A stretch of DNA of 63,937 bases, taken from NCBI GenBank assembly GCA_964612215.1, contig CAZTEW010000002.1:1-63937 (forward strand). The letters are read 5' to 3'. Positions 1 through 63,937 of the stretch are shown piece by piece (within the stretch, counting starts at the first letter, position 1; each line of letters opens with the position of its first letter). The DNA comes from an uncultured Gammaproteobacteria bacterium (GTDB lineage: Bacteria > Patescibacteriota > Microgenomatia > CAZTEW01). The notes below the pieces were generated by a model, which was not told the origin of the DNA, searched no databases, and worked only from the letters and a program-made list of their open reading frames with translations. Position numbers and translations under genes: made by a program.

Positions 1-107
1 AATATTTCAACAATAGAATAAATACTAGGACAAAATAGATAGAAAACTGTATCTAATATCGCTTATACACCATAACAGCAAAATTCTATACCAGAGGCAA
101 GATAAAT

Positions 108-1754
108 ATGGTAGAAAAATATGATAAATTCATCACTAAAGCCAAGACACCTCCGAGGTGGCCGAATGCCTGCCCGCCAGGGCTTTCGGCCGCAGGCCAT
201 GGCAGGCGGGGACTCCTCGGAGGTGGAATTAACAGAAATCACCTCTTTCTTCTCGCGTTTTTAGTCATCGCGGTTTATTTTAACTCCCTGAAAAATGATT
301 TTGTTTCTGATGACATTACTGCCATTGTCCAAAATGAAAACATTGGCAATTTTGGTTATTATTTGCCGCACCACTCGCTCAATTTTCTCCGTTATTTCTT
401 TTATGCTTTAAGCTATCACCTAGCTGGCTTGAATCCTCTAGTCTTCCGATTAATTAATAATCTTCTTTTCCATTTCGGGTCAGTCTTGGTGATTTATTAT
501 TTAATTAATTTCTTCTATGAACCTTTTTTAGCTTTAATTGTCAGCTCGGTTTTTGCTGTTCACCCGATTTTAAGCGAAACCGTGGTTTGGATTTCCGGCG
601 GCGTTCACAGCCAGTATGCTTTTTTTCTTTTTCTCGCTTTGCTCCTTTATTTGCGCAAAAAGCAATTTTGGGCGGTGATTAGTTTTCTTTTGGCTTTATT
701 TACCACTGAAAAGGCAATTATTTTTCCTTTAATTCTTTTAAGTTTTGAGTTTTCTTTCGGCCGGCTGAAAAAGAATTGGCAGCGGCTAATACCCTTCTTT
801 TGCTTAAGCGCTTTCTGGGGAACCGCTATTCTTTCGGCTGGGATTTTAGGCCAAAGAATGGGCGCGCTTCAGTCGCAATTCTACCAGCAACAAGGCTTTT
901 ATAATCCTCTGATTCAAATTCCCACGGCCATCAGCTCTTATTTACAGTTAATTTTCTGGCCAATAAAATTGACTCTTTACCATTCGGAAACAGTCTTTTC
1001 TCAAACCGAATACTTGTTGATGCTCGCCGTCACGCTGGCTTTTTTCTGTCTTGGGTTGTTCTGGCTTTTCAAGAGGTCTCAACGACCTTCTTTCTTCTGG
1101 CTCAGTTTTTTCTTTATTGGTTTGCTACCAATGCTCGCGCCTTTGAAAATCGCCTGGGTAGTCGCCGAACGCTATGTTTATTTCAGCTCACTGGGCATTT
1201 TTGTTCTGGTTGGTCTAGCAATTCAAGGATTCTTTAAATACACCTCCGAGGTGGCCCGCCGGCTGGCGGGGACTCCTCGGAGGTGGAGTCAATATGCGCT
1301 TCTCGCCATTATCCTCATCCTTCTTTCTGTTCGGACAATCATTAGAAATCAGGACTGGCAAAACCAAGACACTCTTTGGCTGTCAGCCGCCAGAACTTCA
1401 CCTTCCAGCCCGCAGAATCATAATAATTTAGGCGATCTCTATGGCCGGCAGGGCAATTACCAGCGAGCCATCGCCGAATTTAAAAAAGCCATTGAACTGC
1501 AGCCTAATTATGCTGATGCCTATCACAATCTTGCCAACACTTACACCCAGATTGGTGAAATGGATTTGGCAATTAGCTATTATCAAAAAGCGCTGGAATT
1601 TAATCCTCAACTCTGGCAATCGCATCAAAACCTAGCGGCGATTTACTATCAGCAAGGTAAAATCGAACTAGCCAGACAAGAATTAGAAAAAGCCGCGGCA
1701 ATTAATCCAGAAAACGCTAATATCCAGCAAGCGCTTGAACTCCTAACACCTTAA
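108..1754 (+). CDS. TPR-repeat polytopic membrane protein, TMTC/PMT_2-like GT-C glycosyltransferase
   Basis: 548-aa ORF with many hydrophobic segments. Acidic first-loop motif NDFVSDD. C-terminal TPR repeats (YGRQGNYQRAIAEFKKAIELQPNYADAYHNLANTY...). Contains two in-frame palindromic elements. Confidence 0.8.
   Translation: MVEKYDKFITKAKTPPRWPNACPPGLSAAGHGRRGLLGGGINRNHLFLLAFLVIAVYFNSLKNDFVSDDITAIVQNENIGNFGYYLPHHSLNFLRYFFYALSYHLAGLNPLVFRLINNLLFHFGSVLVIYYLINFFYEPFLALIVSSVFAVHPILSETVVWISGGVHSQYAFFLFLALLLYLRKKQFWAVISFLLALFTTEKAIIFPLILLSFEFSFGRLKKNWQRLIPFFCLSAFWGTAILSAGILGQRMGALQSQFYQQQGFYNPLIQIPTAISSYLQLIFWPIKLTLYHSETVFSQTEYLLMLAVTLAFFCLGLFWLFKRSQRPSFFWLSFFFIGLLPMLAPLKIAWVVAERYVYFSSLGIFVLVGLAIQGFFKYTSEVARRLAGTPRRWSQYALLAIILILLSVRTIIRNQDWQNQDTLWLSAARTSPSSPQNHNNLGDLYGRQGNYQRAIAEFKKAIELQPNYADAYHNLANTYTQIGEMDLAISYYQKALEFNPQLWQSHQNLAAIYYQQGKIELARQELEKAAAINPENANIQQALELLTP
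148..226. repeat. Type-1 palindromic element (long 79-nt form), in frame in the N-terminus of the TPR/GT-C gene
   Basis: Outer arms CACCTCCGAGGTGG (148-161) and CTCCTCGGAGGTGG (213-226) flank a GC-rich, partly self-complementary core. Translated as TPPRW...GLLGGG. Confidence 0.8.
1241..1286. repeat. Type-1 palindromic element (46 nt), in frame
   Basis: CACCTCCGAGGTGG-CCCGCCggctGGCGGG-gaCTCCTCGGAGGTGG. Translated as TSEVARRLAGTPRRW. Confidence 0.85.
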
Positions 1755-1760
1755 CTCCTA

Positions 1761-1797
1761 ACACCTTAGAGGTGTAATCCTACCTACACCTTGGGTA
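1761..1797. repeat. Left flanking hairpin plus inverted-repeat arm of the Y1 transposase unit
   Basis: ACACCTTAGAGGTGT at 1761-1775 and ACACCTTGGGTA at 1786-1797. Confidence 0.75.
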
Positions 1798-1806
1798 TTA
1801 ATCAAT

Positions 1807-2484
1807 TTATTCTTCTAATAAAAGGTGTTTTATCTCTTCAAGTCTTCTCTGATAATCAGCTTGATCAAAAATAAATTTTTTATAAGACAGAATATCATCA
1901 ACATCATCAAAAATAATCTCTTTACTACAAATCTCTATTTGTGACTTACCCAAATATTCTGGAAAAGAGGAATAAGGATAATTTTTCAGTTCTTTAAAAG
2001 ATTTGACCACATAAGAAGAATATGGATTAAGATGAATATATCTTGAAACATGAAGAAGTTGTGCAGCTGTTTCGATCCTGACAGCCTTGAATTTACCTTG
2101 AAATAAAGGACCGATTCTTTTATTTTTAAAATTAAAATACCGAGTATAGCTATTGGTAAAATTACTCATAAACTTAGAAATGCCATTATCAATTTTTTGC
2201 TTCAAAATTAAATGAAAATGATTGGGCATAAAACAAAAAGCAATGATTTCAGCTAAAAATTCTTTTGCTTCGGTTAATTCTTCCCGAATTTCCATTCTTT
2301 TTTTTTGAGAAATAACTATAAATTGAGCATATCGTAAAGGAAAGTTTTCATTCTGATAATATCTTAATGTTTCGATGGCCCGACTAAAGTCTCTTTTAGT
2401 TTTAAAGGTGGGTTGAGAAGCAACGCCTCTGTTTAAGACGTGATAAAAATTATCAGTAATAAGCGGTATTTTTCTACCTGGCAT
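1807..2484 (-). CDS. IS200/IS605-type Y1 (HUH) transposase, RAYT-like
   Basis: 225 aa. HUH motif in MPNHFHLILK. Catalytic-Tyr region HVSRYIHLNPY. N-terminal YHVLNRG is typical of the Y1_Tnp/COG1943 family. Confidence 0.8.
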   Translation of the reverse strand: MPGRKIPLITDNFYHVLNRGVASQPTFKTKRDFSRAIETLRYYQNENFPLRYAQFIVISQKKRMEIREELTEAKEFLAEIIAFCFMPNHFHLILKQKIDNGISKFMSNFTNSYTRYFNFKNKRIGPLFQGKFKAVRIETAAQLLHVSRYIHLNPYSSYVVKSFKELKNYPYSSFPEYLGKSQIEICSKEIIFDDVDDILSYKKFIFDQADYQRRLEEIKHLLLEE

Positions 2485-2513
2485 ATCTTAATAACTATTA
2501 CTTTACTAAAAAT

Positions 2514-2550
2514 TACCCAAGGTGTCAAGGGTATAACACCTTAGAGGTGT
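2514..2550. repeat. Right flanking inverted-repeat arm plus hairpin of the Y1 transposase unit
   Basis: TACCCAAGGTGT at 2514-2525 and ACACCTTAGAGGTGT at 2536-2550. Confidence 0.75.
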
Positions 2551-2556
2551 TAGGTT

Positions 2557-3546
2557 TTATTGACTTAAGTAGGGAGCAAAAAAACCGACAATAAAAATAA
2601 TGCCATAGACAAAATGAGTTAGAAAGATAGCCGGCCCGACCATCAGGGTCATATTAAGATCTTTTTCCCGCCAATAAACTACCAGGCTGGTCCAAACCAG
2701 CCCCAAAACATAAACACCAACCGCTGTCAGATAAAAAGGCCGCAAACAGCTAAAAAACATCGCTAAAATTGGCGCCACGAGAACGCCTAAAGCAAACAGG
2801 CTCGGCGCCAAATAGCCCAGACGTAATGAGGTTTGCGGTAAAATTCTGGCAAAGTGGCCCCGATGCAAAGCGTAACGGCTGATTTGCTCCAAGTGAGGGC
2901 CGAAAACTTCCCGACGATGATGGTAGACTAAAACTTTCGGGTCATAAATAATTCTCTTTTTCAGTTTTTGGGTGAGATAAAGACAAAGCTTCGTATCTTC
3001 ACCGGACCAGAAATGAGTATTAAAACCACCGGCCTGGAAAAAATATTTTCTTTTAATCAAAAGATTGGCCGTAGGAAAATCATCTACCTGCCGCTGCGGT
3101 CTAATCGCATAACGGTAAGTACCGGCGCCTTCGCTGCCAAAAGCCAAAGACCAAACATAACCGGCTACTTTTTGGCGAAAGTTATCTTGAGGCGGCGTGA
3201 TCATTGGTCCGCAGACGGCAACAATTTCCTTGCCTTCCTGGAAAATTTTCACCGCTTCCCTCAGCCAATTTTTGCTCGGATAAGAATCGTCATCAATAAA
3301 AGCGAGAATTTCACCCTGGGCTTTTTTGGCACCCAGATCGCGCTTATCTGCTGGTCCGGTTTGCGGCCAAGTGGCAATAATTTTCGCTCGCTGCAGTTTC
3401 TCTTTGGTTTTTTTGTCCGGCAGAATAATAATCTCAAAATTCTGATAGCTCTGTTTCAAAAGGGCAGGAATAGTTTCCTGACGCAGATAGTCATTAACCT
3501 CTTTCACCGGAATAATAATCGACACCAACGGCCCTTGTTTTTTCAC
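2557..3546 (-). CDS. GT2-family glycosyltransferase with C-terminal TM segments
   Basis: 329 aa. VSIIIPVKEVNDYL start, DDDSYP (DxD) motif, hydrophobic C-terminal third. GTG start. Confidence 0.8.
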   Translation of the reverse strand: MKKQGPLVSIIIPVKEVNDYLRQETIPALLKQSYQNFEIIILPDKKTKEKLQRAKIIATWPQTGPADKRDLGAKKAQGEILAFIDDDSYPSKNWLREAVKIFQEGKEIVAVCGPMITPPQDNFRQKVAGYVWSLAFGSEGAGTYRYAIRPQRQVDDFPTANLLIKRKYFFQAGGFNTHFWSGEDTKLCLYLTQKLKKRIIYDPKVLVYHHRREVFGPHLEQISRYALHRGHFARILPQTSLRLGYLAPSLFALGVLVAPILAMFFSCLRPFYLTAVGVYVLGLVWTSLVVYWREKDLNMTLMVGPAIFLTHFVYGIIFIVGFFAPYLSQ

Positions 3547-4616
3547 TAAGCTACCCAGTACCCTCTAGTAAAAAGAATGACGCAAACCATTAAAAGTAAA
3601 AAGCAAAAAGTAAAAAGCAAAAAGTGAATCTTCTTATTTTTCAGCAAGGCTAAATAAAGAAAGCAGGGAAAACAAGCTAAAACATAGCGCGGCAAAGAAG
3701 AGAAGGTTCCGGTTAGAGTCGGAATTAGATAAGCCAAGACGGCAAAAATCAGATAAGAATGTCTCAGGCCTTGACGGTAAGCCAGGATCAAAATTGCTAG
3801 AAAGCCCGAGGCAATTAATGCTTCCAAAACCACCACAAAATAGGTCAACGTCCATTTTTGAACAGTAACCAGCATTTTCAGATAGCGCCAAAAAACCTGG
3901 TACAAAAGAACGATTTTGCCACCACTTCTCTCGGCACCAAAAAACGGCTGAACATGGATAAAATAAAACGGGTCTTCTGCAGTCTGTTTTAAATACCACA
4001 TGTAAGCTAAAAGACCCAGCGGAATCAAAAGTAAAGCAGCGAAGCTTTTGCGCTTGGCTTCCTGCCGCTCGTAAAATAGAGCCGGCAAAAGGAAAATGCC
4101 TGTTAATCGCGTGGCGCTGGCCAGGCCGCCTAAAATCCCGGCTAGCCACCAGCGCTTCTTTCTGGCCGCGTAAAAAGACCCTAAAACCAAAGCCAAAAAA
4201 AGCGATTCAGTATAAACGCTGGCAAAATAAAAAGAGGTGGGAAAAATTAGTAAGTAAAAAATACTTCGCCAAGCTGTCTTTTCGCTAAAGTCAAGTTTGA
4301 CCAATAAATAAAGTAAAACTAAAGAAGCAAAAAACGCCAGATGAGAAATAAATAAACCAGAGAAAACATAATTCCGAGTGAAAAAAGTCAGCCAGCGAAT
4401 CAAAAGAGGATAAAAAGGAAAAAAAGCCTGCTCGTAGTGGAAATAGCCGTGCTCAGCAATGCTGAGGTAATGAACGCCGTCAAAGTTTGACCAGGAATTT
4501 GGGCCGAAAAAATCCGGCCGCTTCACCAGCAACCGTTCGGCTATCATGACCAGCAGCGACAACCCTGTTCGCCAAAAAACAAAAAGAATGAAAATTTTTC
4601 TAAACGACTTTTTCAT
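3546..4616 (-). CDS. PIG-V-like (GT76-type) membrane mannosyltransferase, GT-C
   Basis: 356 aa, polytopic. Motif SNFDGVHYLSIAEHGY...AFFPFYPLL resembles the WDGxxYxxIAxxGY signature of PIG-V-like proteins. Confidence 0.6.
   Translation of the reverse strand: MKKSFRKIFILFVFWRTGLSLLVMIAERLLVKRPDFFGPNSWSNFDGVHYLSIAEHGYFHYEQAFFPFYPLLIRWLTFFTRNYVFSGLFISHLAFFASLVLLYLLVKLDFSEKTAWRSIFYLLIFPTSFYFASVYTESLFLALVLGSFYAARKKRWWLAGILGGLASATRLTGIFLLPALFYERQEAKRKSFAALLLIPLGLLAYMWYLKQTAEDPFYFIHVQPFFGAERSGGKIVLLYQVFWRYLKMLVTVQKWTLTYFVVVLEALIASGFLAILILAYRQGLRHSYLIFAVLAYLIPTLTGTFSSLPRYVLACFPCFLYLALLKNKKIHFLLFTFCFLLLMVCVILFTRGYWVA
3595..3622. repeat. Period-7 tandem repeat (AGTAAAA/AGCAAAA) x4 inside a CDS
   Basis: agtaaaa agcaaaa agtaaaa agcaaaa. 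Encodes the TM segment HFLLFTFCFLLLM. Confidence 0.85.
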
Positions 4617-5604
4617 AGACTTTAATGGTTTCCTCGGCTGTTTTTTGCCAAGTGAATTTTTTCGCCTGATTAATGCCTTTGGCTGATAATTTTTTCCTGA
4701 GCTGGGTGTCTTTCATTAATTTCTCAATTGCTCCCGCCAGCTGGCGGGGATCAACCATCATCGCCGCCTGACCACAAATCTCTGGCAAGCTCGCTACCGC
4801 CGACGCCACCACTGGTGTACCGCAAGCCATCGCCTCTAAAACTGGCAAACCAAAGCCCTCATAAAAAGACGGCTGAACATAAATCGTTGCTAAGTTATAA
4901 ATCTCCACTAATTCTTGGCTGCTCACCCAGCCTAAGATCTTCACTTTTTCTTTTAAACCAAGCCTTTCGATTAATCGAAGAATCACCTTCGCTTCAGGTA
5001 CCTTGGTTTTTTTCAAGGCCCGGCTGACGAAAACTAAATTGGTTTTTGTTTTGGCAACCGCCCGCAACAAACCATCGACATTTTTATTCCAATTCACGTC
5101 GCCGACGTAGAGAACAAAACGCTCGGGGAGGTTATGTTTTTCTTTAATTGGTAATTTTTTGAATTCTTTTGCGGGCGCCAGATAAACAACGTGGATTTTC
5201 TTTGCCGGAACATGAAGATATGTAATAATATCTTCTTTAGAACTTTCTGAATCAGTAATAATTGCGGCGGTGTTGCGCAGAGAGAGTTCTTGAAGTTGAA
5301 GCTTTACTTCACCCTTAATCCCCCGGGGAAAATGCTGGGGAAAAACCAAAGGAATCACGTCATGAATCGTGACTACTGCCGGCTTTGGTTTTTTAAAAGG
5401 CAAAGTCGGAAAAAAAAGATCAAAATAAGGATAGTGAATCAGGTCAGCGTCAACTGGCAAAGGCCCTTGTTTAATTACCTGAAAAGAAAAGTCTTTTTTT
5501 TTGATTCGCTGCAGTCCGGCTAACAACTGCTCGACATAGACACCCATGCCCCGGCCGCTGTGGGCTGAACTGAATTTTCTCAAGTCAAAGACAACCTTCA
5601 TCAC
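4600..5604 (-). CDS. GT4-family (GT-B, group 1) glycosyltransferase
   Basis: 334 aa. Classical EGFGLPVLEAMACGTPVVAS motif. Confidence 0.85.
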   Translation of the reverse strand: MMKVVFDLRKFSSAHSGRGMGVYVEQLLAGLQRIKKKDFSFQVIKQGPLPVDADLIHYPYFDLFFPTLPFKKPKPAVVTIHDVIPLVFPQHFPRGIKGEVKLQLQELSLRNTAAIITDSESSKEDIITYLHVPAKKIHVVYLAPAKEFKKLPIKEKHNLPERFVLYVGDVNWNKNVDGLLRAVAKTKTNLVFVSRALKKTKVPEAKVILRLIERLGLKEKVKILGWVSSQELVEIYNLATIYVQPSFYEGFGLPVLEAMACGTPVVASAVASLPEICGQAAMMVDPRQLAGAIEKLMKDTQLRKKLSAKGINQAKKFTWQKTAEETIKVYEKVV

Positions 5605-7211
5605 TTGTTTTTAAATAGTAGCAGAACCAACAGCAAAAAACTAATTAATGACAGGCCGTCGCTAAATAAGCGCAGCGGCGTTTCGGTAAAGTTCACCCTG
5701 ATCTTACCTTCTCCTTGAACCGCAGCAATACTAAAAGCGCCGTCTGGTTCGATTTCAAGCAGCTGCTTCTGACCATTCCAGCCAGAGGCTGGTCCGCCTT
5801 TGGTGGAAACCAAAACTTGCCAGCCAGGATAATAATTGATATTAAACCGCAGGCGGTTATTTTCTTGAAACTCAGTTTTTGGTTCTGCTGGTTGATCATG
5901 GTTAGCCCAAATCGTCTGAAAACTGTTGCCTAAAGTCGCTGTCCCCTGAGTCCAGTCCGGATTATTTAAATAAAAACCATTATCTCGAGCCGGATAAATA
6001 ACCGGCCGGCTGTAACGCCAATTACAGAGTAAGACGGCTGCCAACAAAGCCAAGGTCAACCAACGCTTCTTCAGTTTCCCAACCAACCATCCGGCCAGAA
6101 AGCTGGTGATCAGCATCATCAGTGACAACAGCCGCCAGGGATATTGAAGATAGGCCAACCAGGGGAAAAAACGCCAGAGCGGCAAAGAAATTTCCAGCAT
6201 TAAAAAAACTAGAAAAATAAACCAAGTCAAGAAAAAGACCGGCTTACTGGAGAGAATTTTTTGCCGCCAGATGACTACCAGGCTCGTCAGCACCACCAAC
6301 CAATGAACCAAACCGACCTGAAATGACATCCCGTCCATAATGCCGCTGACGGAAAAACCATTCCCCCAGGAAGGAAAGACCAGTTGGAAAAAGGCCGGAA
6401 AGTGGTCGCTATAGTTAATCAGCTCTAGCCCGCGGACGAATCTTTTTTCGACCAAGGCCGGCAGCCAAAAATAGGCGCTTAACCCCAAACCAAGAATTAA
6501 AGACACTCCGGACAGCCACTCCTCGGACGGTGGCAGGCTGAATCCGCCAGCTGGCGGAGAAAGCCATGACTCCTCCGAGGTGGGGCGGCAAAAAACTAAA
6601 TAGCTCACTAAAAATACACTGAAAATCATAGCGAGAATATTGTGAGAAAGAATGAGTAAAGCAAAAAATAAGCCCGCTAGTGCTAACCGGCGCTTCTCCC
6701 AAGCCCAAAGAATCGCTGCTAACCAAACCAAAGCCCAGGCTTCGCCGACCGAACCACGAATGTAAGCATCAACAAAATGATAGGGCGCGTAAAGATAGAA
6801 AACAGCGCCAACTAAGGCTGGCCAGGAACCGAAAAGTTCTTTTAACCAAAGATAAAAAAACAGGGTTGACAAAATTAAGGTTAAAGCCAGGCTGAACTTG
6901 AAAGAATCGGCCAGACTGGCACCCAAAAGCAGAAAAATTTCCGCTCCGTAGTTCGGCAACGGATAGAAAAAATTAAAAAGCGGCGCGCCAAAACCATGAT
7001 CTAAATCCGGCGCCCAGCGGGAAAAGGGTCGGCCGCTGCGAAAATTCTTGTCAAACTGCCAAAAACGGATTAGGTGATACTCGCCATCGTGAGTCGGTAT
7101 AAAACCGGCCCGCCATAAGGGCCAGCTCGCCAGAACCACCAATAGCCCCAGAATTAACCATGGCCAGTATTTTTTCATTGTAAAGCAATAATGCCTAAAT
7201 AATGAATCCAA
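5601..7211 (-). CDS. Family A polytopic membrane protein, putative GT-C glycosyltransferase (PTPS-related/COG5617-like by recollection)
   Basis: 536 aa. THDGEYHLIRF, YFWLPAL and YYPGWQVLV motifs, plus a C-terminal TM anchor. The likely true start is ATG at 7178, which forms an ATGA overlap with the upstream stop. Confidence 0.7.
   Translation of the reverse strand: MDSLFRHYCFTMKKYWPWLILGLLVVLASWPLWRAGFIPTHDGEYHLIRFWQFDKNFRSGRPFSRWAPDLDHGFGAPLFNFFYPLPNYGAEIFLLLGASLADSFKFSLALTLILSTLFFYLWLKELFGSWPALVGAVFYLYAPYHFVDAYIRGSVGEAWALVWLAAILWAWEKRRLALAGLFFALLILSHNILAMIFSVFLVSYLVFCRPTSEESWLSPPAGGFSLPPSEEWLSGVSLILGLGLSAYFWLPALVEKRFVRGLELINYSDHFPAFFQLVFPSWGNGFSVSGIMDGMSFQVGLVHWLVVLTSLVVIWRQKILSSKPVFFLTWFIFLVFLMLEISLPLWRFFPWLAYLQYPWRLLSLMMLITSFLAGWLVGKLKKRWLTLALLAAVLLCNWRYSRPVIYPARDNGFYLNNPDWTQGTATLGNSFQTIWANHDQPAEPKTEFQENNRLRFNINYYPGWQVLVSTKGGPASGWNGQKQLLEIEPDGAFSIAAVQGEGKIRVNFTETPLRLFSDGLSLISFLLLVLLLFKNK
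5782..5806. repeat. Type-3 palindromic micro-insertion (KGGPASGW cassette)
   Basis: CCAGAGGCTGGTCCGCCTTTGGTGG. Encodes STKGGPASGW directly after the YYPGWQVLV motif. Confidence 0.8.
6519..6583. repeat. Type-1 palindromic element (65-nt variant) in frame
   Basis: CTCCTCGGAcGGTGG (6519-6533) ... TCCGCCAGCTGGCGGA (6543-6558) ... CTCCTCCGAGGTGG (6570-6583). Translated as PTSEESWLSPPAGGFSLPPSEEW. Confidence 0.75.
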
Positions 7212-8365
7212 ATGGCAAAAACCGTTCCTAAAAAGAAAAGAAGATTGATCCTGCCTTTAACGCCGAAAATCGAAAGCAGCAACAGCGGCACCATAAAGTC
7301 CAAACTATAGCGATAACCAAATTGCAGCCAGCCGCTACTGTAAATCAGAAGAATCGGGCAAACCACTGCCAGCAAGGACAACCAAAGTGAGCGACGGTAA
7401 ATGTCCCGAGGCGCGGCTAAGAAAATCGCTAAAAGCGGTGGCGTCAAAAAGAAAATCGAGCTGCCGTCTAGGTTGAAGCTCAGCTTCACGCCGTCCTGCC
7501 AGCTTAAAGCCGGTATCTCCAAAAGCATAATCCAGAGATTTTTCAACAGATAGGCCAGAGAATAAATGCCGTGTTGATCAATCCAGGACTGAAAATGAGG
7601 ATGATAAATCACGTGGCGATAGCCGTTTTCCAGCGGATTATCAAATCGCAGCCAATTATAAAGAAACATCAGCGAGGCGAAAAACAAGACCGGCCAAACC
7701 ATGAGGCCTAAACAGCGTTTTCTTTTCTCAGCAGATTCAGTTAAAACCAAAGAAAATGTAATTAACAGCAGAAAAATCATTGGTCCTCGACCCAGAAAAG
7801 CTAGACTAATTAATAATGAAGAAAAGAAATAATCGCGAAGCGAGCGCTTTTTTTTGAAGATTAAATAAATACCCAGAGCCGTTGGGAAAAAAGAGACTAC
7901 CTGAGCCGTGTGCCAAACGCCGGCATTGGTCGCCAGGTAAAAATGAGTCGTCCCAAAAGCAAAAAGCGCTGTGGTCAATAAAATGCCCCATTCGGTAAGC
8001 TGAGACAGGAAGTCTTGCTGGAGCCGTTTTAAAAGCAGATAAATAATCACCACATTCAGGCTGCCAAAAAAAACATTAAGATATAAAAGGGGCAGGTAGC
8101 GATGCATTAATACCTGATAAGGCATTAAAATCAGAGCCGACAAGACACCCCAATAAGGATACCAGCGGCCTTGATAAAAAGCGAGGTCATAATTGGTTGC
8201 TGGCTCGGGAATATCCAACCTGCCTTGAAGCAGGGATTGGGCTAAGGGGTTGAAGTGATCTAAGTCCAGGGGAACAATAAAGCTGCCTCTCGTGCCAACG
8301 TAAAAATAAATCAGAGAAACCACTAAAAAGATAAGCAATTTTTTCATAGCCGGAAAACTAACCAA
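7175..8365 (-). CDS. Polytopic membrane protein, putative GT-C glycosyltransferase
   Basis: 396 aa with about 10 hydrophobic segments. Loop motif YDLAFYQGRWYPYWGVL. An alternative ATG at 8347 gives an ATGA overlap with the upstream stop. Confidence 0.55.
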   Translation of the reverse strand: MVSFPAMKKLLIFLVVSLIYFYVGTRGSFIVPLDLDHFNPLAQSLLQGRLDIPEPATNYDLAFYQGRWYPYWGVLSALILMPYQVLMHRYLPLLYLNVFFGSLNVVIIYLLLKRLQQDFLSQLTEWGILLTTALFAFGTTHFYLATNAGVWHTAQVVSFFPTALGIYLIFKKKRSLRDYFFSSLLISLAFLGRGPMIFLLLITFSLVLTESAEKRKRCLGLMVWPVLFFASLMFLYNWLRFDNPLENGYRHVIYHPHFQSWIDQHGIYSLAYLLKNLWIMLLEIPALSWQDGVKLSFNLDGSSIFFLTPPLLAIFLAAPRDIYRRSLWLSLLAVVCPILLIYSSGWLQFGYRYSLDFMVPLLLLSIFGVKGRINLLFFLGTVFAIWIHYLGIIALQ

Positions 8366-9894
8366 TCAGCGTTCTGATAAGCCAATTCTAAATTTTCCTG
8401 AAAAAAGTCAGTTTTCAGTCTTAAGGGCAACAGCAAGTAATCAATCTCTTGGCTTTTCATCAGCGCCAGCGTCTCTTGATCACCAGCGCTAAAAAAACGT
8501 TTGGCCAGATTTTTTCTATCAGTAAAATTATAGCCCATCACCTCAAGATAATAATTAGCGCCGCAATAATTAAAGCGGCCAGCCAGGGTCACTGGATCTA
8601 AAATCTCGGCCGGCGCCAGAAAAACAGACTGACGGTCTGTTTCTATTTTAATCCAAGCCATCAACTCCCTAGTTGACGCTTCCGGAAAAGAGAGCTGAAA
8701 ATCATTCTTGACGGCCAGGAAATTCAAGCCGCCGGAAAAAGTCAATAGAAAAAAGGTGGTAAAAAATAAAATTTTTCCCACGTTTTCTTGTTTGATTAAC
8801 CAAACAAGAAAAAAGGCAGTATAAAAATTCGCCCCAAGAAAAAATAAATTAAACAACGAGTGATTATGGTCAATCCGAAAACCTAATTGAAACAAATTGC
8901 CAATGATAAACAACGGTAAAAAGCTAAAAAAAATCTGCCGTTGTTTTTTGCCGGCCAGAATCACGCCGGCCGGAATGGTGAAAAGAGCCGCGCCGAAATT
9001 CAGCCACCAGAATTTAAACCACTCCCCTAGTCCATCTACTAAAAAGCCCGGCCGCCAAAAAGGATGAGTTAGGTTCTGGTTTAAAATCTGAAGGCCGTGA
9101 GGTAAAAAAATCAAGCCAGCTGGCAGAAAAACTAGCCAAATTTGCCGCCAACGCCGGAAAAAGATAAAAAGAAAAAACAGGGTTAGGCTACTACTGAAAA
9201 AAATTAAAGTATGGATTCGCGAAGAAAGCCCTAAAATTAAACCCAGACCAACCAACAGCCGCGACGCCAGCGGCTGATCATTAAACAATCGCTTAATAAT
9301 GAAATTAAGAATCGCCAGACTGATGGCCAGGCCGGCAAGCAAATGCCGCTGGTTCAACCAAACATTAGGGGTGAAAAAAATCGAAATCAACGACCCGTCA
9401 AAGGGTCCTTTGTGGAGATAATCTGGCAAAAACCAGAAGTCCCGCCAAGTCGGCCCTTGTTGGAAAAAATCAACAAAACTTAAACTGCTCGAAAAAAGAA
9501 AAAAAGCCACTGATAATATCCCCAACCAAGGATTAAGGCCGAAAATAGTCTGGGAAAGTTTATAAATCAAAAATAAAATCGCGGTGAAAGCGATAACGCT
9601 TAAACCATTAAAAGCATAGTCCAACCGCCAGCCTAATCTCTCTAAGCCGCCGACCACCAGATCAAAATAATAATGATAAGGCAGGGGTTTGCCCGGAAAA
9701 AACGGCGACTCGACTGGAAAATTGTTGCCCCAAGAAAAAGAACGGATTAAAGACAGGTGTAGGCCAAAATCGCCTACCTGATGCCGGGCGATCCGGAACT
9801 GGCCGATCTCCGGCAAATAGCCAAACGACTTATTCATCAGCCAGCAGGAAAAAAGAAAGAAGAAAACCAGCAGCAGAATTTCAAACTTTTTCAC
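8344..9894 (-). CDS. Polytopic membrane protein, family unassigned (possible GT-C)
   Basis: 516 aa, multi-TM, with a soluble C-terminal domain. GTG start. Family not recognised by eye. Confidence 0.5.
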   Translation of the reverse strand: MKKFEILLLVFFFLFSCWLMNKSFGYLPEIGQFRIARHQVGDFGLHLSLIRSFSWGNNFPVESPFFPGKPLPYHYYFDLVVGGLERLGWRLDYAFNGLSVIAFTAILFLIYKLSQTIFGLNPWLGILSVAFFLFSSSLSFVDFFQQGPTWRDFWFLPDYLHKGPFDGSLISIFFTPNVWLNQRHLLAGLAISLAILNFIIKRLFNDQPLASRLLVGLGLILGLSSRIHTLIFFSSSLTLFFLFIFFRRWRQIWLVFLPAGLIFLPHGLQILNQNLTHPFWRPGFLVDGLGEWFKFWWLNFGAALFTIPAGVILAGKKQRQIFFSFLPLFIIGNLFQLGFRIDHNHSLFNLFFLGANFYTAFFLVWLIKQENVGKILFFTTFFLLTFSGGLNFLAVKNDFQLSFPEASTRELMAWIKIETDRQSVFLAPAEILDPVTLAGRFNYCGANYYLEVMGYNFTDRKNLAKRFFSAGDQETLALMKSQEIDYLLLPLRLKTDFFQENLELAYQNADWLVFRL

Positions 9895-10996
9895 GGAAAA
9901 AAATAGATAAAAATTTAATTAAGATTAAATAAAGAAACGGCAGGATGGGCAAAAGATAGCGGATGTTGGCTTGGCCAAAAGAAATAAAAAGGCTGTAAAT
10001 CAAAAACCAAAAAAGAATTAGTTCTAGCTTTTCGTCTTTTATTTTTTTTAACCAGTAAATAAGAGCAAACACAAAAGCAAAAGTAAATAAGATGGGTAAG
10101 CCAAACCACCATTGAGGGTCGCTAATAATCGCCCGATCAGCCCACCAGGTTTGCCAGCGATTAAAATAAATCAAGGGCCAAATCGTCCCGATTGAGGTTA
10201 ATTTACCCTGATGAAACCAAAGAATCCATTTCTGAATGCTCAAAGCCTTTAAAGGATTTGGTTCTTCTAATAAAACTCTTAAATAACTCAAGCTTAAAAC
10301 GAGATAAGTCGATAACCCCACCCAAAAGACCAAAGAAAAAGTCTGTTGCCATCTTTTTTTGACGAGCAAAAAAAGCACCCAGCTAACAAAAATCACCAAA
10401 GCGGTAATAAAAAACATCACTGACGCAGTAATTCCTAAGCTTAAAGAAGCTAAAACAAGATCTTTTCTTTTTTTAGTTTTCAGCCATTGAATGAAGAAAA
10501 AGAAAGAAAAAAGAATAAAACAAAGCTGAAAGATACTAAGCACCGGTGGATAACGTAATTGATTTGAAAATAGTTTTTCAAAGCTAAAAAGCAAGGTCGT
10601 AACCAGAGCCAAATTAAAATTTTTTAAAATTAGCCTAGCGAGAAGAAAAAAAGCCAAAAGAGTTAAATAAAAAAAGAAATAGGTCGCTATTCTCGTGTTC
10701 TGGAAAAAAAGCACGGAGAGCGACAAAAAATATTTTCCCAAGGGCGGATGTTCTGGATTAACTAAAATGGGATTGCCGCCACGGAGATAATAACCAGCGC
10801 AAAAATTGTAAAGGGCATTGTCCGGCATCACCCCCTCAGGGTTTTCCACCATATATTGAGAACTGTAATAAGCTCTTGCCATTCTTTCATAGTCATAGTC
10901 CCTCTTAAATAACTCCTTCATTGGCGGCGTGACTTGAATTAGCCGACCAACAAGCAAAATAAGAAAAATTACTGTTAACCAATTCTTTTTAAGCAT
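9881..10996 (-). CDS. PMT/GT39-like membrane glycosyltransferase
   Basis: 371 aa, polytopic. The EHPPLGKYFLSL motif resembles the HPPLGK loop motif of protein O-mannosyltransferases. Confidence 0.6.
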   Translation of the reverse strand: MLKKNWLTVIFLILLVGRLIQVTPPMKELFKRDYDYERMARAYYSSQYMVENPEGVMPDNALYNFCAGYYLRGGNPILVNPEHPPLGKYFLSLSVLFFQNTRIATYFFFYLTLLAFFLLARLILKNFNLALVTTLLFSFEKLFSNQLRYPPVLSIFQLCFILFSFFFFIQWLKTKKRKDLVLASLSLGITASVMFFITALVIFVSWVLFLLVKKRWQQTFSLVFWVGLSTYLVLSLSYLRVLLEEPNPLKALSIQKWILWFHQGKLTSIGTIWPLIYFNRWQTWWADRAIISDPQWWFGLPILFTFAFVFALIYWLKKIKDEKLELILFWFLIYSLFISFGQANIRYLLPILPFLYLILIKFLSIFFREKV

Positions 10997-12138
10997 CTTT
11001 TTAATTGCCAGTAAGCTAGTGCCAACAACGGCGGCAGAAAGCTGACTATTTTTTTAATTAACGGTGTTGTCCCTGCCCAGCTGGCAGTATAAAGAAAAGG
11101 AGTTAAGCGGAACATCAAGCCAAACGAAAAAGCAAGAATAATCGCCACCAATAACTCGCTGGCTGGCAATAAAGCCGCAAAAGTCAGCGGCCAAATCAAG
11201 TACCAAGCGTAAATTTCTTCGCGCAAAGGCGACAGGAGGAAAACCAGCATCATACTTAAGGCTGACCAGCGCCAAACCACCGGCCAGTTAATTTTTCGGC
11301 GCTGACACTCCTGCCTGCCGGCAGGCAGGGTCTGCCAGGCCGTCCAGATAAACATCGGCAACAAAAATAAAGTGGCAAACTTAATCAAAATCGAAGAGAA
11401 CAAGCTGGCCACAGCTAAACAGAAACGCCTTTTTTTCAAAAGATAAAAAGCTGCCAAGGCCAAAGCCATCATCACGACATCATTATGACCGTCAACCAGA
11501 GTTTGCACCGTTACCAAAGGATTAAGACCAAAAAAAGCCAGCGTCCACAGCCGGTGACCGCTTAGTTGCCAAATCAGCCAACAAAGAAGAAAATAAAAAA
11601 CGATTACTAAAAGCTTAAAGGTGAAAATCGTTAAAAATAAATGGCCGGCGCCGAGAAAATGAGGCAAAGCCGTCAATAAAATCCAAAATGGCCCATAAAG
11701 AGCGGTTTTATTAGCGGCGTGCATAAATTTCAACATTGGTTCGTTGGAAATTTCGATGGGCATAATCAAATAAGGATTTTCGCGGTAAAGAAAACCCACC
11801 CGGGCGGTGGCCATATAATTGAAAATATCATAAGAAAAAGCCGGGTAGCTGAAAAAAAGAATGATTGTCGTTAGGAAAATCAGACGCCAGACCGCCTGAC
11901 TGGTCAGTTTTTTTTGCTTAACCAGCCGGAGAATCTGCCAATAAAGCAGGAAAGCAAAAACAATCAAAAAGCTGTAAATCGCGGTCATCAGCAACCGGCG
12001 AGAAAAAAGAAACGCCTCCAGAGCCGGCCAGTGTGGAAAAGGCGAACTGGAATTAACAAAGCCATATGAATAAACGACAAATGACAAATGACAAATGACA
12101 AATAAAAGATAAAAAATCTGTTTTCTAAATTTTCTCAC
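10975..12138 (-). CDS. GT87/DUF2029-like membrane glycosyltransferase (paralogue of 48037-49194)
   Basis: 387 aa. ALYGPFWILL and GHNDVVMMALALAAFYLLKK motifs are shared with the 48037 ORF. GTG start. Confidence 0.6.
   Translation of the reverse strand: MRKFRKQIFYLLFVICHLSFVVYSYGFVNSSSPFPHWPALEAFLFSRRLLMTAIYSFLIVFAFLLYWQILRLVKQKKLTSQAVWRLIFLTTIILFFSYPAFSYDIFNYMATARVGFLYRENPYLIMPIEISNEPMLKFMHAANKTALYGPFWILLTALPHFLGAGHLFLTIFTFKLLVIVFYFLLCWLIWQLSGHRLWTLAFFGLNPLVTVQTLVDGHNDVVMMALALAAFYLLKKRRFCLAVASLFSSILIKFATLFLLPMFIWTAWQTLPAGRQECQRRKINWPVVWRWSALSMMLVFLLSPLREEIYAWYLIWPLTFAALLPASELLVAIILAFSFGLMFRLTPFLYTASWAGTTPLIKKIVSFLPPLLALAYWQLKRCLKRIG
11310..11329. repeat. Perfect 20-nt GC-rich palindrome inside a CDS
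   Basis: CCTGCCTGCCGGCAGGCAGG. Encodes LPAGRQ in a loop. Confidence 0.85.
12076..12103. repeat. Perfect heptanucleotide tandem repeat (GACAAAT) x4 inside a CDS
   Basis: Four exact units. Encodes FVICHLSFV in the first TM helix of the GT87-like protein. Confidence 0.9.
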
Positions 12139-12652
12139 GAATGTTTTTAGCTTGGTCTAATAATTGATGAATTTTTAATTCCTCAGCGGCTTGCTTTTCC
12201 GGCTGCCAGAGAATTTCTTCAGGCAGTTCTTGGCGCAATTTATTCAACACCGCTTGATGCTTGCTAGCGGCAGCCTGAAAAATCTCTTTTTTCTGGCTGG
12301 CATCTATTTGCTGCCAATGAAAATTGGATTTTTCCAGGGCCCGCTCGGCCAGGAGATATTGCTCGTACTCAAAAAGAGTTTTTGCTTCCACTAAATATTT
12401 ATTTGCCATTTTCAGGTGATATTTAAACTGAGCCAGGTTGCCAAAAGACCAGTATTCCTGAAATTTTTCCCAAACCTGCCGGAGCCGATAAAGCTTATGT
12501 CCGGGCATGTAAGAAGGGTAAGGCAAAACATCGCCTGAAGCATTCGCTTCAGGAATGATCAATAACCAATAACCAATAACCAATAATAAAGACAAAAAAA
12601 TAATTTTAAATTTAAAATTATTCATTGCTTTCGGGCAACAACGCCAATGCAC
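12125..12652 (-). CDS. Secreted or anchored helical protein, DUF5667-like
   Basis: N-terminal hydrophobic helix followed by YMPGHKLYRLRQVWEKFQEYW...YLVEAKTLFE. The likely start is ATG at 12625, which forms an ATGA overlap with the methyltransferase stop. Confidence 0.55.
   Translation of the reverse strand: MHWRCCPKAMNNFKFKIIFLSLLLVIGYWLLIIPEANASGDVLPYPSYMPGHKLYRLRQVWEKFQEYWSFGNLAQFKYHLKMANKYLVEAKTLFEYEQYLLAERALEKSNFHWQQIDASQKKEIFQAAASKHQAVLNKLRQELPEEILWQPEKQAAEELKIHQLLDQAKNIREKI
12554..12588. repeat. Period-7 tandem repeat (AATAACC) x3 plus 2 imperfect units inside a CDS
   Basis: aatgatc aataacc aataacc aataacc aataata. Encodes the signal/TM segment LLVIGYWLLII. Confidence 0.85.
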
Positions 12653-13332
12653 CAGTTAAGATATAGTTTCAGACGGGTTTTTTCTATTTTTTGCCAAAAT
12701 TTTTCATACCAAGAACCCATCCGCAAATAACGGAGTTGGTGAAGCTTGCCATAATAGCCCCAACCGTAACTTTTTAAAATTTTAAAGCCAGCGCCTCTGA
12801 TTAAATTTTCCAACTCTGAAATCGAATATTCCCTTTCCCAACCGGCGAACCATTTTTTTCTTAAAATTAACCAATGCTTTTTAAGAGTATAAGTGGTAAA
12901 GCGCTGGGGCACATCGACCACTAAAATAGCTTCCTTTTTTAAAACCCGTCTTTGTTCCTTTAAAAAAGTCATCGGATCATGAAAATGTTCTAAAAAGCCC
13001 TGATGAAAAACAATATCAAAAGTTTCACTCTTAAAAGGAATTTGTTTAGCATCAGCTAAAATCGTTTCCAGCCTGATTTTTTCTTTTTGAGCATTCCCCC
13101 GTATTGCTTCCAGGGCCTTGGGACTATTATCTAAAACTGTCACCCTGGCTTCTTTTTTAGCCAGATAAAAGCTGTCGCCGCCCATGCCGGCGCCAATCTC
13201 TAAAATCTTTTTGTTTTTTATTGCAATAACGGCCATTAAATTTTTCAATAATTCTCTATGAATGACTCGGGGTTGGTGATTTTCAGAAGCCCAGTATTTT
13301 TCCCAAACCTGGCGATCATTTTTTCTTGGCAT
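12622..13332 (-). CDS. Class I SAM-dependent methyltransferase
   Basis: 236 aa. Motif I ILEIGAGMGGDSFYLAKK, then VTVLDNS and DIVFHQGFLEH. Confidence 0.8.
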   Translation of the reverse strand: MPRKNDRQVWEKYWASENHQPRVIHRELLKNLMAVIAIKNKKILEIGAGMGGDSFYLAKKEARVTVLDNSPKALEAIRGNAQKEKIRLETILADAKQIPFKSETFDIVFHQGFLEHFHDPMTFLKEQRRVLKKEAILVVDVPQRFTTYTLKKHWLILRKKWFAGWEREYSISELENLIRGAGFKILKSYGWGYYGKLHQLRYLRMGSWYEKFWQKIEKTRLKLYLNWCIGVVARKQ

Positions 13333-14164
13333 TTTTCAATTCCCAGAATTTAAGATAAGCACTCGCCTCAAGCAAGCCGGAAAACAAAGCAAAAATAAAG
13401 CCTAAAAAGCCGTCTAAAAATCCTTTATTGACAAAATAAACCTTGAGAAAGGTCTGCATCGGGACGATCAGTAAATAGCGAAAGCTGTTAAAAAAATTCG
13501 GAGTCAGAGAAGAACGCCAGTGCTCTTGGGCGCGGAGCGAAGAATAAGTATTAAACTTTTTAAGATATTCAGAAAAAGTCGGAAAAGGATAATGGAGTAA
13601 ATGACCCTTTAAATAACCGGTTTTGCCTTTTCCGCCAGAGGCGGATCCGCCTTTGGCGGAGACGACCATCTGTTCATGAACTGATTTGCAGGGCAAATAT
13701 GCTTGGCCGCGTTTTAAGAGGCGGATAACCGCATCCGGATACTGGCCGCCTTTTTTCAACCACCGGCCCAGAAAAAAATTCTTTCGGGGCAGATAATAGG
13801 CCGCTGGCGCGTCCTTTTGCCATGTCCGGCCGGCAATTTCCCTAATTTCTTGAGCCAGTTGCTGATCAACCACTTCATCCGCATCCAACTGGAGAATCCA
13901 ATCGCCTTTGGCCTGATCAATCGCTATTTGTTTATTGATGTGAAAAATGGGTTTATTGGTCGTCACGATAACCTTGGCGCCGTATTTTTTAGCCACTTTG
14001 ACGGTCTGGTCAATTGATTGGCCATCAACCACAATAATCTCATCCGCCAGCTGGCGGACCGCCTCCAAACACGCACCGAGGTTTTTTTCCTCATTAAAGG
14101 TTGCGAGAACAACGCTAATTTTAGATTTCATTTCTTTTGGCGCTTCACGAAAACTTCTTTGCAA
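13316..14164 (-). CDS. GT2-family glycosyltransferase (paralogue of 38591 and 40903)
   Basis: ISVVLATFNEEKNL, IIVVDGQSIDQT and LDADE motifs. The likely start is ATG at 14131, which forms an ATGA overlap with the small upstream ORF. Confidence 0.8.
   Translation of the reverse strand: MQRSFREAPKEMKSKISVVLATFNEEKNLGACLEAVRQLADEIIVVDGQSIDQTVKVAKKYGAKVIVTTNKPIFHINKQIAIDQAKGDWILQLDADEVVDQQLAQEIREIAGRTWQKDAPAAYYLPRKNFFLGRWLKKGGQYPDAVIRLLKRGQAYLPCKSVHEQMVVSAKGGSASGGKGKTGYLKGHLLHYPFPTFSEYLKKFNTYSSLRAQEHWRSSLTPNFFNSFRYLLIVPMQTFLKVYFVNKGFLDGFLGFIFALFSGLLEASAYLKFWELKNAKKK
13632..13660. repeat. Type-3 palindromic micro-insertion in a GT2 gene
   Basis: CCGCCAGAGGCGGATCCGCCTTTGGCGGA. Encodes SAKGGSASGG, which is absent from the two GT2 paralogues at the same position. 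Confidence 0.8.
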
Positions 14165-14370
14165 AAACTACAGACCGGCCAGCTGGCGTCTGGAAAAGCA
14201 TCGTGACAAACCATTTCTATTTCTTTTCGTCCTCGTTGCCCTACCTGCAGAAAACCTGGACAGTAGGACCGCGCACAACCCAAGCTTATTCTTGTCGCCG
14301 CCACAATTTCTTCGTTCTTTAAACCACCAACTTCTTGAGGATTCGTAATGATGAACTGTCTTTCGCTCAT
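14128..14370 (-). CDS. Small Cys-rich hypothetical protein (80 aa)
   Basis: Fills the gap between two genes. Its TGA overlaps the ATG at 14131 of the GT2 gene (ATGA). Contains five Cys, including CxxxxC and CxxC pairs. No family recognised. Confidence 0.4.
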   Translation of the reverse strand: MSERQFIITNPQEVGGLKNEEIVAATRISLGCARSYCPGFLQVGQRGRKEIEMVCHDAFPDASWPVCSFCKEVFVKRQKK

Positions 14371-14385
14371 GATTATTTCTTCTTA

Positions 14386-16011
14386 TTATAATCTAAATAG
14401 TGCCAATAAGCTTATTAAGCTTCCCAGGGAAATTAAATCGGCAAACAGACGCAATCTAGTCTCTCGAAAAACAACTTCAATTTGATGTTCGCCCGCCGAT
14501 GAGGCGGGTATCCAGAAAGTCATAATTCCCCGGTAATTCGGGTCTTGAAATTCAATCTCTACTGGTTGGTTATCAACTAAGACTTTCCAGCCGGGAAAAT
14601 AAAGAGTGTTTTCCGCGATTCTCGTTTTTTCGCCTGCTTTAACCTGGTAAAGGTGGCGGTTGGTCAACCGTTTAATTTCTTTTATTTCGGCCTGGCCTTC
14701 AATCACCTCGATCGGTACCCCCGCAAACTGTTCCATAAAACGGATTGACCAGCGAGGAGAACTTTCACCGGTATCATTGGTCGTGCCCTCTGTAAACTGA
14801 GTATAAAAAGCTTCGTCCCGGTAAAGAAAGCCTTCTGGCCGATAAAAGTTTTTATTAAACCATAAAGCCAAACCCAGGAAAATCATTAAAACCACTGTCT
14901 GTTTTTTTTGGGGCAAAGAGGCAATAACAGCCCCAGCGAAAATCCCTGGCGGCAAAACCGCCAAAGAGAGAAAACGCCAGGCAAACTGGAATTTGCGGAG
15001 TAAACCGACTCGATCATAAACAAAACCAGAAGCTGGCAGAATCAGAAAGATCGCCAGCCAAAAACAGACAAACATCAGTGATAAAAACAGCCATTCTTTT
15101 TGTTTGTTTTTAAAAAACCGCCAAATCAAAAAGGGAGCGATGATTACCATCAGCCACTGTAAAATTCCCAGCTGAACGCTGAACTGACCGGTAATGCCGT
15201 AATTCCAATCAGACCAGATTAACCGAGAAAATGGTTCAAAGCCGCCGAAAAATCCTTTCATAACAATATCTCTTAAAGTGTACTTGGCTTCAAAAAAGGC
15301 CGGCACCCAGAAAAAAACCGACAGAGAAAAACCCAGAATCACGAATAATGAATTATGAATCATGAATTTAAATTTTTGAGATCGCGGCAATGTTAAAAAT
15401 AAAAAGGCGATATAGCTAAAAATCACTACCAGGAACATTAAGCTCAAAGCATTATGAGATAAAATCAAACCGGCTAAAGACAGGCTGGCAACGGCTAAAT
15501 AGCGGTATTTAAACTGCCGGCTTAATTTCAAAAGAAAGTAACAGATTAATGGCGGCCAGAGAAAAGCCGTGCATTCGCCGATGGCGCCCCGAACATAAAG
15601 GTCAACAAAACGATAAGGAGCAAACAAATAAATCAAGCCGGCGGCCCCGCCAGCTGGCGGGCCCCAAATTTCCTTAATCCAGAAATACATAAAAAGACCC
15701 GAGAGAATAAAACCCAGAACAAAAACCAGTTTGGTGCTGAAGACAAAAGAAAAACCGAGAAAGTGAAAAAATGACCCTAAATAACTGGAAAGCGGATAAA
15801 AAAACATTAAAACCGGGTGACCGTAACGCCGGTTTAAGTTGCCGGCCCAGCGGGGCACCAGATTCCCCTCGGACAACGACTGGTAAAAGCTGGCAATCCT
15901 GACCACATGATCTCTACCGTCATGAGTTAACGGCAACCCCGGCCGGAAAAAATCCAAGAGCGGTATCAAAGAAACAAGAATCAATAAAAAGAAAAGGTTT
16001 TTATTCCTCAT
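14386..16011 (-). CDS. Family A polytopic membrane protein, putative GT-C glycosyltransferase
   Basis: 541 aa. THDGRDHVVRI, FFWVPAF and LYFPGWKVLV motifs, plus a C-terminal TM anchor. Confidence 0.7.
   Translation of the reverse strand: MRNKNLFFLLILVSLIPLLDFFRPGLPLTHDGRDHVVRIASFYQSLSEGNLVPRWAGNLNRRYGHPVLMFFYPLSSYLGSFFHFLGFSFVFSTKLVFVLGFILSGLFMYFWIKEIWGPPAGGAAGLIYLFAPYRFVDLYVRGAIGECTAFLWPPLICYFLLKLSRQFKYRYLAVASLSLAGLILSHNALSLMFLVVIFSYIAFLFLTLPRSQKFKFMIHNSLFVILGFSLSVFFWVPAFFEAKYTLRDIVMKGFFGGFEPFSRLIWSDWNYGITGQFSVQLGILQWLMVIIAPFLIWRFFKNKQKEWLFLSLMFVCFWLAIFLILPASGFVYDRVGLLRKFQFAWRFLSLAVLPPGIFAGAVIASLPQKKQTVVLMIFLGLALWFNKNFYRPEGFLYRDEAFYTQFTEGTTNDTGESSPRWSIRFMEQFAGVPIEVIEGQAEIKEIKRLTNRHLYQVKAGEKTRIAENTLYFPGWKVLVDNQPVEIEFQDPNYRGIMTFWIPASSAGEHQIEVVFRETRLRLFADLISLGSLISLLALFRL
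14490..14510. repeat. Type-4 GC hairpin (CCCGCC-GATGA-GGCGGG) in frame
   Basis: Encodes PASSAGEH. Paralogues lacking it read P(A/D)GEH. Confidence 0.7.
15344..15371. repeat. Imperfect period-7 repeat (AATAATG/AATTATG/AATCATG/AATTTAA) inside a CDS
   Basis: Encodes KFKFMIHNSLF just upstream of the FFWVPAF motif. Confidence 0.7.
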
Positions 16012-17660
16012 TAAATTTCTCCGACGACAATCGCTGGTTCACCATCTAGAAAATAAACTGTTTTTTGCGGCTGAAAACTTTCCGGAAAGTCCTGGGGTCG
16101 GCCGACGTAGAGAATGGCCTGATTTTTTTCTTCTGTTTCCCATTTTATCGGCCGGAAAACATACTTGCCGAAACCCTGATTTGATCCGGTTTTTTGATAA
16201 GTCAGCGGGTCGAATTGCAAATAAAACAAGAAGAAGATATAAGACTGATCCAGGTGCGGCTGGTTAGAAACAATGATTTTTTGATAATTATCTGTAATTG
16301 CCTGAATCTCGGCCACGGCCGGCTGGTAACCGTATTGCCAGGCTTGGGAATTAAAATAATTCTGCTGGACAAAATACTGGTTGAGAAAATAAACAAAATT
16401 AAAAATAAAAAATAAAAAATAAAAAACTAAAACGCCAAACTTAAAGCTTTTTTTCTTGGTTTGCAGCCACTGCCAGAATTCAATTAAACCCAAGCCAATA
16501 AAAACATAAATCATCGGCAGGAAGCGTAAGGTTCGGACCGCGTGAGGCGAACCACTGCTAAAAGCCGCTGGCACTGACGCCAAAAGAAACCAAGAAAAAA
16601 CCGTTGCTTTGACCCGACGGCTGAATTTCCCAAAAACCAACTGATAAACTCCCCAAAGTAAAAACAAAATTTCCCAAAGATAAAGCAGGCCCATGCCTGG
16701 CGCGTGATGGCGGATCTCATCGCCGGTCAGAAACAACCAGTTAAGATCGAAGTGAGCAACATAACCATTAATAAAACCCGTTAGGTAGGCAATCCTGCGA
16801 TTATCAAAAATCAAACCAAGATAATTTTTTTGCTGATAATCACGCAGTAAGCGATTGGCGCTTTTGGCTAAAAAGGGTGTTTGATCGGCCGCCAAACTCG
16901 TATCTCTAGCTCTCATGAAAATTTCCGGACTGGCAAAAATCAAATAAATGAAGGGCAACACCACCAGCAGGCCGACTATCAGACTGGCCAGCAAATAGCG
17001 CCACGGTATTTTCAGGATCTTTCGCCGCCAAATGAAAAGCATGGCCAAAACCAACAAAGGCGTGAAAACTTTTTCCGCCTGATAAACATAAATGTTCAGG
17101 CCAGCAAAGAAAGAAGCTAAAGCCAAAAACTTTGGCTGGCGCAGGCCTTTTAAAAATAACCAGACCCAAAGAATGCTAAAAAAAACGCCGATGTTAGATT
17201 CAAAAGCCACCCGAGAGAATTGCAAATGCCAAGGACTGATCGCCAATAGAAAGGCTGTTGTTAAAGGCAGTACTAACCACCTCCGAGGTGGCGCTTGACG
17301 ACTCCTCGGAGGTGAAATCTCTGAAAATATCTCTTTCACCAAAAAATAAGTCAACAAAATCGCCAATGTCCCCAGGATGGCGGCCGGCAAACGAACCGTA
17401 AAAACATTAAGCCCAAAAAGCTTTATAAAGGGGATTATTAAATACCCATAAAGAGCCGGCTTGTAGTCACCAAAAGAACGCAGGAAAAGCGGCCAAGACT
17501 GACCATGCTCGTCACGGCCGGTTCGCAATAGCGAAAAAGCATTATAACCCAAAGAGGCTTCGTCCCAATCAGGCGAGGCCGGTACCTGACCTAGCTGCCA
17601 AAAACGGAGCGTCGCTCCTAGAATCAAAATCAAAACTAACCCCAACCACCTTTTTTTCAT
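16011..17660 (-). CDS. Family C PMT/ArnT-like (GT39/GT83, PMT_2-type) membrane glycosyltransferase
   Basis: 549 aa. LRFWQLGQVPASPDWDEASLGYNAFSLLRTGRDEHG first loop with a DE motif, AISPWH motif, polytopic. Confidence 0.8.
   Translation of the reverse strand: MKKRWLGLVLILILGATLRFWQLGQVPASPDWDEASLGYNAFSLLRTGRDEHGQSWPLFLRSFGDYKPALYGYLIIPFIKLFGLNVFTVRLPAAILGTLAILLTYFLVKEIFSEISPPRSRQAPPRRWLVLPLTTAFLLAISPWHLQFSRVAFESNIGVFFSILWVWLFLKGLRQPKFLALASFFAGLNIYVYQAEKVFTPLLVLAMLFIWRRKILKIPWRYLLASLIVGLLVVLPFIYLIFASPEIFMRARDTSLAADQTPFLAKSANRLLRDYQQKNYLGLIFDNRRIAYLTGFINGYVAHFDLNWLFLTGDEIRHHAPGMGLLYLWEILFLLWGVYQLVFGKFSRRVKATVFSWFLLASVPAAFSSGSPHAVRTLRFLPMIYVFIGLGLIEFWQWLQTKKKSFKFGVLVFYFLFFIFNFVYFLNQYFVQQNYFNSQAWQYGYQPAVAEIQAITDNYQKIIVSNQPHLDQSYIFFLFYLQFDPLTYQKTGSNQGFGKYVFRPIKWETEEKNQAILYVGRPQDFPESFQPQKTVYFLDGEPAIVVGEI
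16394..16428. repeat. Period-7 A-rich repeat (AAAAATA x3 plus imperfect flanking units) inside a CDS
   Basis: caaaatt aaaaata aaaaata aaaaata aaaaact. Encodes the TM helix FYFLFFIFNFVYFL. Confidence 0.7.
17277..17314. repeat. Type-1 palindromic element (38-nt form) in frame
   Basis: CCACCTCCGAGGTGGCGCTTGACGACTCCTCGGAGGTG, identical to 20665-20702. Translated as SPPRSRQAPPRRW. Confidence 0.85.
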
Positions 17661-19339
17661 ATTTGAAAAGCCTTTAATATCGGCTCGCCATTTAAAAGTT
17701 TAAATTCCCTTTTAATATCGGCTCCAGAAGGAACATTTTCAGGTAAATCCACATAAAGCATGCCTTTTTCCCAACCAGTGTCTTTGTCAAAATGATATTT
17801 GCCAAAACTTTTCACTTTAACAAACCCCATCACCTCTCTCTCAACTTCAGCTAGCCGGCGAAATTCCTCTGGTGACCGCTTTTGATGAAAAAGTAAATAA
17901 ATATAGGGGCGGCCAAGGGCATTAGTCATCCAAATCCGATCATGTTGACCCTCAACCTCTTGAAGATAAGCCGCAACCTCACGATAACCATATTGCCATT
18001 CCCGAGAATATTCTCTGGGGTAATGAACAATATAACTATGAAGAAAATAAGTAAAATTTAAAATTACAAATGACAAATTAAAAATTAAAAATATAAATTT
18101 AAAATCTCTTTTTATCTGTCTCTTCTCCAGCCATTCTAAAAAACCAATCACGCCTAAAGCGCTGATCATTTGCCAGGTCGGCAAAGTGTTTTCAATCCGC
18201 AGGCTATGCGGCGTTTCCCGGGCCGTCGCCGCCGGCAAAATACCAACCAACAACCAGAAGGGAATTAACCACCAATAACCTGGTTTTCGTTTAAACAAAA
18301 GCAAAATACCAGCGATCAAAAAAGGCAGCTCCCAGAGATAAAGCTGGCCGACGTCCTGAATGGAGAATTTCGGATTGCCGTCGCCCCGAATAAAAAGAAA
18401 AGCCGGATTAAAATGATCAAAATAATGGCGAAGAAATTCGCGAGTATAGCCCCAGCGCCGGTTATGGATAATCTTTGACCACCAAACCAATTCGCCAGCT
18501 GGCGAATCATTCTCCATTTCTTGATTAGCCTGAATAACCACGCTTGAATCAGAAAAGATATTCACTTCGTGGAAACGCAGTTTGGCTTGGGGGGTGAGTA
18601 AAAAAGGAAGTATCGGTAATAAAAAAACAATCCCGGTTAAAGCTGCCAACACCGCCTGTTTCTTTTTCTGCCAAAGTTCTTGGCGGAAACCGACAACCAG
18701 TCCTAAAACCAGCAGCGGCGCTATTATCCGGGCCGTATTAAAAGTGTAAAGAGAGAGAGTAAAACTGATTACCGACGCCAGCAGCCAGCGGCTTGACTGG
18801 CGCATGGCTTTCAAAAAACCAAGTACGCCGGCCACTAAAAAGAAACTGGCTACATTGGCTTCAAAAGCAGCCCGGGAAAGCATGATATGCCACGGACTAA
18901 TTGCCAGCAGCAAAGCAGCAACGGCGCCAAGTAGAGATAGTCTCTCCTCGGAGGTGGCGAAGCAACGACTTCGACTCCTGCAAGGTGGGACGACATGACG
19001 GCAAAGAATCTCTTTTGCCAGCCAGTAGGTCAGCCAAACTGTTAAAACGCCAGCGAAAGCCGAGGCAAACCGGGTCGCGAACGCATTTAATCCGAAAAGC
19101 TTCACCGGTAAAATCGTCAGGTAGGCATAGACTGGCGGCTTAAAATCGCCGAAAGATTCCAAATAATTGAGAGGTAAAAATCTGCCAAACTCATCCCGAC
19201 CATCTAATCCCAGGCTGTAAGCATTGTAACCCCAGGCGGCTTCATCCCAACTTAGAGCCGGCGGATTACTGCCTAACCAACAAAAGCGCAAAGCGCTGGC
19301 CAAAACTAGAATAAAAAATAAAGCGCGGGATTTTTTCAT
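17657..19339 (-). CDS. Family C PMT/ArnT-like membrane glycosyltransferase
   Basis: 560 aa. LRFCWLGSNPPALSWDEAAWGYNAYSLGLDGRDEFG and AISPWH motifs. ATGA overlaps at both ends. Confidence 0.8.
   Translation of the reverse strand: MKKSRALFFILVLASALRFCWLGSNPPALSWDEAAWGYNAYSLGLDGRDEFGRFLPLNYLESFGDFKPPVYAYLTILPVKLFGLNAFATRFASAFAGVLTVWLTYWLAKEILCRHVVPPCRSRSRCFATSEERLSLLGAVAALLLAISPWHIMLSRAAFEANVASFFLVAGVLGFLKAMRQSSRWLLASVISFTLSLYTFNTARIIAPLLVLGLVVGFRQELWQKKKQAVLAALTGIVFLLPILPFLLTPQAKLRFHEVNIFSDSSVVIQANQEMENDSPAGELVWWSKIIHNRRWGYTREFLRHYFDHFNPAFLFIRGDGNPKFSIQDVGQLYLWELPFLIAGILLLFKRKPGYWWLIPFWLLVGILPAATARETPHSLRIENTLPTWQMISALGVIGFLEWLEKRQIKRDFKFIFLIFNLSFVILNFTYFLHSYIVHYPREYSREWQYGYREVAAYLQEVEGQHDRIWMTNALGRPYIYLLFHQKRSPEEFRRLAEVEREVMGFVKVKSFGKYHFDKDTGWEKGMLYVDLPENVPSGADIKREFKLLNGEPILKAFQI
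18061..18102. repeat. Imperfect period-7 repeat (about 6 units) inside a CDS
   Basis: aaattac aaatgac aaattaa aaattaa aaatata aatttaa. Encodes FIFLIFNLSFVILNF. Confidence 0.7.
18944..18988. repeat. Type-1 palindromic element (degenerate second arm) in frame
   Basis: CTCCTCGGAGGTGG-CGAAGcaacgaCTTCG-aCTCCTgCaAGGTGG. Translated as VPPCRSRSRCFATSEE. Confidence 0.7.
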
Positions 19340-21045
19340 GGTTGATATTCTAAAATTATAAAGGCCAGCGAATTATCCGCCCGCCTGATTTCCGCCAATT
19401 GCCGGCTGCCAGGGACTGCCCCGCCGCACAAACCGCTGTTGACATACAAAACTCCTTTTTCACCATTAACATCAGAACGACCATTCTCATCTGTGACCAA
19501 CCTCATAGGACACTCCTCTTGTAAAAACTGATACTTCCCAAAACTGATTCGATCAAAATCAGGAATTGCCGGATTTTTGGTTTCCTGCTGGAAACCCGCT
19601 GGGTCATACTGACTAAAAAACAAAAAATAGATTGTCGGGGCTGATTCGCGATCAGTGATGACTGCTTTTCGATAATCCGGCAGCAGCTGATTGACTTTTT
19701 CAACTAAAGCCTGATAGCCATCCTGACGATCCCAGGGTTGATAAAGAGGCGCGTGGATATAATATTGATGAAGATAGGCGCTAAAATTATAAAAACCAAA
19801 AAGAATAAAAACTATCACAAAAGGCAAAAAAATCCTTTTCCTTTTTAACCAGGTGACCATTTCCAGCCAACCAAAACCAGCCAACCAACAAAAAACAGGC
19901 AAAGCAATTAAAGTCCGCTGGAGATTAGGGACATCATTAAAAGTTAAGGCACTGCCAATCATCGATAAGAAAAGCCAAGCAAAAAGAAGCGTCTTGAGAT
20001 CAACATTTTTCTTAAATATCGTCCAAAGACCAATCAAAAGAAGCGGCAACTCAAAAAGATAGAACAAACCAGTCAAGGGGACTCGATAGCGATTAGGAAA
20101 ACCCTGGTCTGTAAATAAGAAATCAAAAGAAAAGTGAGCAAAGTAATTTCTTAAAAACTGGTTCAAATAACCCATCACTTTGTTATGAAATAACCGGGTA
20201 ACAATGATCGGCAAGGAAGAAACACCATCTTCTCGAATATGGCGTTCAATTAAAAGTTGGGTTTCTTGACCGCCTAAAAGACTAATTGACCGTACCCAAA
20301 GAGAAAGATTCTTGGAAAACATAAACCAAGCTGAAGGCAAAACAATCATCAGGAAGAATAAAAGCCAAACAAAAAACTTTGTTTTTCTCTCTGTCTTAAT
20401 CTTACTAAAAGATAAATAAATCAAAACTGGTAGAAAAAGAGGTAGAAAAGACCGAGCCGCTAAATAAATATATAAGTTAATTCCTATGCAAACAAAAGCA
20501 AGAAAGAGCCATAACCGACTTTTCTTTTTCAAGCCAGAAAAGTAGAGACAGACACCAAGAACAAGAAAAAAAAGAATCAAAACACTCTCAGTTGCGGTCC
20601 GAGAAAGATTAATGTGCCAAGGTGAAATCGCTAGTAGAAAACTAGAAACTAGAGGAAGCGTTAACCACCTCCGAGGTGGCGCTTGACGACTCCTCGGAGG
20701 TGAATTCTCTGGAAATATCTCTCTTGTCAAATAATAAATCGCAACCACTGTCAAAGACCCTAAAAGAGCCGCAGGAAAACGAACCGCAAATTGATTTAAG
20801 CCAAAGATTTTAATCGGAAAAATCGTGAAGTAGCTATAACCTCCTGGGCTATAAACAATAGATTGGAAATTTAAGGGTAAAAAATTAGCGTTAATATCCC
20901 GGCCGGTTTTGAGGATTGAAAATCCATTGTAACCCAAAAAGGCCTCGTCGCGATGAAAACCCAACGGCACCTGTCCCAGCTGCCAAAACCGCAGCCCCAG
21001 CGCTAAAAGCAGAATTAAAGCTAAGGCCGTGATCTCTTTTTTCAC
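19336..21045 (-). CDS. Family C PMT/ArnT-like membrane glycosyltransferase
   Basis: 569 aa. LRFWQLGQVPLGFHRDEAFLGYNGFSILKTGRDINAN and AISPWH motifs. Confidence 0.8.
   Translation of the reverse strand: MKKEITALALILLLALGLRFWQLGQVPLGFHRDEAFLGYNGFSILKTGRDINANFLPLNFQSIVYSPGGYSYFTIFPIKIFGLNQFAVRFPAALLGSLTVVAIYYLTREIFPENSPPRSRQAPPRRWLTLPLVSSFLLAISPWHINLSRTATESVLILFFLVLGVCLYFSGLKKKSRLWLFLAFVCIGINLYIYLAARSFLPLFLPVLIYLSFSKIKTERKTKFFVWLLFFLMIVLPSAWFMFSKNLSLWVRSISLLGGQETQLLIERHIREDGVSSLPIIVTRLFHNKVMGYLNQFLRNYFAHFSFDFLFTDQGFPNRYRVPLTGLFYLFELPLLLIGLWTIFKKNVDLKTLLFAWLFLSMIGSALTFNDVPNLQRTLIALPVFCWLAGFGWLEMVTWLKRKRIFLPFVIVFILFGFYNFSAYLHQYYIHAPLYQPWDRQDGYQALVEKVNQLLPDYRKAVITDRESAPTIYFLFFSQYDPAGFQQETKNPAIPDFDRISFGKYQFLQEECPMRLVTDENGRSDVNGEKGVLYVNSGLCGGAVPGSRQLAEIRRADNSLAFIILEYQP
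20665..20702. repeat. Type-1 palindromic element (38-nt form) in frame
   Basis: A 38/38 match to 17277-17314, while the flanking coding sequence of the two paralogues is visibly diverged. Confidence 0.85.
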
Positions 21046-21053
21046 CTCTCCTA

Positions 21054-21062
21054 TGATACAAT
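21054..21062 (+). promoter_or_regulatory. Extended -10 box (TGATACAAT) in the 26-nt divergent intergenic spacer
   Basis: TGnTAnAAT-like box ending 9 nt before the ATG at 21072, which implies a leaderless or near-leaderless mRNA. No clear -35 box. Confidence 0.3.
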
Positions 21063-21071
21063 ATTTAGGTC

Positions 21072-22784
21072 ATGTTTGCATTTTTTCAGCGGCGGCAAAA
21101 AATTCTCCTGGGAATGATTTTCTTCTTAGCTTTATTTCTCCGAACCTATAAATTAAGCAGTTTTCCGGTTGGGTTTCACGGTGACGAGGCCGAAATCGGC
21201 TATAATGCTTTTTCGTTACTCCAAACCGGACGCGATAAAAACAACCAATTCCTGCCGCTGGCCACTGACCAATGGGGTGATTTCCGGCCGACCGGCTATC
21301 ATTACACGGCTATTCTGCCGATCGCCATTTTTGGCTTAAACGAATTTGCCACCAGACTGCCGGCCGCTATTTTCGGCTCCTTAACGGTGATTGTTATTTA
21401 TTTTTTGGCTAAAGAACTCTTTCGCCCCCGCGGTGTAGCTACAAATCCACCGCGGGGGCGGTTAGAGGGGCGGTTAGAGCTAATTGCTACTTTCCTGTTG
21501 GCCATCAATCCCTGGCATGTCATTATCTCCCGGGCCACTTCAGAAAGCGTCATCAGTCTGTTTTGGATTATTTTAGGCGCTTATCTTTTTTTAAAAGCGA
21601 TCAAAGCCAAACAGGCAAACAGCGGCTTATTGAGCCTTGCCTATCTGTTTTTTACCCTGAGTTTTCTTTTTTACCATGCGGCCAGATTTTTTACGCCCCT
21701 GTTGGCTTTCTTTTTAACTCTTTTTTACTGCCGGCGCCAGCCAGAAAAGAGAAAGCTCTTAATTGGTCTTAATCTCCTCCTGATGGTCGCTTGCTTAGTG
21801 GTTTTTATGGCCTCAAAAGGCCGGGTGAGGCCTTTTGATATCAGTATTTTTCATCACCAGGAAACTCAACTGGTGATTAAAGAACAAATTCGCGAAGACA
21901 ATCTTCATCCTTTAATCGTGCGTTTTTTTCATAACAAGTTAATTGGTTATGGCCTAGCTTTTCTTAAAAATTATTCTCAACATTTCACTGCTGATTTTTT
22001 GTTTTTTAAAGGCGGCCTACCGGCTCGCTACCCAATTCCCTGGACAGGCAATTTTTATTTAGCCGAGGCTTGGTTAATGATTCTTGGTTTTTGTTTTTTA
22101 GTCTCCAGTGGTTTCCGGAAAAAAAATCTCGACTATCTCCTACCTATTTTCTGGACTATCATCGGTCCCTTGCCGGCCGCTTTGACCTTTGAAGATATTC
22201 CTAATCTCCAGCGCAGCAGCCTGATGCTGCCGGGATTAGTCATGATCACCGCTTACGGCTTGGTGGAATTGATGAAAGCTGTCCGGCCGGCGCGACTCAG
22301 AAAAGCAATCCTCCTTTTGCTGACCCTTGCCTTGGCTTATAATTTTGCCTTTTTTCTTCATCATTATTTTCATCATTCTTTAACTCACCAGCCGTGGCAT
22401 CGCAATTATGGTGAAAAAGAGTTGATTAGGAGCTTTCAGGAGCTTTCTCCTCAATATCAGCGGATAGTGACCACCAGTTATGACGATAATCAGCTTATCT
22501 TTTATCTCTTTTATACCCAATTTGATCCTCAAGTTTTTCAAGACTTAGGTTCGCCTAGAGATAAAAACTTTTTAACCTTCCAAAACCTGACTTATGTCTA
22601 TGACCATTGTCCTCTCAAAGGCGACGAGAAAAACGAGGCCGAAGGCGAACTGGAAGTCCTTTATGTCAATATCGGCCCCTGCCAACTGCCGAAAAACGCC
22701 GAAAAAATCAGGAGCATCCGCAGAACCGACGACACCGAGGCTTTCCAGCTTGTAAGGCTTCGTTATTTAAAAGCTAAAAATTAG
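21072..22784 (+). CDS. Family C PMT/ArnT-like membrane glycosyltransferase
   Basis: 570 aa. LRTYKLSSFPVGFHGDEAEIGYNAFSLLQTGRDKNNQ and AINPWH motifs. Divergent from the three minus-strand paralogues. Confidence 0.8.
   Translation: MFAFFQRRQKILLGMIFFLALFLRTYKLSSFPVGFHGDEAEIGYNAFSLLQTGRDKNNQFLPLATDQWGDFRPTGYHYTAILPIAIFGLNEFATRLPAAIFGSLTVIVIYFLAKELFRPRGVATNPPRGRLEGRLELIATFLLAINPWHVIISRATSESVISLFWIILGAYLFLKAIKAKQANSGLLSLAYLFFTLSFLFYHAARFFTPLLAFFLTLFYCRRQPEKRKLLIGLNLLLMVACLVVFMASKGRVRPFDISIFHHQETQLVIKEQIREDNLHPLIVRFFHNKLIGYGLAFLKNYSQHFTADFLFFKGGLPARYPIPWTGNFYLAEAWLMILGFCFLVSSGFRKKNLDYLLPIFWTIIGPLPAALTFEDIPNLQRSSLMLPGLVMITAYGLVELMKAVRPARLRKAILLLLTLALAYNFAFFLHHYFHHSLTHQPWHRNYGEKELIRSFQELSPQYQRIVTTSYDDNQLIFYLFYTQFDPQVFQDLGSPRDKNFLTFQNLTYVYDHCPLKGDEKNEAEGELEVLYVNIGPCQLPKNAEKIRSIRRTDDTEAFQLVRLRYLKAKN
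21423..21460. repeat. Type-2 hairpin element (13-bp stem) in frame
   Basis: CGCCCCCGCGGTG-tagctacaaatc-CACCGCGGGGGCG, followed by a direct duplication of GGCGGTTAGAG. Translated as RPRGVATNPPRGR. Confidence 0.8.
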
Positions 22785-25194
22785 GCCGGCTTCTTAAAAA
22801 AACCAGCCGGCCGGCGAATAATAACAAGGAAAAACAGCTGATGCCTAAACCCCAGTCAAAAACCTTGGGCCGATAGGAAAAAATAATTCTGTGCTCGCCG
22901 GCCGGTACGGCTACGGCCCGAAAAGCATAGTCAGCTCGGTAGATTTTAGCTTGCTGTGCGCTGCCATAGTTCGTCAGCGGGCGAACGACGGCGCGCCAAC
23001 CGGGATAATCAGTGTCGGAAAGAAAAAGCAAACCGGGGCAAACGCTGTTAACTGATATTTCGACTTTATTAGGAGTATATTTGGTTATTCTGGCGCTATT
23101 CTCCATTGTTTCATGGTTGCATGGTTCGATTGTTGACTCTGGATTTTCTTCTAAAATAACGGTTTTTCTTAAATCAAAATCTTCGTTAAAAAGATAGTCG
23201 GCGATTTTCTGCCTGTCGGTTTCAATCAGATAATCACTCACCAGAAAGGCCCGCGGCAGGGCTTCTTGATAATCCCAAATTCTAAAACTATTGTCCTCCC
23301 AGGCGAGATTAAAAAGCTCCGGTGGAAATCGCTCGCTAGTAGTTTTCCACTCTTTCCCCTCGCCCACTTTCGCTTCCATGATGTATTTCACAGCCAAAAG
23401 AGACAGGAGTTTTTGTCGCTGTTGATTGTCCAGAATCCCCTCCCTTTCCGAGGCTTGTTTTAAGCCGGCATCGCTGCGGGTAATCCGATCGGTAATTTTT
23501 CCTGCTGTCTCTGTTGCATAAAGAAGCTGACCGTATCTTCCGGAAAACAAACCTTCATAGCCGTCCGGCGAATAAAGCTGGTAAAAGGCGTTCATGTTTT
23601 TTTCCAGATAAGCATTGCCATAGCCCCAAATCCGGTTAAGACCGACTGTCTTTTTTAATTGACTGATGACGCCTACTTCCGGAAAAACAAACTTTCTCTC
23701 AGAAAAGTAAAGAAACTTATTGGCAAAATAAAAAGAAGAGACCAGAGAAAGGAAAACCAATCCGAAAAACGACAGTGGCTTCAGTCTTTGTTTAAACAAA
23801 GATACTAAAATCATGGCAGCTGAACCAAGAAAAAATCCAGTTGGCAAAATCAGGTTGCGGAGCGAAATCAAAGCTGATGCATCTTGAGGTAAGCGCTTGA
23901 TCACCAACCACCAAAGGCCAGCAAAAACAAGGGAAATAACCACAAAAACAATTTTCCAATCTCGCCAATTGTTTTGGCGCTGCCAAAAAAGGTCAATCCC
24001 AAAACCAGCCAGAACGCAAAAACCAAAGGTTGACAAAAAAGTAATCCGCACCGGAATCATCGTCGAAATCAAAGGCAAGCGGGAAAAATAAAGCAACCAG
24101 CCAAAAGGATCAAAAGCTAAAAGTAAAACAATGAAACTAAAGCGCTGAAAAAAGGATAGGATACTGTTCTTCGTCTCTGAAATCAGAGCGAATAAAGCCA
24201 AAAGCAGCGCCGGAATGCCGAAATAAATCACTTTTTCGTGATAAAAACCAGAACCGAAATAATTATAAGAGCCGGGGTTGCCCCAAAAGTCCGGCACCAA
24301 AAAAGTGATCAGGTGTTTAGCCGGCAGCAGATACTGCTCAAAAACAAATCTCGCGTCAACGCCGGCTCGGGCAGAATTAAGATAGGCTTCAATGGCCGGC
24401 AAAATCTGAGCCGCGCTAATTAGCAAACTAAACAAAAAACCTGTCCCTAAAAACGCCAGTTTTTTAAACCTGTTTTTCTTCTCCTGTGAAAGCCGGAAAA
24501 CCAGCCAGCTGAAAACAGCGACGAAAACATAAATGGTGGACTGTAAAAATCCAGCCAGAATTGAACAGGCGGCGCTGAAAACTAACAAGCTGGTATGGCC
24601 GGCTGACGGTTTTTTCATGGTTTTTTCCGTGGCGTATAAAATCAAGGGCAGCCAAAGAGCGCTATGTTCGATCACCAAAGATTCTTCGGACCAGGCCAGC
24701 ATCCAGCCGGAAAAAGCGAAAGCCAAACTGCCGAAAAAAGAGGCTTTTAGAGATAGGCCTATCTCTCTCAAGAAAAGATACATAAACCAACCGGCTAAAA
24801 TCGGCTGGATAATCACCAATAAAGACCAGGCATCAATCAAGGGCAGGATGAAATAAAGAAAATTCAGCGGATAAAAAACCGCCGTCTGATAAGTTGCCAG
24901 ATGAATATTGCCGCTGAAATTATAAGGATTCCAAAGCGGCCACTGACCTGCTTTCAGTTGGGTAATCGTCAACTGCCGGTAAGGATAAAAGCTCCGGATG
25001 ACATCAAAGCCGATCGGTTTATTCGGCGGCCCATTGGGGTAGCCGGCCCATTGATAATATCGCCAGGGTGAATAAGAAGCGACCAAAAGGTTGGCCGGAA
25101 AAGGCACTTGGCCTTTGAAAAAATATCGCCAAAAAAAACCCAAGCTTAAAAAAATAAAAACCAGCAAAACAATTAGGCTGTCTCTTTTTCTCAT
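22774..25194 (-). CDS. YfhO-family GT-C membrane glycosyltransferase
   Basis: 806 aa. FPANLLVASYSPW, WNPYNFSGNIHLATYQTAVFYPLNFL, PDFWGNP and DYPGWRAVV motifs, plus a C-terminal TM anchor. Confidence 0.8.
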   Translation of the reverse strand: MRKRDSLIVLLVFIFLSLGFFWRYFFKGQVPFPANLLVASYSPWRYYQWAGYPNGPPNKPIGFDVIRSFYPYRQLTITQLKAGQWPLWNPYNFSGNIHLATYQTAVFYPLNFLYFILPLIDAWSLLVIIQPILAGWFMYLFLREIGLSLKASFFGSLAFAFSGWMLAWSEESLVIEHSALWLPLILYATEKTMKKPSAGHTSLLVFSAACSILAGFLQSTIYVFVAVFSWLVFRLSQEKKNRFKKLAFLGTGFLFSLLISAAQILPAIEAYLNSARAGVDARFVFEQYLLPAKHLITFLVPDFWGNPGSYNYFGSGFYHEKVIYFGIPALLLALFALISETKNSILSFFQRFSFIVLLLAFDPFGWLLYFSRLPLISTMIPVRITFLSTFGFCVLAGFGIDLFWQRQNNWRDWKIVFVVISLVFAGLWWLVIKRLPQDASALISLRNLILPTGFFLGSAAMILVSLFKQRLKPLSFFGLVFLSLVSSFYFANKFLYFSERKFVFPEVGVISQLKKTVGLNRIWGYGNAYLEKNMNAFYQLYSPDGYEGLFSGRYGQLLYATETAGKITDRITRSDAGLKQASEREGILDNQQRQKLLSLLAVKYIMEAKVGEGKEWKTTSERFPPELFNLAWEDNSFRIWDYQEALPRAFLVSDYLIETDRQKIADYLFNEDFDLRKTVILEENPESTIEPCNHETMENSARITKYTPNKVEISVNSVCPGLLFLSDTDYPGWRAVVRPLTNYGSAQQAKIYRADYAFRAVAVPAGEHRIIFSYRPKVFDWGLGISCFSLLLFAGRLVFLRSRPNF

Positions 25195-26690
25195 TCTCTT
25201 CTCCTTTTTTGCAGGGTAATGCCGCCCTTCACTTTCTTCTCAAAAACAATTTTACCATCGCCGCCATGAGCTAAAAGCCAGTCTCTTTGACGATCAGGAT
25301 CATAGGCGTTCGGTTCAATAATAAAATAAACAAGTTCGTTTTCGGGTCGGGGAAGATTGTGATATTTTTTTTCTGAAAGCCAGGTAAAAAGATATTGATA
25401 GGCATAAGGAGTCATTGGCGGGGTGTAAACAACACAACTAAATGGTTCACCGTCAGCATCTTGAAAAACCCCTTCGACCACCGCTTTAACATTGCGATAA
25501 ACAGCCGCATCACCTTCCCAACCAGGCTGTCTCAAGGTCATAAAAATTTTAGCTGGCTGGGCTGTAAAAACAAGATAAAAAATTAAGCCTAGCCAAAAAA
25601 CCTTTCTCGGTATTACTTGATAAAGGCGATGGAGAAGGAAAATAAAAAGGAGAGTATAAATAGTCGGCAAGCCAATCAGATAATACCACCAAAAATCACC
25701 ACCATAAAAAGAAAAAAGCAAATAGAGTCCTAATATTAGTAAAATCAAGAAATTAACTATCCGCTTCTCTGTCTTAGAAGAATTTTTCCGCAAGAAAAAA
25801 AAAGAAGCAATTCCTAAAATTAATAAAACTAAGCCTAAAAAAGAATTGCCCCTCGCCAGGGCGTTATGCCAAACACTGATAAAGGCCATTAATCTTTCCT
25901 GCGATCGCCCAAGCAAATTCCCGTCTCCGCCGACCGCCAATCCTTTCTCTCTAAGAAAATTTAAAGCATTCCTCGTCACTAAAAAGTTATGTCTCGTTTC
26001 AAAAAGGATTCGTGGTGAAAAAATCACTAAAAGACCGAGAAAAAACAAAAGCGCTTTTTTAAAAGAAACCTCTTTTCTAAAGCAAGCGATTAAAGCAAAA
26101 ATTTCTGCCAAAATGAAAAAAATCCCAAAAGCCACTTCTGATTCCAAAATTAAAGCCGAAAAAAAGCCCAGCCAAAAAAAAGCCAGCTTCTGGCTTTTTA
26201 AAAAAGCCAAAAAAAACAAAAACCAAAGCATTATAAAAAGCGGCGCTAAATTAGGACTCCAGATTTGGGTTGACATCTCGGCGTGTGAGCTGGAAAAAGC
26301 CAATAAGCTGGCTAAAATTAACGGCCAGGCCTGATTTTTAACCCCAAAAATTAATTTACCCAAAACAAATCCCAAAAAAACAATAATCATGCCGACTAAG
26401 CCCATGAAAAAAGCAATACCGACCGGATTGCCTTGAAATATTAAAAAAGGGATTGCCAAGAAGTAATACCACCAGGGTCCGTAAAAAACCCCGGCAATAC
26501 CAGTCGTCGGCCCCAGAAGGGTCAGTTTTTGATCAACAACAAGACTCCGTACCGCCAAAAGATCGCGGCCAACATCATAGGTGTAGGCAAAATCGCCGCG
26601 CCAAGCTCCCCATAAACGAATAAAGCCGGCTAAAAGAAGAATGACGGAAAAGATTATTATTTGGCGAAAACTCTTGATTTGATTCCCCAT
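25191..26690 (-). CDS. Family E polytopic membrane protein, putative GT-C glycosyltransferase (paralogue of 55452)
   Basis: 499 aa. YDVGRDLLAVRSLVVDQKLTLLGPTTGIAGVFYGPWWYYF matches GDEGRDVLVVKRMLVDHKWTLLGPTASVGGFFLGPIYYYF in the 55452 ORF. Confidence 0.65.
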   Translation of the reverse strand: MGNQIKSFRQIIIFSVILLLAGFIRLWGAWRGDFAYTYDVGRDLLAVRSLVVDQKLTLLGPTTGIAGVFYGPWWYYFLAIPFLIFQGNPVGIAFFMGLVGMIIVFLGFVLGKLIFGVKNQAWPLILASLLAFSSSHAEMSTQIWSPNLAPLFIMLWFLFFLAFLKSQKLAFFWLGFFSALILESEVAFGIFFILAEIFALIACFRKEVSFKKALLFFLGLLVIFSPRILFETRHNFLVTRNALNFLREKGLAVGGDGNLLGRSQERLMAFISVWHNALARGNSFLGLVLLILGIASFFFLRKNSSKTEKRIVNFLILLILGLYLLFSFYGGDFWWYYLIGLPTIYTLLFIFLLHRLYQVIPRKVFWLGLIFYLVFTAQPAKIFMTLRQPGWEGDAAVYRNVKAVVEGVFQDADGEPFSCVVYTPPMTPYAYQYLFTWLSEKKYHNLPRPENELVYFIIEPNAYDPDRQRDWLLAHGGDGKIVFEKKVKGGITLQKRRRE

Positions 26691-27394
26691 GACCGTAATA
26701 AATATTTAAGCAGGGTCAATAAAGTCATCAGACCATAACGCACCGACCGGAAAAAATTAATCGAGGAAGCCTCGGGAAAATAGCGCACTGGCACCGGTAT
26801 TTCACTAATCTTTAAGCCGGCGCTGACTGCGGCGATTAAAATCTCTTGATCAAAAACAAAGTCGTTAGAAAAACGCTGGAAAGGCACTGTTTGCAAAGCC
26901 CGGCGGCTGAAAGCCCGAAAACCGGTGTGATACTCGGAAAGATTCAGGCCTAAAATAATATTCTCCAGAATCGTTAAAAAGCGATTGGCAAAATATTTAT
27001 ATAAAGGCATGCCGCCAGCTAAAGCTTCTTGCCGGCTTCTGATCCGGCTGCCCAAAACAATGTCAAAGCGGCCGTCAAGAATCGGTTTGACTAAATCAGG
27101 AATTAAAGTAGCGTCGTACTGGTAGTCCGGATGAACCATCACCACAATATCCGGCTTGCTTTTTAAGGCTTCCCAATAGCAGGTTTTCTGGTTGCCGCCA
27201 TAGCCAAGATTAGTAGAATGGATAAAAACTTTTGAACCCAGTTTTTTGGCCAGCTTGACGGTCTCATCATGGCTGTCGTCATCGACAACAATGATTTCAC
27301 TGACCAGATTTTTGGGGATATCGCGATAAGTTTTGCTGATGGTTCTGGCGGCGTTGTAAGCCGGCATCACCACGGTGATTTTTTTAGGAGACAT
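26657..27394 (-). CDS. GT2 polyprenyl-phosphate glycosyltransferase (DPM1/GtrB/ArnC-like)
   Basis: 245 aa. ITVVMPAYNAARTI, IIVVDDDSHDET and HPDYQYD motifs, plus a short C-terminal amphipathic/TM tail. Confidence 0.75.
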   Translation of the reverse strand: MSPKKITVVMPAYNAARTISKTYRDIPKNLVSEIIVVDDDSHDETVKLAKKLGSKVFIHSTNLGYGGNQKTCYWEALKSKPDIVVMVHPDYQYDATLIPDLVKPILDGRFDIVLGSRIRSRQEALAGGMPLYKYFANRFLTILENIILGLNLSEYHTGFRAFSRRALQTVPFQRFSNDFVFDQEILIAAVSAGLKISEIPVPVRYFPEASSINFFRSVRYGLMTLLTLLKYLLRSWGIKSRVFAK

Positions 27395-29735
27395 GGCCTT
27401 TTTTTATTCTACTATATCCCAGCCAGAAAGCCAAAATTAAAAAGCCGCTTAGAGAAACCAGCAATCCTTGCTTAAAGCTTTGGGGGAAATAAGAGAAAAC
27501 CACTTGGTGTTCGCCCGCCGGCGAGGCGGGCACCGGTACGGCCCGGAAAGCATAATCGGCTTGATAAATCTTAGTCGGCTGGCCATTGATGGTGGCGCGC
27601 CAACCAGGATAATAAACATCAGATAAAAAAACCAAACCGTCTTGGCCGGCTTCCACTTCTAAAACCACTTTGTTCGGCTGATAAGCAAGCACTTTCACTT
27701 TTCCTTCGCCTTCTTCTTTAAATTCCCAATCACCAATAACCTCTTCTGCCAAAACCACTTTCTTTTCTAAAGAAAACTCCGGATTAAAAATCAAATCAGC
27801 CCTTTTCTGTTTGTCTTTCTCAACCACAAAATTAGCCACCCAAAAAGCCCTCGGCAGAGCTTTTTGGTATTCCCAAGCCGCCCATTTTTCTTCTTCCCAA
27901 ACCTTCTGAAAAGAATGCTCTGGCGGTAAAAACTTTTCATCTTTAAGACCAACTATATATTTAACTCCAGTCAAAGAAAGAAATCGGTATCGAAACTTGT
28001 TCTCCCAATCAATAGCCGCATCGCCAACCTGGGTGATGCTGGGCTCAATCCGGGGAATGCTTTGGCGAATTTCGCCTTGTTTATCCACGGCCTCGATTAA
28101 TTCTCCGTACCAAAGAGGATACATCGCATCAACCCCTTCAGGCGAGTAAATTTGGTAATAAGTGGCTAGGTTAGGCAAAATATGGCTCTTTCCCCAACTC
28201 CAAAATCGGTTAATGTTGGCCTCCTTGCGGAGGAATTCAAAAACCGGATGCGGGGGATAAAGAAATTCTTTTTCCGAGGCATAAAGAAACTTATTCGCCA
28301 AATAAAGCTGGGGAAAAATGGTTAAAACAAAAAGGCCGATAAGCAGCCATTTCACTGGCAAAAACTTAACGGAAAACACTAAGCCGCTAAAGCCCAGGAA
28401 AACCGCCAAAGGCAGGATCAAATTGCGAGCCATAATTTGACTCTGATAAGAACCCTGAAGCTGGCTGTGCTGTACTCCTTTTAAAAGAGCATAAAAAAAG
28501 ATTCCCAAAATAATTATTAAACCACCCTTATTTTTTCTCTTTAACAAAGAAAACCCAAAAGCAGAAAGAACAGAAAAACAAAAAGTATTAATAAAAAATA
28601 TTCTGGTTGGCAAAAAGCTGGAAATTATCGGCAGGGGCAAAGTAAGCAACCAACGAGTGGTTGGCAAATCAAAACCTAACGACAAGCTGAGAAGCCCCAA
28701 AAGACCGAAAAAGAGGACTGTTTTTCCCTGTCGCCAAAAAATAATCAGCGCCCAAAGCGCCAGGGCTAACGGCACTAAGCCAATGTACAGCATGGTTTCC
28801 TGATAAAAACCTTTGCCGAAAAAGTTATAAACCGCCGGATTGCCGAAAAAATCCGGCGCCAGAAAAGTCAGTAAATGTTCTTTAGTGGCCAGAAAGCGGT
28901 CCAATAATTCCTGGCTCTGATTTAACCCCCGGGGCGACAAAGAAAGCGCTTCCAGCGCCGGCAAAAGATGAAAACCGGCCAAAAAAAGAGCGCTGATAAA
29001 AGGATAAATGACCGGTTTTCCCCTTCTAAAAAAGGCATAGAGAAAACTAATCAACCAAACATAAAAAGTCATTTGCAGCCAGCCGGTCAAAAGAGAATTC
29101 AGGAGGCCGAAAATAGCGAGTAAAACATATTTTCTTCTGCTGGTCAGCCAGTATTTTTCAAGATTAAACAAGATAAAAGGCAGCCAGATAGCGCTGTGGC
29201 CGATGACCAAACCGTCCTCCCAGCGGGTAATCATCAAGCCGGAGAAGCTAAAAACAATCGCTCCGTATAAGGCTGCCAGCCAATCTCTGATAATTAATTT
29301 TAAAAATAAGTAAGTAAAAATCGCGCTGACCAAGGGCTGGATCACTACCAATAGCGACCAGACAAAAATCGGCTTTAAAAAGGGCAAGTAAAAAAGAAAG
29401 AAAAACGGGTAAAAAATGGCCGTTTGTGAATTGGCCAAATGAACATTGCCGGAGAAATTATAAGGATTCCAAAAGGGAATTTCCCCCAGACTGATCATCC
29501 GGTTGGTAAAAATTCTCTGCGGATAAAAAATCTTGAGATTGTCAATGCCTTGCGGCTTGCTGGGAACGCCTTGCTCCCAACCCGGAATAGTTTCTGAAGC
29601 CCAGGGCTGGAAAAAAGAAACCAAAAAATTAGCCGGAAAAGGAATCTGGCCTTTAAAAAAATAGTTCCGGAAAAAAATGAGAATTAAAAAGAGAAAAAAT
29701 AAAATAACTAAAAGATTTCTTTTCTTAGTTTTCAT
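27384..29735 (-). CDS. YfhO-family GT-C membrane glycosyltransferase
   Basis: 783 aa. FPANFLVSFFQPW, WNPYNFSGNVHLANSQTAIFYPFFF, PDFFGNP and YYPGWRATING motifs. Confidence 0.8.
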   Translation of the reverse strand: MKTKKRNLLVILFFLFLILIFFRNYFFKGQIPFPANFLVSFFQPWASETIPGWEQGVPSKPQGIDNLKIFYPQRIFTNRMISLGEIPFWNPYNFSGNVHLANSQTAIFYPFFFLFYLPFLKPIFVWSLLVVIQPLVSAIFTYLFLKLIIRDWLAALYGAIVFSFSGLMITRWEDGLVIGHSAIWLPFILFNLEKYWLTSRRKYVLLAIFGLLNSLLTGWLQMTFYVWLISFLYAFFRRGKPVIYPFISALFLAGFHLLPALEALSLSPRGLNQSQELLDRFLATKEHLLTFLAPDFFGNPAVYNFFGKGFYQETMLYIGLVPLALALWALIIFWRQGKTVLFFGLLGLLSLSLGFDLPTTRWLLTLPLPIISSFLPTRIFFINTFCFSVLSAFGFSLLKRKNKGGLIIILGIFFYALLKGVQHSQLQGSYQSQIMARNLILPLAVFLGFSGLVFSVKFLPVKWLLIGLFVLTIFPQLYLANKFLYASEKEFLYPPHPVFEFLRKEANINRFWSWGKSHILPNLATYYQIYSPEGVDAMYPLWYGELIEAVDKQGEIRQSIPRIEPSITQVGDAAIDWENKFRYRFLSLTGVKYIVGLKDEKFLPPEHSFQKVWEEEKWAAWEYQKALPRAFWVANFVVEKDKQKRADLIFNPEFSLEKKVVLAEEVIGDWEFKEEGEGKVKVLAYQPNKVVLEVEAGQDGLVFLSDVYYPGWRATINGQPTKIYQADYAFRAVPVPASPAGEHQVVFSYFPQSFKQGLLVSLSGFLILAFWLGYSRIKKGHVS
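27513..27531. repeat. Type-4 GC hairpin (GCCCGCC-GGCGA-GGCGGGC) in frame
   Basis: Encodes PASPAGEH. Confidence 0.7.
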
Positions 29736-29881
29736 AAACCTGATAAATAGTGATTGCCTGGTTTTGATAAATCTGCTGAACAGCTTCCATTTCGTCGAAA
29801 GAAGGCAGCGGATAAGGGCTGTAAATAAAAACAGCTAAAAATAGCCAGAAAAAAAAGGGCGGTTTCAATGATTATCGGCAT
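29732..29881 (-). CDS. Small hypothetical membrane protein (49 aa; below the ORF-track cutoff)
   Basis: My own translation gives MPIIIETALFFLAIFSCFYLQPLSAAFFRRNGSCSADLSKPGNHYLSGL. The ATG lies 1 nt after the upstream GT2 stop, and the TGA overlaps the YfhO ATG at 29735 (ATGA). It exactly fills an otherwise empty 147-nt gap. Confidence 0.4.
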   Translation of the reverse strand: MPIIIETALFFLAIFSCFYLQPLSAAFFRRNGSCSADLSKPGNHYLSGL

Positions 29882-29882
29882 G

Positions 29883-30590
29883 TTAAAAACGTTCTCGTAA
29901 AATTACCCAGATTGCTTTGAGGCCATCTTTCCAGGTGATTTTCTTGCCTTCGTGGTAGTCGCGGCCGGCATAACTAATCGGCACTTCGTAAATTTTAAGA
30001 CCTTTTTTTAATAACTTCGCGGTAATTTCCGGCTCAAAATCAAAACGATTGGCAGTCAGATGAAGACCGGTCAAAAGTCGACTGTTAATCAATTTATAGC
30101 CCACTTCCATATCAGAAAGCGTGGTGTTATAAAGCAGATTAATCAACAAGCTCAGCAGTTTATTACCAACCATATGCCAAAAAAACATGTTGCGGCGCTC
30201 GCCGGTGAAACGAGAACCATAAACCACCTCAGTTTTACCCTCTTTAATCGGTTTGAGCAATTTGCTAATGTCCTCGGGGTCATACTCCAGGTCAGCATCC
30301 TGAATTAAAACATAATCGCCACTGGTTTCGGCCAAGCCGGTGCGAACAGCTGCGCCTTTACCTTGATTTTCCGGATGAAAAATCACTTTGAAGCTTTGAA
30401 ACCTTTTCTCTTTTTGAGACTGTTTTTCGATGGCTGCCAAGAGTTTTTTTGTCCTGTCCGTCGAGCCGTCGTCAACCACCACTACTTCTTTCTCCACTCG
30501 GTTCAGTTCTGCTTCAGCTAGGCGCTGCAAAATTTCCCCAATCGTCTTTTCTTCGTTAAAAACGGGTACAATAATCGAGAGCTTCATCAT
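29883..30590 (-). CDS. GT2 polyprenyl-phosphate glycosyltransferase (DPM1-like)
   Basis: 235 aa. LSIIVPVFNEEKTI, VVVVDDGSTDRT and IQDADLEYDPEDI motifs. Confidence 0.8.
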   Translation of the reverse strand: MMKLSIIVPVFNEEKTIGEILQRLAEAELNRVEKEVVVVDDGSTDRTKKLLAAIEKQSQKEKRFQSFKVIFHPENQGKGAAVRTGLAETSGDYVLIQDADLEYDPEDISKLLKPIKEGKTEVVYGSRFTGERRNMFFWHMVGNKLLSLLINLLYNTTLSDMEVGYKLINSRLLTGLHLTANRFDFEPEITAKLLKKGLKIYEVPISYAGRDYHEGKKITWKDGLKAIWVILRERF

Positions 30591-30592
30591 CT

Positions 30593-32257
30593 CTATTTTA
30601 ACATGAAAGACTTCAGGCCGCGGCCAACAAGGAATAATAAAGAGAGACAGCTGATGGCTTCGCCTAAGATTCTATCCCAAGTTCTGGTAAATTTAATCAT
30701 CACCTCATGTTCGCCCTCTTCCAATGGGAATTGAATCAGCCCTGATATTAAAGTAATATCAAATTTTCTTTTTTGACCATTCCAGCCAGAGGCTGGTCCG
30801 CCTTTGGTGGAGACCCAGAGCCGCCAACCAGGATAATAAACCGTATTCAGTCGCACCTGACTATCCTCGACTGCTTTGACGCGATATTTTTGCCAATGAG
30901 AATGAACTTCTTCGCTTAAAACCTCAACTTCACCAGCCATGGCTTCTAAAACTGCCTGTCTCGGACCTTCATGTTTACCGCTAACCGACCAGCGAGGCCG
31001 GTATTCATTATAAGAATTGCTGGTTGCTGGTTTATTTAAAAAGTAGTCGTCAGTCAGATCTTGATAAAGATTGACGCGCAGATGGTTGCGGTTGCCATAA
31101 AAAGTTAAAGCCAATAAAAAAATGGTCAGCGGCAAGAAAAGAGTCTTTTTTTTGAGAGCTGTTAAAACCCCGCCGGTGATTAAAGAACTAAAAAGAGTGG
31201 TCAAGGCCAAGTAGCGAAAAGGAAAGTCAATCTTTAGAAAAAAGCTGATCGCTTGCCAATAAGGATTGGCAACAGGCAGCATCAAAAAAACTGCGCTGAA
31301 GAAAAAAACTATCAATAAGCCGAGCAACCGCTGGCGTTGTCGCCACCAAACCAAAACTGCTAAAGCTACCGCCAACCACTGAGCAATGCCAACCTGAAAA
31401 GACATGGCATCGAGTTCGGTCCCGGGATGGGATAAACCATAGCCCCAAGATGAATAGATTAATTGTTTTAGGCTAGGAAAGTGATCGCGATAAAAAACCA
31501 TCATTTCTTGGGAAAACATGGTCTCTTTTTTTTCTACTAGGGCTGGCAGCCAGTAAAAGGCGCTGAGGGCTAGCGCCAGAATTATGAATTTAGAATTATG
31601 AATTATGAATGCTTTTTTATCTTTCCTCTGGTAAAGAAAAAAGATAATCAAAACCAGTAAAAAAGGCAAAAATAAAAAGGCCAGCATCATGTGAGAAAGA
31701 AAAAGACAGGCTAAAAAGATGCCGCCGAAAATAGGCTTTTTTGCCAACACCGCCCAAATCAAAAGCGGCAAGAAGAGAAAACAAACCGCCTCGCCTAAGC
31801 TGGCTCTGACCAAAATGGTGGAAAAGCGCCACGGCGTCCAAAGATAAAAAACAGCGCCGGTAAAAGCTGCCAATCGGTTTGACCAAAGTTTTTTTTGCGT
31901 CAAATACATCGCCAGGCCGGACAAAACATAAGTCAGAATAAAAACCGCCTTAATTGAATCAATAAACGAAAGTCCTATTAAATGAAAAAAAGTGCCTAAA
32001 TAAAAAGGGAAGCGGTAGATGAAAATAAAAAGAGGGTAACCATAGCCATCAAAAGCCGGTGGGCCGGCCCAGCGCACCGGCAGCTGACCATCCTTTAATC
32101 CTTTGACAAAATGAATTAGTCTGATAACTTGATGTTCGCCGTCGTGGCTGGTATAAAAGCCCGGCTGAAAAAGGGCTTTCACACCAAAAACACCAATGAG
32201 AAGCAATAAAATTAAAGCCAGCCAATCAATCTTTTTCATGAAAAAACCAATGTTCAA
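30593..32257 (-). CDS. Family A polytopic membrane protein, putative GT-C glycosyltransferase
   Basis: 554 aa. SHDGEHQVIRL, AFYWLPAL and VYYPGWRLWV motifs. Alternative ATG at 32239. Confidence 0.7.
   Translation of the reverse strand: MNIGFFMKKIDWLALILLLLIGVFGVKALFQPGFYTSHDGEHQVIRLIHFVKGLKDGQLPVRWAGPPAFDGYGYPLFIFIYRFPFYLGTFFHLIGLSFIDSIKAVFILTYVLSGLAMYLTQKKLWSNRLAAFTGAVFYLWTPWRFSTILVRASLGEAVCFLFLPLLIWAVLAKKPIFGGIFLACLFLSHMMLAFLFLPFLLVLIIFFLYQRKDKKAFIIHNSKFIILALALSAFYWLPALVEKKETMFSQEMMVFYRDHFPSLKQLIYSSWGYGLSHPGTELDAMSFQVGIAQWLAVALAVLVWWRQRQRLLGLLIVFFFSAVFLMLPVANPYWQAISFFLKIDFPFRYLALTTLFSSLITGGVLTALKKKTLFLPLTIFLLALTFYGNRNHLRVNLYQDLTDDYFLNKPATSNSYNEYRPRWSVSGKHEGPRQAVLEAMAGEVEVLSEEVHSHWQKYRVKAVEDSQVRLNTVYYPGWRLWVSTKGGPASGWNGQKRKFDITLISGLIQFPLEEGEHEVMIKFTRTWDRILGEAISCLSLLFLVGRGLKSFMLK
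30786..30810. repeat. Type-3 palindromic micro-insertion (KGGPASGW cassette)
   Basis: CCAGAGGCTGGTCCGCCTTTGGTGG, identical to 5782-5806. Encodes STKGGPASGW. Confidence 0.8.
31577..31610. repeat. Period-7 repeat block containing the 28-nt string CAGAATTATGAATTTAGAATTATGAATT
   Basis: aattatg aatttag aattatg aattatg. Encodes FIIHNSKFIIL before the YWLPAL motif. Confidence 0.85.
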
Positions 32258-33086
32258 TGGCCCAGAAAAAAGCGAGAAGAAAAAGGCCTCGGGATTTAAT
32301 GGTGGTGAAAATGAGGTGATAAGGTAGCCAGAAAAGATGGCTCAGCCATTGTCGGAGATTAGCATTGCGCCAGACAAAAAGAAATTGATTTCTATAGGCG
32401 ATCAACTCCACTGGCCGCGGTGAATATTTTTGCTTAATCGCGCCTTGCTCATGTTCATGAACCACCGCTGACTGAGGTTCAAAAACCAGCCGGTAGCCGG
32501 CCTGAACCGCCCGGTAAGAAAGATCAATGTCTTCCCAGTAAAAAGGATTATAAATCTCGCTGAAGCCACCTAATTGAAGAAAGGTTGATTTCCGAAAAGC
32601 ACCGCTGCCAGCGGCTACCCAAGCAGTGTCACTCTGGTCAATCTCGCCGCGCTGGTGGACATAAAAACCCCGTTGCCACTGAGCCACTCCCCTGCCCCGC
32701 AAAACCACTTTATCTCCTTCGACGCTCTTATCCATCATGCCCACTGCAAAAACTTTCGGATCGCTAAAGTGTGGTAATAACGGCGCTAAAAAACCCTTTT
32801 CCGGATAAACATCAGTGTTTAATAAAACGATTATCTCAGCTTTAGCGGCCCGAACGCCGCGATTCACTGTTGACGCAAATCCGAGATTCTTTTGATTTTT
32901 AATTAATTTAATTATTCTTTTATTATTTATTAACGAGTTAACGAGTTGAACTGATCTATCCGTTGAGTTATCGTCAACCACAATAATTTCTCTACACTGT
33001 TTACCAACAGCAACAATCACCTGCGACAGATGGCGACGCAGTAACGCTTCGCCGTTGTAATTAGGAATAACAATGCTGACTGTCAT
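32226..33086 (-). CDS. GT2-family glycosyltransferase
   Basis: 286 aa. VSIVIPNYNGEALL, IIVVDDNSTDRS and NLGFA motifs. Confidence 0.8.
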   Translation of the reverse strand: MTVSIVIPNYNGEALLRRHLSQVIVAVGKQCREIIVVDDNSTDRSVQLVNSLINNKRIIKLIKNQKNLGFASTVNRGVRAAKAEIIVLLNTDVYPEKGFLAPLLPHFSDPKVFAVGMMDKSVEGDKVVLRGRGVAQWQRGFYVHQRGEIDQSDTAWVAAGSGAFRKSTFLQLGGFSEIYNPFYWEDIDLSYRAVQAGYRLVFEPQSAVVHEHEQGAIKQKYSPRPVELIAYRNQFLFVWRNANLRQWLSHLFWLPYHLIFTTIKSRGLFLLAFFWAIEHWFFHEKD

Positions 33087-33087
33087 C

Positions 33088-35274
33088 TCAATAACTAAAT
33101 TCTACTTGAGTTTGGCCCGCCGATGAGGCGGGTACAACTATAGCTCGATAATGATAATTGGCGCGGTAAATGGCTGCTTCCTGGCCGTTGACGCGCGCTG
33201 ACCAACCCGGATAAAAAGCGTCAGAGAGAATAAGAAGCGCTGGGCAAGGAGAGTTCACTTGTAGCTTAATCTGATTAGGAGTATAGCTGGTTATCTCAAC
33301 TGACTGATCTCCCATTGTCAAATTGTTACATTGTTCGATGGTTAAGGCTGGCTTCTCTTCGAGAATGGCTGTCTGGCTCAAATCAATCTCTTCACTCATC
33401 ATTAACTCAATCACTTCTTGCTGATCTTTGGCCACTTGATAATTATTCACCAAAAAAGCCCGGGGAAAAAATTGTTTATTCTCATAAATTTTTGTTTCGC
33501 CCTCTTCAAAAACAAGGTCTAATTTTTCTGATTCAAGCGCCTCAAGAGAAAGAAGATATCTCACATTTAAAAAATCAACCAATTTTGATTGGTAATTATG
33601 TAAGGTAATAATCCTATTAAAACCAAAGGGCGCTGAAATGTCTGGCTTGTCTCGTTCGATGGCCGCCACTAGCTCACCATAACGCCGGAGATAAAGCGGA
33701 TCATAACCAGACACATCTTCTAAATGATAAACAGCGCTGAAATTAGGCGCTAAGATGCGATCGTCAACGCCCATAATCCGGAACGGCTGCTCTTCGGTTT
33801 GTCGTTGCTGGAGAAATTCAATCGTTTTTGTTTTGGGAAAAATAAATTCTGCCGGTGAAAAAGGAGTGAATTTTTTGGCAAACCGAAGCAAGTCAAAACA
33901 GATCAGCAATAAAAGACTGCTGATAAATAACCAACGAGGCAAGCTGATAAGTCGGCGGGCTGCCACCAGCAACCAAAGCCCAACTAATATCGCTGTCGGT
34001 AAAATTAAATTCCGCCGGGCCACGGGCAGATTAGCCGGATCGGCTCCGCCACAAAAAGCAACCAGCCACAGCAAAAGAAAAACAGCGCTGATAACCGTCA
34101 ACCACCGCCAAGGAACGGTTTTGTTTTTAATTAATTTTTCCCAGCCAAAAGCAGCCAGGACTGCCAGGGAAAAATCAACCAGAAACAAAAGCCTGGTCGG
34201 TTGGCTGGTCGAAAGAAACGGAATTTTCAACTGATAGATCAATTTTGCCCAGGGCGTTGATAAAGCAAAAGACAAACTTATCAGCGCCAGCCAGGCAAAG
34301 AATTTTGTTTTCTTGTTTACAAAAATACCGCTTAAAGCTAAAACCAAAGGAATAATGCCAATAAAACCGATAAATTCTCCGTAATTCCATTCGCCCCAGT
34401 AATTCAGAGTCGTCGGATTGCCGAAAAAATCCGGCGCCAGGAATTGCACTAAATGCGGCCAGGGAATAAACCAGCCGGGCTGATGCCAGTTAAGATCGGC
34501 ACCTCGCCCGCTCCTTTCGATTAAACGAAAAGTCGGCAACCACTGAATCGCTGTCGCTAAAGTAAAAAGTAAAAAGTAAAAAGTAAAAAGTTTAATTATC
34601 TTCTTTCTTTTTTTGATCTGAAATAAACGCCAGATAATATAAATCGCACTGGCCAGGATAACATAAAAAGCAGTTTGGAGGTGGCCGGCGAAAAAAGAAC
34701 AGGCCAGGCTGAAAACGAAGATAAAGCTCCAGCCGCATCCTTGCCGGCCAATAATTTTATCAATTGCTAGCAGAATTAAAGGCAGCCACAAGGCCGCCTG
34801 ACCAATCGTTCCCCATTCCAGCCAGGCAACCATAAAGCCGGAAAAAGCAAAAGCTAAACCGCCAAGAAAAGCGGCCGTCCGGCCGAGCTTCAGGTTTCGT
34901 AAAAAAAGAAACATAAAAATCGCCGCCAGCAGCGGCTGTAAGAAAACCAGTATGGCCCAGCCAAAATTAAAATTAAAAAACCCTTGGCTGTCAGCAGGCA
35001 GGAAAAATAAAAAATTCAACGGGTAAAACGAGCCGGACTGAAAATTTGCTAAGAGCGGACTGCCGGTCAACTGATAAGGATTCCAACCTGGCCAATGACC
35101 AACCTGCCAGCTTTTAATAGCCAGCCAGCGCCAGGGATACTGCTGACGCACCGGGTCAGTAATCAAAAAGTTTTTAAAAGGAAAGCCACGCGGCCAGAGA
35201 TTAACAAAAAAATCCCGAAAAGGATGGTACATCCCGACCAAAGCATCTGCCGGAATCGGAAAAAAACTTTTCAT
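33088..35274 (-). CDS. YfhO-family GT-C membrane glycosyltransferase (lacks the N-terminal TM helix of its paralogues)
   Basis: 728 aa. WNPYQLTGSPLLANFQSGSFYPLNFL, PDFFGNP and FYPGWSARVNG motifs. Starts at MKSFFPIPADALV with an ATGA overlap to the upstream GT4. Confidence 0.75.
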   Translation of the reverse strand: MKSFFPIPADALVGMYHPFRDFFVNLWPRGFPFKNFLITDPVRQQYPWRWLAIKSWQVGHWPGWNPYQLTGSPLLANFQSGSFYPLNFLFFLPADSQGFFNFNFGWAILVFLQPLLAAIFMFLFLRNLKLGRTAAFLGGLAFAFSGFMVAWLEWGTIGQAALWLPLILLAIDKIIGRQGCGWSFIFVFSLACSFFAGHLQTAFYVILASAIYIIWRLFQIKKRKKIIKLFTFYFLLFTLATAIQWLPTFRLIERSGRGADLNWHQPGWFIPWPHLVQFLAPDFFGNPTTLNYWGEWNYGEFIGFIGIIPLVLALSGIFVNKKTKFFAWLALISLSFALSTPWAKLIYQLKIPFLSTSQPTRLLFLVDFSLAVLAAFGWEKLIKNKTVPWRWLTVISAVFLLLWLVAFCGGADPANLPVARRNLILPTAILVGLWLLVAARRLISLPRWLFISSLLLLICFDLLRFAKKFTPFSPAEFIFPKTKTIEFLQQRQTEEQPFRIMGVDDRILAPNFSAVYHLEDVSGYDPLYLRRYGELVAAIERDKPDISAPFGFNRIITLHNYQSKLVDFLNVRYLLSLEALESEKLDLVFEEGETKIYENKQFFPRAFLVNNYQVAKDQQEVIELMMSEEIDLSQTAILEEKPALTIEQCNNLTMGDQSVEITSYTPNQIKLQVNSPCPALLILSDAFYPGWSARVNGQEAAIYRANYHYRAIVVPASSAGQTQVEFSY
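33115..33133. repeat. Type-4 GC hairpin (GCCCGCC-GATGA-GGCGGGT) in frame
   Basis: Encodes PASSAGQT. Confidence 0.7.
34561..34588. repeat. Perfect heptanucleotide tandem repeat (AGTAAAA) x4 inside a CDS
   Basis: Four exact units. Encodes the TM helix LFTFYFLLFTL preceding the QWLPTF motif. Confidence 0.9.
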
Positions 35275-36341
35275 TTAATCAACTCCTCAAATTGCTGACA
35301 AAAAACCTTTTTACTGAACTTTTTGCTTTTTTGCTGACCCCGTCGCGCCAGCTTGCTGCGCAATCCTTCATTAATCATCAATTCCCGGGTGTATTTCAGC
35401 AGCTCTTTTTTCTTTTGCCAAAGAAAGCCGTCAAGCGCCTGATCAACAATCTCTTTCTGGCCGCCTTTAGCGCAAACCACGGGCACGCAGCCGGCAGCCA
35501 TGGCTTCCACGGTTCCGATGCCAAAGTGCTCGACTTTCTCCGGACTTTTCTCTTCATTAACGCCAAAGCCGGCGGCGTGCCAGTAAATTTTGGCTTCTCC
35601 GTAAAGATTCTGGAGGGTACTAAAATCAACGTTGGCCAAAATTTCTACGGACAAACCTTGAGCTGATTTTTTTAATTTTTCTAGCTTCCGGACGGCTCTC
35701 GCTTGAACCCCACCCGCCAGAATTAGACGCCAACCTCTTCGCTCTGCCTCTTCCATTTCTTTAAAAGCGCTCAAAAGGATGTTTTGCTTCTTAGCATGCA
35801 GAGGCGAATCAAATCTGGCTACCGAAAGAATAATATTTTTTTTCGGTTTGGCTGAGAATTCTTCTATGGCTACTGGCGGATAAATAACTTGGCTTTGAAT
35901 ATTGAACTCGCGGTCAATAAACTTTTTGGTAAAGAAAGAGTTGCAAACCACGGCGTTAACCTGACGTAGCTTCAGTTGATTCAGTAAAGAGCGACCGTGA
36001 ACACCAGTAAACGGCACCTGAAAATGGATAATCTTCTTTTGGCTGAAAAGAAAGGGCAGACTACCGTCAGAAAGATAGAAAATCAAATCATAAACGCGGG
36101 TGTTGTTTCTTCTTTGCCGAAAACCAGCCGGCTGAGAGAAAAGACGGTAGAGTCGGGGATTATACTGCAGGCCTTGAAAACGCAGATTAAATCGGGCGCT
36201 GGCTCTTTCCAAAGTTTCTTTTTCCGGCCAGAAAATTTCCACCTGATGGCCTTGAGACAACCAATATTCGGCTAAGGTCAAAGTATAGCGCTCGCCGCCG
36301 CCTAAAGTGTCTAAATAAGGATCAAAAAAACCAATTCTCAT
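35271..36341 (-). CDS. GT4-family (GT-B) glycosyltransferase
   Basis: 356 aa. EHFGIGTVEAMAAGCVPVV motif. Confidence 0.8.
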   Translation of the reverse strand: MRIGFFDPYLDTLGGGERYTLTLAEYWLSQGHQVEIFWPEKETLERASARFNLRFQGLQYNPRLYRLFSQPAGFRQRRNNTRVYDLIFYLSDGSLPFLFSQKKIIHFQVPFTGVHGRSLLNQLKLRQVNAVVCNSFFTKKFIDREFNIQSQVIYPPVAIEEFSAKPKKNIILSVARFDSPLHAKKQNILLSAFKEMEEAERRGWRLILAGGVQARAVRKLEKLKKSAQGLSVEILANVDFSTLQNLYGEAKIYWHAAGFGVNEEKSPEKVEHFGIGTVEAMAAGCVPVVCAKGGQKEIVDQALDGFLWQKKKELLKYTRELMINEGLRSKLARRGQQKSKKFSKKVFCQQFEELIK

Positions 36342-38631
36342 TATCTTTTAAACTCCATAAAATTCCGGCTAAGGCTAAACAAGCAATCATCAGGCCCCAG
36401 CGGAAAGCAGCTGGTCGATATTCAAAAACCACCTCATGTTCTCCGTCAGGAACCACCACTCCTCGGAAAGAATAATTAGTCCGGTAAGTTTTAGTGGTTT
36501 CGCCATCGATAGTCGCTTGCCAGCCAGGATAAAAATTATCAGTTAAAACCAGCAAGCTCCAACAATCAGCTTCCAAGTCAATCACCACTCGATGAGGTTG
36601 ATAATCAATAATTTCCGCGCCTCCTTTGTGACCACAAGTTTGAATTTCAAAATCAGGCTCGACTTCTAAAACGGCTGTTTGTTTTAGTTCTGTCTCCTCA
36701 ACCAACATAAAATCAACAATCTTCTGGTCTTCCTTGATCACTTGATAATCATTCACTAAAAAGGCTCGCGGCAAGGCCTGTTTGTTCAGCCAAACTTCAT
36801 ATTGATCATCTTCCCAGGTCTTTTCAAAACCTTCCGGATATTGCCAAAACGGAAACGCCCAAATATTTTGACCATCAGCTTTGGCATGAAGTAAATACTT
36901 AACTCCCAAAAAATTCAACAGTTTATAGGTGTAATCGCCGTTTTTACTGATATAAACAGTTAGTGGTGACGGATCACCAATTTTACCTGTTACTGCCGTT
37001 GCTATTAACTGACCATAGCGCCGGATAAAAAGAGGATCATAACCCTCAATGCCCGGAATTTGAAAAACATTTAGTTCGCCGCCGAAATTACCAAACACCC
37101 GTTCGCCTTTTTCAGTTTTTTCCTGAAGAACTTTAATGACTTCCAGCTGAGGGTAAAAGTGCTCTCGCGAATCAAATGGCAGCCATTTTCGGCTAAAACG
37201 AAAAACATCAAAGATCGTCAGCAATAGAATTGCTGACAGAATTATGAATTTAGAATTATGAATTTTTTCGAGCAAAGCTCCGCTAATTATCAAGCCAGAA
37301 AAAGTTAAAAATATCGCTGAAGGCAAAATAAGATTGCGGCGGCTGACCTGACGCCACTCACCTTTGCTTAAAAACGTCCACCCCCAAGCAACAGCCAAAA
37401 TAAAAGCAAAAACAAATAGAAAAACCACCAGCCTCTTGAGGCGCTTCTTTGACCAATCAACCAATAAGGCCTCTAGTCCAAAGCTAGCTAAAACTGCCAT
37501 GGCAAAACTATAAAGAACAATAATCCGGGAAAAGGCGCTGGTGGATAATACCGGAATTTTCAGCGACACCAAGAACTTTTGGACCGGCGAACGAACTACA
37601 ATAACTAAAGACAAAAAAACCAAGAAGATGAAAAAATGCCGCCGCCTGTCCTGCCGGCCGAAAAACAAACCGTAAGCTCCTAAAACCAGCGCTACGACGC
37701 CAATAAAGCCTGACCATTCGGCATAGTGACCGAACCAATTATTAGCGGTCACCGGGTTGCCAAAAAAGTCCGGTGCCAATAAAGTAATTAAATAGCGAAA
37801 CGGAATGCTTTCGCCGGGGTGAAAGGCTTCGCTTCGGACTGACTGTTGATAAAATTCAACTGTTGGCAGAATCTGCGGCCCGGCCAAACAAATTCCCAAA
37901 ACAAAAAATATCAGCAGTTTCCCTGAGCCGCGGCCGCGGCTCAACCAATAAAGAAAAACCGCCATTAAAAAATAAAGACTGATCTGAAAGTGGCCGGAAA
38001 AAAGGGAAAAAGCCGTTACCAGGGAAAAAAACGGACCTACCCAAATTTGACCTTGACGAAACTTTTCCACTAAGTAAAGCGCCAAAGGCAGCCAAACCAT
38101 GACCCAGACTAAGGTCCCGTAAGCCAGCCAGCAGGTAAAAAAACCGCTAAAACCAAAGCTAAAACTGCTGATCAGCGCCGCCCCGGCGGAAAATTTAATT
38201 TCCCGGAGATAAAGGAAGGTAAAAAGCGGCCCTAATAATAAGGGTAAAAGAACTAAAATGCTCCAAGCGTTTAAGACCGGTAAGAACGCAAACAGCCAGT
38301 TTCCGGGATGAAAAGGGGCTGACTGATAGTTTGCCAGCAGGGGCGTGCCGCTGAAATTATAAGGATTCCAACCCGGCCACTGACCGGACTGCCAGTCTTT
38401 AATCGCCAGCTGGCGCCAGGGAAAAATTTGCGAACCAACATCCGGCATGGCCGGGTTTCTCACCGGAAAGCCGTAATAATATTGCCAGGGCGTAAAGTTA
38501 TTGACTAAATGACTGGCCGGAAAAGGAATTCTCCCCTGTCCCCAAAAAGGAAAAGTAAAGATGATGAAAACCGCTAAAATCAGCAGGAAGCTAAACCTGT
38601 TTCTGTTGAAAACTACGATCGATTTTTTCAT
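36322..38631 (-). CDS. YfhO-family GT-C membrane glycosyltransferase
   Basis: 769 aa. FPASHLVNNFTPW, WNPYNFSGTPLLANYQSAPFHPGNWL, PDFFGNP and FYPGWQATIDG motifs. Confidence 0.8.
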   Translation of the reverse strand: MKKSIVVFNRNRFSFLLILAVFIIFTFPFWGQGRIPFPASHLVNNFTPWQYYYGFPVRNPAMPDVGSQIFPWRQLAIKDWQSGQWPGWNPYNFSGTPLLANYQSAPFHPGNWLFAFLPVLNAWSILVLLPLLLGPLFTFLYLREIKFSAGAALISSFSFGFSGFFTCWLAYGTLVWVMVWLPLALYLVEKFRQGQIWVGPFFSLVTAFSLFSGHFQISLYFLMAVFLYWLSRGRGSGKLLIFFVLGICLAGPQILPTVEFYQQSVRSEAFHPGESIPFRYLITLLAPDFFGNPVTANNWFGHYAEWSGFIGVVALVLGAYGLFFGRQDRRRHFFIFLVFLSLVIVVRSPVQKFLVSLKIPVLSTSAFSRIIVLYSFAMAVLASFGLEALLVDWSKKRLKRLVVFLFVFAFILAVAWGWTFLSKGEWRQVSRRNLILPSAIFLTFSGLIISGALLEKIHNSKFIILSAILLLTIFDVFRFSRKWLPFDSREHFYPQLEVIKVLQEKTEKGERVFGNFGGELNVFQIPGIEGYDPLFIRRYGQLIATAVTGKIGDPSPLTVYISKNGDYTYKLLNFLGVKYLLHAKADGQNIWAFPFWQYPEGFEKTWEDDQYEVWLNKQALPRAFLVNDYQVIKEDQKIVDFMLVEETELKQTAVLEVEPDFEIQTCGHKGGAEIIDYQPHRVVIDLEADCWSLLVLTDNFYPGWQATIDGETTKTYRTNYSFRGVVVPDGEHEVVFEYRPAAFRWGLMIACLALAGILWSLKDNENWFF
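37236..37266. repeat. Period-7 repeat block containing the same 28-nt string as 31577 and 44257
   Basis: CAGAATTATGAATTTAGAATTATGAATT, here inside a YfhO-family gene. Encodes KIHNSKFIIL. Confidence 0.85.
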
Positions 38632-39409
38632 AGGTTTGCTCTAATGATTCTGACCGCTGCCTTTCCCAGAGTCGGCTGTAAGTGATAAAGCGGCTAAACA
38701 CCTGGAAAATGCTCTCTAACCAGCCTTCAAGACCATAGCGCCAATTTTGCTCCAGCAAAACTTGGCATCTCAATTCCCGGGCCAGCGCTCTTAAAAGCCG
38801 CCACCAGGTTATCGGTGGATGACCGGACTGCATCATCAATTCGGCTTCTATTTTTGACCATTTCAGGGTTTTTTTGGTCATGGATTCAATATCGCGATGC
38901 GTCAGATGAACGAGATGATTTTTTAAAGTTCCTTTTCTGCCTTTGACCTGGGGGCTCTCGTGAATAACGCCTTGCCAAGACATTAATGCCTTTCTTTTGA
39001 ATAACTTCTCTACTTTATCTGGTTTTTGCTCCCTGCCGAGGAAAATATTTTTCCGCCAGATGTAATAAACCGCCGGTAGTCGCTCCTTGAGGTGGGACGG
39101 CATTTTGCCGACAATCCCCTTAATTTCTTTAGCCAGCTCTTTTGTTAGTCTTTCATCCGCATCCAGATAAAGCACCCAATCAGCCTGAGCCTGTCGAAGG
39201 CCAAATTCTCGCTGCGTCGCAAAGCTTTTTTTTTGATGGACGAAAACTTTGGCGCCATATTTTTTGGCAATCTCAATTGTCCTGTCGGTTGATTGATCAT
39301 CAACCACAATGATTTCAGCCGCCCACCTCTCCGGCGGGCGGACAGAATTCAAGCAGCCCGGCAGCCATTTTTCTTCGTTTTGAGTGAGAACAATTACGCT
39401 AAGTTTCAT
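38591..39409 (-). CDS. GT2-family glycosyltransferase (paralogue of 13316 and 40903)
   Basis: 272 aa. LSVIVLTQNEEKWL, IIVVDDQSTDRT and LDADE motifs. Confidence 0.8.
   Translation of the reverse strand: MKLSVIVLTQNEEKWLPGCLNSVRPPERWAAEIIVVDDQSTDRTIEIAKKYGAKVFVHQKKSFATQREFGLRQAQADWVLYLDADERLTKELAKEIKGIVGKMPSHLKERLPAVYYIWRKNIFLGREQKPDKVEKLFKRKALMSWQGVIHESPQVKGRKGTLKNHLVHLTHRDIESMTKKTLKWSKIEAELMMQSGHPPITWWRLLRALARELRCQVLLEQNWRYGLEGWLESIFQVFSRFITYSRLWERQRSESLEQTYEKIDRSFQQKQV
39083..39095. repeat. Solo type-1 arm (CTCCTTGAGGTGG), an apparent empty or excised site
   Basis: It sits at the position where paralogue 40903 carries the full 46-nt element. Protein is HLKERLP here versus HLRGVPPRRRATSEERLP in 40903. 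Confidence 0.6.
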
Positions 39410-40316
39410 AACTGCCTTTGCCGAACCGTCTTAAATAAAAGTCACGGACAGCTTTCTTTTGGCTAGATCTGCCTTTAAATAATAGTTTACCACTTTCTTT
39501 CAAAAGGGCTAATCGGGTTTTTAACCCTGCCCAGCGCCAGCCAAAAAGCAACCGGTTGCGGGTTAAATAATAATCCTGAAGCGGCTGGCCACTTGTTCCG
39601 GTGCCTAAATTTTTATGCCAAACCTTGGCCTGGGGCACGAAAAGCAGCTTAAAACCAGCTTGATTGGCGCGCTGACAGAAATCAGCGTCCTCATAATAAA
39701 GAAAATATTTTTCATCAAAACCGCGGATTTTTTCTAGAACTTCCCTTTTAATTAACATCGCGCAGCCAGAAACAAATTCTGTTTCTTCAACCTGGTCATA
39801 TTGACCGCGATCAACCTCATCCACGCCCCGATGCTGGCTGATCACATTCTGCCAGTCCATCAGGCCGCCGGCATACCAGAATACTTTCCCTCTTTCTTCT
39901 TTTGAATAGCGCTCGCGGTGAAACTCATAACCTTCGCTAAAATAGATTTTGGGGGACAGAATGCCGGCTTTTTTATCTTTCTGCGCCGCTTCGATTAAAC
40001 GAACTAAGGCTTTTTTGGCAATTTCCGTATCCTGGTTTAATAAAAAGACCCAGTCAGCATCGTTTTCCAGGGCGTAGCGAATACCAACATTGTTGCCACC
40101 AGCAAAACCAAGATTTGCTTGATTTTTAATGACTTTAACCCGTGAACTCGTTAACTCGTTAATAGATAATAATGAATTGTCAGTAGAAGCATTATCAACA
40201 ACGACAACATTCAAATCAACCCCGCGGACATCCAGCTGTTTAACAGACTCTAAACATTCGGTCGTCACTGAGCCGCTGTTAAAATTAAGAATAAGGAGAA
40301 AAACTGATTTTTTCAT
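39399..40316 (-). CDS. GT2-family glycosyltransferase (rhamnosyltransferase-like)
   Basis: 305 aa. LLILNFNSG, VVVDNASTDNS, NLGFAGGNN and YYEDADFCQR motifs. Confidence 0.8.
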   Translation of the reverse strand: MKKSVFLLILNFNSGSVTTECLESVKQLDVRGVDLNVVVVDNASTDNSLLSINELTSSRVKVIKNQANLGFAGGNNVGIRYALENDADWVFLLNQDTEIAKKALVRLIEAAQKDKKAGILSPKIYFSEGYEFHRERYSKEERGKVFWYAGGLMDWQNVISQHRGVDEVDRGQYDQVEETEFVSGCAMLIKREVLEKIRGFDEKYFLYYEDADFCQRANQAGFKLLFVPQAKVWHKNLGTGTSGQPLQDYYLTRNRLLFGWRWAGLKTRLALLKESGKLLFKGRSSQKKAVRDFYLRRFGKGSYET

Positions 40317-40945
40317 TGGGTGGTGATTTTGATTCTTGACTGGGTCAGAATGGCCACATCGCCAACAGTTGTTTTCATCTGGACGCGGTAAAGTTTTTTG
40401 CCAGGCGAAAGCGTCAACGGTGAAGAAATGACTAATCCCGGCGTACCGCCTTCCAAAGAAACCTCAGAATTCCAAACCATATGGCCGTCGGTGACATTAA
40501 AAAGTCGGGCATAGCCGCGCTGGTTGCCGTTAGGAATATTCAGACTGGCTTCAAAAACAACTTCTTTAATAGAACCGTATTGGGAAGAATCAATGTAGGT
40601 TTCCAGACCGATCATCTCCAGCCATTCGCGCGCCGTGGTTGAACCGCTGCCAAAGCTCACGAAGAATTCTTTAACTCCTTGGGCCGCTACGACTGGCTGT
40701 TTTTGGACTGATGGAGGCGCTGTTGCTTGAATAATTTCATCAATTTTTTCCAAACAGGCCGCTGGACAAACATCTATTTCAGCCGCCGGACTCGCTGTTT
40801 CTTCGATGATTGGTTCTTCTGGCGCGGGCGGTTGTGGCTTAACTGAATCAAGTTTTTGGAAAAACTTCATGTCTAAAAAAATCAGATTGGCAACAACCAG
40901 TATTAAAAGCGCCCAAAAAATGACTTGGAAAACCTTTGCCACCAT
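40313..40945 (-). CDS. N-terminally anchored extracytoplasmic protein of unknown function
   Basis: 210 aa. One N-terminal TM helix, a Pro/Glu-rich linker (KPQPPAPEEPIIEE), then a beta-rich C-terminal domain. No family recognised. Confidence 0.5.
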   Translation of the reverse strand: MVAKVFQVIFWALLILVVANLIFLDMKFFQKLDSVKPQPPAPEEPIIEETASPAAEIDVCPAACLEKIDEIIQATAPPSVQKQPVVAAQGVKEFFVSFGSGSTTAREWLEMIGLETYIDSSQYGSIKEVVFEASLNIPNGNQRGYARLFNVTDGHMVWNSEVSLEGGTPGLVISSPLTLSPGKKLYRVQMKTTVGDVAILTQSRIKITTQ

Positions 40946-41835
40946 TTTCCCTCCTTAGTCCAACTATTAATTAACCAGTGGTGTAATTCAGCGCCCATTT
41001 GTTTAAATTCTTTAGCGACTGCCTTTAAAAATTCTTTTTCTTGACTGGGAGGAAAGCCTTGTTTTTCCCAAATCTTGGCAAAAACGACCAAAGCATAAAA
41101 AGACTGCAGCAGCGCCAGCACCAAACCATGAAGGCCATCTTTAAAACCTTCCCGGGCAAAGAAAACCGAAAGAAAATCACGGGCCGGCATTCTGATGGCA
41201 TCATACCAATAGACTTTTTGACCGCGCTGCCGCAGACCTTTAACTTCATCCTCGGTATAAATCCGGTCCATCTTTTGGATAAACTGGGAAACGGTTTGGT
41301 AATTATGGTGCAGCAGCGGCGAGGTTAATTTCGCGGTTTCTCCCTGGACTTTGATTTTTTCATGAACATGCTGGCAGGGAAATTTCCCCTTGTTCCGCTG
41401 GAAAAGCCGCAGCTGATAATCCGGCCACCAGAGACCGTGTTGAATCCACTTACCAAAAATAATATTCTGCCGCGGCATCTCATAGCCTACTGGTAGTCTC
41501 TCCTCCGAGGTGGCCCGCCGACGAGGCGGGACTCCTCGGAGGTGGGACGACATTTCAGCGCTCAGCGCTGGTGTCACCCGTTCGTCGCCATCGAGGTTAA
41601 GAATCCAATCACCAGTCGCCTTTTCAAAGCCGAAGTTTTTGTTTTTATTAAGCATCGCTAGATTAGGTTTCACAAAAACCTTATTTGTGTATTGCCTGGC
41701 AATCGCCGCGGTTTTATCGGTCGAAGAGTTGTCAACAACAATCACCTCGTCCGCCAAGCCGCGGACCGATTCTAAACAGTCAGCTAAATTATTTTCTTCG
41801 TTAAAAACAGAAACCACTACCGAAATCTTCTTCAT
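40903..41835 (-). CDS. GT2-family glycosyltransferase (paralogue of 13316 and 38591)
   Basis: 310 aa. ISVVVSVFNEENNL, VIVVDNSSTDKT and LDGDE motifs. Confidence 0.8.
   Translation of the reverse strand: MKKISVVVSVFNEENNLADCLESVRGLADEVIVVDNSSTDKTAAIARQYTNKVFVKPNLAMLNKNKNFGFEKATGDWILNLDGDERVTPALSAEMSSHLRGVPPRRRATSEERLPVGYEMPRQNIIFGKWIQHGLWWPDYQLRLFQRNKGKFPCQHVHEKIKVQGETAKLTSPLLHHNYQTVSQFIQKMDRIYTEDEVKGLRQRGQKVYWYDAIRMPARDFLSVFFAREGFKDGLHGLVLALLQSFYALVVFAKIWEKQGFPPSQEKEFLKAVAKEFKQMGAELHHWLINSWTKEGKWWQRFSKSFFGRF
41500..41545. repeat. Type-1 palindromic element (46-nt canonical form) in frame
   Basis: CTCCTCCGAGGTGG-CCCGCCgacgaGGCGGG-aCTCCTCGGAGGTGG. A 46/46 match to 45882-45927, which lies in an unrelated gene. 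Confidence 0.9.
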
Positions 41836-43286
41836 CTTTTCACTGCTCCTTTCACTAAACCAACGGCCTCAATTAATTTTGGTTTAGCCAAAAACCACAT
41901 GACAGTTAAGTAAATTATAGCACCGCCGAGCATTAAAGCGGCGATTCCCCATAAGCTGATTGCCAGCTGCGGCCCCAGCCAATAAAGCACTCCGGCCATG
42001 AATAAAGCACCCAAAAACGGTTTGCCTACATTTTCCCAAAGGGAAAAATCCGTCAACTGACGGACCAACCGGATCGGTAAAATGACTGTCGTCGCTACCA
42101 AAAGCGCGGCTAGGGCCACGCCGTGAAAACCAAAATACTTAATCGCCACTAGAGTGAAAAGCCAAGTTAAACCTGTCCATAAAATCATTAACTGCAAAGT
42201 TTTTTTAATCCGGCCGGTAGCATTAAGAACATTGGTTAAGGTCGTCGAAACGCAAGCCAGGGCGGCTTGGCCGCAGAAAAAATAAAGCGACCATAAGGCC
42301 GGCTGCCATTTCAGGTAGCGGGGCAGAGTTTCGGTCAGCGGCCGGGCTAAAATCACCAAACCGGCCAAAGTGGGAAAAGTCAGGAAACAGACACTGAAAA
42401 GCGCTTTTTCAATACCGGCTCGCAGTGCCTGAAGGTTATCCTGAATCCGGGAGTAAGCCGGAAAAGTAACTTTGGTAACACTGTCCATGATAAAGCGTAA
42501 GGGTAGGTTCGCCCACTTCTGAGCCCAGCCGATAAAACCTACTTGGCTGAAAGCTAAAATTTTGCCTAAAAAAACTGTCAATAAGTCGTCTTTCGCTAAA
42601 GCCAGCAGACTATTGGCCTGAAAAGGCAGGCCGAAAGCCAGCAAGCGCTTGATGCTCCCAGCCGCCAAAGCGAAGCCTGGCCGCCAGGGCGAAATTAAAT
42701 ACATTAAAATCAAACCTGAAAAACCGCGCACTAAAACTGCCCAGGTAAAACTGGCGATACCGCTACCCTGCCAGGCCAGAGTCACTGCCACCAAGTTAAA
42801 AAGAACTGTTTCCGCAATTTGCGGAATGATTAAGCGGTTAAAATCAAGTTTTCTTTCCAATAAAACCGACGGGATCGTTTTCAGCGATGACAGGAAAAAT
42901 GACAAAACCAGGGCCCGAAACAGCCACAACCCTTCCGGGCTTAATTGATAGAACCTGGCCACCCAGGCTGAACCCAGCAGCGCCACAATCACCAGGAAAA
43001 TGACCAGAATTTGTTGAATAGTAAAGGTTGTTTTCAAATCCTCATCGGTCACTTTTTCTTTTTTCTGGATTAAAGCCGCAGCTAGGCCAATGTCTGAAAA
43101 ATAATTCAAGAAGTTGACAGCGGCTGTCACTACGAAAAAAACGCCAAAAACTTCTGGCGCCAGAAAAACGGTCAGTAAAAACATGGAGAAAAAATTCACA
43201 ATCTGCAGGAAAATCGTCCGCGAAGTCAAAGCGACCACGCCCCGCACCGACCGCTCCTTCACCACCCCCAAATCCATCTCATCCAT
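41832..43286 (-). CDS. wzx: Wzx-like oligosaccharide flippase (MOP superfamily, Polysacc_synt)
   Basis: 484 aa with about 12-14 TM helices. The N-terminus VRGVVALTSRTIFLQIVNFFSMFLLTVFLAPEVFGVF is typical of polysaccharide biosynthesis/export proteins. Confidence 0.7.
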   Translation of the reverse strand: MDEMDLGVVKERSVRGVVALTSRTIFLQIVNFFSMFLLTVFLAPEVFGVFFVVTAAVNFLNYFSDIGLAAALIQKKEKVTDEDLKTTFTIQQILVIFLVIVALLGSAWVARFYQLSPEGLWLFRALVLSFFLSSLKTIPSVLLERKLDFNRLIIPQIAETVLFNLVAVTLAWQGSGIASFTWAVLVRGFSGLILMYLISPWRPGFALAAGSIKRLLAFGLPFQANSLLALAKDDLLTVFLGKILAFSQVGFIGWAQKWANLPLRFIMDSVTKVTFPAYSRIQDNLQALRAGIEKALFSVCFLTFPTLAGLVILARPLTETLPRYLKWQPALWSLYFFCGQAALACVSTTLTNVLNATGRIKKTLQLMILWTGLTWLFTLVAIKYFGFHGVALAALLVATTVILPIRLVRQLTDFSLWENVGKPFLGALFMAGVLYWLGPQLAISLWGIAALMLGGAIIYLTVMWFLAKPKLIEAVGLVKGAVKR

Positions 43287-44904
43287 AAGAATATCTTAGC
43301 ATAAAAAAAGCCAAGCCTAGCCAGGTTATTAGGCTAATCAGATTGGCCAGAGTTCTGATGGGCGTATTGGTAAAGCGCAGGTTCACTTGGTGCCGGCCAG
43401 CGGGCAGAGAAAGTTTGATTTTGCCGGCTTGGATTTGCGGCTCTTGTTCCTGGCCATCCATCCAGAGCCGCCAGCCGGGAAAATAGGCGGTGTTAATTAA
43501 AATTTCTCCGCCGGTTGGCGGATTGGCAGTAACCTCGAAGTTCAGTCGATGTGATTTAGAAATCAAATCGCTAATCGCCACTTCACCTGCCAAGACTACC
43601 ACCTTTTTCCAAGCCGCCTCATCCCGGTTGGTTGACACGGGAAAATCACGCGGCAGATATTCGTCAGAAATTCTCGAGGTCGTCCATTTAATATTTTCTT
43701 CATTGACATATTCGGCAACGCCAAAAGACAACATCCTTTCTGGCTGAAAAAATTTGGCGTTCAAAGTCAAAAGAATCAAAATCACCAAACCAACGCCCAG
43801 TTTTCCTCGCCAGCCTTGCTGGTTTAACCACCAAGCGGCGCTGCCGGCTAAAAACGAGCTGGCGGCCGTCGCCAAAACCAAAAACCGCCAAGGATATTGA
43901 ATAAAAGACATCAGCGGCGCTAATTGCCAGATAAAAGCGGAAAAGCGGCTCATTAGGAAAACAGCGAAAATTAATATTCCTAGGGTGACACCGATCGCCC
44001 GCTGCTGAAATTTAGTCTTAAGACAAATCAACGCTGCCACCCCAGCCATAATTAAGTGAAGTTTGCCAATCATCAAGCTCATCCCATCCCAGGGTCCGGG
44101 GGCGGAACCAGCAAAACCCCAAGGGCTATCCCAAAGCTGGCGTAGATAAACAAAATGCTCTCGCCAATCTGCGCCGGCGCCAATCTGGCTAAAAACCTGA
44201 GTCAATTTCATTTCTGTTAAGGCTGGCAACCAGTAAAAGGCGCTGGTTCCCAGCGCCAGAATTATGAATTTAGAATTATGAATTATGAATTGTCTTTTTT
44301 CTTGACTAAAGTAATAAAATATTAAAATAATAATGAATAAAAATATCGTCAGCATTAAAGCCGTTAAATTGTGAGAAAGAATCACGGCCGCATAAGCCAG
44401 GCCGCTGATGATCCACGAACGCCGCTTGAGACCGTAAAAAACCAAAGGCAGCCAGGCCATCGCCCAAAACTCACCGACGGCGCCCCGGACATAAATGTCC
44501 ACCGCATGATAAGGCGCGTACAGATAGAAAAGAGCGGCCACTATTCCACCGATTACTCCCCAGAATTCGCGAGCCAGTAAGAACATGGTTATCCCAGCCA
44601 GCAAGACACCGACCAGCATCATCATCTTTGTCGCTAATAAGGCGTTAAAGCCCAGAAGACATAGTCCGCCGCCAAAATAATAAGCCAGAGGCGCGTAGAA
44701 ATTAAAAATCGAATAGCCGTAACCATAACCCAAATCCGCCAGCTGGCGGACCGGAAACTGGCCGTCGCGCAGCGCCTCTCCCATTTGCTGAACCCGAACC
44801 ACTTGAGTATCGTCGTGAATCGGAAAAAAGCCATTAACCAGCAGCGGCCTGACTGCCCCAAGAGAAAGAATTAAAACAACTAATAACGGCCAAATTTTTT
44901 TCAT
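43279..44904 (-). CDS. Family A polytopic membrane protein, putative GT-C glycosyltransferase
   Basis: 541 aa. IHDDTQVVRV, AFYWLPAL and AYFPGWRLWM motifs, plus a C-terminal TM anchor. Confidence 0.7.
   Translation of the reverse strand: MKKIWPLLVVLILSLGAVRPLLVNGFFPIHDDTQVVRVQQMGEALRDGQFPVRQLADLGYGYGYSIFNFYAPLAYYFGGGLCLLGFNALLATKMMMLVGVLLAGITMFLLAREFWGVIGGIVAALFYLYAPYHAVDIYVRGAVGEFWAMAWLPLVFYGLKRRSWIISGLAYAAVILSHNLTALMLTIFLFIIILIFYYFSQEKRQFIIHNSKFIILALGTSAFYWLPALTEMKLTQVFSQIGAGADWREHFVYLRQLWDSPWGFAGSAPGPWDGMSLMIGKLHLIMAGVAALICLKTKFQQRAIGVTLGILIFAVFLMSRFSAFIWQLAPLMSFIQYPWRFLVLATAASSFLAGSAAWWLNQQGWRGKLGVGLVILILLTLNAKFFQPERMLSFGVAEYVNEENIKWTTSRISDEYLPRDFPVSTNRDEAAWKKVVVLAGEVAISDLISKSHRLNFEVTANPPTGGEILINTAYFPGWRLWMDGQEQEPQIQAGKIKLSLPAGRHQVNLRFTNTPIRTLANLISLITWLGLAFFMLRYSYG
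44257..44290. repeat. Period-7 repeat block containing the 28-nt string CAGAATTATGAATTTAGAATTATGAATT
   Basis: Identical block to 31577-31610. Encodes FIIHNSKFIIL. Confidence 0.85.
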
Positions 44905-46514
44905 TTTTTCAAAAGAAAGAGAACCACTAAAACGCTGATTAAGGAAACTAGGTCGGCCAAAAGACGCAATGGCGTTTCCTTAAAGACAGCCATCACTGAA
45001 TATTGACCGCCGGGCAGAGAAAAATCAATTAAGCCGGCTTGCTCATAATCAATCGGCTGGCGTTGACCGTCCCAGCCAGAGGCTGGTCCGCCTTTGGCGG
45101 AAATCACTAACTTCCAACCGGGAAAATAATGAGTGTTGAGGCGTAATCGGCTCGGCGCTGATAAGTCGGCCCGGAAAGCAACCCGGCGCGAATTAATGTC
45201 CAAGTCACTGATTTCACCGCTACCAGCAATAATTTCTACTTTTTGTTTAGCCCGCTTGTCCGGCATTTCTTTTACCCAAATGGGCGTGTATTCGGCGCCG
45301 ACGGTAGTCGTGTCTTCATTGGTCGTATAAAACCCAAGAGGTTGATTACTAAAATAAGCCGGTCGAGCGTATTGCCAGCCTTGCCAAACTAAAACTAGCG
45401 CCAAAATAATTACCAGGCCTTTTTGCCAGCGCCGGCTTGCTTGAGAAACTAAAAAACCGCCTAAGACTGAAGCAATAAAAGTGGTGAGCGCCAATAACCG
45501 CCAAGGGAACTGGATAAGATTGTAAACTGGAAAAAGCCGCCAAAGCCACCAAGACGGCGCTAACATCAGAAAAAAAGCCAGCCAAAAAGCAGAAACCCAG
45601 AATTTTAATTTTCGCCACCAAAATAAGCTGAGAGCGGCTACGGCTAAACTTAAAAGGCCGACTTGAAAAGAAATCCCATCTTCAAGAGAAAGGGGCAGAG
45701 ACGGACCATAGCCCCAAGAAGGTAATAATAATTGCTTTAAGCTCGGAAAGTGAAGAAAAAAATTACTGATCCTGGTCTGGCGGAAAAAAGTAAATTGCTG
45801 ATCCCAAAGAGCCGGCAACCAGAAAAAGCAACTCAAACCCAAACCCAATAAGATAGCGGCAGTCACTCTCTTGGCGGTAGGACTCCTCCGAGGTGGCCCG
45901 CCGACGAGGCGGGACTCCTCGGAGGTGGACGGCAAGAAAAGCCACCCCACCAGCAGGCCGCTAAAAAGCATCGCCATCGTATTATGCGACATTATTAGGC
46001 CGGCAAAAGCCAACCCAGCGACGATTTGATTTTGGCGAGATGGCTTCTCAATCTGCCAAAAGAGGAGAGGAGGGAAAACAAAAGCCAGGGCCTCGCCTAG
46101 TGAGCCGCGAACATAAACATCAACCAAGCGGTAGGGCGCGTAAACATAAAGCAAAGCGGCCATTAAACCAGCCAGTCTTCCCCACTTTTCCTTAAGCCAA
46201 AGGTACATGAAAATTCCAGACAAGAAAAAGCTAAGAATAAAAACCGCTTTTATCGCTTGGACAAAATCAAAGCCAATCAGATGAAAAAATTCCCCTAAAT
46301 AAAGCGGGAGCGGATAAAGAAAATTAAAAACCGGATAACCAAACTGGTGATTGAGACGGGCGGCCCAGCGCACCGGAATCTGGCCGGAAACAAAACTGCG
46401 GTGAAAATCAGAAAGCCTGACCACCATCCATTCGCCGTCGTGCGAAGGGAAAAAGCCGGGCGGCAGCAAAGAAAACACTAGCGGCAGCATTAAAAACAAA
46501 AGAAGCATTATCAT
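44901..46514 (-). CDS. Family A polytopic membrane protein, putative GT-C glycosyltransferase
   Basis: 537 aa. SHDGEWMVVRL, CFFWLPAL and HYFPGWKLVI motifs. Confidence 0.7.
   Translation of the reverse strand: MIMLLLFLMLPLVFSLLPPGFFPSHDGEWMVVRLSDFHRSFVSGQIPVRWAARLNHQFGYPVFNFLYPLPLYLGEFFHLIGFDFVQAIKAVFILSFFLSGIFMYLWLKEKWGRLAGLMAALLYVYAPYRLVDVYVRGSLGEALAFVFPPLLFWQIEKPSRQNQIVAGLAFAGLIMSHNTMAMLFSGLLVGWLFLPSTSEESRLVGGPPRRSPTAKRVTAAILLGLGLSCFFWLPALWDQQFTFFRQTRISNFFLHFPSLKQLLLPSWGYGPSLPLSLEDGISFQVGLLSLAVAALSLFWWRKLKFWVSAFWLAFFLMLAPSWWLWRLFPVYNLIQFPWRLLALTTFIASVLGGFLVSQASRRWQKGLVIILALVLVWQGWQYARPAYFSNQPLGFYTTNEDTTTVGAEYTPIWVKEMPDKRAKQKVEIIAGSGEISDLDINSRRVAFRADLSAPSRLRLNTHYFPGWKLVISAKGGPASGWDGQRQPIDYEQAGLIDFSLPGGQYSVMAVFKETPLRLLADLVSLISVLVVLFLLKK
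45076..45100. repeat. Type-3 palindromic micro-insertion (KGGPASGW cassette)
   Basis: CCAGAGGCTGGTCCGCCTTTGGCGG. Encodes SAKGGPASGW. Confidence 0.8.
45882..45927. repeat. Type-1 palindromic element (46-nt canonical form) in frame
   Basis: Identical to 41500-41545. Translated here as PSTSEESRLVGGPPRRS, a different frame from the GT2 copy. Confidence 0.9.
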
Positions 46515-48013
46515 GGCTTCACCTGATAAAGCCTTAACGAATAAGGTCTCTGAATCTTAGGATATTCAGCCACTAATTCCAAAGGCCACTCCTTGGGAAT
46601 ATCTCGCGTTTCATTAAAAACAAAATAAACCGGCCTCAACGCTGCTTTATCAATCAATTCTTGATTAATCTCATTAACTGGCCAATAACTTTTAATTTCA
46701 ACATTGTCATTATCCCAAAGATAAAGCTCGATCGAAGCTGGAAACATGCCAAAAGTGCCTTCAGTCGCCACCAAGATTGGTTGCTTCGCTGCCTTTGTTT
46801 CTAAAAGAACAATCATTTCTTTAATGCCGATACCTGATGGCCAGCTGGTGACGTATTGGCTTTTATCGCTGAAAGTAATTGGGGCCTGGGGCGGATTAAA
46901 AAGAATTTGATAATTAAAATATAGAATAAAGGCAAAAATCAAAATGCAAAATGCAAAAACCAAGAATCGTTTCGCCAGTCTCTGCGCTAGGCGATTAAAA
47001 GAATAAGCTGCCAGGATTAACAGAGGTAAAGTCATAAAAAAAATAAACCGAGGATAAAGAACCCTGCCAAAAAGAGCTAGAGCCGTAAAGGATGCCAAAA
47101 ACCAGCCGAAAAGCAACAGTCTTTCTTTTAAATATTTTTTCCAAAAAAATGAGCTGAAAACTAAAAGCAGCCAAGGCCAGGTCAAATATCTTCTAAGCCA
47201 ATCAAGCTCGCCCTTCAGATTGCCCCAGAGAAAAGTAAGCGGATGCTCAAGCCAATCTTTAAAGGGATAAACAAAAGTGGTGTCTTTCTGACTAATCATA
47301 TTGAAAAGCGGCGACAGCCGCAGGACCAGGTAAAAAAGCTGGGAAATAAAAACCGCCAAAACGGTTAAGCCAAGCCAAGCCAATAAGCGCCAGCGTTGAT
47401 TTTTTCTCCGCCAATCAAAAAGAATTAGGGTCAGGGGTAAAAAATAAATGCTTAGAAAACCAGAGGTTTTCGTTAAAACACCGCCGCCTAAGGCAAAACC
47501 CAAAATCAAGGCAATGTCTAGACGGAGAGTTTTGACCAATAACACGGCAAGTAATAAACTTAACAGTGAAAAAGTCCCGACTAAGCTGTCCATTAAAGCC
47601 ATTCGATCGTAAATCATGGCAAAGGGATAAAGAAGATAAAAGAACGAGGCCAGAAAGCTGACTTTCTTGTTTTTGAAAAAAACCCAGGCCAGCCACCAAG
47701 TCGTCACCATGCTTACCAAACCAGCCCCGACTGAAACCAAGCGGCCGGCGACCAAAGGGTCGGCAACAAGCTTCATCATCACCATGGTTAACCAAACAAA
47801 AAGAGGCTGTTTGCCGTCAGTCAGAGAAATAAACCGCCAGGAAGCGTCATTTTTAGCAATCTGAGCCCAGCGCAAATAAATCGCTTCATCAGTAAAAATA
47901 GGAATGATGGTGAGATTAATTAGCCGGATAATTAAAAAACCAAATAATAAAAGAAGAGCGGTTAAAATATCTTTGCGATTAAATCTCGGCCAAGCCATAT
48001 AAAGACAAGCCAT
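46511..48013 (-). CDS. ArnT-like (GT83-type) GT-C membrane glycosyltransferase
   Basis: The PIFTDEAIYLRWAQ...DGKQPLFVWL loop is typical of ArnT-like enzymes. I trimmed the ORF-track start (48319) to the ATG at 48013, because the longer form overlaps the upstream gene by 283 nt and that extension has no TM or family character. Confidence 0.65.
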   Translation of the reverse strand: MACLYMAWPRFNRKDILTALLLLFGFLIIRLINLTIIPIFTDEAIYLRWAQIAKNDASWRFISLTDGKQPLFVWLTMVMMKLVADPLVAGRLVSVGAGLVSMVTTWWLAWVFFKNKKVSFLASFFYLLYPFAMIYDRMALMDSLVGTFSLLSLLLAVLLVKTLRLDIALILGFALGGGVLTKTSGFLSIYFLPLTLILFDWRRKNQRWRLLAWLGLTVLAVFISQLFYLVLRLSPLFNMISQKDTTFVYPFKDWLEHPLTFLWGNLKGELDWLRRYLTWPWLLLVFSSFFWKKYLKERLLLFGWFLASFTALALFGRVLYPRFIFFMTLPLLILAAYSFNRLAQRLAKRFLVFAFCILIFAFILYFNYQILFNPPQAPITFSDKSQYVTSWPSGIGIKEMIVLLETKAAKQPILVATEGTFGMFPASIELYLWDNDNVEIKSYWPVNEINQELIDKAALRPVYFVFNETRDIPKEWPLELVAEYPKIQRPYSLRLYQVKP

Positions 48014-48036
48014 ATAAAGAATAGTATACCCAAGTT

Positions 48037-49194
48037 TTAAGAAGAAGTAAAAAACAACCAGGCGGTGAGGAGACCGAAACCGAAAGAGATAATGTTGAGG
48101 TTGGTTTTGATTTCTGGCACCGGTGGATTCCAATGGCCGAGATAAAAGAAAGGCGCGTAGTGTAAAAGTAGACCAATGGACAAAGCCATCATCGGCCAAA
48201 ACAGCCAGCGGCGCTGGCGGAGAAAAACCAGAAAAGGAAAGAGATATAACCAATACCAAGGCTGCATATTGGTTCTTCTGATTGCCAATAAAACCGCCAC
48301 CGCCATTAACCCAAAACAAGCTATCCAGATCTGATCATATTTAACTTTTTTCTTTTGCCATTGCTGAAAAGTTAACCAGAGAAACACCGGTGCCAACAAA
48401 GCAGTCGCGAATTTAATACCAATCGACAAAAACAACATTAACCAGCTTAAACCTGGCTTCTTTTCCAAGAAAAACCAAAACCCAGCTAAAATAAACATCA
48501 TCATCAAAAGATCATTATGACCAGAAACCAAGGCTTCAATAATCAGCAAAGGTTGAAAAGCAAAAAGGCCAAGAGCGAAAAGGGGCTGTTTTGTTTTCAG
48601 GCGAACAAGAATTTTTTCTAAAAACCAGCAGCTCCCTAGATAGCTGGCCACGGCTAAGGCTTTAAATAAAATCAGCGTCGGCAGCAGTTTTTGCCAACCC
48701 AAGAAAGATAAAGGTAAGCTTAATAACAGCCAAAATGGACCATAAGGATAATAAACATGAGTCCAGTGCATAAAACCCAACATGGGATCACCAGGAAAAT
48801 CTAAAGGTCGTTTAATGTACGGACTTTGCTGATAATAAGTAATAATCTTCGCCCAGAAAACATAATTAAACAGATCATAAGAAAAAGCATTGTAGGCTAG
48901 CCACAAAATACCGGCCGTCAGAAAAATCAAGCGCCAAACCTGCCGACGGTCTAATTTTCTCCTCTGAATCGTCCTTAACATTAGGCAGTAAAAAGTAAAA
49001 AGAGAAATCAAAATTCCCAGATAAAGTCCGGTTGATAATGGCCTTTGAAAATAGCCAATCTGCTGAAACACTTTCTGGGTCGTTTGCCACCAAGAAGCCC
49101 GGGTTAAAGTTAAACCCAAATCTATCTGGACGAAAGAGTAAAAAAAGAGAGCAATAATCGTCGCCAGCCAACCGATAATAATCATTGATAGCAA
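48037..49194 (-). CDS. GT87/DUF2029-like membrane glycosyltransferase (paralogue of 10975)
   Basis: 385 aa. YPYGPFWLLLSLP and GHNDLLMMMFILAGFWFFLEKK motifs. Confidence 0.6.
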   Translation of the reverse strand: MLSMIIIGWLATIIALFFYSFVQIDLGLTLTRASWWQTTQKVFQQIGYFQRPLSTGLYLGILISLFTFYCLMLRTIQRRKLDRRQVWRLIFLTAGILWLAYNAFSYDLFNYVFWAKIITYYQQSPYIKRPLDFPGDPMLGFMHWTHVYYPYGPFWLLLSLPLSFLGWQKLLPTLILFKALAVASYLGSCWFLEKILVRLKTKQPLFALGLFAFQPLLIIEALVSGHNDLLMMMFILAGFWFFLEKKPGLSWLMLFLSIGIKFATALLAPVFLWLTFQQWQKKKVKYDQIWIACFGLMAVAVLLAIRRTNMQPWYWLYLFPFLVFLRQRRWLFWPMMALSIGLLLHYAPFFYLGHWNPPVPEIKTNLNIISFGFGLLTAWLFFTSS

Positions 49195-49940
49195 CCTAAT
49201 AAATCATTTAATTTTACCCGGAGAATTTCCTGCAGCATTTCTTTTGATTCTTTGAAAAACTTTCTTTTTTTACCACTGGCGACATCCCGATCTTGCCAAT
49301 CAACAATCACTTCTTTGATTTTATAGCCTCGCTTCTGAGCCAGAAAAAGCAGTTCGACGTCAAAAGCGCTCACTCGCCAGCCTTTGGTTTTGGTCGCTTT
49401 CTGGAAAATTAAAAGCCGGCTAAAAAGTTCTTGAGCGATTTTGGTTTTGAAAGCTTTAAAGCCGCATTGGGTATCAGTCAAATTGCGCAGCAAAAAAGTT
49501 TGTCTGAAAACCCGAAAACCATGACTGACCAAAAGTCGAAAAAAAGAAAACCCTTCTCTTTTCTGGCCGCGCGAGCCGATGACGATATCAAAACCTTTTT
49601 TAAAAAATGGCAGCAGCTTCGCTATTTCTTTGATTGGCGCTGATTGGTCCATGTCCGCAAAAAGAACGATTTCGCCTTGAGCCGCGGTGACGCCGGCCCG
49701 AATGGCAAAAGCCTTGCCGGCGTGATGATTTTCTAAAAGCCGGAACCGCCGGTGATCTGTCAGGTATTTTTTCACCAACGCCAGACTACCATCACTCGAG
49801 CCGTCATCACTGATAATCACTTCGCTGGCGTATTTTTGTTGGACCAAATAACCCTCAATCTGCTCTAAGACGCCGCGCTCCAAATTCTCTTTTTCGTTAT
49901 AGCAGGGAACCACCACCGAAAGATAGATTTTTTCAGACAT
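49182..49940 (-). CDS. GT2 polyprenyl-phosphate glycosyltransferase (DPM1/GtrB-like)
   Basis: 252 aa. LSVVVPCYNEKENL, VIISDDGSSDGS and FADMDQS motifs. Confidence 0.75.
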   Translation of the reverse strand: MSEKIYLSVVVPCYNEKENLERGVLEQIEGYLVQQKYASEVIISDDGSSDGSLALVKKYLTDHRRFRLLENHHAGKAFAIRAGVTAAQGEIVLFADMDQSAPIKEIAKLLPFFKKGFDIVIGSRGQKREGFSFFRLLVSHGFRVFRQTFLLRNLTDTQCGFKAFKTKIAQELFSRLLIFQKATKTKGWRVSAFDVELLFLAQKRGYKIKEVIVDWQDRDVASGKKRKFFKESKEMLQEILRVKLNDLLGCYQ

Positions 49941-52227
49941 ATTTCTTTTTAATTCTACACCAAGCAGCGGTTAAGAGCCAAACTCCCAGGCTGATGGCTG
50001 ACAAATAAAGTCCGATTTGAAAAGACAGGGGTTGGTAATGAAATTCTATTTCGTGTTCTCCAGGTGCTATCGCCACGGCCCGTAAGGCATGGTTGGCGCG
50101 TCGAATCGGCACTGTTTGGCCATCCACACGGGCACGCCAGCCAGGATAATCAGCGTCTGTTAAAACTAGCAAGCCCGGACCGTTACTTTTGGTTTGAAGC
50201 CTGATTCGCTGCGATTCTCCGCTGATAATTTCCGTTTGGCCGCGGCTAAATTCCTGATCTTCACTCTCACCAGCCAAAATCACTTGGCTTCCCGGGTTAA
50301 AATCCGGTGAATTAAAAATCTCTTCAAATTCGGTCTGGTCAGCAACATAATAGACTTTTGTCGCTAAGAAGGCTCGGTCAGCTGCTTTTTTGTTTTCATA
50401 AATTCGCCAGCCGTCTTTTTGGTAAATTAAAGGGTAGTCTTCTGGTAAAAAAGTAGTTTCGTCAGTATCATTTTCTATTCGGTCCAAAATATAGCGAACA
50501 TTTAACATTTTCAGTATTTTTTGCCGAGCTTGGTTCTGGGGAAAATCTTCACGGCCAAAACCAGGAGCAATATTGGCGTTGGAACGAATCGCCGGTTTAA
50601 ATTGACCGCCTTCGGATAAACGAAGATATTCACCGTACCAGCGCGGATAAAGCGGGTCATAGCCGTCAGACGAAAAAAGACCATAAATTAAGTTGTAATT
50701 AGGACTCACCGCCGCGGTGCCATAACCCCAGAAACGGCCATCTCTTTGCTTGAGAAAATTAAAGATTTCTGTTTCCGGAAAAATAAATTCCGGCGGTGAA
50801 AACGGCGTGATTTTCTGGAAAAAGCGGCCCAAGTCAAGAACCACAAAAATAATCAGCAGCCATGGCAGCAGCCAGCCGGCAAATCTGATTTTTTTGAGCA
50901 AGAGTAATCCTGCCGCCACCGCCAATACAGCACTGGAATAAAGCAAGTTTCGCTGGGTCACGCTGGCAAATTTCCCTAAAGAAAAAAGCCAGGCAGTTAA
51001 AAAAACTAAACCAATACCCAGTAAGGCATACCGCCAGCGCCTGACCGCTACTTTTTGCCACCAGTCAAAACCAAAACCGGCCAAAACCGCTAAACTGAAT
51101 TGAAAGATAAAGAGAATTCTGGTCGGTGAAAGACTGGAAAACAGCGGCCAAGAATAAAGCCAGCTTGATAACGGCGTGGCCATCGCCAATAAAAGCGTCC
51201 CGCCAGCGCTAATTAAGAAAAACTTCAAATACCAATCCTTTTTACGAAGCAGATTAATGACTGCCAATAATAACGGCAGTAGGCCGATATAAAGAACCTT
51301 GCCGATGTAAGTATCGTCAAGCAGGTAATTCCGCGTGGCCGGGTTGCCAAAATAATCAGGCACGAAAGCGTTAATTAACTGGTAGGGCCGGAGCAGGACT
51401 TTACTCATTAAAAAGTCTTTTGCCAGTGGACTGCGAGCGCTGTGAAAAATTAGTTCTAATCCCGGCAAAAGCTGAACCGCGCCTAAAAAGAAAGGCAATA
51501 ACCATAACCACACCAATCTTCGCGAACGAAGTAAATAGTAAATCAAACTAAACAACCAAACAACCGCAAAATCCTGAAAATGACCGGCTAAAAGAGAGAA
51601 GGTCAGCGACCAAACCAGCAAGCTTCCCCGCCAAAAAGAAACTTTCTCGAGCAAAAGCTCAATCGCCAGTAAAACCAAAGGCAACCACAAAATAACCTGA
51701 CCGACTGTGTTGTATTCCAACCAAACTGTCATAAAGCTGGAATAGCCAAAAGCAATTGCTGACAACAAGCTGCCGCTTAAAGAAATTTTTAGTCGACGAG
51801 CAAAAAGATAAAAGAAAAGCGAAGCTAATAATGGCTGGAGAATGACCTGAATTCCCCAGGCCAATTTAAAATCAGCCAAACCGTATAAAAAGTTTAAAGG
51901 ATAAAAAACAGCTGACTGGAAATTAGCCAGTAGCGGGGCGCCGCTGAAATTGTAAGGATTCCAAAGCGGCCATTGACCCTGCTTCAGCTGAGATATCGCC
52001 AGCCAGCGCCAAGGGTAAAGCTGGCAAAGAGTGTCAAATGATTGGGCTTTATGGGGAATGGCTCCCGCGGCAAAGCCAAAAAACGAAGATTGCCGATAGG
52101 GATTATACTCGGCTAAAAGCAGGTCGCCGGGAAAGGGCAGTTGTCCTTTCAGATAAAAAGGGCGAAAAAAGAAAAGATTAACCAGAAATAAAATCGTCAA
52201 AGCCAGAAAAACAGATTTCTTCACCAC
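49933..52227 (-). CDS. YfhO-family GT-C membrane glycosyltransferase
   Basis: 764 aa. FPGDLLLAEYNPY, WNPYNFSGAPLLANFQSAVFYPLNFL, PDYFGNP and DYPGWRARVDG motifs. Confidence 0.8.
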   Translation of the reverse strand: MVKKSVFLALTILFLVNLFFFRPFYLKGQLPFPGDLLLAEYNPYRQSSFFGFAAGAIPHKAQSFDTLCQLYPWRWLAISQLKQGQWPLWNPYNFSGAPLLANFQSAVFYPLNFLYGLADFKLAWGIQVILQPLLASLFFYLFARRLKISLSGSLLSAIAFGYSSFMTVWLEYNTVGQVILWLPLVLLAIELLLEKVSFWRGSLLVWSLTFSLLAGHFQDFAVVWLFSLIYYLLRSRRLVWLWLLPFFLGAVQLLPGLELIFHSARSPLAKDFLMSKVLLRPYQLINAFVPDYFGNPATRNYLLDDTYIGKVLYIGLLPLLLAVINLLRKKDWYLKFFLISAGGTLLLAMATPLSSWLYSWPLFSSLSPTRILFIFQFSLAVLAGFGFDWWQKVAVRRWRYALLGIGLVFLTAWLFSLGKFASVTQRNLLYSSAVLAVAAGLLLLKKIRFAGWLLPWLLIIFVVLDLGRFFQKITPFSPPEFIFPETEIFNFLKQRDGRFWGYGTAAVSPNYNLIYGLFSSDGYDPLYPRWYGEYLRLSEGGQFKPAIRSNANIAPGFGREDFPQNQARQKILKMLNVRYILDRIENDTDETTFLPEDYPLIYQKDGWRIYENKKAADRAFLATKVYYVADQTEFEEIFNSPDFNPGSQVILAGESEDQEFSRGQTEIISGESQRIRLQTKSNGPGLLVLTDADYPGWRARVDGQTVPIRRANHALRAVAIAPGEHEIEFHYQPLSFQIGLYLSAISLGVWLLTAAWCRIKKKYV

Positions 52228-52254
52228 TATTAACTATTATATAATAAAGTTAGT

Positions 52255-53865
52255 GTGTTGAAAAAATTAATCATTGTTGGCTTTCTTTTTAGCTTATTAC
52301 TTCGTTTCTATCAATTTGGCCAAATTCCGCCGGGATTAAACCGCGACGAAGCTTCTTTAGGCTATACTGCTTATTCGCTCCTGAAGAGCGGCCGCGACGA
52401 ATATGGAATAAAGTTCCCATTAACCATCAAGTCTTTTGGCGATTGGAAACTGCCGGGCTATATTTACACCCTGATTCCTTTTATCGCTATTTTTGGTCTT
52501 CAAGGCTGGGTCATCCGCCTGCCGTCGGCTCTGGCCGGCTTAGGCACGATTATTGTCATTTATTTTTTAGGGAAAGTTATTCCGCCCCCGCAGTGGAGCC
52601 ACAAATCCACTGCGGGGGCGGTTATGGCTAGCTTTCTCCTCGCCACCAGTCCCCTGCATCTCCACCTCTCCCGAGCTGGTTATGAAGCTAGTCTGGCGCT
52701 TTTCTTTTTTAGTCTCGCTCTCCTCTTTTTTCTCCGCTCTCGGTTCATCATCTCTTTTATCCTCTTTGCTCTGACTCTTTATACTTATCATGCCTATCAT
52801 CTTCTAGCGCCTCTTTTTCTGGTCCTGCTTCTTTATCAGCGGCGTCAGTCGCTTAACCGCAAGCTGATTGCCGGTTTGGGGATTTTTTTGGTCTTGGCTG
52901 CGATTATCTTTTATCTCAATTTCAGCGCCAATCTGACCAAAGCCAGCGGCATCACCTTTATAACTGACCCTGTTTTTATTCATAATCAAATTAATGAACC
53001 CCGCTCTCAAATTGCCAATCCCCTGCTCGGCCGCCTCATTTATAACAAGCCAGTTATCTTCGGGAAAACTTTTATGCTTAACTATCTAGCCAGTTTCTTG
53101 CCGCGATTTCTGGTCTTTCAAGGCGGCCGCCATCCAGTTCACAATGTTCCTGGTGTTGGCCCGGTTCTGCTTGTTGTTTATCTTTTGTTTTTTGTCGGCC
53201 TCTATCAGCTAATTAAAAAACCAAATAACCGCCTCCTTCTTGGCTGGCTCTTATTAACGCCCCTAGCTTCAAGCATTACTATTGATGCTCCTAGTACCGT
53301 TCGTTTAACACCAATGATTGTTCCTTTCTGTTTGATTAGCTCTTTGGGTTGGGAAAAATACAAACGCTTCACTTCAATTATTATCCTGATTATTTTTGTT
53401 AATCTGGCGCTTTTCGGCCGCCAGTATTTTCAAATCCTGCCTCGAGAACGAGCCCAAAATTGGGGGGCTGGTTATCAAGAATTAGCCAGCTATCTTAATC
53501 TGCCGGAAAGCGTCGCCCGCCCGGTCATCATGTCCCGACCAAATTATTCACCTTATATCTACTTTCTTTTTTACCAAAATTACCCACCGGCCCGGTATCA
53601 ACGAGAAGCGGTTCGCTACCCAGCGACCACTGACGGCTTCTTTCATGTTAAAAGCTTTAGCCGTTATCAGTTTGGAGATTTTGATCCCTTAGAAGCTGTC
53701 AATCAGGGTAAGGCTGTTGTTCTCTGGGCTGATGAAGAAATTGAGACGCTGATCGCTCCTTTTCTCCAAAAAACTATCTCTTATCGAGAAAAGCCGGTAT
53801 TTTATCTCTTTGCCAAAAAACAAGACCTAGCAAAACCAGCGCTCCCAGAGAAATCATTTCGCTGA
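52255..53865 (+). CDS. Family C PMT/ArnT-like membrane glycosyltransferase
   Basis: 536 aa. LRFYQFGQIPPGLNRDEASLGYTAYSLLKSGRDEYG and ATSPLH motifs. The 3' end overlaps the convergent gene by 92 nt. Confidence 0.8.
   Translation: MLKKLIIVGFLFSLLLRFYQFGQIPPGLNRDEASLGYTAYSLLKSGRDEYGIKFPLTIKSFGDWKLPGYIYTLIPFIAIFGLQGWVIRLPSALAGLGTIIVIYFLGKVIPPPQWSHKSTAGAVMASFLLATSPLHLHLSRAGYEASLALFFFSLALLFFLRSRFIISFILFALTLYTYHAYHLLAPLFLVLLLYQRRQSLNRKLIAGLGIFLVLAAIIFYLNFSANLTKASGITFITDPVFIHNQINEPRSQIANPLLGRLIYNKPVIFGKTFMLNYLASFLPRFLVFQGGRHPVHNVPGVGPVLLVVYLLFFVGLYQLIKKPNNRLLLGWLLLTPLASSITIDAPSTVRLTPMIVPFCLISSLGWEKYKRFTSIIILIIFVNLALFGRQYFQILPRERAQNWGAGYQELASYLNLPESVARPVIMSRPNYSPYIYFLFYQNYPPARYQREAVRYPATTDGFFHVKSFSRYQFGDFDPLEAVNQGKAVVLWADEEIETLIAPFLQKTISYREKPVFYLFAKKQDLAKPALPEKSFR
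52582..52621. repeat. Type-2 hairpin element (16-bp perfect stem, 8-nt loop) in frame
   Basis: CCGCCCCCGCAGTGGA-gccacaaa-TCCACTGCGGGGGCGG. Translated as PPPQWSHKSTAGAV. Confidence 0.9.
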
Positions 53866-55471
53866 TTTGGCGGAGTTTGGTGCGGGTGAAGCGAACTTCG
53901 ACTTGGTACTCACCAGGAGACAATCGGAAAGTAATCAAGCCGCGATGATTCTGATCCTGAAACTGAATCGGCGGCTCGGCACCATCTCGGCCAAAGGCCG
54001 ATCCGCCTTTGGCGGAAACCAAAACCCGCCAGCCGGGAAAAAAGTGAGTTCGATCTAAAACATTGACTTCGGTGCTGGCTTTAAGCGCGAAGCGATGACT
54101 GGTAGAACTGCGTTCAAGATTAATTATTTCGCCATCACCCTCAATAATTTCCACATACTCCCCTGGATATCTAGCCGGCGGACTGGCCGCCCAAATCGTA
54201 TCCGCCTCACCAAAATAGGTCGTATTCAACGGGTAATGCCAATAATCCTGCTCGTTAATCTGATCAAACCCCAAAGTTTGCCAAAAAGGCAAGCTAGTGA
54301 AAAAAACAGCGATGACAATTAACCAATAAAATCCGATCCGCCCCCGCAGTGGAGCCACAAATCCACTGCGGGGGCGGTTATAGGTGATCGCGGCTGTCAG
54401 AGAAGTCGCCAAAACCACCAGAGTCAAAAAGCGCCAGGAAAATTGAAACTGCCGCAGCACCGGCATTCGCTGCCACAAAGGAATTGAAATTTCCTGCATC
54501 ACTACCAGACAAATCAAAAACAACAACCAAGAAAAAATAACCAGTCGTTTTTCGCATACCGGTAGCTTTTTTTGCCAAACCAGCCAACCGGCCAGCGCCA
54601 AGCTCAACAGCGGCAATAAGCCCACCTGAACACTAATATCATGAACCTGACCCCAGGCTTGATTAAGAAGATTAGGAACAAATAATTGCTTTAAGCTCGG
54701 AAAATGCTCTAAATACAGGTTTTTCATGAATAAATCGCCATAAGTGTATTTTCTTTCCAATAAGGCCGGCAGCCAATACCAGCTGGCCAGCGCCATCCCC
54801 CAACCGGCCGCTAACCAAGCAACAACTCGACTTGACCAATTCGGCGCGGCCAGCAGTGTAAAAAGCAGCAGGGCACTAAAGAAAACCAGGCTAATCGAAT
54901 TGTGAGTCAAAATTAACAAAGCCACTCCCAAAACCGTCAAGAAAAATCCCTGACGATAATTTTGTTTAAAAATCTTGGCGATGCCCCATAAAGCCAAAGC
55001 TAAAAAAGCATAAGTCCAAACCTCGCCGAAAGCGCCGCGGACCAGCATTTCGATTAAACGAAAACCGTGAAACTGATAAAACAAGGCCAGTAAAAAGGCT
55101 TTTCTCTCGTCAGTCAAGAGTTCGCGGCCGGCCAGAAACATTAACGGCCCGGAAAATAAAAAACTTAGAAAAAGAACCAGTTTATAAGTGAAAACCAACC
55201 CTAAGCCGGTTTTCAAGAATAAATAGCTGAGAAAATACGGCCAAGGATAAGTAAAAATCAGAATCGGCGTGCCGTAACCGTAATCTAGTCCACTCGCCCA
55301 CCGCGGCGGCCATTGACCGTCTTCAGCCGCCTGAAACCAAGCCGCCATTCTCGCCAAATGAACCGGACCGTCATGCGTATGAAGCATTAATGACGACCGG
55401 AAAATCACCAGTCCTGGCAACAACGATAAAAAAAGAATCAGCCAGAGAAATTTATTCTTCTTGAATTTCAT
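53774..55471 (-). CDS. Family A polytopic membrane protein, putative GT-C glycosyltransferase
   Basis: 565 aa. THDGPVHLARM, SWYWLPAL and HFFPGWRVLV motifs, plus a C-terminal TM anchor. Confidence 0.7.
   Translation of the reverse strand: MKFKKNKFLWLILFLSLLPGLVIFRSSLMLHTHDGPVHLARMAAWFQAAEDGQWPPRWASGLDYGYGTPILIFTYPWPYFLSYLFLKTGLGLVFTYKLVLFLSFLFSGPLMFLAGRELLTDERKAFLLALFYQFHGFRLIEMLVRGAFGEVWTYAFLALALWGIAKIFKQNYRQGFFLTVLGVALLILTHNSISLVFFSALLLFTLLAAPNWSSRVVAWLAAGWGMALASWYWLPALLERKYTYGDLFMKNLYLEHFPSLKQLFVPNLLNQAWGQVHDISVQVGLLPLLSLALAGWLVWQKKLPVCEKRLVIFSWLLFLICLVVMQEISIPLWQRMPVLRQFQFSWRFLTLVVLATSLTAAITYNRPRSGFVAPLRGRIGFYWLIVIAVFFTSLPFWQTLGFDQINEQDYWHYPLNTTYFGEADTIWAASPPARYPGEYVEIIEGDGEIINLERSSTSHRFALKASTEVNVLDRTHFFPGWRVLVSAKGGSAFGRDGAEPPIQFQDQNHRGLITFRLSPGEYQVEVRFTRTKLRQISEMISLGALVLLGLVFWQRDKIPAFLDKR
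53991..54015. repeat. Type-3 palindromic micro-insertion
   Basis: CCAAAGGCCGATCCGCCTTTGGCGG. Encodes SAKGGSAFGR after HFFPGWRVLV. Confidence 0.8.
54338..54377. repeat. Type-2 hairpin element (16-bp perfect stem) in frame, in a gene on the opposite strand from the identical 52582 copy
   Basis: A 40/40 match to 52582-52621, with flanking tccg...ttat also shared. Translated on the minus strand as RPRSGFVAPLRGR. Confidence 0.9.
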
Positions 55472-56996
55472 CTTCGCCTTGCCAATGAACCAATTTCATG
55501 ATGGTGACAAAATTAACTTGTCCCTGATCAATGATTTCCGCCCGGCCAAAACCAGCTATTTCCCAAAGCGGATGGCCTAGGGGCTTGCATTCGTCCATTT
55601 CGCAAACCACCCAAAGTTGATCAGTCACGCTTTCTCTTTCCGGATCAGATTCGTAAGTTTGAATCACCACCGGTGGATTACCACCGGTCTCTAAAAAGTA
55701 GCGATAAGCATGATCAGAATTATTAGCGGTAATCAAAGCAAAATTCAGCGGCTGATCTTCATCCCACTCAAGAATAAAATCAGCCACTTGTTGAGCATGA
55801 AGCACGAGATTGTTGCCAGGTGATTTAATCGGCCGCTGCCACCAGTTAACTAACAACAGACTGATAAACAAGAAAACAGCTAAGCCGTGTAATATTTTTT
55901 TGCGGCTTAAGAAAACCAATAAATTGGTTACCAATAAAAAAGGCAAAGCAAACATGATCCCCAAATAATAGTCATAGACCGCCCGGCGGTAAAACGAAAA
56001 TAGACCAACGCCAAAAACCAGCCAAAAAAGAAGCAAAAGTTGATCTGGTCGCCGTTTCTTAATTGTTTGCCAAAGCAACAGTGCTAAAGCACTGACTAAT
56101 AAAAAGATCACCCCCCAGCGCCAAGATTCCAACAGCCAACGCTGTTGGTCATAGCGGTAAAAATGTTCTGGAGAGGGAAAAGCAAGTGGCAATCGGCCGA
56201 AAAGTCGAAAAACAATGTCGGCCAGTTTTATCCCCAGCTTCTCGGCGACAAACCCGGTTTCTTTACCGCGAAAAATAAAATCATAGATGGTGCGGGCATT
56301 GGGAAAGCCATGACGCAGTTCGAATAAAAGAAACGGCGACCAACCCGCAATGCCGCCTAACACCTTTATTCCCCAAAGCTTAAGATCTGCTTTCTTTCTT
56401 TTATAAATCAGTAAGAAAGCAGCCCCCATCGGGATCAGAAAAGTAAAAAGATAATGCAGTTGGAGACCGATACCGAGACTGACACCAGCGCTGAGCCACC
56501 ATTGCCAGCGGTTGGTTTTCACAATCTGATAAAGAGACCAGATGTAAAATAAGCTGAAAAACGGCACCAGATTCGGGTTCCAAGACGACCGGGAATAAAC
56601 AATCACCAACGGCGATAAAGCATAAAGACTGGCCGCCATTAATCCGCCAACCTTACCAAAAAATTCCTGACCGACCCGATAAATCAAATAAACAGTCGCC
56701 ATCCCAAAAAGAGCGACCATAATGGCTGGCCCAACCGGATCCAAGCGCCAAGCCCACAAAAAAGGCAACATGAAATAGTAATAAATTGGCCCTAAGAAAA
56801 AGCCGCCGACGCTGGCGGTTGGTCCAAGCAAAGTCCATTTATGATCAACCAACATCCGCTTAACCACCAAAACGTCCCGGCCCTCATCACCGAGAAAAGT
56901 CATGTATTCACTGATCCGGTAAAGCCGCATAAAAGCGGCCAGAACTAGAATTATGAATAACGAATAACGAATTATGAATTGCTTAAGCTTTGCCAT
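55452..56996 (-). CDS. Family E polytopic membrane protein, putative GT-C glycosyltransferase
   Basis: 514 aa. GDEGRDVLVVKRMLVDHKWTLLGPTASVGGFFLGPIYYYF motif. Paralogue of 25191, and like it lies directly downstream of a DPM1-like GT2. Confidence 0.65.
   Translation of the reverse strand: MAKLKQFIIRYSLFIILVLAAFMRLYRISEYMTFLGDEGRDVLVVKRMLVDHKWTLLGPTASVGGFFLGPIYYYFMLPFLWAWRLDPVGPAIMVALFGMATVYLIYRVGQEFFGKVGGLMAASLYALSPLVIVYSRSSWNPNLVPFFSLFYIWSLYQIVKTNRWQWWLSAGVSLGIGLQLHYLFTFLIPMGAAFLLIYKRKKADLKLWGIKVLGGIAGWSPFLLFELRHGFPNARTIYDFIFRGKETGFVAEKLGIKLADIVFRLFGRLPLAFPSPEHFYRYDQQRWLLESWRWGVIFLLVSALALLLWQTIKKRRPDQLLLLFWLVFGVGLFSFYRRAVYDYYLGIMFALPFLLVTNLLVFLSRKKILHGLAVFLFISLLLVNWWQRPIKSPGNNLVLHAQQVADFILEWDEDQPLNFALITANNSDHAYRYFLETGGNPPVVIQTYESDPERESVTDQLWVVCEMDECKPLGHPLWEIAGFGRAEIIDQGQVNFVTIMKLVHWQGEDEIQEE
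56949..56976. repeat. Period-7 repeat (AATTATG AATAACG AATAACG AATTATG) inside a CDS
   Basis: Encodes FIIRYSLFII in the first TM helix of the family E protein. Confidence 0.85.
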
Positions 56997-57679
56997 AAGC
57001 GAAAACTTTCTTTGATTGACCGCCAGATTACTTGCGGATCAGCGCCGGTTTGCCGACCCGCTTGACGCGGATAATGAGTCACTGGAATTTCTATAATTTT
57101 AAAACCAGATTTTTTCGCTTTCACCAAGAGCTCAGTTGCAGTCATGCCGCTGCTGGTTTGTAAAGTGCCAATTTGGTCAATCACTTCTTTTTTGATCAAC
57201 TTAAAACCACAATCAACGTCATGCATCCAAAGACCGAAAAAAATCAGATTCCAAAATTTCAGCATCTGGCCGATTAAAATCCGCTGCCAGGGATCGCGGC
57301 GCGGCGAGCGATAGCCGATAATTAAATCAGCTTCATCGCGTCGATCTAGAAAATTATCAATCTCCTGGAAGTTAAATTGACCGTCAGAATCAGTGTAGGC
57401 AATCCAGGGATATTGGCAATGAGTAAAGCCAGATTTCAGGGCAGCGCCATAGCCGCGGTTCGGCGTGTGAGCAATGAGCTTAATTCTTGGGTTTCTCTTG
57501 ATCAGCTTTTTGACAATCACCGCTGTTTGATCAAGACTGCCGTCATCAACCACAATGACTTCATAACTCCCAGCGGTTTTTTTCAGCTTCTCGACGCTAG
57601 CGTTCACTGTTTTCTTAATATTTTTCTCTTCGTTATACGCCGGAAAAAACACCGAAAGTGCTGCAATCTTCATCACCAA
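56972..57679 (-). CDS. GT2 polyprenyl-phosphate glycosyltransferase (DPM1/GtrB-like)
   Basis: LSVFFPAYNEEKNI, VIVVDDGSLDQT and YTDSDGQF motifs. The ORF-track start at 57679 is TTG. The ATG at 57673 (MKIAALS) is more likely. Confidence 0.75.
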   Translation of the reverse strand: MVMKIAALSVFFPAYNEEKNIKKTVNASVEKLKKTAGSYEVIVVDDGSLDQTAVIVKKLIKRNPRIKLIAHTPNRGYGAALKSGFTHCQYPWIAYTDSDGQFNFQEIDNFLDRRDEADLIIGYRSPRRDPWQRILIGQMLKFWNLIFFGLWMHDVDCGFKLIKKEVIDQIGTLQTSSGMTATELLVKAKKSGFKIIEIPVTHYPRQAGRQTGADPQVIWRSIKESFRLWQSLSNS

Positions 57680-57722
57680 AAGTATAACATAGAAGGCTAA
57701 AAAGCATTATCTAAGCGTTTGA

Positions 57723-57751
57723 TTGACAGGAATCAGCTTTTGTGTTATCTT
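57723..57751 (+). promoter_or_regulatory. Sigma70-like promoter: TTGACA-N17-TATCTT with a TGn extension
   Basis: TTGACA at 57723-57728, a 17-nt spacer ending in TGT, and TATCTT at 57746-57751. Points into the 345-nt non-coding region. Confidence 0.45.
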
Positions 57752-57757
57752 ATGAGA

Positions 57758-57994
57758 TGTGCACAGAGCAGAAAAACCCGCTACTTGGCAAGAAATGAAC
57801 CACAGGCTTAAGCCAGGAGAAAAGCTTATGGGCTGTATTGGACCAGAAGAACATCTCTGTAGCTTAAGCATTCCTCCTCAATTGGAAAACAACATAAGGT
57901 TTGTTGGGGTAAGAGATTCTGAAACAGGAAGAACAGCAAATGCCGCATGGGCAATTCTAACTTTCACGGTCTCCTAAATGGCTATTTTCAGCTC
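57758..57994 (+). ncRNA. Candidate structured small RNA of unknown class (alternatively the long 5' leader of the minus-strand GT2 operon)
   Basis: Lies between the promoter-like box and a perfect hairpin with a T-tract. The 5' segment AGAGCaGAAAA (57765-57775) is complementary to TTTTCaGCTCT (57985-57995). Two self-complementary GCTTAAGC octamers (57806-57813 and 57862-57869) can pair with each other. An inner hairpin spans roughly 57817-57857. No convincing ORF. Confidence 0.35.
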
Positions 57995-58032
57995 TTGACA
58001 AATTATCACAGGTGTCATAATTTGTCAATTTT
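57995..58032 (+). terminator. Perfect 12-bp inverted repeat plus T-tract (intrinsic terminator on the plus strand; could also be an operator or promoter palindrome)
   Basis: TTGACAAATTAT-cacaggtgtc-ATAATTTGTCAA followed by TTTT. It overlaps the dedA stop codon (58025-58027). On either strand it also reads TTGACA-N17-TAATTT. Confidence 0.5.
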
Positions 58033-58693
58033 GGAGTTGATTTTTATTTTTATTTTGCCAGTGGCGGTGACGTTTAAGCTTGTGGCGGAAGTAGCCGATG
58101 CCGGCAGCAAGAAAAAGGCCAACCAAAACCGCGTCGAATTTATGAAAATAGCCACCCAGAGAATCCCAATTTTCTCCTAGTTTCACTCCCAGCCAGGCTA
58201 GAGCCGCTGACCAGAGAAACGAACCGACGGTCGTATAAAAAGCAAACTTAGGGAAGTTCATCCGGCTAATTCCGGCCGGCAAGGAAATAAAAGTCCGGAC
58301 TACGGGTAATAATCGCGAGGTAAAGGCAATCACTTCGCCATGTTTTTGGAACCAGTGAATCGCTTCGTCCAGTTCATACTCAAAAACCAAAACAAATTTT
58401 CCCCAGCGCCGGATTAACTGGCGGACAATCTCCTCGCCAAAACGCGCTCCTAACCAATAAGCCAAGGCTGACCCTAAAAGGCAGCCAATGGCGCCGGCCA
58501 AAGCCACCAGCCAGAAATTAAACGCACCCAGAGCCACTAAAAACCCGGAGAAAGGCATGATAATTTCCGAAGGCAAAGGAATGCAGGCGGATTCGATGGC
58601 CATCGCCAAAACAATGCCGAAATAGCCTAAACTGGAAATCAGGTTTTTGACAAAAACAGCCAGAATAATCAGGATTTGAGAAACGAAGTTCAT
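58025..58693 (-). CDS. dedA: DedA-family membrane protein
   Basis: 222 aa. LGYFGIVLAMAIESACIPLPSEIIMPFSGFL is typical of the DedA/SNARE-associated family. Confidence 0.8.
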   Translation of the reverse strand: MNFVSQILIILAVFVKNLISSLGYFGIVLAMAIESACIPLPSEIIMPFSGFLVALGAFNFWLVALAGAIGCLLGSALAYWLGARFGEEIVRQLIRRWGKFVLVFEYELDEAIHWFQKHGEVIAFTSRLLPVVRTFISLPAGISRMNFPKFAFYTTVGSFLWSAALAWLGVKLGENWDSLGGYFHKFDAVLVGLFLAAGIGYFRHKLKRHRHWQNKNKNQLQN

Positions 58694-59859
58694 TATCGAG
58701 TTTTCCAGATAAAGCGGTTGTAGATGGTGTAGTTCCAGGCGATGGTCGCTACTAAACCTAAAACAAAGAAGGCATGAATGAAAATGCTTTCCGGAGTCAC
58801 TAAAATTTCACCTAAACGGACAATCCCTCCCTGTAATAACCAAACAGCAATATTTGATGTCAGCCAAAACTGAAGAAATTTAAATAAAAACTTAGCCGGC
58901 TGGTTGATTCTTTTGTCCCGGAAAGTCCAGAGATTATTTAAAAGATAGTTAGAAATAATCGCCAGCTGGCCACCGAGAATCGTGGCCAAGGCTGGAGTAA
59001 CTGCTTTGATACCGAAAGCAAGTAAATAATAAACGACTGTCTGAATCACTAAACCAGTGCCGCCGACAACCGCAAATTTAATAAAGCGGGCTGAGCGGTC
59101 TAAGCGGATTAAAATCGCCAGCTTCATGTATTCAAAAACGTCCCGCAAGTAACTTTTAAGATATTTTTTACCAATCTTCGCCTCGCCCCTGGTTCGGAAT
59201 TTGAAAACTACCGGTACTTCGCTAAATTTATCCGTCACCTTTGAAAGAGCGTAAAGAATATAGGCCTGAAAGCCAAAGCCGCGAACCTTAATTTTATTCA
59301 TCAGCTGGTCTAAAGGGACCTGATCCAGAACGCCTCTGACCCGAATCGCTTTAAAGTTACCGTTATGATCTTTAACTTCCTTAATGCCGGCCACGTAAGT
59401 AGCAAAGAGGTCGTTGGCCACCCAATGATTAAGTTTCCGGAAAAGGCTCCAGCCTTCGGTGCCAGCCTGACCCACGTGCCGGGAAGCGACGACGACATCA
59501 TCACCGGCTTCTATTTTGGCCAGCAAATCAACAATGTGCTTGGGATCAAAAGAAAAATCGCAATCATTAGGAATAATCACCTCAGCTTGCATCTTCTCCA
59601 TCGCGTACTGGTAGCCGCGAATCAAAGCATGACCTAGGCCTTTTTTAAGACCAGTGATGAGTTCCACCGAAGAATCTTTTTTCATATATTCCTTGACCAC
59701 CTCACCGGTGCCGTCAGGCGAATCGTCATCAACCACCAGCGTTGCGAATTGATACTGGGGATTATCCCGAGCAATCTTAGTCAGCGCGGTCAGCATCAAG
59801 CCGATGTTTTCTTTTTCGTTATAAGTCGGGATAATATTAACGATTTTCATAATAATCAA
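58693..59859 (-). CDS. GT2 polyprenyl-phosphate glycosyltransferase fused to a GtrA-like membrane domain
   Basis: 388 aa. N-terminal motifs IIPTYNEKENI and LVVDDDSPDGT. The C-terminal four-TM domain FIKFAVVGGTGLVIQTVVYYLL...NNLWTFR is typical of GtrA. Confidence 0.8.
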   Translation of the reverse strand: MIIMKIVNIIPTYNEKENIGLMLTALTKIARDNPQYQFATLVVDDDSPDGTGEVVKEYMKKDSSVELITGLKKGLGHALIRGYQYAMEKMQAEVIIPNDCDFSFDPKHIVDLLAKIEAGDDVVVASRHVGQAGTEGWSLFRKLNHWVANDLFATYVAGIKEVKDHNGNFKAIRVRGVLDQVPLDQLMNKIKVRGFGFQAYILYALSKVTDKFSEVPVVFKFRTRGEAKIGKKYLKSYLRDVFEYMKLAILIRLDRSARFIKFAVVGGTGLVIQTVVYYLLAFGIKAVTPALATILGGQLAIISNYLLNNLWTFRDKRINQPAKFLFKFLQFWLTSNIAVWLLQGGIVRLGEILVTPESIFIHAFFVLGLVATIAWNYTIYNRFIWKTR

Positions 59860-60775
59860 TGGTTTTCCGCAACCCTTCTTCTAATCCGATCATCGGTTGC
59901 CATTTAAGGATTTTTTTAGCCTGGCTAATGTCCGGCTGACGCTTAACCGGATCATCAGTCGGTAAGCTTTCGAACTTAATTACCGACCGGCTTTGAGTCA
60001 TGGCTTTAATCAGTTTTGCCAAGTCAATTATCCGAATTTCTTCAGGCGACCCTAAATTAAAAATTTCTCCATTAGTCTGCTCATTGTTCATCGCTTTCAG
60101 TAGACCATCAACCATGTCGCTGACAAAACAAAAAGAGCGGGTTTGTTGGCCCTGGCCAAAAACAGTGATTGGTTCGTCCCTGAGAGCTTGATTAATGAAA
60201 GTCGAAACCACCCGGCCGTCATCAGAGCGCATTTTCGGACCATAAGTGTTAAAAATGCGGCTAATCCTGAGATCGAGATTAAACTGGCGCTGATAATTAA
60301 CACCAAGGGCTTCGGCAAATCTCTTCGCCTCATCATAACAAGCTCGCGGCCCAACCGGATTCGCATTTCCCCAGTAAGTTTCTTTTTGCGGATGTTCTTG
60401 GGGATCGCCATAAACCTCAGAAGTAGAAGCCAGTAAAAAGCGGGCTTGATTTTGCTTAGCCAACTCCAATAAATGATAAGTACCGAGCGAGTTGGTCATT
60501 AAGGTTTCAATCGGATACTTCTGGTAATCAACCGGCGAAGCCGGCGAAGCTAGGTGATAGATAAAATCAATTGAAAATTTAAAATTTAAAATTGAAAATT
60601 TAGTAATATCTTCTTCTATTAAAGAAAATTTTGGGTTTTTCAGAAAAGAGGCTATATTTTCACGACGGCCGGTAATAAAATTATCCAAACAAATTACCTG
60701 ATGGCCTACCTGCAGAAGCTTTTCGACTAAATGGGCGCCAATAAAGCCCGCGCCGCCGGCAATCAAACTTTTCAT
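59837..60775 (-). CDS. uxs: UDP-glucuronate decarboxylase (UDP-xylose synthase), extended SDR
   Basis: 312 aa. GGAGFIGAHL, IYHLASPASP, STSEVYGDPQEHPQKETYWGNANPVGPRACYDEAKRFAE and RIFNTYGP closely match canonical UXS motifs. Confidence 0.85.
   Translation of the reverse strand: MKSLIAGGAGFIGAHLVEKLLQVGHQVICLDNFITGRRENIASFLKNPKFSLIEEDITKFSILNFKFSIDFIYHLASPASPVDYQKYPIETLMTNSLGTYHLLELAKQNQARFLLASTSEVYGDPQEHPQKETYWGNANPVGPRACYDEAKRFAEALGVNYQRQFNLDLRISRIFNTYGPKMRSDDGRVVSTFINQALRDEPITVFGQGQQTRSFCFVSDMVDGLLKAMNNEQTNGEIFNLGSPEEIRIIDLAKLIKAMTQSRSVIKFESLPTDDPVKRQPDISQAKKILKWQPMIGLEEGLRKTIDYYENR
60571..60601. repeat. Period-7 repeat (TTGAAAA TTTAAAA TTTAAAA TTGAAAA) inside the uxs CDS
   Basis: Encodes KFSILNFKFSI. 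This loop is about 4 residues longer than the equivalent HDVVEPLYIEVDQIY segment of canonical UXS as I recall it. Confidence 0.8.
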
Positions 60776-61740
60776 CGTCTTTTTTCTCGTTCCAAATCAG
60801 CTTCAACCATCATTGTCACTAGGTCTTTAAAGCTGACTTCTGGCCGCCAACCCAGGATTTTTCTCGCTCGGGAAGCATCAGCTAAAAGCTGGTCAACTTC
60901 TGATGGCCGTAAAAATTCTTCATCACTTTCAACGTACTGGCGCCAGTTTTTAAGACCGGCGACTTTGAAGGCCTCTTCCACAAATTCTTTTACCGAGTGG
61001 TTTTCAGCCATACCGACGACAAAATCCGATGGTTCTTTTTGCTGCAGCATTAAGCGCATCGCCCGCACATAGTCGCCGGCAAACCCCCAATCCCGCCGGG
61101 CTTCTAAATTGCCTAAAACTAGCTTTTTTTGCCGGCCGAGTTTAATCCGGGCGACCCCTAGGCTAATTTTTCTAGTAACAAACTCGAGCCCGCGACGAGG
61201 ACTCTCGTGGTTAAACAGAATGCCGGAAACCGCAAAAAGCCGATAGGCTTCGCGATAATTAATCGTTATCCAATGGCCATAAACTTTAGCCACTCCATAG
61301 GGACTCCGGGGATGAAACCGGGTTTTTTCGTTCTGCGGCGTCTCTTCTGCCTGGCCGTACATCTCGCTGCTCGAAGCCTGATAAAATTTCGCTTTCGGAC
61401 AGACATGACGCATCGCTTCCAGCATCCGCGTCACTCCCAAAGCCGTCGCCTCACCAGTATAAACTGGCTGCTGAAAAGAAGAGCCGACAAAAGACTGAGC
61501 AGCTAAGTTGTAAATCTCATCCGGCTTAACTTTCTTCATCGCTCGAATCAGAGAATACTGGTCTAGAAGATCAGCGTCAACCAGCTCAATTTTATCCAGC
61601 AGGTGGCTAATTCTCTCACAGCCGTTAGTGCTCAGGCGGCGCTGCAAACCAAAAATCTGGTAATTCAAATCCAGCAGATGCTCGGCCAGATAGGAACCGT
61701 CTTGGCCGGTAATGCCGGTAATCAAGGCCTTCTTTTTCAT
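60772..61740 (-). CDS. gmd: GDP-mannose 4,6-dehydratase
   Basis: 322 aa. ALITGITGQDGSYLAEHLL, GLQRRLSTNGCERISHL, ASSSEMYG and RSPYGVAKVYGHW motifs. Confidence 0.8.
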   Translation of the reverse strand: MKKKALITGITGQDGSYLAEHLLDLNYQIFGLQRRLSTNGCERISHLLDKIELVDADLLDQYSLIRAMKKVKPDEIYNLAAQSFVGSSFQQPVYTGEATALGVTRMLEAMRHVCPKAKFYQASSSEMYGQAEETPQNEKTRFHPRSPYGVAKVYGHWITINYREAYRLFAVSGILFNHESPRRGLEFVTRKISLGVARIKLGRQKKLVLGNLEARRDWGFAGDYVRAMRLMLQQKEPSDFVVGMAENHSVKEFVEEAFKVAGLKNWRQYVESDEEFLRPSEVDQLLADASRARKILGWRPEVSFKDLVTMMVEADLEREKRR

Positions 61741-62693
61741 TTTCTCGATAACATTTCTAGGTCGTAATTAGTCATTTTTTCAATCATTTTTTCAAAAGAA
61801 ACGCTGGGTTGCCAGCCTAAGATTCTTTTCGCCCGGGAAGCGTCGCCGAGTCTTTTTTCCGGTCCTTCCCGGCGGAAAAATTCCCGCTTCACTACCACGG
61901 ACTGCTGCCAATCTAGGCCGACGGCTGCAAAAGCAATTTTACAAATATCTTCCACTGAATGCAACTTGCCGCTGGCAATCACATAGTCCCCTGGACCCTT
62001 TTGCTGCAGCATCAGCCAGGCCGCCAGGACATAATCCGGCGCATAACCCCAGTCGCGTTGAGCCGTCAAATTGCCCAATTCCAGCTTCTTGGCTAAACCC
62101 AGTTTAATTTTGGCCGCACCTTGGGTGATTTTCCGGGTGACAAACTCTGGCGGCCGGCGCTCTGACTCGTGATTGTAAAAAATGGCGGAACAGGCATAAA
62201 GTCCGTATTTCTCTCGAAAAGACTGCACCAGAAAATGAGCAAAGGCCTTAGAGGCGGCGTAGGGATTCAGCGGCATAATCGGCGTTTTTTCGTTCTGCGG
62301 ACTTTTTGCCGTCCGGCCGAAAATTTCGGCTGATGAAGCTTGGAAGAATCTAGTTTTGGGTAATTTTTCCTGAATGATTTCTAAAATCCGTCCGACTCCT
62401 AAAGCATTGACATCAGCCACTAAGCTGGGCTTTTGCCAGGAAAGAGGCATAAAACTAATGGCCGCCAGATTATAAAGCTCATCGGGCTTTACCGCGGTCA
62501 TCACTCGTTCCAGAGAATTTTTGTCCTGTAGGTCGCCTTGATAAATCTTAATCTTCTCCTGAACCGGCAGAATATTAGCCAGGCTTTCTTTTTTCAAAAC
62601 TAAGCCGGCCACCTGGTAGCCTTTTTCCAAAAGCAGTTCTGTTAAATAAGAACCATCCTGACCGGCAATGCCGGTAATCAAAGCCTTCTTCAT
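61737..62693 (-). CDS. GDP-mannose 4,6-dehydratase-like SDR (divergent tandem paralogue)
   Basis: 318 aa. ALITGIAGQDGSYLTELLL, ASSAEIFG and NPYAASKAFAHF motifs. Lacks the RRxSxFNTxRIxHL segment of canonical GMD. Confidence 0.65.
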   Translation of the reverse strand: MKKALITGIAGQDGSYLTELLLEKGYQVAGLVLKKESLANILPVQEKIKIYQGDLQDKNSLERVMTAVKPDELYNLAAISFMPLSWQKPSLVADVNALGVGRILEIIQEKLPKTRFFQASSAEIFGRTAKSPQNEKTPIMPLNPYAASKAFAHFLVQSFREKYGLYACSAIFYNHESERRPPEFVTRKITQGAAKIKLGLAKKLELGNLTAQRDWGYAPDYVLAAWLMLQQKGPGDYVIASGKLHSVEDICKIAFAAVGLDWQQSVVVKREFFRREGPEKRLGDASRAKRILGWQPSVSFEKMIEKMTNYDLEMLSRK

Positions 62694-63937
62694 CTCCGGC
62701 CCACTCCTTCGTAGATAAAACCAAGTTTCTTTAATTTTTCCGGGTTAAAAAAGTTGCGGCCGTCAACGACAATCGGTTGACGCATCAAGCCTTTCACTTG
62801 CTGCCAGTCCAAATCCTGAAATTCACTCCACTCGGTCACCAAAACTAAAACATCAGCGCCTTTGACTGCCTGATAAGCATCCGCGGCATAGCTGATTTTT
62901 TTCAGAATTTTTTTCGCATTCTTCATCGCCGCCGGATCATAAGCGCTGATTTTTGCGCCCAAGCGCTGCAGTTTTTTAATTAACAACACGCTCCGCGCTT
63001 CCCGTAAATCATCAGTCTCGGGTTTAAAAGCCAGGCCTAGAACCGCCACCACCTTACCTTTTAAATCACCGCCGAGCCGGCGGCTGATTTTAGCGCTAAA
63101 ATAGTCAATCTGGGTGCGGTTGATTTTGTCCACGGCTCGCAAAAAACCGAAATCAACCTTTTGCTGTTTGGCAAAAGCAGTCAAAGCCCAGGTATCTTTT
63201 GGGAAACATGAACCGCCGTAGCCGAGGCCGGCTTGCAGGAAATCTCTGCCGATGCGCGGATCCAGACCCAAACCTGCCGCCACTTTGATAATGTCAGCGC
63301 CGGTTTGATCGCAAAGCCGGGCAATCAGATTAATAAAAGAAATCTTGGTGGATAAAAAGGCATTGGCGGCATACTTAATTGTCTGGCTGCTTTTGGCATC
63401 GCAAATCACTTGCGGCGCCTTGATAGGCTGATGCAGTTTTTGCAATAGTTTCACCGCCCGGTAATTGTCGGCGCCAATGACAATTCGGCTCGGATGCAAC
63501 GCGTCATGGACTGCCGAACCCTCGCGCAGGAATTCCGGACAGGCCGCCAAATCAAACGGCATTTTAGTGACCTGTTCCATAATTTCTTTTACCTGGTCGT
63601 TAGTGCCCGGCGGCACCGTGCTTTTGATGACCACTAAAGCATAGCCAGCTAGATTCCGGGCGATTGATTCTGCCGCCTGAAAAACATAGTCTAAATTATA
63701 ATCACCGTTACTTTTAGCCGGCGTGCCGACGCAGATGAAAACGATTTCCGCTCCGGCCAGGGCTTGCTGATATGAAGTGGTGAATTTTAATCTGCCGGCA
63801 TCAATATTTTTCTGAAGCAATTCTTTTAAACCAGGCTCGTAAAAAGGGACAGTTTTTGCTTTTAAACTTTTAATTTTCAATTTGTCTACGTCTAAGCCAT
63901 AAACCTGATTCCCTAAATCGGCAAAAACCGCCGCCGT
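62690..63937 (-). CDS. ugd: UDP-glucose 6-dehydrogenase, 5'-truncated by the window edge
   Basis: VPFYEPGL, FICVGTP, GGSCFPKD and LGLAFKPETDD motifs. The frame stays open upstream of the ORF-track TTG to nt 63937 (..TAAVFADLGNQVYGLDVDKLKIKSL), so the Rossmann N-terminus lies outside the window. Confidence 0.85.
   Translation of the reverse strand, partial: TAAVFADLGNQVYGLDVDKLKIKSLKAKTVPFYEPGLKELLQKNIDAGRLKFTTSYQQALAGAEIVFICVGTPAKSNGDYNLDYVFQAAESIARNLAGYALVVIKSTVPPGTNDQVKEIMEQVTKMPFDLAACPEFLREGSAVHDALHPSRIVIGADNYRAVKLLQKLHQPIKAPQVICDAKSSQTIKYAANAFLSTKISFINLIARLCDQTGADIIKVAAGLGLDPRIGRDFLQAGLGYGGSCFPKDTWALTAFAKQQKVDFGFLRAVDKINRTQIDYFSAKISRRLGGDLKGKVVAVLGLAFKPETDDLREARSVLLIKKLQRLGAKISAYDPAAMKNAKKILKKISYAADAYQAVKGADVLVLVTEWSEFQDLDWQQVKGLMRQPIVVDGRNFFNPEKLKKLGFIYEGVGRR

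Follow-up and report, generated by a model that had tools for sequence, protein, structure and literature searches.

As a rule, microsatellites with non-triplet units are removed from coding sequence or taken for phase-variation switches. Known contingency loci contain either many more units than the arrays described below or long homopolymers, are often 5′-proximal, and have unit numbers that are polymorphic between and within strains. Other repeats within genes include those of Borg elements, which are perfect tandem repeats in ORFs with units divisible by three that make disordered regions, and the palindromic elements of Rickettsia (RPEs), which are 100-150 bp long and inserted in frame. 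Cyanobacterial STRR sequences are heptamer repeats. Contingency loci of the SSR type include phase-variable glycosyltransferase genes of Haemophilus, Neisseria and Campylobacter (PMC2651432, PMC11868660 and PMC3315296). Among LSSR-rich genomes (5-11-nt units), the heptanucleotide is the most abundant class, for which the suggested cause is a polymerase contact length of ~7 nt (Mrazek et al. 2007, relayed in PMC4679880). TAACTGA heptamer direct repeats occur in marine Beggiatoaceae, cyanobacteria and Bacteroidetes (MacGregor 2015, PMC4679880); where they lie in ORFs in the stop-free orientation, they encode the repeating heptapeptide LSVISYQ (PMC4679880).

The 63,937-nt stretch of DNA analysed here (the window), which is a complete contig, contains heptanucleotide arrays. 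They belong to a family of short microsatellites found across a lineage of groundwater bacteria, in some Gottesmanbacteria-like (Microgenomates, CPR) genomes. A literature search found no description of such arrays in CPR or Patescibacteria. They resemble LSSRs in that SSRs exceed expectation from composition, period 7 dominates and occurrences are scattered among related lineages; LSSR genomes are likewise phylogenetically scattered, rich in non-triplet SSRs with heptanucleotides predominant, and attributed to a polymerase or slippage origin, and LSSRs are not tied to pathogenicity in the summary given by PMC4679880. Unlike LSSRs, the arrays are ~85% intra-ORF and are read through all three frames in rotation; they have few units (4-5), keep their positions in orthologues and evolve in concert at conserved length. 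TAACTGA repeats also form tandem heptanucleotide arrays (2-6 copies) that are patchy by lineage and often lie just upstream of start codons (PMC4679880). TAACTGA and STRR repeats, however, use a single, fixed unit in each genome and lie chiefly between genes, whereas here there are dozens of units, mostly intragenic, with 70/80 arrays in open frames and with unit turnover at fixed sites. The likeness to contingency loci lies in non-triplet tandem repeats inside surface-glycan genes, where a one-unit change causes a frameshift: the 14 window arrays are inside ORFs, and some arrays in relatives lie directly upstream of a start codon. In contrast to contingency loci, unit number is stable and unit sequence changes; one candidate OFF allele was found among ~70 coding arrays, and close strains did not differ in unit number, with a single exception in a spacer. 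Phase variation is unproven. Like Borg repeats and RPEs, the arrays are fast-evolving nucleotide-level repeats that are tolerated in genes and supply new peptide segments at permissive sites, but period 7 and rotating frames are found in neither of those systems.

These comparisons describe a bacterial lineage that tolerates heptanucleotide arrays in dozens of genes, at long-held sites where units change in concert and length is constant. If confirmed genome-wide, this would be a clear example from nature of protein segments (membrane-helix starts and linkers) being shaped by a mutational process, would offer a usable genomic signature for these CPR clades, and would urge caution against calling contingency loci by repeat structure alone.

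Period-7 arrays in the window

A sequence-only reading of the window had listed at least a dozen ORF-internal period-7 tracts. All 14 are present, each inside an ORF on the minus strand; the listed positions hold except that a block placed at 12554 begins at 12560, and the hydrophobic peptides quoted for them (FTFYFLLFTL, FVICHLSFV and LVIGYWLLI) are correct translations. Perfect or near-perfect arrays begin at 12072, 12560 and 34559, period-14 double units at 3592, 31578, 37238 and 44258, and more degenerate arrays at 15343, 16391, 18053, 46928, 48987, 56948 and 60569.

3592-3625, minus strand: (ACTTTTT/GCTTTTT) array of 4.7 units, perfect period 14 x2.4; encodes HFLLFTFCFLLL, aa 331-342 of a GT87-like protein (3546-4616); KD 2.91
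12072-12103, minus strand: (ATTTGTC)x4.6 on the coding strand, perfect over 12076-12103, the tract flagged by the earlier reading; encodes LFVICHLSFVVY, aa 12-23, in the N-terminal membrane helix of a GT87-like protein (10975-12138)
12560-12586, minus strand: (TTATTGG)x3.9, perfect; encodes LLVIGYWLL, aa 23-31, in the signal anchor of a DUF5667 protein (12125-12652)
15343-15367, minus strand: ATTCATN x3.6 (AATTCAT family); encodes KFMIHNSLF, aa 215-223 of a PTPS_related protein (14386-16011)
16391-16432, minus strand: (TTTTTTA)-type array of ~5.3 units; encodes VLVFYFLFFIFNFVY, aa 410-424, in the last membrane helix before the C-terminal domain of a PMT_2 protein (16011-17660); family site 3
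18053-18105, minus strand: degenerate array of 7.7 units, 78% match, period 21 x2.5; aa 412-429 of a PMT/PMT_2 protein (17657-19339), at the same family site as 16391
31578-31610, minus strand: AATTCAT/AATTCTA array of 4.7 units; encodes AFIIHNSKFIIL, aa 216-227 of a protein at 30593-32257; holds a 26-mer common to 37238 and 44258
34559-34591, minus strand: (ACTTTTT)x4.7, perfect; encodes KLFTFYFLLFTL, aa 228-239 of a YfhO protein (33088-35274)
37238-37265, minus strand: (AAATTCATAATTCT)x2; encodes KIHNSKFIIL, aa 456-465 of a YfhO protein (36322-38631)
44258-44291, minus strand: AATTCAT/AATTCTA array of 4.9 units; encodes QFIIHNSKFIIL, aa 205-216 of a PTPS_related/YfhO-like protein (43279-44904)
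46928-46963, minus strand: (TTTTGCA)-type array of 5.1 units, 79% match; encodes LVFAFCILIFAF, aa 453-464 of a PMT_2 protein (46511-48319)
48987-49002, minus strand: short (CTTTTTA)x2.3 of the unit family of 3592 and 34559; encodes LFTFYC, aa 65-70 of a GT87 protein (48037-49194)
56948-56980, minus strand: AATTCAT/ATTCGTT array of 4.7 units, 84% match; encodes QFIIRYSLFIIL, aa 6-17, in the first membrane helix of a PMT_2 protein (55452-56996)
60569-60602, minus strand: (TAAATTT/TCAATTT) array of 4.9 units, 88% match; encodes TKFSILNFKFSI, aa 58-69 of a soluble NAD-dependent epimerase (59837-60775) with no membrane helix

These arrays code mostly for hydrophobic helix starts in GT-C type glycosyltransferases (YfhO, PMT_2, GT87 and PTPS_related). 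In an AlphaFold model (pLDDT 89), the array at 37238 falls at the turn and in the first third of helix 458-483. A TM-like segment, defined as a 19-residue hydropathy window with a Kyte-Doolittle mean ≥1.6, is overlapped by 12/14 of them; the array at 44258 is borderline (1.31) and that in the soluble epimerase at 60569 scores 0.80. Computed changes of 7 or 14 nt truncate the product in 14/14 cases, in line with the earlier reading that gain or loss of a unit would shift the frame.

The window's heptanucleotide tandem repeats are real and far above chance. Exact lag-7 self-match runs of at least 10 nt number 10, with 9 at lag 14, 5 at lag 21 and 0-2 at each of the remaining lags 1-20. Comparison of period-7 autocorrelation with shuffled coding sequence, a check suggested with the tract list, gave 10 such runs within the window CDS against means of 0.15 (global codon shuffles), 0.23 (12-codon blocks) and 0.39 (7-codon blocks), with a highest count of 2 in 300 shuffles, and the excess extends to related loci. 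Because it survives local codon shuffles, A/T-rich hydrophobic codon context does not explain it. The probability that the arrays are chance products, compositional or codon artefacts of A/T-rich hydrophobic coding sequence, or assembly artefacts is therefore negligible: they do occupy low-complexity T-rich segments, but the same sequence has no excess at lags other than 7 and its multiples, local shuffles yield 0.2-0.4 runs against the 10 observed, equally AT-rich relatives have no such arrays, and arrays recur in independent assemblies from several studies.

Distribution among lineages and within genes

The closest genomes (330 kb) contain 26 lag-7 runs of at least 10 nt, and the closest metagenome loci (443 kb) contain 48; other non-multiple lags reach at most 8 there. 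Elsewhere they are few, with 1 in Beckwithbacteria-type loci and 2 in a mostly Chloroflexi outgroup. Both in the window and in comparison groups A and D, 7 is the commonest repeat period; it is not modal, and has no clear enrichment, in groups B, C and E. Array density is patchy at equal GC: some genomes reach 2-4.5 per 10 kb and others have 0. The syntenic 72% relative is array-poor.

Across the lineage, a typical array has 4-5 copies and spans 28-38 nt; 4-5.4 units are usual, and 7.3 is the maximum. Of 80 non-redundant arrays, the 70 coding ones lie in open frames of at least 80 aa, and 10 are intergenic or at gene ends. No 5′ bias was found in array positions within genes. Each protein family has few variable segments, and it is these that the arrays fill: starts of membrane helices, loops in soluble GT2/GT4 enzymes, spacers and the ends of genes. 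The earlier proposal that the tracts encode transmembrane helices describes the window well, but with relatives included the tracts are not restricted to such helices: only 13/70 coding arrays are clearly TM-like and 30/70 are hydrophilic. Glycan-cluster genes are ~3x denser in arrays (69 arrays/665 kb vs 4/121 kb in other genes), all sequence compared being glycan-cluster neighbourhood; this density leaves room for a selected role, which the arrays may have in those genes.

Arrays are usually equal in length to the non-repeat sequence of homologues, as seen in alignments of the PMT_2-like, GT4 and epimerase families and in zero-gap DNA pairs. Insertion was accordingly rejected as a general rule, since arrays mostly replace sequence of equal length. 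In comparison with the 72-77% relative it does apply at two arrays: the window exceeds its 72-77% orthologues by 18 nt at 37238 and its 77% orthologue by 15 nt at 44258. Protein-level heptad selection was likewise rejected, since no repeat of 7 residues or fewer exists inside the peptides and identity is at the DNA level across three frames, in agreement with the original description of DNA-level period-7 arrays read in rotating frames.

Unit turnover at constant length

Orthologous arrays keep their site, length and phase, but their units differ by substitutions that are identical in every copy. In one pair, AATATCA in one array corresponds to AAAGTCA in the other in 4/4 copies, between flanks that are 86% identical; further orthologous pairs are ACAGATA and ACAAATA, TCACTTA and (TCTCTTC CCTCTGC), CTTTATA and TTATTCA, and TATTACT and TGCTGGT. 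N-terminal sites orthologous to the 12072 array carry different units in four related loci (L054, L073, L116 and L120), and sites orthologous to the 12560 array carry TCTGCTA in L003 and TTATTGT in L009. The 34559 site is occupied in the 72-77% relative by an equally long, degenerate TTATTCT-like array. Unit change that is identical in all copies at a fixed site, phase and length is concerted evolution. Pure slippage homogenisation does not fit the pattern in L003 and L008, which have a variant third unit in common yet differ at one position in their other units.

Dozens of units occur overall, with at least five unit families in the window alone. A universal unit motif was rejected: TCA is 2-fold enriched (21 vs 9.8 expected) but occurs in 21/70 units (30%). 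Unrelated sites within one genome nevertheless have units in common. An exact 10-mer is common to 27/218 within-genome array pairs, whereas 5000 permutations, which leave genome-specific base composition uncontrolled, averaged 5.6 such pairs and never gave more than 19. The 26-mer at 31578 is identical at 37238, where the flanks are unrelated, and at 44258; a phage or mobile origin for it was rejected after no match was found in viral contigs or in 120 loci. The AATTCAT family occupies the same YfhO site (37238) in 46-48% orthologues and is absent from 53-72% ones, and in the metagenomes its k-mers reach 100-1000 times the depth of the genome. This recurrence and depth could reflect mobility or function instead of neutral turnover.

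Comparison of tract lengths between close strains, another check suggested at the outset, revealed no change in array length in the near-identical and the 92-94% identical pairs. Lengths are equal between the window and the 99.9% identical L127, within the strain pairs L068/L071 (92%) and L065/L077 (94%), and across samples in L070-72 and L121-124. The array at 46928 has the same length in the X4 strain and in an 87% orthologue; a seeming 27-nt expansion there was traced to an unrelated contig of run X4, and the orthologous contig of that run is of equal length. The sole length exception is a single-unit (7-nt) difference between L065 and L069, loci that are ~91% identical, in the spacer directly upstream of an epimerase start codon. 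The sole frameshifted gene among ~70 coding arrays is a GT87-like gene in L116, which is split exactly at (TTATTAC)x4 (2159-2186) where its orthologue in L120 has 5.0 units and is intact. Two other candidates from a scan of period 7, 14 and 21 arrays were rejected as a gene junction and a GC-rich overlap (L088 and L036). Logan contigs from the six runs that hold the window have 2-8x depth and break at or near arrays of at least ~31 nt, so that missing length variants in these contigs are uninformative.

Origin of the arrays

The best reading of the arrays, and in our view a probable one, is a lineage-specific process of slippage and conversion that is filtered by selection. A DNA-level process with a 7-nt register would homogenise adjacent heptamers; slipped-strand mispairing during replication or repair would lead mostly to out-of-register conversion rather than to net insertion or deletion, and array sequence might be copied between sites by short-patch template switching or ectopic conversion. 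Selection would then purge outcomes with a broken frame, a stop codon or a disturbed constrained residue, so arrays would persist only at sites that can accept each of the three frames. T-rich, stop-free units would be favoured on the coding strand, and since such units give hydrophobic peptides, arrays would accumulate at poorly constrained membrane-helix starts of paralogous GT-C glycosyltransferases. Membrane-helix coding is best read as a by-product of these units. The alternative raised in the sequence-only reading, that microsatellite expansion is used to create or replace TM helices, comes nearer to this evidence than its contingency proposal, in that low-constraint segments are replaced, although mostly without change in length and in a way that looks tolerated rather than used. 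Length-conserving homogenisation inside ORFs through one-unit steps is hard to achieve without frameshifted intermediates; frameshift alleles would be expected as rare, mostly deleterious by-products, and regulated on/off switching by the arrays was not seen here.

Alternatively, the arrays could be true contingency loci in which unit-number slippage toggles GT-C glycosyltransferases and some promoters or 5′ regions, and so diversifies the surface glycan of an episymbiotic CPR bacterium. Non-triplet units do occur in ~12 paralogous surface-glycan genes whose products are truncated by every 7- or 14-nt change, the split L116 gene and the one-unit difference upstream of the epimerase start codon are the changes that such loci would produce, and perfect arrays imply recent homogenisation and, by extension, ongoing slippage; the ~3x density in glycan-cluster genes points the same way, and massive paralogy would render single genes dispensable. 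We consider this account unlikely, and the earlier hypothesis to that effect is not supported, because arrays have only 4-5 units, 69/~70 coding arrays are in frame with one candidate OFF allele (L116), lengths are constant in close strain pairs and independent samples barring the L065/L069 spacer, arrays lack 5′ bias and occur likewise in soluble enzymes, gene 3′ ends and spacers, and unit sequence evolves while unit number does not. Short mobile cassettes, especially of the AATTCAT family, that are copied to new sites within and between genomes by a dedicated or element-encoded mechanism would explain the 26-mer at three window sites (one of them non-homologous), the extra 18 and 15 nt at 37238 and 44258, and the presence of this family both in different genomes, within GT4, YfhO, PTPS-like and PMT_2 proteins, and in many unrelated flanks, with 500-5800x k-mer depth in four metagenomes. 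Cassettes are quite improbable, however, given the lack of terminal repeats, target duplications and an associated gene, the ragged array edges, the usual base-for-base replacement in orthologous arrays and the very large unit diversity. Very improbable, too, is a functional cis-element in a 7-nt register, such as U-rich heptamers of the mRNA (or the DNA) each bound by one cold-shock or OB-fold protein, which could modulate translation speed or mRNA structure at membrane-helix starts. Bacillus subtilis CspB binds as one protein per heptamer direct repeat and prefers T-rich heptamers (PMC4679880), many arrays of the window are rich in U and come after K/R clusters where helices begin, and the ~28-38 nt length is held across orthologues; against this, the arrays have no common unit or motif beyond the 2-fold enrichment of TCA, many are rich in A and are found in spacers or in the loops of soluble proteins, and close relatives lack arrays at the same sites.

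The slippage and conversion process that we favour has a more far-reaching form, which we regard as rather unlikely. Some CPR lineages might possess a templated copy-and-homogenise process with a 7-nt register that turns unconstrained parts of genes into heptanucleotide arrays and carries array sequence from one site to another. Arrays in the expanded GT-C repertoire would then be a source of new helix and loop segments, and perhaps of micro-homology for paralogue recombination or of low-frequency frameshift switches that diversify the surface.

Heptanucleotide arrays in a glycan-synthesis cluster

The sequence-only reading listed period-7 tracts in this contig, and repeat calling finds all 14, each within a minus-strand open reading frame (ORF); the peptides quoted for them are also correct on translation.

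Period-7 arrays in the window
12076-12103: plus strand (GACAAAT)x4; coding (minus) strand (ATTTGTC)x4.6
3592, 12560, 15343, 16391, 18053, 31578, 34559, 37238, 44258, 46928, 48987, 56948 and 60569 (coding strand minus): the remaining arrays, all called by Tandem Repeats Finder

An exact self-match scan of the window gives 10 runs of at least 10 nt at lag 7, nine at lag 14 and five at lag 21, compared with 0-2 at every lag from 1 to 20 other than 7 and its multiples. Within coding sequence, the 10 lag-7 runs contrast with means of 0.15 in global codon shuffles and of 0.23 and 0.39 when codons are shuffled within 12- and 7-codon blocks, and 300 codon shuffles never give more than two; A/T-rich hydrophobic codons therefore do not account for the signal, which is real.

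The window, an entire 63,937-nt contig from a groundwater organism, has its nearest relatives in Candidatus Gottesmanbacteria and other Microgenomates MAGs, and nearly all of its genes lie on one strand and serve glycan synthesis.

Glycan-cluster genes in the window
GT-C-type polytopic proteins (YfhO, PMT_2, GT87, PTPS_related): ~25
GT2 and GT4 enzymes
Wzx-type flippase
Sugar-nucleotide enzymes

These genes run almost unbroken on a single strand for ~60 kb (2557-63880), and for a CPR genome of small size the set of ~25 GT-C paralogues is unusually large. At the cluster edge, an IS200-like Y1 transposase gene (PF01797; 1807-2484) adjoins a TPR protein, and no link between this gene and the arrays was seen. 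A syntenic relative (L121/L122) has an HTH/Gp49 (HigB/HigA-like) pair inserted in its cluster that the window does not have.

Twelve of the 14 arrays overlap a TM-like hydropathy window, typically right behind a K/R cluster; of the other two, one is borderline in hydropathy and that at 60569 lies in a soluble epimerase. In the AlphaFold model of the YfhO protein at 36322-38631 (pLDDT 89, pTM 0.91), array residues 456-465 fall at the turn that joins helix 427-453 to helix 458-483 and within the first third of helix 458-483, the final membrane helix ahead of a C-terminal beta-rich domain. The earlier claim that a change of unit number would frameshift the gene holds in simulation: each of the 14 proteins is cut short when its array gains or loses one or two units.

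The arrays are a trait of the lineage rather than of the window. Tandem Repeats Finder agrees with the lag-7 counts in related loci.

Table. Runs of at least 10 nt, counted per lag, in groups from a set of 120 related loci (1.44 Mb)
Closest genomes, 330 kb: 26 lag-7 runs; 0-4 at other non-multiple lags
Closest metagenome loci, 443 kb: 48 lag-7 runs; at most 8 at other non-multiple lags
Beckwithbacteria-type loci, 175 kb: 1 lag-7 run; period-7 excess absent
Outgroup, mostly Chloroflexi, 143 kb: 2 lag-7 runs; periods 3, 9 and 18 dominant

Array density is patchy at equal GC: the window and about twenty further loci have 2-4.5 per 10 kb, and L011-L017 and others have none. The syntenic relative (L121-L124; 72-87% protein identity) has only short or degenerate period-7 tracts. 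Across related loci, arrays are ~3-fold denser in glycan-cluster genes than in other genes, which could reflect either selection or merely weaker constraint.

Site, length and unit of the arrays

Open frames contain 70 of the 80 non-redundant arrays; the other 10 are in intergenic sequence or at the ends of genes. Several arrays are found between an epimerase gene and the following gene or immediately 5' of a start codon. Copy number is mostly 4-5.4 (maximum 7.3). Of the 70 that are coding, just 13 have a clear TM-like character; another 30 encode hydrophilic peptides (e.g., RQITDNRQQITDK and KVKSQKSKVK), which belong to loops of soluble GT2 and GT4 enzymes. On the coding strand the units are rich in T (T 0.42, A 0.32), and they share no motif across the non-redundant arrays, TCA being merely 2-fold enriched. 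Units of which one rotating frame contains a stop (e.g., the AATTCAT family) are possible only as short or alternating arrays, which helps to explain the strand bias and limited array length.

In family alignments, arrays occupy the few gappy, variable segments of each protein family.

Array positions by family
PMT_2-like (49 proteins): three spots
GT4 (36 proteins): inter-domain linker and two further spots
GT87-like and DUF5667 proteins: N-terminal helix
GT2: one loop

At these sites an array usually has as many residues as the ordinary sequence of homologues. DNA alignments have zero gaps between array and non-array sequence (L065 vs L069 at 13247) and between different arrays at orthologous sites. 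Some variable sites in the window are occupied instead by GC-rich palindromic inserts, which fits and supports the view that such sites may simply be those that tolerate foreign or repetitive sequence. Loops can also be lengthened by arrays, as the longest insert at a PMT_2-like variable loop (EAPSIKHQIPSKHQAPKFWNLEFENWNL; L003 2892-2974) consists of adjoining (AAGCACC-type)x7.3 and (TTTGGAA)x4.6 arrays.

Orthologous arrays keep site, phase and length and differ in unit, with identical substitutions in each copy. Such periodic differences are beyond the reach of independent point mutation, so the arrays must undergo homogenisation.

Table. Units of orthologous arrays in pairs of related loci
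L049 / L045: AATATCA x4.4 vs AAAGTCA x4.3; flanks 86% identical, no gaps
L003 / L008: ACAGATA vs ACAAATA; variant third unit retained in both
L005 / L058: TCACTTA x4.9 vs (TCTCTTC CCTCTGC) x2.4; no gaps
L079 / L061: CTTTATA vs TTATTCA; no gaps
L069 / L065: AAAAGTG vs AAAAATG
L116 / L120: TATTACT vs TGCTGGT (the L120 unit also given as TGCTGCT)

The array at 34559 is perfect in the window and is matched in the 72-87% relative by a degenerate array of equal length and another unit; at 46928 both have degenerate arrays of equal length.

Proposed phase variation and probable mutational turnover

The arrays had been proposed as contingency (phase-variable) tracts in surface-glycan genes, a role that is unproven and that strain comparisons disfavour. 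In its favour, a GT87-like gene (L116 1983-2186, Ga0180438 contig) is split exactly at a (TTATTAC)x4 array into ORFs of 84 and 339 aa; one added unit would restore the frame, the orthologue in L120 is intact with 5.0 units, and this is the sole candidate OFF allele found. An array abutting an epimerase start codon also differs by exactly one unit between L065 and L069 (L077 has no array there). However, the frame is kept in 69 of about 70 coding arrays, copy numbers are low without 5' bias, and spacers and soluble enzymes have arrays of this kind too. Apart from that one-unit spacer difference, comparison of tract lengths between related strains goes against the proposal: length is constant in all close comparisons, namely the near-identical L127 (99.9%), the X4 strain (a ~94% identical relative in a groundwater metagenome) at 46928, L068/L071 (92%), L065/L077 (94%), L070-72 and four samples of L121-124, the population-level material being low-depth Logan contigs broken at arrays. 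In the X4 strain, unalignable sequence replaces stretches around 31578 and 37238, with equal length at 31578, which indicates that sequence turns over rather than unit number.

What the data support best is a lineage-specific mutational process that works in a 7-nt register and whose outcomes are filtered by selection. Slipped mispairing would be resolved mainly as out-of-register conversion, probably with occasional template switching between arrays, and arrays would persist only where all three frames are tolerable; such survival would leave T-rich, stop-free units on the coding strand, translated as hydrophobic helix starts. The coding of membrane helices, which the sequence-only reading had recognised, thus stands as a by-product. 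As cited in PMC4679880, Mrazek et al. (2007) describe genomes rich in long simple sequence repeats with 5-11-nt units, with heptanucleotides the predominant class; the proposed cause is a polymerase contact length of ~7 nt. The present arrays fit that class as summarized there, but they differ from it, and from fixed-unit systems such as TAACTGA repeats (PMC4679880), in being mostly intragenic, positionally conserved and multi-unit, and in evolving in concert at constant length. A literature search did not find such arrays described for CPR bacteria.

Sequence shared between sites, and other short repeats

The 26-mer AGAATTATGAATTTAGAATTATGAAT has exactly three copies in the window (31578, 37238 and 44258), where shuffles expect none, and is absent from all 120 related loci and from viral contigs. 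Two of its host genes are paralogues only 33% identical; the remaining copy is in a YfhO protein, at a non-homologous position with unrelated flanks. Orthologues at 72-77% identity have no array at 37238 and 44258, where the window is longer by 18 and 15 nt, respectively. Units also recur within genomes: ACTTTTT occurs at three sites of the window, TGTTTAT at three of L003, and the two helix arrays of one L116 gene have the same unit. An exact 10-mer is common to 27 of 218 within-genome array pairs; 5000 permutations, with base composition uncontrolled, average 5.6 such pairs and never exceed 19. In orthologues at 46-48% identity (L128, L129), AATTCAT-related arrays occupy the same YfhO site; others occur in GT4 linkers (L065, L077). 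K-mers of this type have dozens of unrelated flanks in four metagenomes and reach depths of 500-5800x there, compared with ~5x for the window genome; the family is old and widespread.

In groundwater metagenomes, the depth of array-type k-mers is 10-1000 times that of the remaining window sequence (e.g., 5862x in X2). The deep stretches (31579-31610, 44258-44291, 46928-46958, 16386-16426 and 12560-12600) occur on dozens of contigs with unrelated flanks, so those unit families are common in other, more abundant community genomes.

The window has a second class of in-frame short repeats, GC-rich mini-palindromes such as TCCGCCAAAGGCGGATCCGCCTCTGGCGGA and CACCTCCGAGG...CCACCTCGGAGGTGG, translated as SAKGGSASGG, PPRSRQAPPRRW and similar peptides, in variable loops that bear heptanucleotide arrays in other genomes.

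Mini-palindromes in the window
SAKGG-type: 13604-13684, 45060-45125, 53975-54040
PPRSRQAPPRR / GVPPRR-type: 17265-17330, 18935-19000, 20638-20718, 41488-41553, 45855-45920

CCGCCNNNGGCGG has four copies against 0.06 expected, and the mini-palindrome at 13628-13660 has unrelated flanks and a k-mer depth of 1390-1740x in the X4 and X5 metagenomes, where the genome is at ~5x. The mini-palindromes resemble an abundant element of REP or RPE type that genes tolerate.

A perfect 15-nt tandem duplication (CAAGCCATATAAAGA x2) lies at 47991-48020, where ORFs 46511-48319 and 48037-49194 overlap; the 282-nt overlap suggests that the listed TTG start of 46511-48319 is too far upstream. The X4 strain has 17 nt of gaps at this duplication.

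Follow-up and report, generated by a model that had tools for sequence, protein, structure and literature searches.

Results

Hairpin repeats in one loop of five glycosyltransferase paralogues

The GC-rich hairpins in the TM2–TM3 loop of five paralogous GT-C genes are best read as dispersed selfish palindromes, of the REP/REPIN or RPE kind, and not as a feature of the glycosyltransferase family. They recur as insertions at this loop in related genomes, are dispersed among unrelated genes in which they are likewise translated in frame, and, in the case of type 1, share their stem with hairpins that flank a Y1 transposase gene. We regard as reasonably probable the full account in which REP/RPE-like selfish repeats, related to the Y1-flank hairpins, are filtered by a permissive cytoplasmic loop and also pass between paralogues by gene conversion.

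The window, by which we mean the whole 63,937-nt stretch of DNA analyzed, contains five open reading frames (ORFs) of the family termed family C, all of which match Pfam PMT_2 and which share 31 to 38% identity in pairwise comparisons. Paralogues 1 to 3 lie on the reverse strand (16011–17660, 17657–19339, and 19336–21045), and paralogues 4 and 5 on the forward strand (21072–22784 and 52255–53865). Paralogue 1 is a PMT_2/GT-C fold membrane glycosyltransferase for which an AF2 model (pLDDT 84.8) yielded Foldseek matches to AglB, ArnT, and PMT structures. In every paralogue the element is located between the conserved KE[IL]F of TM2 and the (L)LAISPWH of TM3. Insert residues 116 to 127 of paralogue 1 have pLDDT values below 50 and are placed between helices 86–111 and 130–140 of a confident GT-C model, which marks the loop as structurally tolerant; in these GT-C enzymes it would face the cytoplasm. 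More distant PMT_2-like ORFs of the window (46511–48319, 55452–56996, and 5601–7211) carry no element at this loop.

The original prediction of a palindrome in the same loop of all five paralogues was confirmed, with four strong hairpins and one decayed. Gene 16011 hosts a 43-nt type-1a element (17274–17316, reverse strand) that encodes SPPRSRQAPPRRW and consists of a 13-nt mini-hairpin, CACCT-CCG/CGG-AGGTG, arranged as an inverted doublet; nucleotides 17278 to 17314 form an 11-bp stem (−25.7 kcal/mol, z = −4.2 relative to shuffled sequences). The type-1a element of gene 19336 (20662–20704, reverse strand) includes the identical sequence at 20666 to 20702 (z = −4.4). In gene 21072, the type-2a element (21423–21478, forward strand) consists of a hairpin with a 13-bp stem (21423–21460, −36 kcal/mol, z = −5.5) and a 12-nt tandem duplication, GGGGCGGTTAGA twice, at 21455 to 21478. 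Gene 52255 carries a type-2b element (52581–52625, forward strand) with a 16-bp stem at 52582 to 52621 (−43.5 kcal/mol, z = −8.3). Comparison with shuffled controls thus set four elements apart (z from −4.2 to −8.3) but not that of gene 17657 (18935–19000, reverse strand, encoding VPPCRSRSRCFATSEE), whose degenerate segment 18944–18991 gave z = −1.6; because 14 of 200 shuffles fold equally well, it is not significant by itself. This element had been considered a degenerate version of a 38-nt type-1 form. It is indeed a decayed type-1 copy, but its parent is a longer variant, type 1b, as judged by the extended flanks ATGTCGTCCCACC…GGAGAGACTAYC that it has in common with a copy at 41490 to 41557.

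The elements of genes 16011 and 19336 had been reported as identical within clearly diverged coding sequence. An exact-tract comparison revealed that the identity is even longer (43/43 nt, 17274–17316 and 20662–20704), set against 51% nucleotide identity for the two genes overall (824/1611 nt). A scan of gap-free 39-nt windows, which left out those across the element because of alignment gaps, peaked at 77%. The divergence of the surroundings does not extend to the 5′ flank, where about 18 nt are also nearly identical (16/18), and a count made by hand from aligned codons gave 58 matching positions in the 60-nt stretch around the tract. Since both the tract and its 5′ flank are so similar in genes with 51% identity, these sequences suggest gene conversion from paralogue 1 as the probable source of the element in gene 19336.

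The elements are insertions into a short ancestral loop

Homologue comparison, which had been proposed as a means to define the ancestral loop length, proved informative. Among 199 family members, the spacing between the F of KELF and that of FLLAIS peaks at 10 amino acids (56/199) and at 14 amino acids (41/199), compared with 16 to 30 amino acids in the window paralogues. In the short-loop homologues of the 16011 orthogroup, only about three residues separate KELF from the helix that follows, and the minimal loop KELWENHRLAVLATFF is present in P0121, from related locus L120, an orthologue with 83% identity to gene 21072. Orthologues of gene 17657 in L034, L035, and L039 are empty, and that in L043 has another type-1 copy in a different frame. 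The L034 orthologue of gene 19336 lacks the element, and the loop of the closer L120 orthologue is occupied by another palindrome, GATCCCGGATCG…CGATCCGGGATC. By these alignments, the elements are insertions and the ancestral loop is short.

An origin in situ, either by local template switching or inverted duplication or through divergence of one ancient ancestral insert, would dispense with a mobile element. The empty L120 site does resemble the right half of type 2a, the 16011 element is present at the same site and in the same frame in orthologues from L115, L034, L118, and L119, with pair-preserving stem changes, and the arms of the two types (described below) align with pair-preserving differences only. 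However, every paralogue has insert-free orthologues, so the insertions postdate the duplications that gave rise to paralogues of 31 to 38% identity. Element-bearing orthologues are also scattered across the tree, identical 43- to 46-nt copies reside in unrelated genes (52581 and 54337; 41500 and 45883), and these arms recur in many different genes and in other phyla. We judge this origin to be the least probable of those considered.

Type-1 copies in the TM2–TM3 loop are read in three frames (SPPR, HLRG, and TSEV) and begin 0 to 4 codons past the F of KELF. Other occupants include unrelated palindromes (L105, L081, L051, and L120), 7-nt microsatellites, and, in two adjacent paralogues of L090, a different dispersed repeat. 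Among 118 orthologues of gene 16011, insertions of at least 6 amino acids are frequent at no internal site other than this loop. The proposal of an insertion hot spot therefore holds more broadly than first framed, given a short ancestral loop, empty orthologues, and independent occupation in three frames. Occupation by strong hairpins is nonetheless infrequent, with a GC-rich stem of at least 9 bp at the loop in about 4% of family members outside the window, and any insert of at least 6 amino acids in 6 of 120 aligned sequences of the 21072 orthogroup, the gene of the window included.

The same repeats are dispersed in unrelated genes

The window contains eight type-1 and three type-2 copies in nine different genes, all in frame inside long ORFs. 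The third type-2 copy (type 2b, 54337–54381, reverse strand) is located in an unrelated membrane-protein gene (53774–55471), where it encodes NRPRSGFVAPLRGR from the opposite strand in a loop between hydrophobic helices. It matches the element of gene 52255 at 45/45 positions, such that one 45-nt sequence is read from opposite strands in two unrelated genes. Two type-1 copies reside in a gene for a TPR membrane protein (108–1754), one in the N-terminal tail (148–225, forward strand), whose interior is long and nested, and one in an inter-helix loop (1241–1285, forward strand; …GFFK|YTSEVARRLAGTPRRW|…). A decayed composite copy with a nested TCCGCC-AGCT-GGCGGA hairpin (6500–6590, reverse strand) follows the SHN helix encoded by ORF 5601–7211, and a type-1b copy in a PTPS_related GT-C-like gene (44901–46514; copy at 45881–45927, reverse strand) occupies the same loop, as does a copy in L078. 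Another type-1b copy (41490–41557, reverse strand) interrupts the GT2 domain of gene 40903–41835 after profile position 95. The loops of these SHN…FWxPA proteins (with L078) and of the GT2 family (with L002 and L033) are a second and a third site of recurrence.

Type 1 is an inverted doublet, CACCT-CCG-AGGTG … CACCT-CGG-AGGTG, with a variable interior that is often a hairpin as well. Neither the type-1 consensus nor type 1b contains a stop codon in any of the six frames. A search with the type-1 pattern hit 33 loci in MAGs labeled Patescibacteria, Omnitrophota, and others, where copies lie within genes in every frame and some lie between genes. All window copies of both types have one orientation in the DNA, whichever strand is coding, and consequently the transcribed loop differs between genes.

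The two hairpin types had been described as unrelated families, which is now questionable. In an alignment assembled by hand from sequences selected as hairpin forming, most stem positions are the same in type-1 and type-2 arms, and all differences are double sided, with the pair kept: both sides have changed in six of the 13 stem pairs, with no one-sided change, and 91.6% of cells are paired versus 42 to 60% in slid controls. Judging from this alignment, the hairpin is maintained, and type 2 is possibly a second hairpin family related to type 1.

Maintenance of pairing is one of several observations that could reflect selection for a nucleic acid structure, with repeats recruited to serve as a translational pause after TM2 for membrane insertion, an RNA processing site, or an attenuator. 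All five paralogues of this genome have the hairpin, and the arms contain CACCTCC and GGAGGTG, which we take to resemble an anti-Shine-Dalgarno and a Shine-Dalgarno sequence, respectively. Between the window and L115, moreover, 35/39 nt of the element are identical, versus 64% for the host gene overall and 44% at third positions; this higher conservation calls for either constraint on the hairpin or recent homogenization. However, most family members have no hairpin at this loop, including the 83%-identical orthologue of gene 21072, and one of the five elements has decayed. Soluble GT2 domains, N-terminal tails, and intergenic sequence also harbor the same repeats, whose transcribed loops vary with the coding strand. 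No U-tail or terminator-like signal above background follows the hairpins, an Rfam search gave no match, and type 2 lacks the Shine-Dalgarno-like arm. A selected structure, which the original prediction had offered as an alternative, is therefore not supported, and we consider it very improbable.

Hairpins with the type-1 stem lie on both sides of a Y1 transposase gene

A probable mobilizing enzyme, overlooked in the original prediction, is encoded in the window by a gene for a 225-amino-acid IS200/RAYT-like Y1 HUH tyrosine transposase (1807–2484, reverse strand; Pfam Y1_Tnp, 41.5 bits with a cutoff of 23), whose flanking hairpins have the stem of type-1 arms. Its sole NCBIfam match is to REP-associated tyrosine transposase, at 49.3 bits and thus below the cutoff of 80, and residues H89, H91, and Y149 are conserved without exception across 14 homologues.

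One flank (1757–1800) comprises the hairpin ACACCT-TAG-AGGTGT (core 1762–1774) and then the 12-mer ACACCTTGGGTA. The other (2511–2553) begins with TACCCAAGGTGT, an inverted copy of the 12-mer, and continues with the hairpin AACACCT-TAG-AGGTGTT (core 2537–2549). These hairpins, CACCT-CTA-AGGTG, share the stem of type-1 arms but differ in the loop (CTA versus CCG/CGG), and the two loops are in direct rather than inverted orientation. The flank hairpin also accompanies homologues in other Microgenomates, and it is present in L122 and L125 in different genomic neighborhoods. CACCTNNNAGGTG occurs 69 times in the 1.17 Mb of sequence examined, and all but two occurrences are type-1 arms or Y1 flanks. 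A Y1 homologue was not found in the other loci searched, including the 33 type-1-bearing loci from other genomes, which are about 8 kb each. The link to the Y1 hairpin concerns type 1. Because a type-1 arm is a 13-nt mini-hairpin with the Y1-flank stem, type 1 resembles a REPIN-like inverted doublet.

Discussion

A plausible course of events is that the Y1 enzyme family or a relative mobilizes type 1 as single-stranded DNA hairpins. Since there is hardly any space between genes in this genome, a copy would persist only if it keeps the reading frame, introduces no stop codon, and lands where 12 to 20 extra residues are harmless. In these GT-C enzymes the tolerant place would be the short loop between TM2 and TM3, where insertions would accumulate, decay, and be replaced in succession, and the 16011 element would have been copied into 19336 by gene conversion between neighboring paralogues. 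The hot spot is thus best read as a uniquely permissive site combined with gene conversion, and tolerance rather than targeting would account for recurrence.

Note that the occupation of all five paralogues exceeds a simple equal-tolerance model, which by our own estimate would give it at about 1e-3 if 13 elements were distributed among about 45 genes; a degree of genuine preference for the loop may thus exist. In a targeted process the hot spot would be mechanistic rather than a survival filter. The element or its moving enzyme would recognize DNA sequence or structure in this part of the gene, such as the T-rich end of the TM2 coding region, or remnants of earlier elements would provide landing pads through microhomology or homologous recombination. 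IS200/IS605-type enzymes are known for target specificity, and three of the four type-1 copies in 760 kb of related loci are within this loop. Also consistent with targeting are the presence of nested elements, the different occupants in the window and L120 despite 86 to 89% nucleotide identity over aligning segments, the mini-palindrome CACCGGCTGGCGGTG at the empty L120 site (with GGCGGT shared with the type-2 end), and the resemblance of 14-amino-acid loops (NSPxAxRN…) to element remnants, for example, TCACCCTCGG in L114. Conversely, insertion points vary over 0 to 4 codons, with all three frames and both orientations seen, and the 33 other copies have no common flank motif; neither a target-site motif nor a duplication could be defined from the flanks of copies. 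Microsatellites and unrelated palindromes, which would share no targeting mechanism, gather in the same loop, and the recurrent loops of other protein families have unrelated DNA sequence. We consider targeting unlikely, although it deserves more weight than either alternative discussed above.

Several known systems resemble the tolerated selfish repeats that we favor. The "byp" elements of yeast mitochondrial genes and T4 gene 60 are translational-bypass hairpins, and they too are short, rich in GC, and located within coding sequence in an AT-rich genome. The ribosome skips byps, which do not have to preserve the frame, whereas the at least 11 copies here all keep the frame and are free of stops in the frame used, which makes straight-through translation the simple reading. 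In IS200/IS605 elements, too, a Y1 HUH transposase gene lies between subterminal hairpins whose loops are on one and the same strand, and target duplication is not evident. However, the protein described here is larger than a typical IS200 TnpA, an NCBIfam search with it gave no IS200-family model at E ≤ 0.01, and type 1 is an inverted doublet and not the joined left and right ends of a miniature derivative.

REP/REPIN sequences with RAYTs (REPtrons) and TIRs with TIRYTs (TIRtrons) are similar in that short GC-rich palindromes of about 13 to 45 nt are dispersed in many copies, occurring as single units, in inverted doublets able to fold into one longer hairpin, and in three-arm clusters, with a Y1 HUH transposase gene between hairpins of the same stem. 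The elements described here differ in lacking a GTAG or CGTC tag at a fixed end, in having much shorter units (a 5- to 6-bp stem and a triloop), and in their location, since all 11 window copies are inside coding sequence and not between genes. The Y1 protein, at 225 amino acids, scores below the RAYT equivalog cutoff, and its flank-hairpin loops are direct. The host genome is also of Patescibacteria (Microgenomates group), with the same arms in Omnitrophota MAGs. REPs that encode 20 to 30 amino acids inside coding regions have been described, as have different REPs at about the same recB site in two Xanthomonas species (Di Nocera et al. 2013, PMC3733652).

Rickettsia palindromic elements (RPEs; Ogata et al. 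2000), as summarized in PMC10969869, are palindromic selfish repeats that lie in frame in many unrelated genes of a compact genome and are translated as extra peptide segments where the protein fold allows. RPEs measure about 100 to 150 bp, with a conserved peptide in each family, and are not known to be tied to a transposase. In contrast, the elements reported here are 36 to 78 nt, are read in any of six frames and so have no conserved peptide, and have a candidate Y1 enzyme with matching hairpins in the window. The TM2–TM3 loop is a recurrent sink for whichever repeat a genome carries, and two other protein families exhibit the same behavior at loops of their own.

Host genes and hairpins of family C

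The five family C ORFs of the window, which are referred to below by their start coordinates, lie at 16011-17660(-), 17657-19339(-), 19336-21045(-), 21072-22784(+) and 52255-53865(+) and are paralogues at 31-38% identity. All five proteins score above the Pfam cutoff for PMT_2, and in all but one of them the best match to this profile ends at the insert. A PDB sequence search with the family profile returned zero matches; therefore, the fold was predicted instead. The AlphaFold (AF2) model of the 16011 protein (mean pLDDT 84.8) recovered AglB (7e9s), ArnT (5f15/5ezm), OST and PMT structures in Foldseek, with E values of 7.6e-8 to 3.5e-7 and query TM-scores of 0.52-0.56. Residues D33/E34, which are invariant, represent the acidic motif. 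Thus, the PMT_2 profile, the fold and an acidic motif in the first external loop all identify the host genes as GT39/GT83-like members of the GT-C fold.

The entire window (1-63937) forms a single 64-kb glycosylation super-cluster encoding at least 12 GT2/GT4 proteins, membrane proteins of the PMT_2-like (8), YfhO-like (5) and PTPS_related-like (4) kinds and 2 GT87-like proteins, together with a flippase-like Polysacc_synt_3 protein and sugar-nucleotide enzymes that include GDP-mannose dehydratase and epimerase. Almost all genes are on the minus strand, with overlapping stop and start codons, and the sole mobile-element gene in the annotation is the Y1 transposase ORF at 1807-2484(-).

The original prediction held that a hairpin occupies the same loop of every paralogue, and palindromes are indeed present in all five genes at the positions it gave, between KE[IL]F in TM2 and LLAISPWH in TM3 (the KELF loop). 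Each element was folded as RNA with 10-nt flanks and compared with 200 dinucleotide shuffles. Strong folding was observed for the hairpins of 16011 (-25.7 kcal/mol, z -4.2), 19336 (-24.8 kcal/mol, z -4.4), 21072 (-36.0 kcal/mol, z -5.5) and 52255 (-43.5 kcal/mol, z -8.3), but not for that of 17657 (-20.4 kcal/mol), whose z of -1.6 is alone not significant. Peptides spanning the inserts, as encoded, include EIFSEISPPRSR and ELFRPRGVATNPPR.

The predicted identity of the 16011 and 19336 elements despite divergence of their genes was also observed, with a 43/43-nt tract against 51% gene identity. Around the element, 58 of 60 nt match when counted by hand from aligned codons, and the best gap-free 39-nt window between the two genes reaches 77% in a scan that skipped the element itself owing to alignment gaps. 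Both the 5' flank of the 19336 copy and its downstream LTLPLVSSFLLAISPWH are closer to the 16011 orthogroup than to the orthologue of 19336 itself, which we take as gene conversion, whereby the 19336 element would have come from 16011. The element of 17657 has extended flanks in common with a longer type-1b copy at 41490-41557 in a GT2 gene, and so its source variant differs from that of the 16011/19336 element.

At 21455-21478, an exact 12-nt tandem duplication (GGGGCGGTTAGA twice, encoding GRLEGRLE) straddles the 3' end of the type-2a hairpin in 21072 and the neighbouring flank. Because GGCGGT is found at the matching place of the empty site in L120, a locus from another genome, microhomology or slippage during type-2a insertion is possible.

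The elements are insertions into a short loop

In short-loop homologues of the 16011 orthogroup, approximately three residues separate KELF from the next helix, and roughly 45% of the orthogroup has longer, highly diverse sequence at exactly this loop. We surveyed 199 family members from 113 sources for the spacing between the F of KELF and the F of FLLAIS, which is most often 10 aa (56/199), has a second mode of 14 aa (41/199) and reaches 65 aa, with the five window paralogues at 16-30 aa. The short loop is therefore the commonest form among homologues, and the window elements are insertions. In the 16011 model, insert residues 116-127 have pLDDT values below 50 and form a disordered loop between helix 86-111 and helix 130-140. 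GT-C proteins have a cytoplasmic N-terminus and carry the catalytic acidic motif in the first external loop. With D33/E34 as this motif, the fold match would put the insert between TM2 and TM3, as part of the first loop on the cytoplasmic side.

The loop is minimal in nearly all of the 120 orthologues of gene 21072, including the 83%-identical protein P0121 of L120 (KELWENHRLAVLATFF), and at least six extra residues at this position are found in just 6 of the 120 sequences in the alignment, one of which is the window's own gene. The DNA of L120 and of the window is 86-89% identical over aligning segments, and the type-2a element is precisely where the alignment breaks off. For 19336, the L034 orthologue is without the element, and the loop of the closer L120 orthologue holds another palindrome (GATCCCGGATCG…CGATCCGGGATC, encoding FSDPGSERTYDPGS). 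The 17657 element is absent from the L034, L035 and L039 orthologues, and a further type-1 copy, read in another frame (HLRGVHLATSEE), is found in the L043 orthologue. For 16011, the orthologues from L115, L034, L118, L119 and L116 (57-65% nucleotide identity) share the element, its site and its frame, but it is missing from the equally distant orthologues from L113 and L114, and the element-bearing orthologues are scattered on a neighbour-joining tree. A single ancestral insert was rejected because orthologues of each paralogue are empty. The insertions took place separately and after the paralogue duplications.

Between the window and L115, the 16011 element is more conserved than its host gene, with 35/39 identical positions compared with 64% for the gene overall and 44% at third positions. 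This difference fits either a hairpin constraint for mobility or homogenisation among copies, and simple neutrality does not account for it.

Window and L120 also exhibit a mosaic pattern of divergence. The central ~1 kb of 19336, loop included (window 19698-20728, L120 368-1392), is unalignable as DNA, with 64% amino acid identity overall, and 86-89% nucleotide identity is found at both ends of 19336 and over 21072 and 22774. This pattern suggests that recombination replaced an internal segment of 19336.

Probable tolerance of the loop for unrelated repeats

In other genomes, the KELF loop is filled by type 1 in the frames SPPR, HLRG and TSEV (in differing frames in two paralogues of L117), by a doublet of like architecture in L105 (CACTC-CCG-GAGTG … CACTC-CGG-GAGTG), by unrelated palindromes in L081 and L051, and, in two adjacent paralogues of L090, by a quite different dispersed repeat that is found elsewhere in that cluster too. 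Other occupants are plain 7-nt microsatellites, (GGAAATT)n and (AATTTTC)n, in L043 5991-7680, L065 5994-7674, L045 5955-7647 and L116 6174-7941. The latter are read through (FSIFNFQFSI or LEIGNWKLEI), so that their copy number must stay frame-compatible. Insertion points differ by 0-4 codons. Among 118 orthologues of 16011, the KELF loop is the only internal position with at least six extra residues in at least three sequences, and three of the four places at which type-1 arms were found in 760 kb of related loci are KELF loops.

The fourth place (L078 11018-11054) follows the SHN helix of another GT-C-like family. It belongs to a second recurrent loop, in the PTPS_related family (…SHN…helix, loop, helix…FWxPA), where type 1 is present in differing frames in three genes: that of L078 and those at 5601-7211 (element 6500-6590) and 44901-46514 (element 45881-45927) of the window. 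The loop is empty in the SHN-family paralogue at 14386-16011. A third recurrent site is a loop of the GT2 catalytic domain between …P.L..E and GY.(L/M)PR.N, which holds copies in opposite orientations in window gene 40903-41835 (element 41490-41557) and at L002 2731-2764 and L033 3269-3302, from MAGs labelled Gammaproteobacteria.

The KELF loop acts as a general sink for repeats. The proposed insertion hot spot was right in substance, in that the loop has been filled repeatedly by different repeats, in different frames and at different insertion points. That unrelated types of sequence, slippage products included, recur in unrelated DNA contexts points to tolerance by the protein rather than to target recognition. 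The main rival is a site preference by which this loop is truly targeted, which the same variety of contexts and types argues against. Nevertheless, occupation of all five paralogues has an estimated probability of ~1e-3 under equal tolerance per gene, which tolerance alone does not fully explain, and site preference is kept as the principal rival for this reason.

Selection for a nucleic-acid structure at this loop, acting through pausing, RNA processing or attenuation, had been proposed as another explanation and is not supported. Most homologues have no hairpin here, a very close orthologue of 21072 is empty, one of the five hairpins has decayed, and the same repeats are found in soluble domains, tails and intergenic positions. 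Moreover, window copies share one plus-strand orientation whichever strand is coding, and consequently the RNA loop differs between hosts. The hairpins have no terminator-like tail: a scan for intrinsic terminators and attenuators (a hairpin with a U-run after it) did not list any main hairpin as terminator-like, and counts equalled the shuffled background. Rfam covariance models gave no match in the window and, on 10 type-1 loci, matched a tmRNA and a tRNA alone, both away from the elements. Type-1 arms contain CACCTCC and GGAGGTG, which are like anti-Shine-Dalgarno and Shine-Dalgarno sequences; type 2 is without them. A new regulatory principle for membrane-protein synthesis is not revealed by these elements.

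In two Omnitrophota genomes (L012 239-271 and L023 3247-3279), a type-1 copy precedes the ATG of homologous genes (MKFFKNRTFLI… and MKLFKNKTFLA…) by 12-13 nt. At this distance, the GGAGGTG arm could also serve as a ribosome-binding site or hide one.

Dispersed repeat families

The window holds eight type-1 copies (148, 1241, 6500, 17278, 18944, 20666, 41500 and 45883) and three type-2 copies (21423, 52582 and 54338), all 11 of which are in frame within ORFs of 310-569 aa and which are spread over nine host genes of at least five families. Elements are 36-78 nt long, and copies are read in all six frames to give differing peptides. One 45-nt type-2b sequence is shared without a difference by 52255-53865(+) and 53774-55471(-), where it is translated from opposite strands. 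None of the six frames is closed by a stop codon in the type-1 consensus of other genomes (CACCTCCGAGGTGGCCGAATGGACTCCTCGGAGGTG) or in type 1b.

A third repeat, at 13631-13660 and 53987-54016, is a 30-nt palindrome (TCCGCC-AAA/AGA-GGCGGA followed by TCCGCC-TTT-GGCGGA) translated as SAKGGSASGG or SAKGGSAFGR in two unrelated genes. It is an inverted doublet of a triloop mini-hairpin, with an architecture like that of type 1, and a single unit (TCCGCC-AGCT-GGCGGA) is nested in the type-1 copy at 6543.

When one genome per species was scanned for the exact pattern, type 1 turned up at 33 loci, whose titles as deposited name Curtissbacteria, Berkelbacteria, other Patescibacteria, Omnitrophota, 'uncultured Gammaproteobacteria' MAGs and one Actinomycetota MAG. 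MAGs rich in type 1 include CAYSLG01, MFBZ01 and JACPEV01. Some copies at these loci lie between genes, and those within long ORFs occupy all frames and both orientations; thus, the DNA rather than the peptide is conserved. Doublets and three-arm arrays are found outside the window in L001, L006, L028, L030, L078 and L116. The flanks of at least 33 copies contain no target-site motif or duplication, and 33 copies from other genomes, like the window copies, are without a direct repeat at their borders.

Every type-1 and type-2 copy of the window points the same way on the plus strand, with host genes on either strand, and GC skew is negative over the whole window. This combination would fit single-strand, replication-coupled insertion. 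A replication-linked orientation was rejected for copies from other loci, as orientation agrees with local GC skew in 20/37 of them and so does not track it; the bias in the window is therefore not generalisable.

The unrelated genome L090 has its own dispersed ~34-nt GACANNAGACAATGAGCAGSGGAC units with inverted copies (4430-4600, 5400-5560, 6330-6510, 10550-10690, 11490-11640 and 12100-12170), which are in frame in several genes of a similar glycosylation cluster, including the two adjacent paralogues that carry them in the KELF loop. Several Omnitrophota type-1 copies are followed by a conserved GCGAAGCANGGTTA (L008 6376-6390, L013 6966-6980 and L016 3540-3554).

The left arm and loop of type 1 (GAGGTGGCCGAATGG in the consensus, e.g. 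L001 199-232) resemble the 5' acceptor and D-arm of class-II tRNAs, perhaps by chance. A tRNA origin was rejected, since ARAGORN predicted none at the elements and the match to a genuine tRNA-Leu, taken from a genome that bears type 1, is only loose. Likewise, a phage origin was rejected given that a search of 2.9 million viral contigs found neither the type-1 nor the type-2 pattern. The literature searched showed neither the type-1 arm sequences in any relevant context nor a description of in-frame palindromes in CPR genomes.

A candidate enzyme-hairpin pair

The ORF at 1807-2484(-) encodes 225 aa and matches Pfam Y1_Tnp at 41.5 bits (cutoff 23). Its sole NCBIfam match is REP-associated tyrosine transposase at 49.3 bits (E 4.5e-13), below the curated cutoff of 80. 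The HUH histidines H89 and H91 and residue Y149 are invariant in 14 Y1 homologues, and alignment with E. coli TnpA-REP (4er8) is weak (E 0.26). A CACCT-CTA-AGGTG hairpin is present on both sides of the gene (cores 1762-1774 and 2537-2549), each adjoined by one member of the inverted 12-mer pair ACACCTTGGGTA / TACCCAAGGTGT; the hairpin loops are in direct orientation and the neighbouring 12-mers are inverted. Homologues at 63-68% identity reside in quite different neighbourhoods, the rpsG/cinA interval in L122 and the mraZ/def interval in L125, and there too the gene is flanked on both sides by this hairpin (as CCACCT-CTA-AGGTGG in L122).

Type-1 arms are 13-nt odd palindromes, CACCT-CCG-AGGTG at one side of the element and CACCT-CGG-AGGTG at the other, with the same 5-6-bp stem as the Y1 flank and a different triloop. 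Because the stem is shared, type 1 can be described as an inverted doublet of the Y1-type hairpin, in places extended to a three-arm array. The sequence CACCTNNNAGGTG was counted 69 times in the 1.17 Mb searched, compared with a rough chance expectation of about one, and all but two occurrences are type-1 arms or Y1 flanks. When unbiased copies were aligned by hand, 6 of 13 stem pairs differed at both partners, no pair differed at a single partner, and 91.6% of cells were paired compared with 42-60% in slid controls, a measure inflated by the choice of sequences as hairpins. These two results argue that pairing is maintained, as would be expected were the hairpin required for propagation.

We infer that the Y1 enzyme mobilises type 1. 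A tblastn search of 1.09 Mb for Y1 homologues near other type-1 copies found the window's own gene alone. The most useful new point is a candidate enzyme-hairpin pair at 1757-2553, comprising the Y1 protein, its flank hairpin CACCT-CTA-AGGTG and the dispersed repeat CACCT-CSG-AGGTG.

Relation to known systems

Among known systems, the elements come closest to REP/REPIN-RAYT and TIR-TIRYT, intragenic REPs included, and to the Rickettsia palindromic elements (RPEs). To our knowledge, how RPEs are mobilised has never been resolved. Like REPs and RPEs, the elements work as selfish palindromes translated in frame at fold-compatible sites. Type 1 has the architecture of REPINs and of the TIR repeats known from around RAYT/TIRYT genes (PMC3733652), a paper in which Di Nocera et al. 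also report a minority of REPs within genes. As with REPs and REPINs, which are short imperfect palindromes in many dispersed copies, doublets and clusters, type 1 is present in eight window copies. RAYT genes are flanked by repeat copies, and the Y1 flank here has the type-1 stem, although with the loop CTA rather than CCG/CGG. In contrast to REPs, which are mostly extragenic, none of the 11 window copies is extragenic, and the Y1 protein scores below the RAYT equivalog cutoff. The GTAG/CGTC end tag of REPs is absent: GTAG is found 3-4 nt upstream of two copies only (41493 and 45876), CGTC/GACG is found inside some loops only, and both GTAG and CGTC are missing from the consensus of other genomes.

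Presence of one palindromic repeat in frame in several unrelated genes at fold-compatible sites is RPE-like. However, as summarised in PMC10969869, RPE families each encode a conserved peptide and span ~100-150 bp, whereas the elements here are much shorter (36-78 nt) and encode no conserved peptide. Classical MITEs, with a DDE transposase, TIRs and a target-site duplication, also differ, because no target-site duplication is found here and the 12-nt duplication at 21455-21478 is one-sided.

Implications

If the main reading holds, in which selfish repeats survive where the protein tolerates them, recurrence would mark the few places in proteins that accept extra residues, and selfish DNA of the REP/RAYT type would not be restricted to intergenic space but, where such space is almost nil, would persist through being translatable. 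For annotation, the elements inflate apparent protein divergence, break profile matches and probably fragment assemblies, and the recurrent peptides HLRGG…, TSEV… and PPRR… could pass for conserved domains. With a candidate enzyme-substrate pair named, mobilisation of intragenic palindromes is now testable in vitro.

We tentatively entertain, as a possibility that we consider rather doubtful, a 'coding-compatible' REPIN-like hairpin family in ultra-small, gene-dense bacteria (Patescibacteria and Omnitrophota). Its members would be largely intragenic, would encode six-frame-open linkers rich in Pro, Arg, Gly and Ser, would be recognised through the 13-nt mini-hairpin by a lineage-specific RAYT-like Y1 transposase, and would combine inter-phylum spread with a real preference for the DNA of short cytoplasmic GT-C loops. 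If true, such a family would be a lasting source of varied loop lengths among the proteins that glycosylate the cell surface.

Follow-up and report, generated by a model that had tools for sequence, protein, structure and literature searches.

The GC-rich palindromic element described here is probably a non-autonomous, hairpin-forming selfish DNA repeat, of the same general kind as REP and Rickettsia palindromic elements. The window, meaning the whole stretch of 63,937 nucleotides that was analysed, holds the element nine times (9 per 64 kb), eight times with both arms and once as a solo arm, and one 34-nt core recurs in unrelated housekeeping genes of many other genomes. Surviving genic copies preserve the reading frame of their hosts without a stop codon and occupy permissive, mostly surface, loops of the encoded proteins.

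Structure of the element and its copies in the window

The core of the element is an 11-nt inverted repeat, CACCTCCGAGG ... CCTCGGAGGTG, whose two terminal repeats are complementary at 11/11 bases and flank a short variable centre. The commonest form of this core is 34 nt in length, and the two-arm copies of the window measure 38-79 nt. The arm CTCCTCSGAGGTGG, counted with at most two mismatches, matches 19 times in the window against a mean of 0.30 in 100 dinucleotide-preserving shuffles, none of which attains 19. Inspection of the sequence upholds the earlier note's tally of eight full copies and a solo arm. Over 614 kb of sequence, 203 of 213 arms are paired. Because most copies were ascertained by an exact-arm pattern, the conservation of the arms is overstated.

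The focal copy (41500-41545) lies in a GT2 gene on the minus strand (40903-41835), where it corresponds to residues 97-112 (SHLRGVPPRRRATSEE), and two ENA contigs, assembled separately, carry it in identical form. It is composed of a left arm (41500-41513), a centre hairpin CCCGCC-GACGA-GGCGGG (41514-41530) and a right arm (41532-41545). Its subfamily has an outer left extension, GTAGTCT (41493-41499), which in the predicted fold pairs with an outer right extension, GACGACAT (41546-41553); the right extension is the same in the copy at 18944, reads GACGGCAT at 39083 and ACGGCA at 45883. A second copy is 46/46 identical to the focal one, as first reported, although it lies at 45883-45928 and not at 45882-45927. 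Its host, a PTPS_related membrane protein gene (44901-46514, minus strand; residues ~196-211, STSEESRLVGGPPRRS), is unrelated to the focal GT2 and reads the element in a different frame. The orthologue of this host on the related contig L068 has the element at the same site with another centre hairpin, and PTPS_related paralogues are without it.

The protein family names used for the window hosts derive from Pfam searches. A TPR membrane protein ORF on the plus strand (108-1754) contains two copies, one of 79 nt at 148-226 (residues 14-40) and one at 1241-1286 (residues 378-393, YTSEVARRLAGTPRRW; centre CCCGCC-GGCT-GGCGGG), which most resembles the 148 copy in sequence (similarity 0.89). Lying at residues 14-40, the 148-226 copy is coding only if translation truly begins at the ATG at 108; subject to this, all nine copies lie inside intact ORFs, as the earlier note held. 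A 65-nt copy at 6519-6583, with a degenerate left arm that bears a 1-nt insertion, is found in a PMT_2 gene (5601-7211, minus strand; residues 210-231). Three PMT_2 paralogues stand in tandem on the minus strand and carry one copy each: a 38-nt copy at 17277-17314 (gene 16011-17660; residues 116-128, SPPRSRQAPPRRW), a 45-nt copy at 18944-18988 (gene 17657-19339; residues 118-132), the right arm of which, at 18975, has 2 mismatches, and a 38-nt copy at 20665-20702 (gene 19336-21045; residues 115-127). The 18944 copy occupies the same loop as the other two and differs from them in frame and centre. The solo arm is 13 nt long (CTCCTTGAGGTGG, read SHLKE) and lies at 39083-39095 in a GT2 gene (38591-39409, minus strand), at a site homologous to the 41500 insertion and with outer flanks as in that copy; the L068 orthologue likewise has a solo palindrome. 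It is most likely a deletion remnant.

The arms around a GC hairpin that the earlier note described are found with the centre CCCGCC...GGCGGG in the copies at 148, 1241, 41500 and 45883 only. The centre of the 6519 copy is a relative of it, CCGCC...GGCGG, that of copies 17277 and 20665 is CGCTTGACG, and that of 18944 is CGAAG-CAACGA-CTTCG. The outer extensions are similarly limited. GTAG precedes the copies at 41500, 39083 and 45883 and their orthologues on L068 and L071, and the 18944 copy has GATAG, while none of 64 copies from other genomes, nor any of 12 metagenome copies, has GTAG in its flanks. Conservation in the outer flanks of these 64 copies is limited to CA at -2/-1, with a weak A at -3, and to G/A followed by A at +1/+2; the GTAG/GACGAC extensions are restricted to the window's lineage and do not belong to the pan-lineage consensus. 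Several sister palindrome families were also seen in the same genes as the element.

Each copy is predicted to fold as a single long hairpin. Predicted folding energies range from -20 to -52 kcal/mol, with z values of -3.4 to -6.2 in all copies except the diverged one at 18944 (-20.4 kcal/mol, z = -1.8); the predicted RNA fold of 41492-41553 has -43.9 kcal/mol (z = -4.9), and the lowest value is that of the 148-226 copy. Compensatory double changes occur at 6 of the 11 inter-arm pairs, as in CACCCCCGAGG/CCTCGGGGGTG and CCTCGAAGG/CCTTCGAGG, a score attained by none of 500 shuffles, and such changes between the arms indicate that the hairpin is kept. An Rfam search of the window gave nothing at gathering score, and over the element just chance-level matches to miRNA hairpins.

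Distribution across genomes and host genes

When 185,579 species genomes were scanned, exact copies appeared at 65 further loci. Nearly all of these belong to Microgenomates-type Patescibacteria; Omnitrophota and Berkelbacteria account for a few, and some are in unclassified MAGs. For a passive selfish repeat it is unusual that one consensus is conserved so widely, in several Microgenomates classes as well as in Berkelbacteria and Omnitrophota, and this counts against such a reading. The host genes include those for PurL, UvrA, UvrB, the CCA-adding enzyme, PepP, PurD, trigger factor, TsaD, TrpRS, RecF/SMC and KsgA, as well as many glycosyltransferases (GT2, GT4, GT-C). A search of IMG/VR for carriage by phages returned no matches.

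When copies inside an open frame of at least 100 codons are counted as genic, the tabulation over genomes anticipated in the earlier note gives 60 genic copies among 72 (~83%), and 11 of 12 among the copies found independently of the search pattern. This share is close to the expectation from the coding density of such genomes. The intergenic copies, about 10 in number, have no consistent position relative to gene starts or ends.

Reading frames and protein loops

All six combinations of orientation and frame are used among the 60 genic copies. Within the window the arm is translated as PPRRW, LLGGG and TSEE, the three readings first noticed, and additionally as HLRG. This use of six frames, together with the recurrence of the 34-nt core in unrelated genes of many genomes, supports the original proposal that conservation would act at the level of DNA and not of the peptide. 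The frames are not used evenly: the one containing TGA is found in 0 of 31 genic minimal copies (P = 0.0035 under uniform frames), and the two TSE frames make up 24 of the 31. The predominant frames yield hydrophilic peptides, for example TSEESKPTSEV and TSEVGFDSSEV. Since the 34-nt core is not a multiple of three, an in-frame outcome needs additional junction bases. To judge from the reading frames, the inserts are probably translated.

Comparison of orthologues with and without the element reveals a clean insertion in TrpRS, where the L011 protein gene has an additional 42 nt (14 codons) relative to its ~89% identical orthologue L073; this insert is also extra relative to solved TrpRS structures. 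The loop of the GT2 that holds the element is variable among orthologues. In an AlphaFold model of the window GT2 (40903-41835; mean pLDDT 87.9), the insert falls in a coil between a helix (89-100) and a strand (117-120), with a mean pLDDT of 53 over residues 101-110, in line with the suggestion that inserts might map to loops. The TrpRS model, whose mean pLDDT of 67.5 is too low for detail, has the insert after helix 150-168 in low-confidence coil. Beyond permissiveness of the loop, the positions of insertion within hosts follow no shared logic.

Matches of 1-4 nt between left and right flanks are no commoner than in shuffled pairings, and thus no target-site duplication was detected; nor was a conserved target motif found apart from the weak A/GA flanks. 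No filled/empty polymorphism of recent origin turned up within a population. Three copies allow comparison with the related contig L068; all of them are shared, and therefore old.

Changes after insertion and proposed mobilisation

Several kinds of change to resident copies are visible among orthologues. The TsaD loop reads TSEVGFDSSEV in three genomes and TSEESKPTSEV in a fourth, which represents a flip in place. Nested growth is exemplified by the 148-226 copy, in which the common CCGAATGG centre holds an extra 42-nt palindromic module. Collapse to one arm is found in the GT2 orthologue L072, which is shorter than L071 by exactly 24 nt, and decay in eroded forms such as HTFEVKKRSYTSKVK among 120 TsaD orthologues. 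The GC skew of the element strand is negative at 39 loci and positive at 27, with no clear replication-strand bias; because the elements flip in place, this test for an orientation that follows the replication strand, as in IS200/IS605-type elements, is weak.

Copies that share one consensus have thus been inserted in unrelated genes and in spacers, and the survivors are the frame-preserving, stop-free copies in tolerant loops. After insertion, the stretch between the arms inverts in place, the centre gains nested palindromic modules, deletion from arm to arm leaves a single one, and point mutations wear the element down. The sequence similarity of neighbouring copies also suggests that gene conversion has homogenised them. 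The inter-arm hairpin, probably in single-stranded DNA, may be recognised by a trans-acting enzyme, which would account for the persistence of one consensus across distant CPR lineages. A HUH/RAYT-type single-strand transposase is the leading candidate for this enzyme, a suggestion we make with low confidence. No mobilising gene was found. Among the Pfam families of the window's 49 ORFs, the 25 listed out of 55 are glycosylation and sugar-nucleotide families and include no transposase. There is no sign of a host function at individual sites.

Alternative explanations

Spread by recombination and not by transposition, through ectopic gene conversion, hairpin-templated (quasi-palindrome) repair or import of filled alleles from relatives by natural transformation, is an unlikely alternative, but one with several observations in its favour. 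The copies closest in sequence are physical neighbours, 1-4 kb apart (148/1241, 17277/20665 and 41500/45883). Copies 17277 and 20665 match at 38/38 positions, although the 165 nt around them in their paralogous hosts are only 75% identical. Orthologous copies of the window and L068 keep their arms and differ in their centre hairpins, target-site duplications are undetectable, and hairpin-templated correction would yield compensatory arm changes of the kind observed. Patescibacteria are moreover naturally competent (PMC11665869). However, gene conversion requires a prior homologous tract and cannot alone seed one 34-mer in TrpRS, TsaD, UvrA, PurD and other genes whose sites are empty in relatives. 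Recombination accounts better for the maintenance of the element than for its first insertion.

It is improbable that the element represents a DNA uptake signal, or another molecular-drive motif, that built up in the genes of competent CPR bacteria through preferential import of motif-bearing fragments. The motif is kept across lineages that share groundwater habitats, and its hosts include the DNA-repair genes UvrA, UvrB and RecF/SMC, a bias also reported for the uptake sequences of Neisseria and Haemophilus. Such sequences, however, are 9-12 nt long, usually stand alone, originate by substitution and recur at roughly one per kb, whereas the unit here is an insertion of 34-80 nt with paired arms, its density in the window is just 9 per 64 kb and its copies decay freely. 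Competence machinery is encoded by CPR bacteria, one of which is experimentally transformable (PMC11665869), and this also speaks for such a signal.

A functional cis element selected site by site has a similarly small chance of being the explanation. It might act as a ribosome-pausing mRNA hairpin with an SD-like GGAGGUG and an anti-SD-like CACCUCC, or as a duplex site for a nucleoid or repair protein. The hairpins are indeed very stable, the arms include a perfect Shine-Dalgarno complement (as read from the sequence), pairing is preserved by compensatory changes, and the consensus is conserved across phyla. Against this, orthologous copies are present, absent, flipped, deleted or mutated in proteins that are 65-90% identical, and neither the insertion positions, which have only loop permissiveness in common, nor the intergenic copies, with their inconsistent relation to gene starts and ends, suggest selection of this kind.

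It is highly improbable that the inserts are left untranslated, whether through excision from the mRNA or through ribosomal bypassing of the sort known from T4 gene 60 and the yeast mitochondrial 'byp' elements. With a hairpin between them, near-direct-repeat arms could in principle offer take-off and landing codons that match. Skipped inserts would nevertheless be unconstrained, whereas the element always preserves the frame, avoids the stop-containing reading (0/31) and, in its decayed copies, changes as ordinary loop peptides do. Finally, a conserved protein motif of paralogous glycosyltransferases, to which several window copies at homologous loop positions of paralogues might point, and an assembly artefact can be dismissed almost entirely, the former because the element is read in six frames and sits, outside the window, in housekeeping genes unrelated to one another, the latter because identical sequence recurs at orthologous sites as well as in independent assemblies made by different studies.

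Relation to known repeats

The selfish-repeat reading places the element beside several known families. Rickettsia palindromic elements (RPEs) are palindromic hairpin repeats of ~100-150 bp that lie in frame in unrelated, often essential, Rickettsia genes, are tolerated in protein loops, have no known transposase of their own and form families that are each described as yielding a conserved peptide in one frame (PMC10969869, which summarises Ogata et al. 2000, 2002). The resemblance proposed in the earlier note holds in kind: both are hairpin-forming palindromes, inserted in frame in the protein loops of many unrelated genes in bacteria with small genomes. Membership of an RPE family is not supported. 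The element has a 34-nt core and window copies of 38-79 nt, uses all six frames where an RPE family has one conserved peptide, and occurs in several CPR classes and Omnitrophota where RPEs occur only in Rickettsia. In a comparison by exact two-arm pattern, matches among the 185,579 species genomes were limited to Patescibacteria-type, Omnitrophota and unclassified MAGs.

REPs are imperfect palindromes tagged with GTAG or CGTC, some of them intragenic, notably in uvrA/B/D, recBCD and tRNA-synthetase genes (PMC3733652), and REPINs are mobilised by RAYT transposases (PMC3116915). Like REPs, the element is a much-repeated imperfect palindrome of 20-40 bp; the hosts of intragenic REPs overlap with its own, and the window subfamily begins with GTAG (41493-41496). 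In contrast, REPs are mainly extragenic while ~83% of element copies are genic, and the pan-lineage consensus is without a GTAG or CGTC tag. A literature search that included sequence strings found no description of the element, and no report of REPs from CPR bacteria. The earlier note's remark that it knew of no equivalent description thus holds as far as this element and CPR bacteria are concerned. It does not extend to the phenomenon itself, since small intragenic REP-type palindromes are known from other phyla (PMC3733652).

Other comparisons are more distant. MITEs are likewise non-autonomous, have terminal inverted repeats and can form in-frame fusions; the element is far smaller than usual MITEs and is without target-site duplication. 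Small dispersed repeats of heterocystous cyanobacteria, which Elhai and co-workers reportedly described in 2008 as hairpins of ~20-30 nt without target duplication, sometimes nested or genic, resemble the element as tiny, nesting hairpin insertions and differ from it in taxa, in sequence and in being mostly intergenic. Mitochondrial genomes contain hairpin elements in Nematomorpha (PMC6649704) and, in yeast, GC clusters and byp elements, the byp elements being skipped by the ribosome. These mitochondrial palindromes share with the element a GC-rich or perfectly palindromic make-up, a location in coding genes of reduced genomes and a proposed selfish spread; they are organellar and unrelated in sequence, and byp is skipped where the element would be read through.

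Implications

Protein-coding palindromes were presented as a Rickettsia peculiarity in a 2024 review (PMC10969869). They are now found in a very large and different part of the bacterial tree, including in the essential TrpRS, TsaD, UvrA/B and PurL, and in a unit at most one third as long as an RPE. The inserts help to account for the spread of orthologue lengths in CPR bacteria, as in TsaD proteins, which measure 323-421 aa and share 60-73% BLASTP identity with the query. Masking of the inserts is therefore advisable for gene callers, aligners and structure predictors, and their states of presence, absence and flip are usable as fine-scale phylogenetic markers.

A broader possibility, which we offer tentatively and regard as doubtful at present, is that the element and its sister families constitute a hitherto overlooked population of very small mobile palindromes in CPR bacteria, which would be one of the chief sources of length differences in the loops of CPR proteins, essential enzymes included. 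The consensus of the element might be held constant over phylum-level distances by a conserved enzyme that mobilises it as a single-strand hairpin, or by natural transformation between co-resident ultra-small bacteria. The finding raises the question of how a 34-nt hairpin is copied in organisms said to hold few mobile elements, and the hairpin itself provides a concrete handle for tracing the enzyme responsible.

Distribution and Coding Context

The arm CTCCTCSGAGGTGG, allowing up to two mismatches, occurs 19 times in the 63,937-base window, against a mean of 0.30 in dinucleotide-preserving shuffles, none of which (0 of 100) reached 19. Direct reading of the sequence bears out an earlier note that eight two-arm copies (148-226, 1241-1286, 6519-6583, 17277-17314, 18944-18988, 20665-20702, 41500-41545 and 45883-45928) and a 13-nt solo arm (39083-39095) each lie within an intact ORF. 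Four of the host genes encode PMT_2 membrane glycosyltransferases, two encode family-2 glycosyltransferases, and the remaining two encode a TPR membrane protein and a PTPS_related membrane protein; the window is a large envelope-glycosylation cluster (11 GT2, 7 PMT_2 and 6 YfhO genes; G+C about 43%; nearly all genes on the minus strand). The reported 46/46 identity of the 41500 and 45883 copies in unrelated hosts stands, the latter copy starting one base later than had been stated. The arm is indeed read in different frames in different hosts, as PPRRW, LLGGG, TSEE or HLRG.

An exact search for CCTCCGAGGTGG-N4-34-ACTCCTCGGAGGTG in one genome per species (185,579 species) yielded 65 loci, labelled as Curtiss-, Davies-, Levy-, Shapiro-, Chisholmbacteria and other Microgenomates/Patescibacteria MAGs, one Berkelbacteria MAG, four Omnitrophota MAGs and MAGs labelled 'uncultured Gammaproteobacteria'. 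The commonest form is the 34-mer CACCTCCGAGGTGG-GCTTTG/GCTCTG-ACTCCTCGGAGGTG (35 of 72 copies), other centres being the recurrent CCGAATGG (8 copies) or GC hairpins. A JGI metagenome scan with the CT-arm variant added 12 loci; an IMG/VR scan returned none. The 'uncultured Gammaproteobacteria' MAGs, CAY*/CAZ* TPA assemblies, carry loci L003, L004, L026, L037, L040, L045, L056, L060, L061, L063, L065, L067 and others. This label is probably wrong, in the case of L026 because its TsaD is about 70% identical to that of Daviesbacteria; the G+C of most of these MAGs is 0.38-0.41, as in other element-bearing loci, with L060 at 0.52.

Sixty of the 72 copies are genic (within a stop-free stretch of 100 codons or more that extends far to either side) and about 10 are intergenic, while 11 of 12 extra copies in the same loci, outside the selection made by the search pattern, are also genic. 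Hosts outside the window include FGAM synthase, UvrA, UvrB, the CCA-adding enzyme, M24 peptidase, PurD, trigger factor, TsaD, TrpRS, a RecF/SMC protein, KsgA, DUF2298 and several glycosyltransferases, and all six combinations of orientation and frame are found. Frame use and the unrelated, in part housekeeping, hosts thus place the conservation at the DNA level rather than the peptide level, as proposed from the window. The inserts are constrained as translated sequence, with a peptide-level filter in favor of hydrophilic readings: none of the 31 genic copies whose centre is 6 nt long has the TGA-producing reading (P = 0.0035 under uniform frames), and 24 use the two TSE-reading frames.

Evidence of Insertion

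The copies are insertions. The Daviesbacteria TrpRS of locus L011 has STSEESKPTSEVSS, a stretch missing from solved TrpRS structures and also from the orthologue at L073 (about 89% identical). The two genes differ by a clean gain of exactly 42 nt, of which 34 are the core and 8 are junction bases; other TrpRS orthologues have the insert intact, enlarged by a nested module, deleted in part, or decayed. The loop of the window GT2 (gene 40903-41835, minus strand) that holds the 41500 copy is likewise variable: in L071 it carries the element around a CCGAATGG centre, in L072 it is exactly 24 nt shorter and retains a solo arm, in L068 the element is frame-shifted and extended, and other orthologues have none. 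In the AlphaFold model of this protein (mean pLDDT 87.9), residues 97-112 lie in coil between helix 89-100 and strand 117-120, and this coil contains the least confident block of the folded part (pLDDT 53). The overall quality of the TrpRS model is too poor to inform insert placement much.

Anatomy of the Hairpin

The core is an 11-nt inverted repeat, CACCTCCGAGG ... CCTCGGAGGTG, around a centre of variable length, with TGG after the left arm and ACT before the right. Each copy is predicted to fold as a single long hairpin, in which a small internal loop separates an outer stem of 9-11 bp from an inner stem-loop (predicted energies -20 to -52 kcal/mol; z-scores -3.4 to -6.2, except in the diverged 18944 copy). 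The hairpin is the conserved feature: across the 23 distinct arm pairs, 6 of the 11 base pairs between the arms are altered on both sides with pairing kept, a covariation score that none of 500 shuffles reached and that sliding the partner columns abolishes. Variants such as CACCCCCGAGG/CCTCGGGGGTG keep arm-to-arm pairing with the self-palindrome within each arm broken, and solo arms are rare, 203 of 213 arms being paired. No Rfam family matches the element.

The outer flanks GGTAGTCT (left) and GACGACAT (right) are common to the 41500, 18944 and 39083 copies and, less exactly, to 45883, indicating at least two subfamilies in the window. Three contigs of JGI metagenome Ga0315293 (L079, L081, L082) have longer common flanks at different loci, with GCGACGGAGA to the left and KCGRAGGAGCAG to the right; this sharing points to an extended subfamily that is particular to one lineage and differs from the GTAG/GACGAC extension of the window.

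Changes after Insertion

Three genomes have TSEVGFDSSEV in a TsaD loop where a fourth has TSEESKPTSEV; the latter is the reverse complement of the inter-arm segment, and thus the loop was flipped in place. Across 120 TsaD orthologues (323-421 aa; 60-73% BLASTP identity to the query, its own cluster left out), two loops are hot spots holding this element, the related HLPGV..HLEG, the decayed HTFEVKKRSYTSKVK, solo palindromes and several unrelated repeat-derived peptides, and an entire insert from a different family can separate proteins whose cores are 98.5% identical. Growth is seen in the 148-226 copy, where another palindromic module, 42 nt long, is nested inside a CCGAATGG centre. All three sites that can be compared in the related contig L068 (GT2 76% identical in amino acids) carry elements, which makes these insertions old; centres, frames and flanks of the shared copies have changed.

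The most similar window copies are physical neighbours (148/1241, 17277/20665 and 41500/45883), and the 17277 and 20665 copies are identical within paralogue sequence only 75% identical, which points to local copying or gene conversion. Each of three tandem PMT_2 paralogues (16011-21045) has a copy in the corresponding loop; those of the first and third genes are identical, and that of the middle gene differs in centre and frame, a pattern suggesting that gene conversion passed over the middle gene or that the copies inserted independently at a hot spot.

Other Repeat Families

Palindromes of a second family also lie inside ORFs: double palindromes of 30 nt, made of TCCGCCTTTGGYGGA plus CCAGCCAGAGGCTGG or a variant, at 5778-5807, 13631-13660, 30782-30811, 45072-45101 and 53987-54016, always read as S[AT]KGG[PS]A[SF]G[WGR]. 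The copy in ORF 44901-46514 adds 10 residues cleanly when set against the orthologue L068:4465-6036. A third family, CGCCCCCGCRGTG-N13-CACYGCGGGGGCG, has copies at 21423-21461, 52582-52620 and 54338-54376, inside three ORFs and in three different frames (RPRGVATNPPRGR, PPPQWSHKSTAGA and RPRSGFVAPLRGR). Its 21423 copy, at about residue 118 of the 570-aa ORF 21072-22784, is in a context resembling the PMT_2 loop that bears copies 17277, 18944 and 20665.

AT-rich heptanucleotide tandem repeats (units GAATTAT, AAAAAGT, GACAAAT and CAATAAC) are found at 3590-3625, 12080-12110, 12560-12590, 15333-15377, 16396-16442, 18043-18105, 31576-31620, 34556-34591, 37238-37277, 44256-44311, 46926-46961 and 56945-56989, all inside ORFs, mostly of membrane glycosyltransferases. 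Their products are hydrophobic stretches, FIIHNSKFIIL and LFTFYFLLFTL among them, and the one at 44256 is an insert that the L068 orthologue lacks. Alignments of Microgenomates TsaD and TrpRS orthologues (for example L055:4456-5550 and L013:2181-3308) reveal HLPGV..HLEG, VDSGQVTGDS, ..VIPSEARNL..DPSLVVQDD, ..SLLPRNDN and FDSAQDK peptides in the hot-spot loops, a variety suggesting several more in-frame repeat families across Microgenomates.

Mechanism and Relation to Known Palindromes

A consensus has been copied and pasted into unrelated sites, where in-frame, stop-free copies survive in loops and later flip, nest, collapse or decay. A selfish hairpin repeat that is protein-coding is a probable general explanation, in which a trans-acting enzyme would recognize the hairpin; confidence in any specific mobilizing enzyme is low. 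The copies show no target-site duplication, no conserved target beyond weak A/GA flanks and no clear strand bias relative to GC skew, and transposases are absent among the 25 of 55 window Pfam families listed. The absence of duplication and the dependence on a hairpin fit single-strand HUH enzymes of the RAYT/IS200 kind; the window subfamily starts with GTAG, whereas the pan-lineage consensus has no such tag.

Spread of copies by recombination is a serious partial rival, which accounts for homogenization better than for first insertion. Readings as an uptake signal, a functional hairpin, a bypass element, a peptide motif or an assembly artefact are each contradicted by specific results among six-frame use, TsaD decay, TrpRS insertion, stop-frame avoidance and the 203/213 arm pairing.

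Rickettsia palindromic elements, confined to one genus, sit in frame in unrelated genes; they are about 100-150 bp long, and each is read as a conserved peptide (PMC10969869). The present element behaves alike but departs from them in size, single frame and taxon; the earlier likening to them therefore holds for the kind of behavior and not for these defining features, while the observation behind it is confirmed and its interpretation as a whole supported. REP elements are 20-40 bp palindromes with a GTAG or CGTC tag, mostly extragenic, although some copies lie inside uvrA/B/D, recBCD and tRNA-synthetase genes (PMC3733652). Here too the behavior is alike, but a mostly extragenic location and a general tag are missing, and a RAYT link is a candidate only. 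Searches of the literature by sequence strings and in recent CPR papers, with few subscription journals covered and absence thus not proof, found no description of the element. Protein-coding selfish palindromes were already known and are here found in CPR bacteria; what sets this variant apart is the unusually small unit, the use of all six frames, the wide taxonomic spread and the clear signs of flipping and modular growth.
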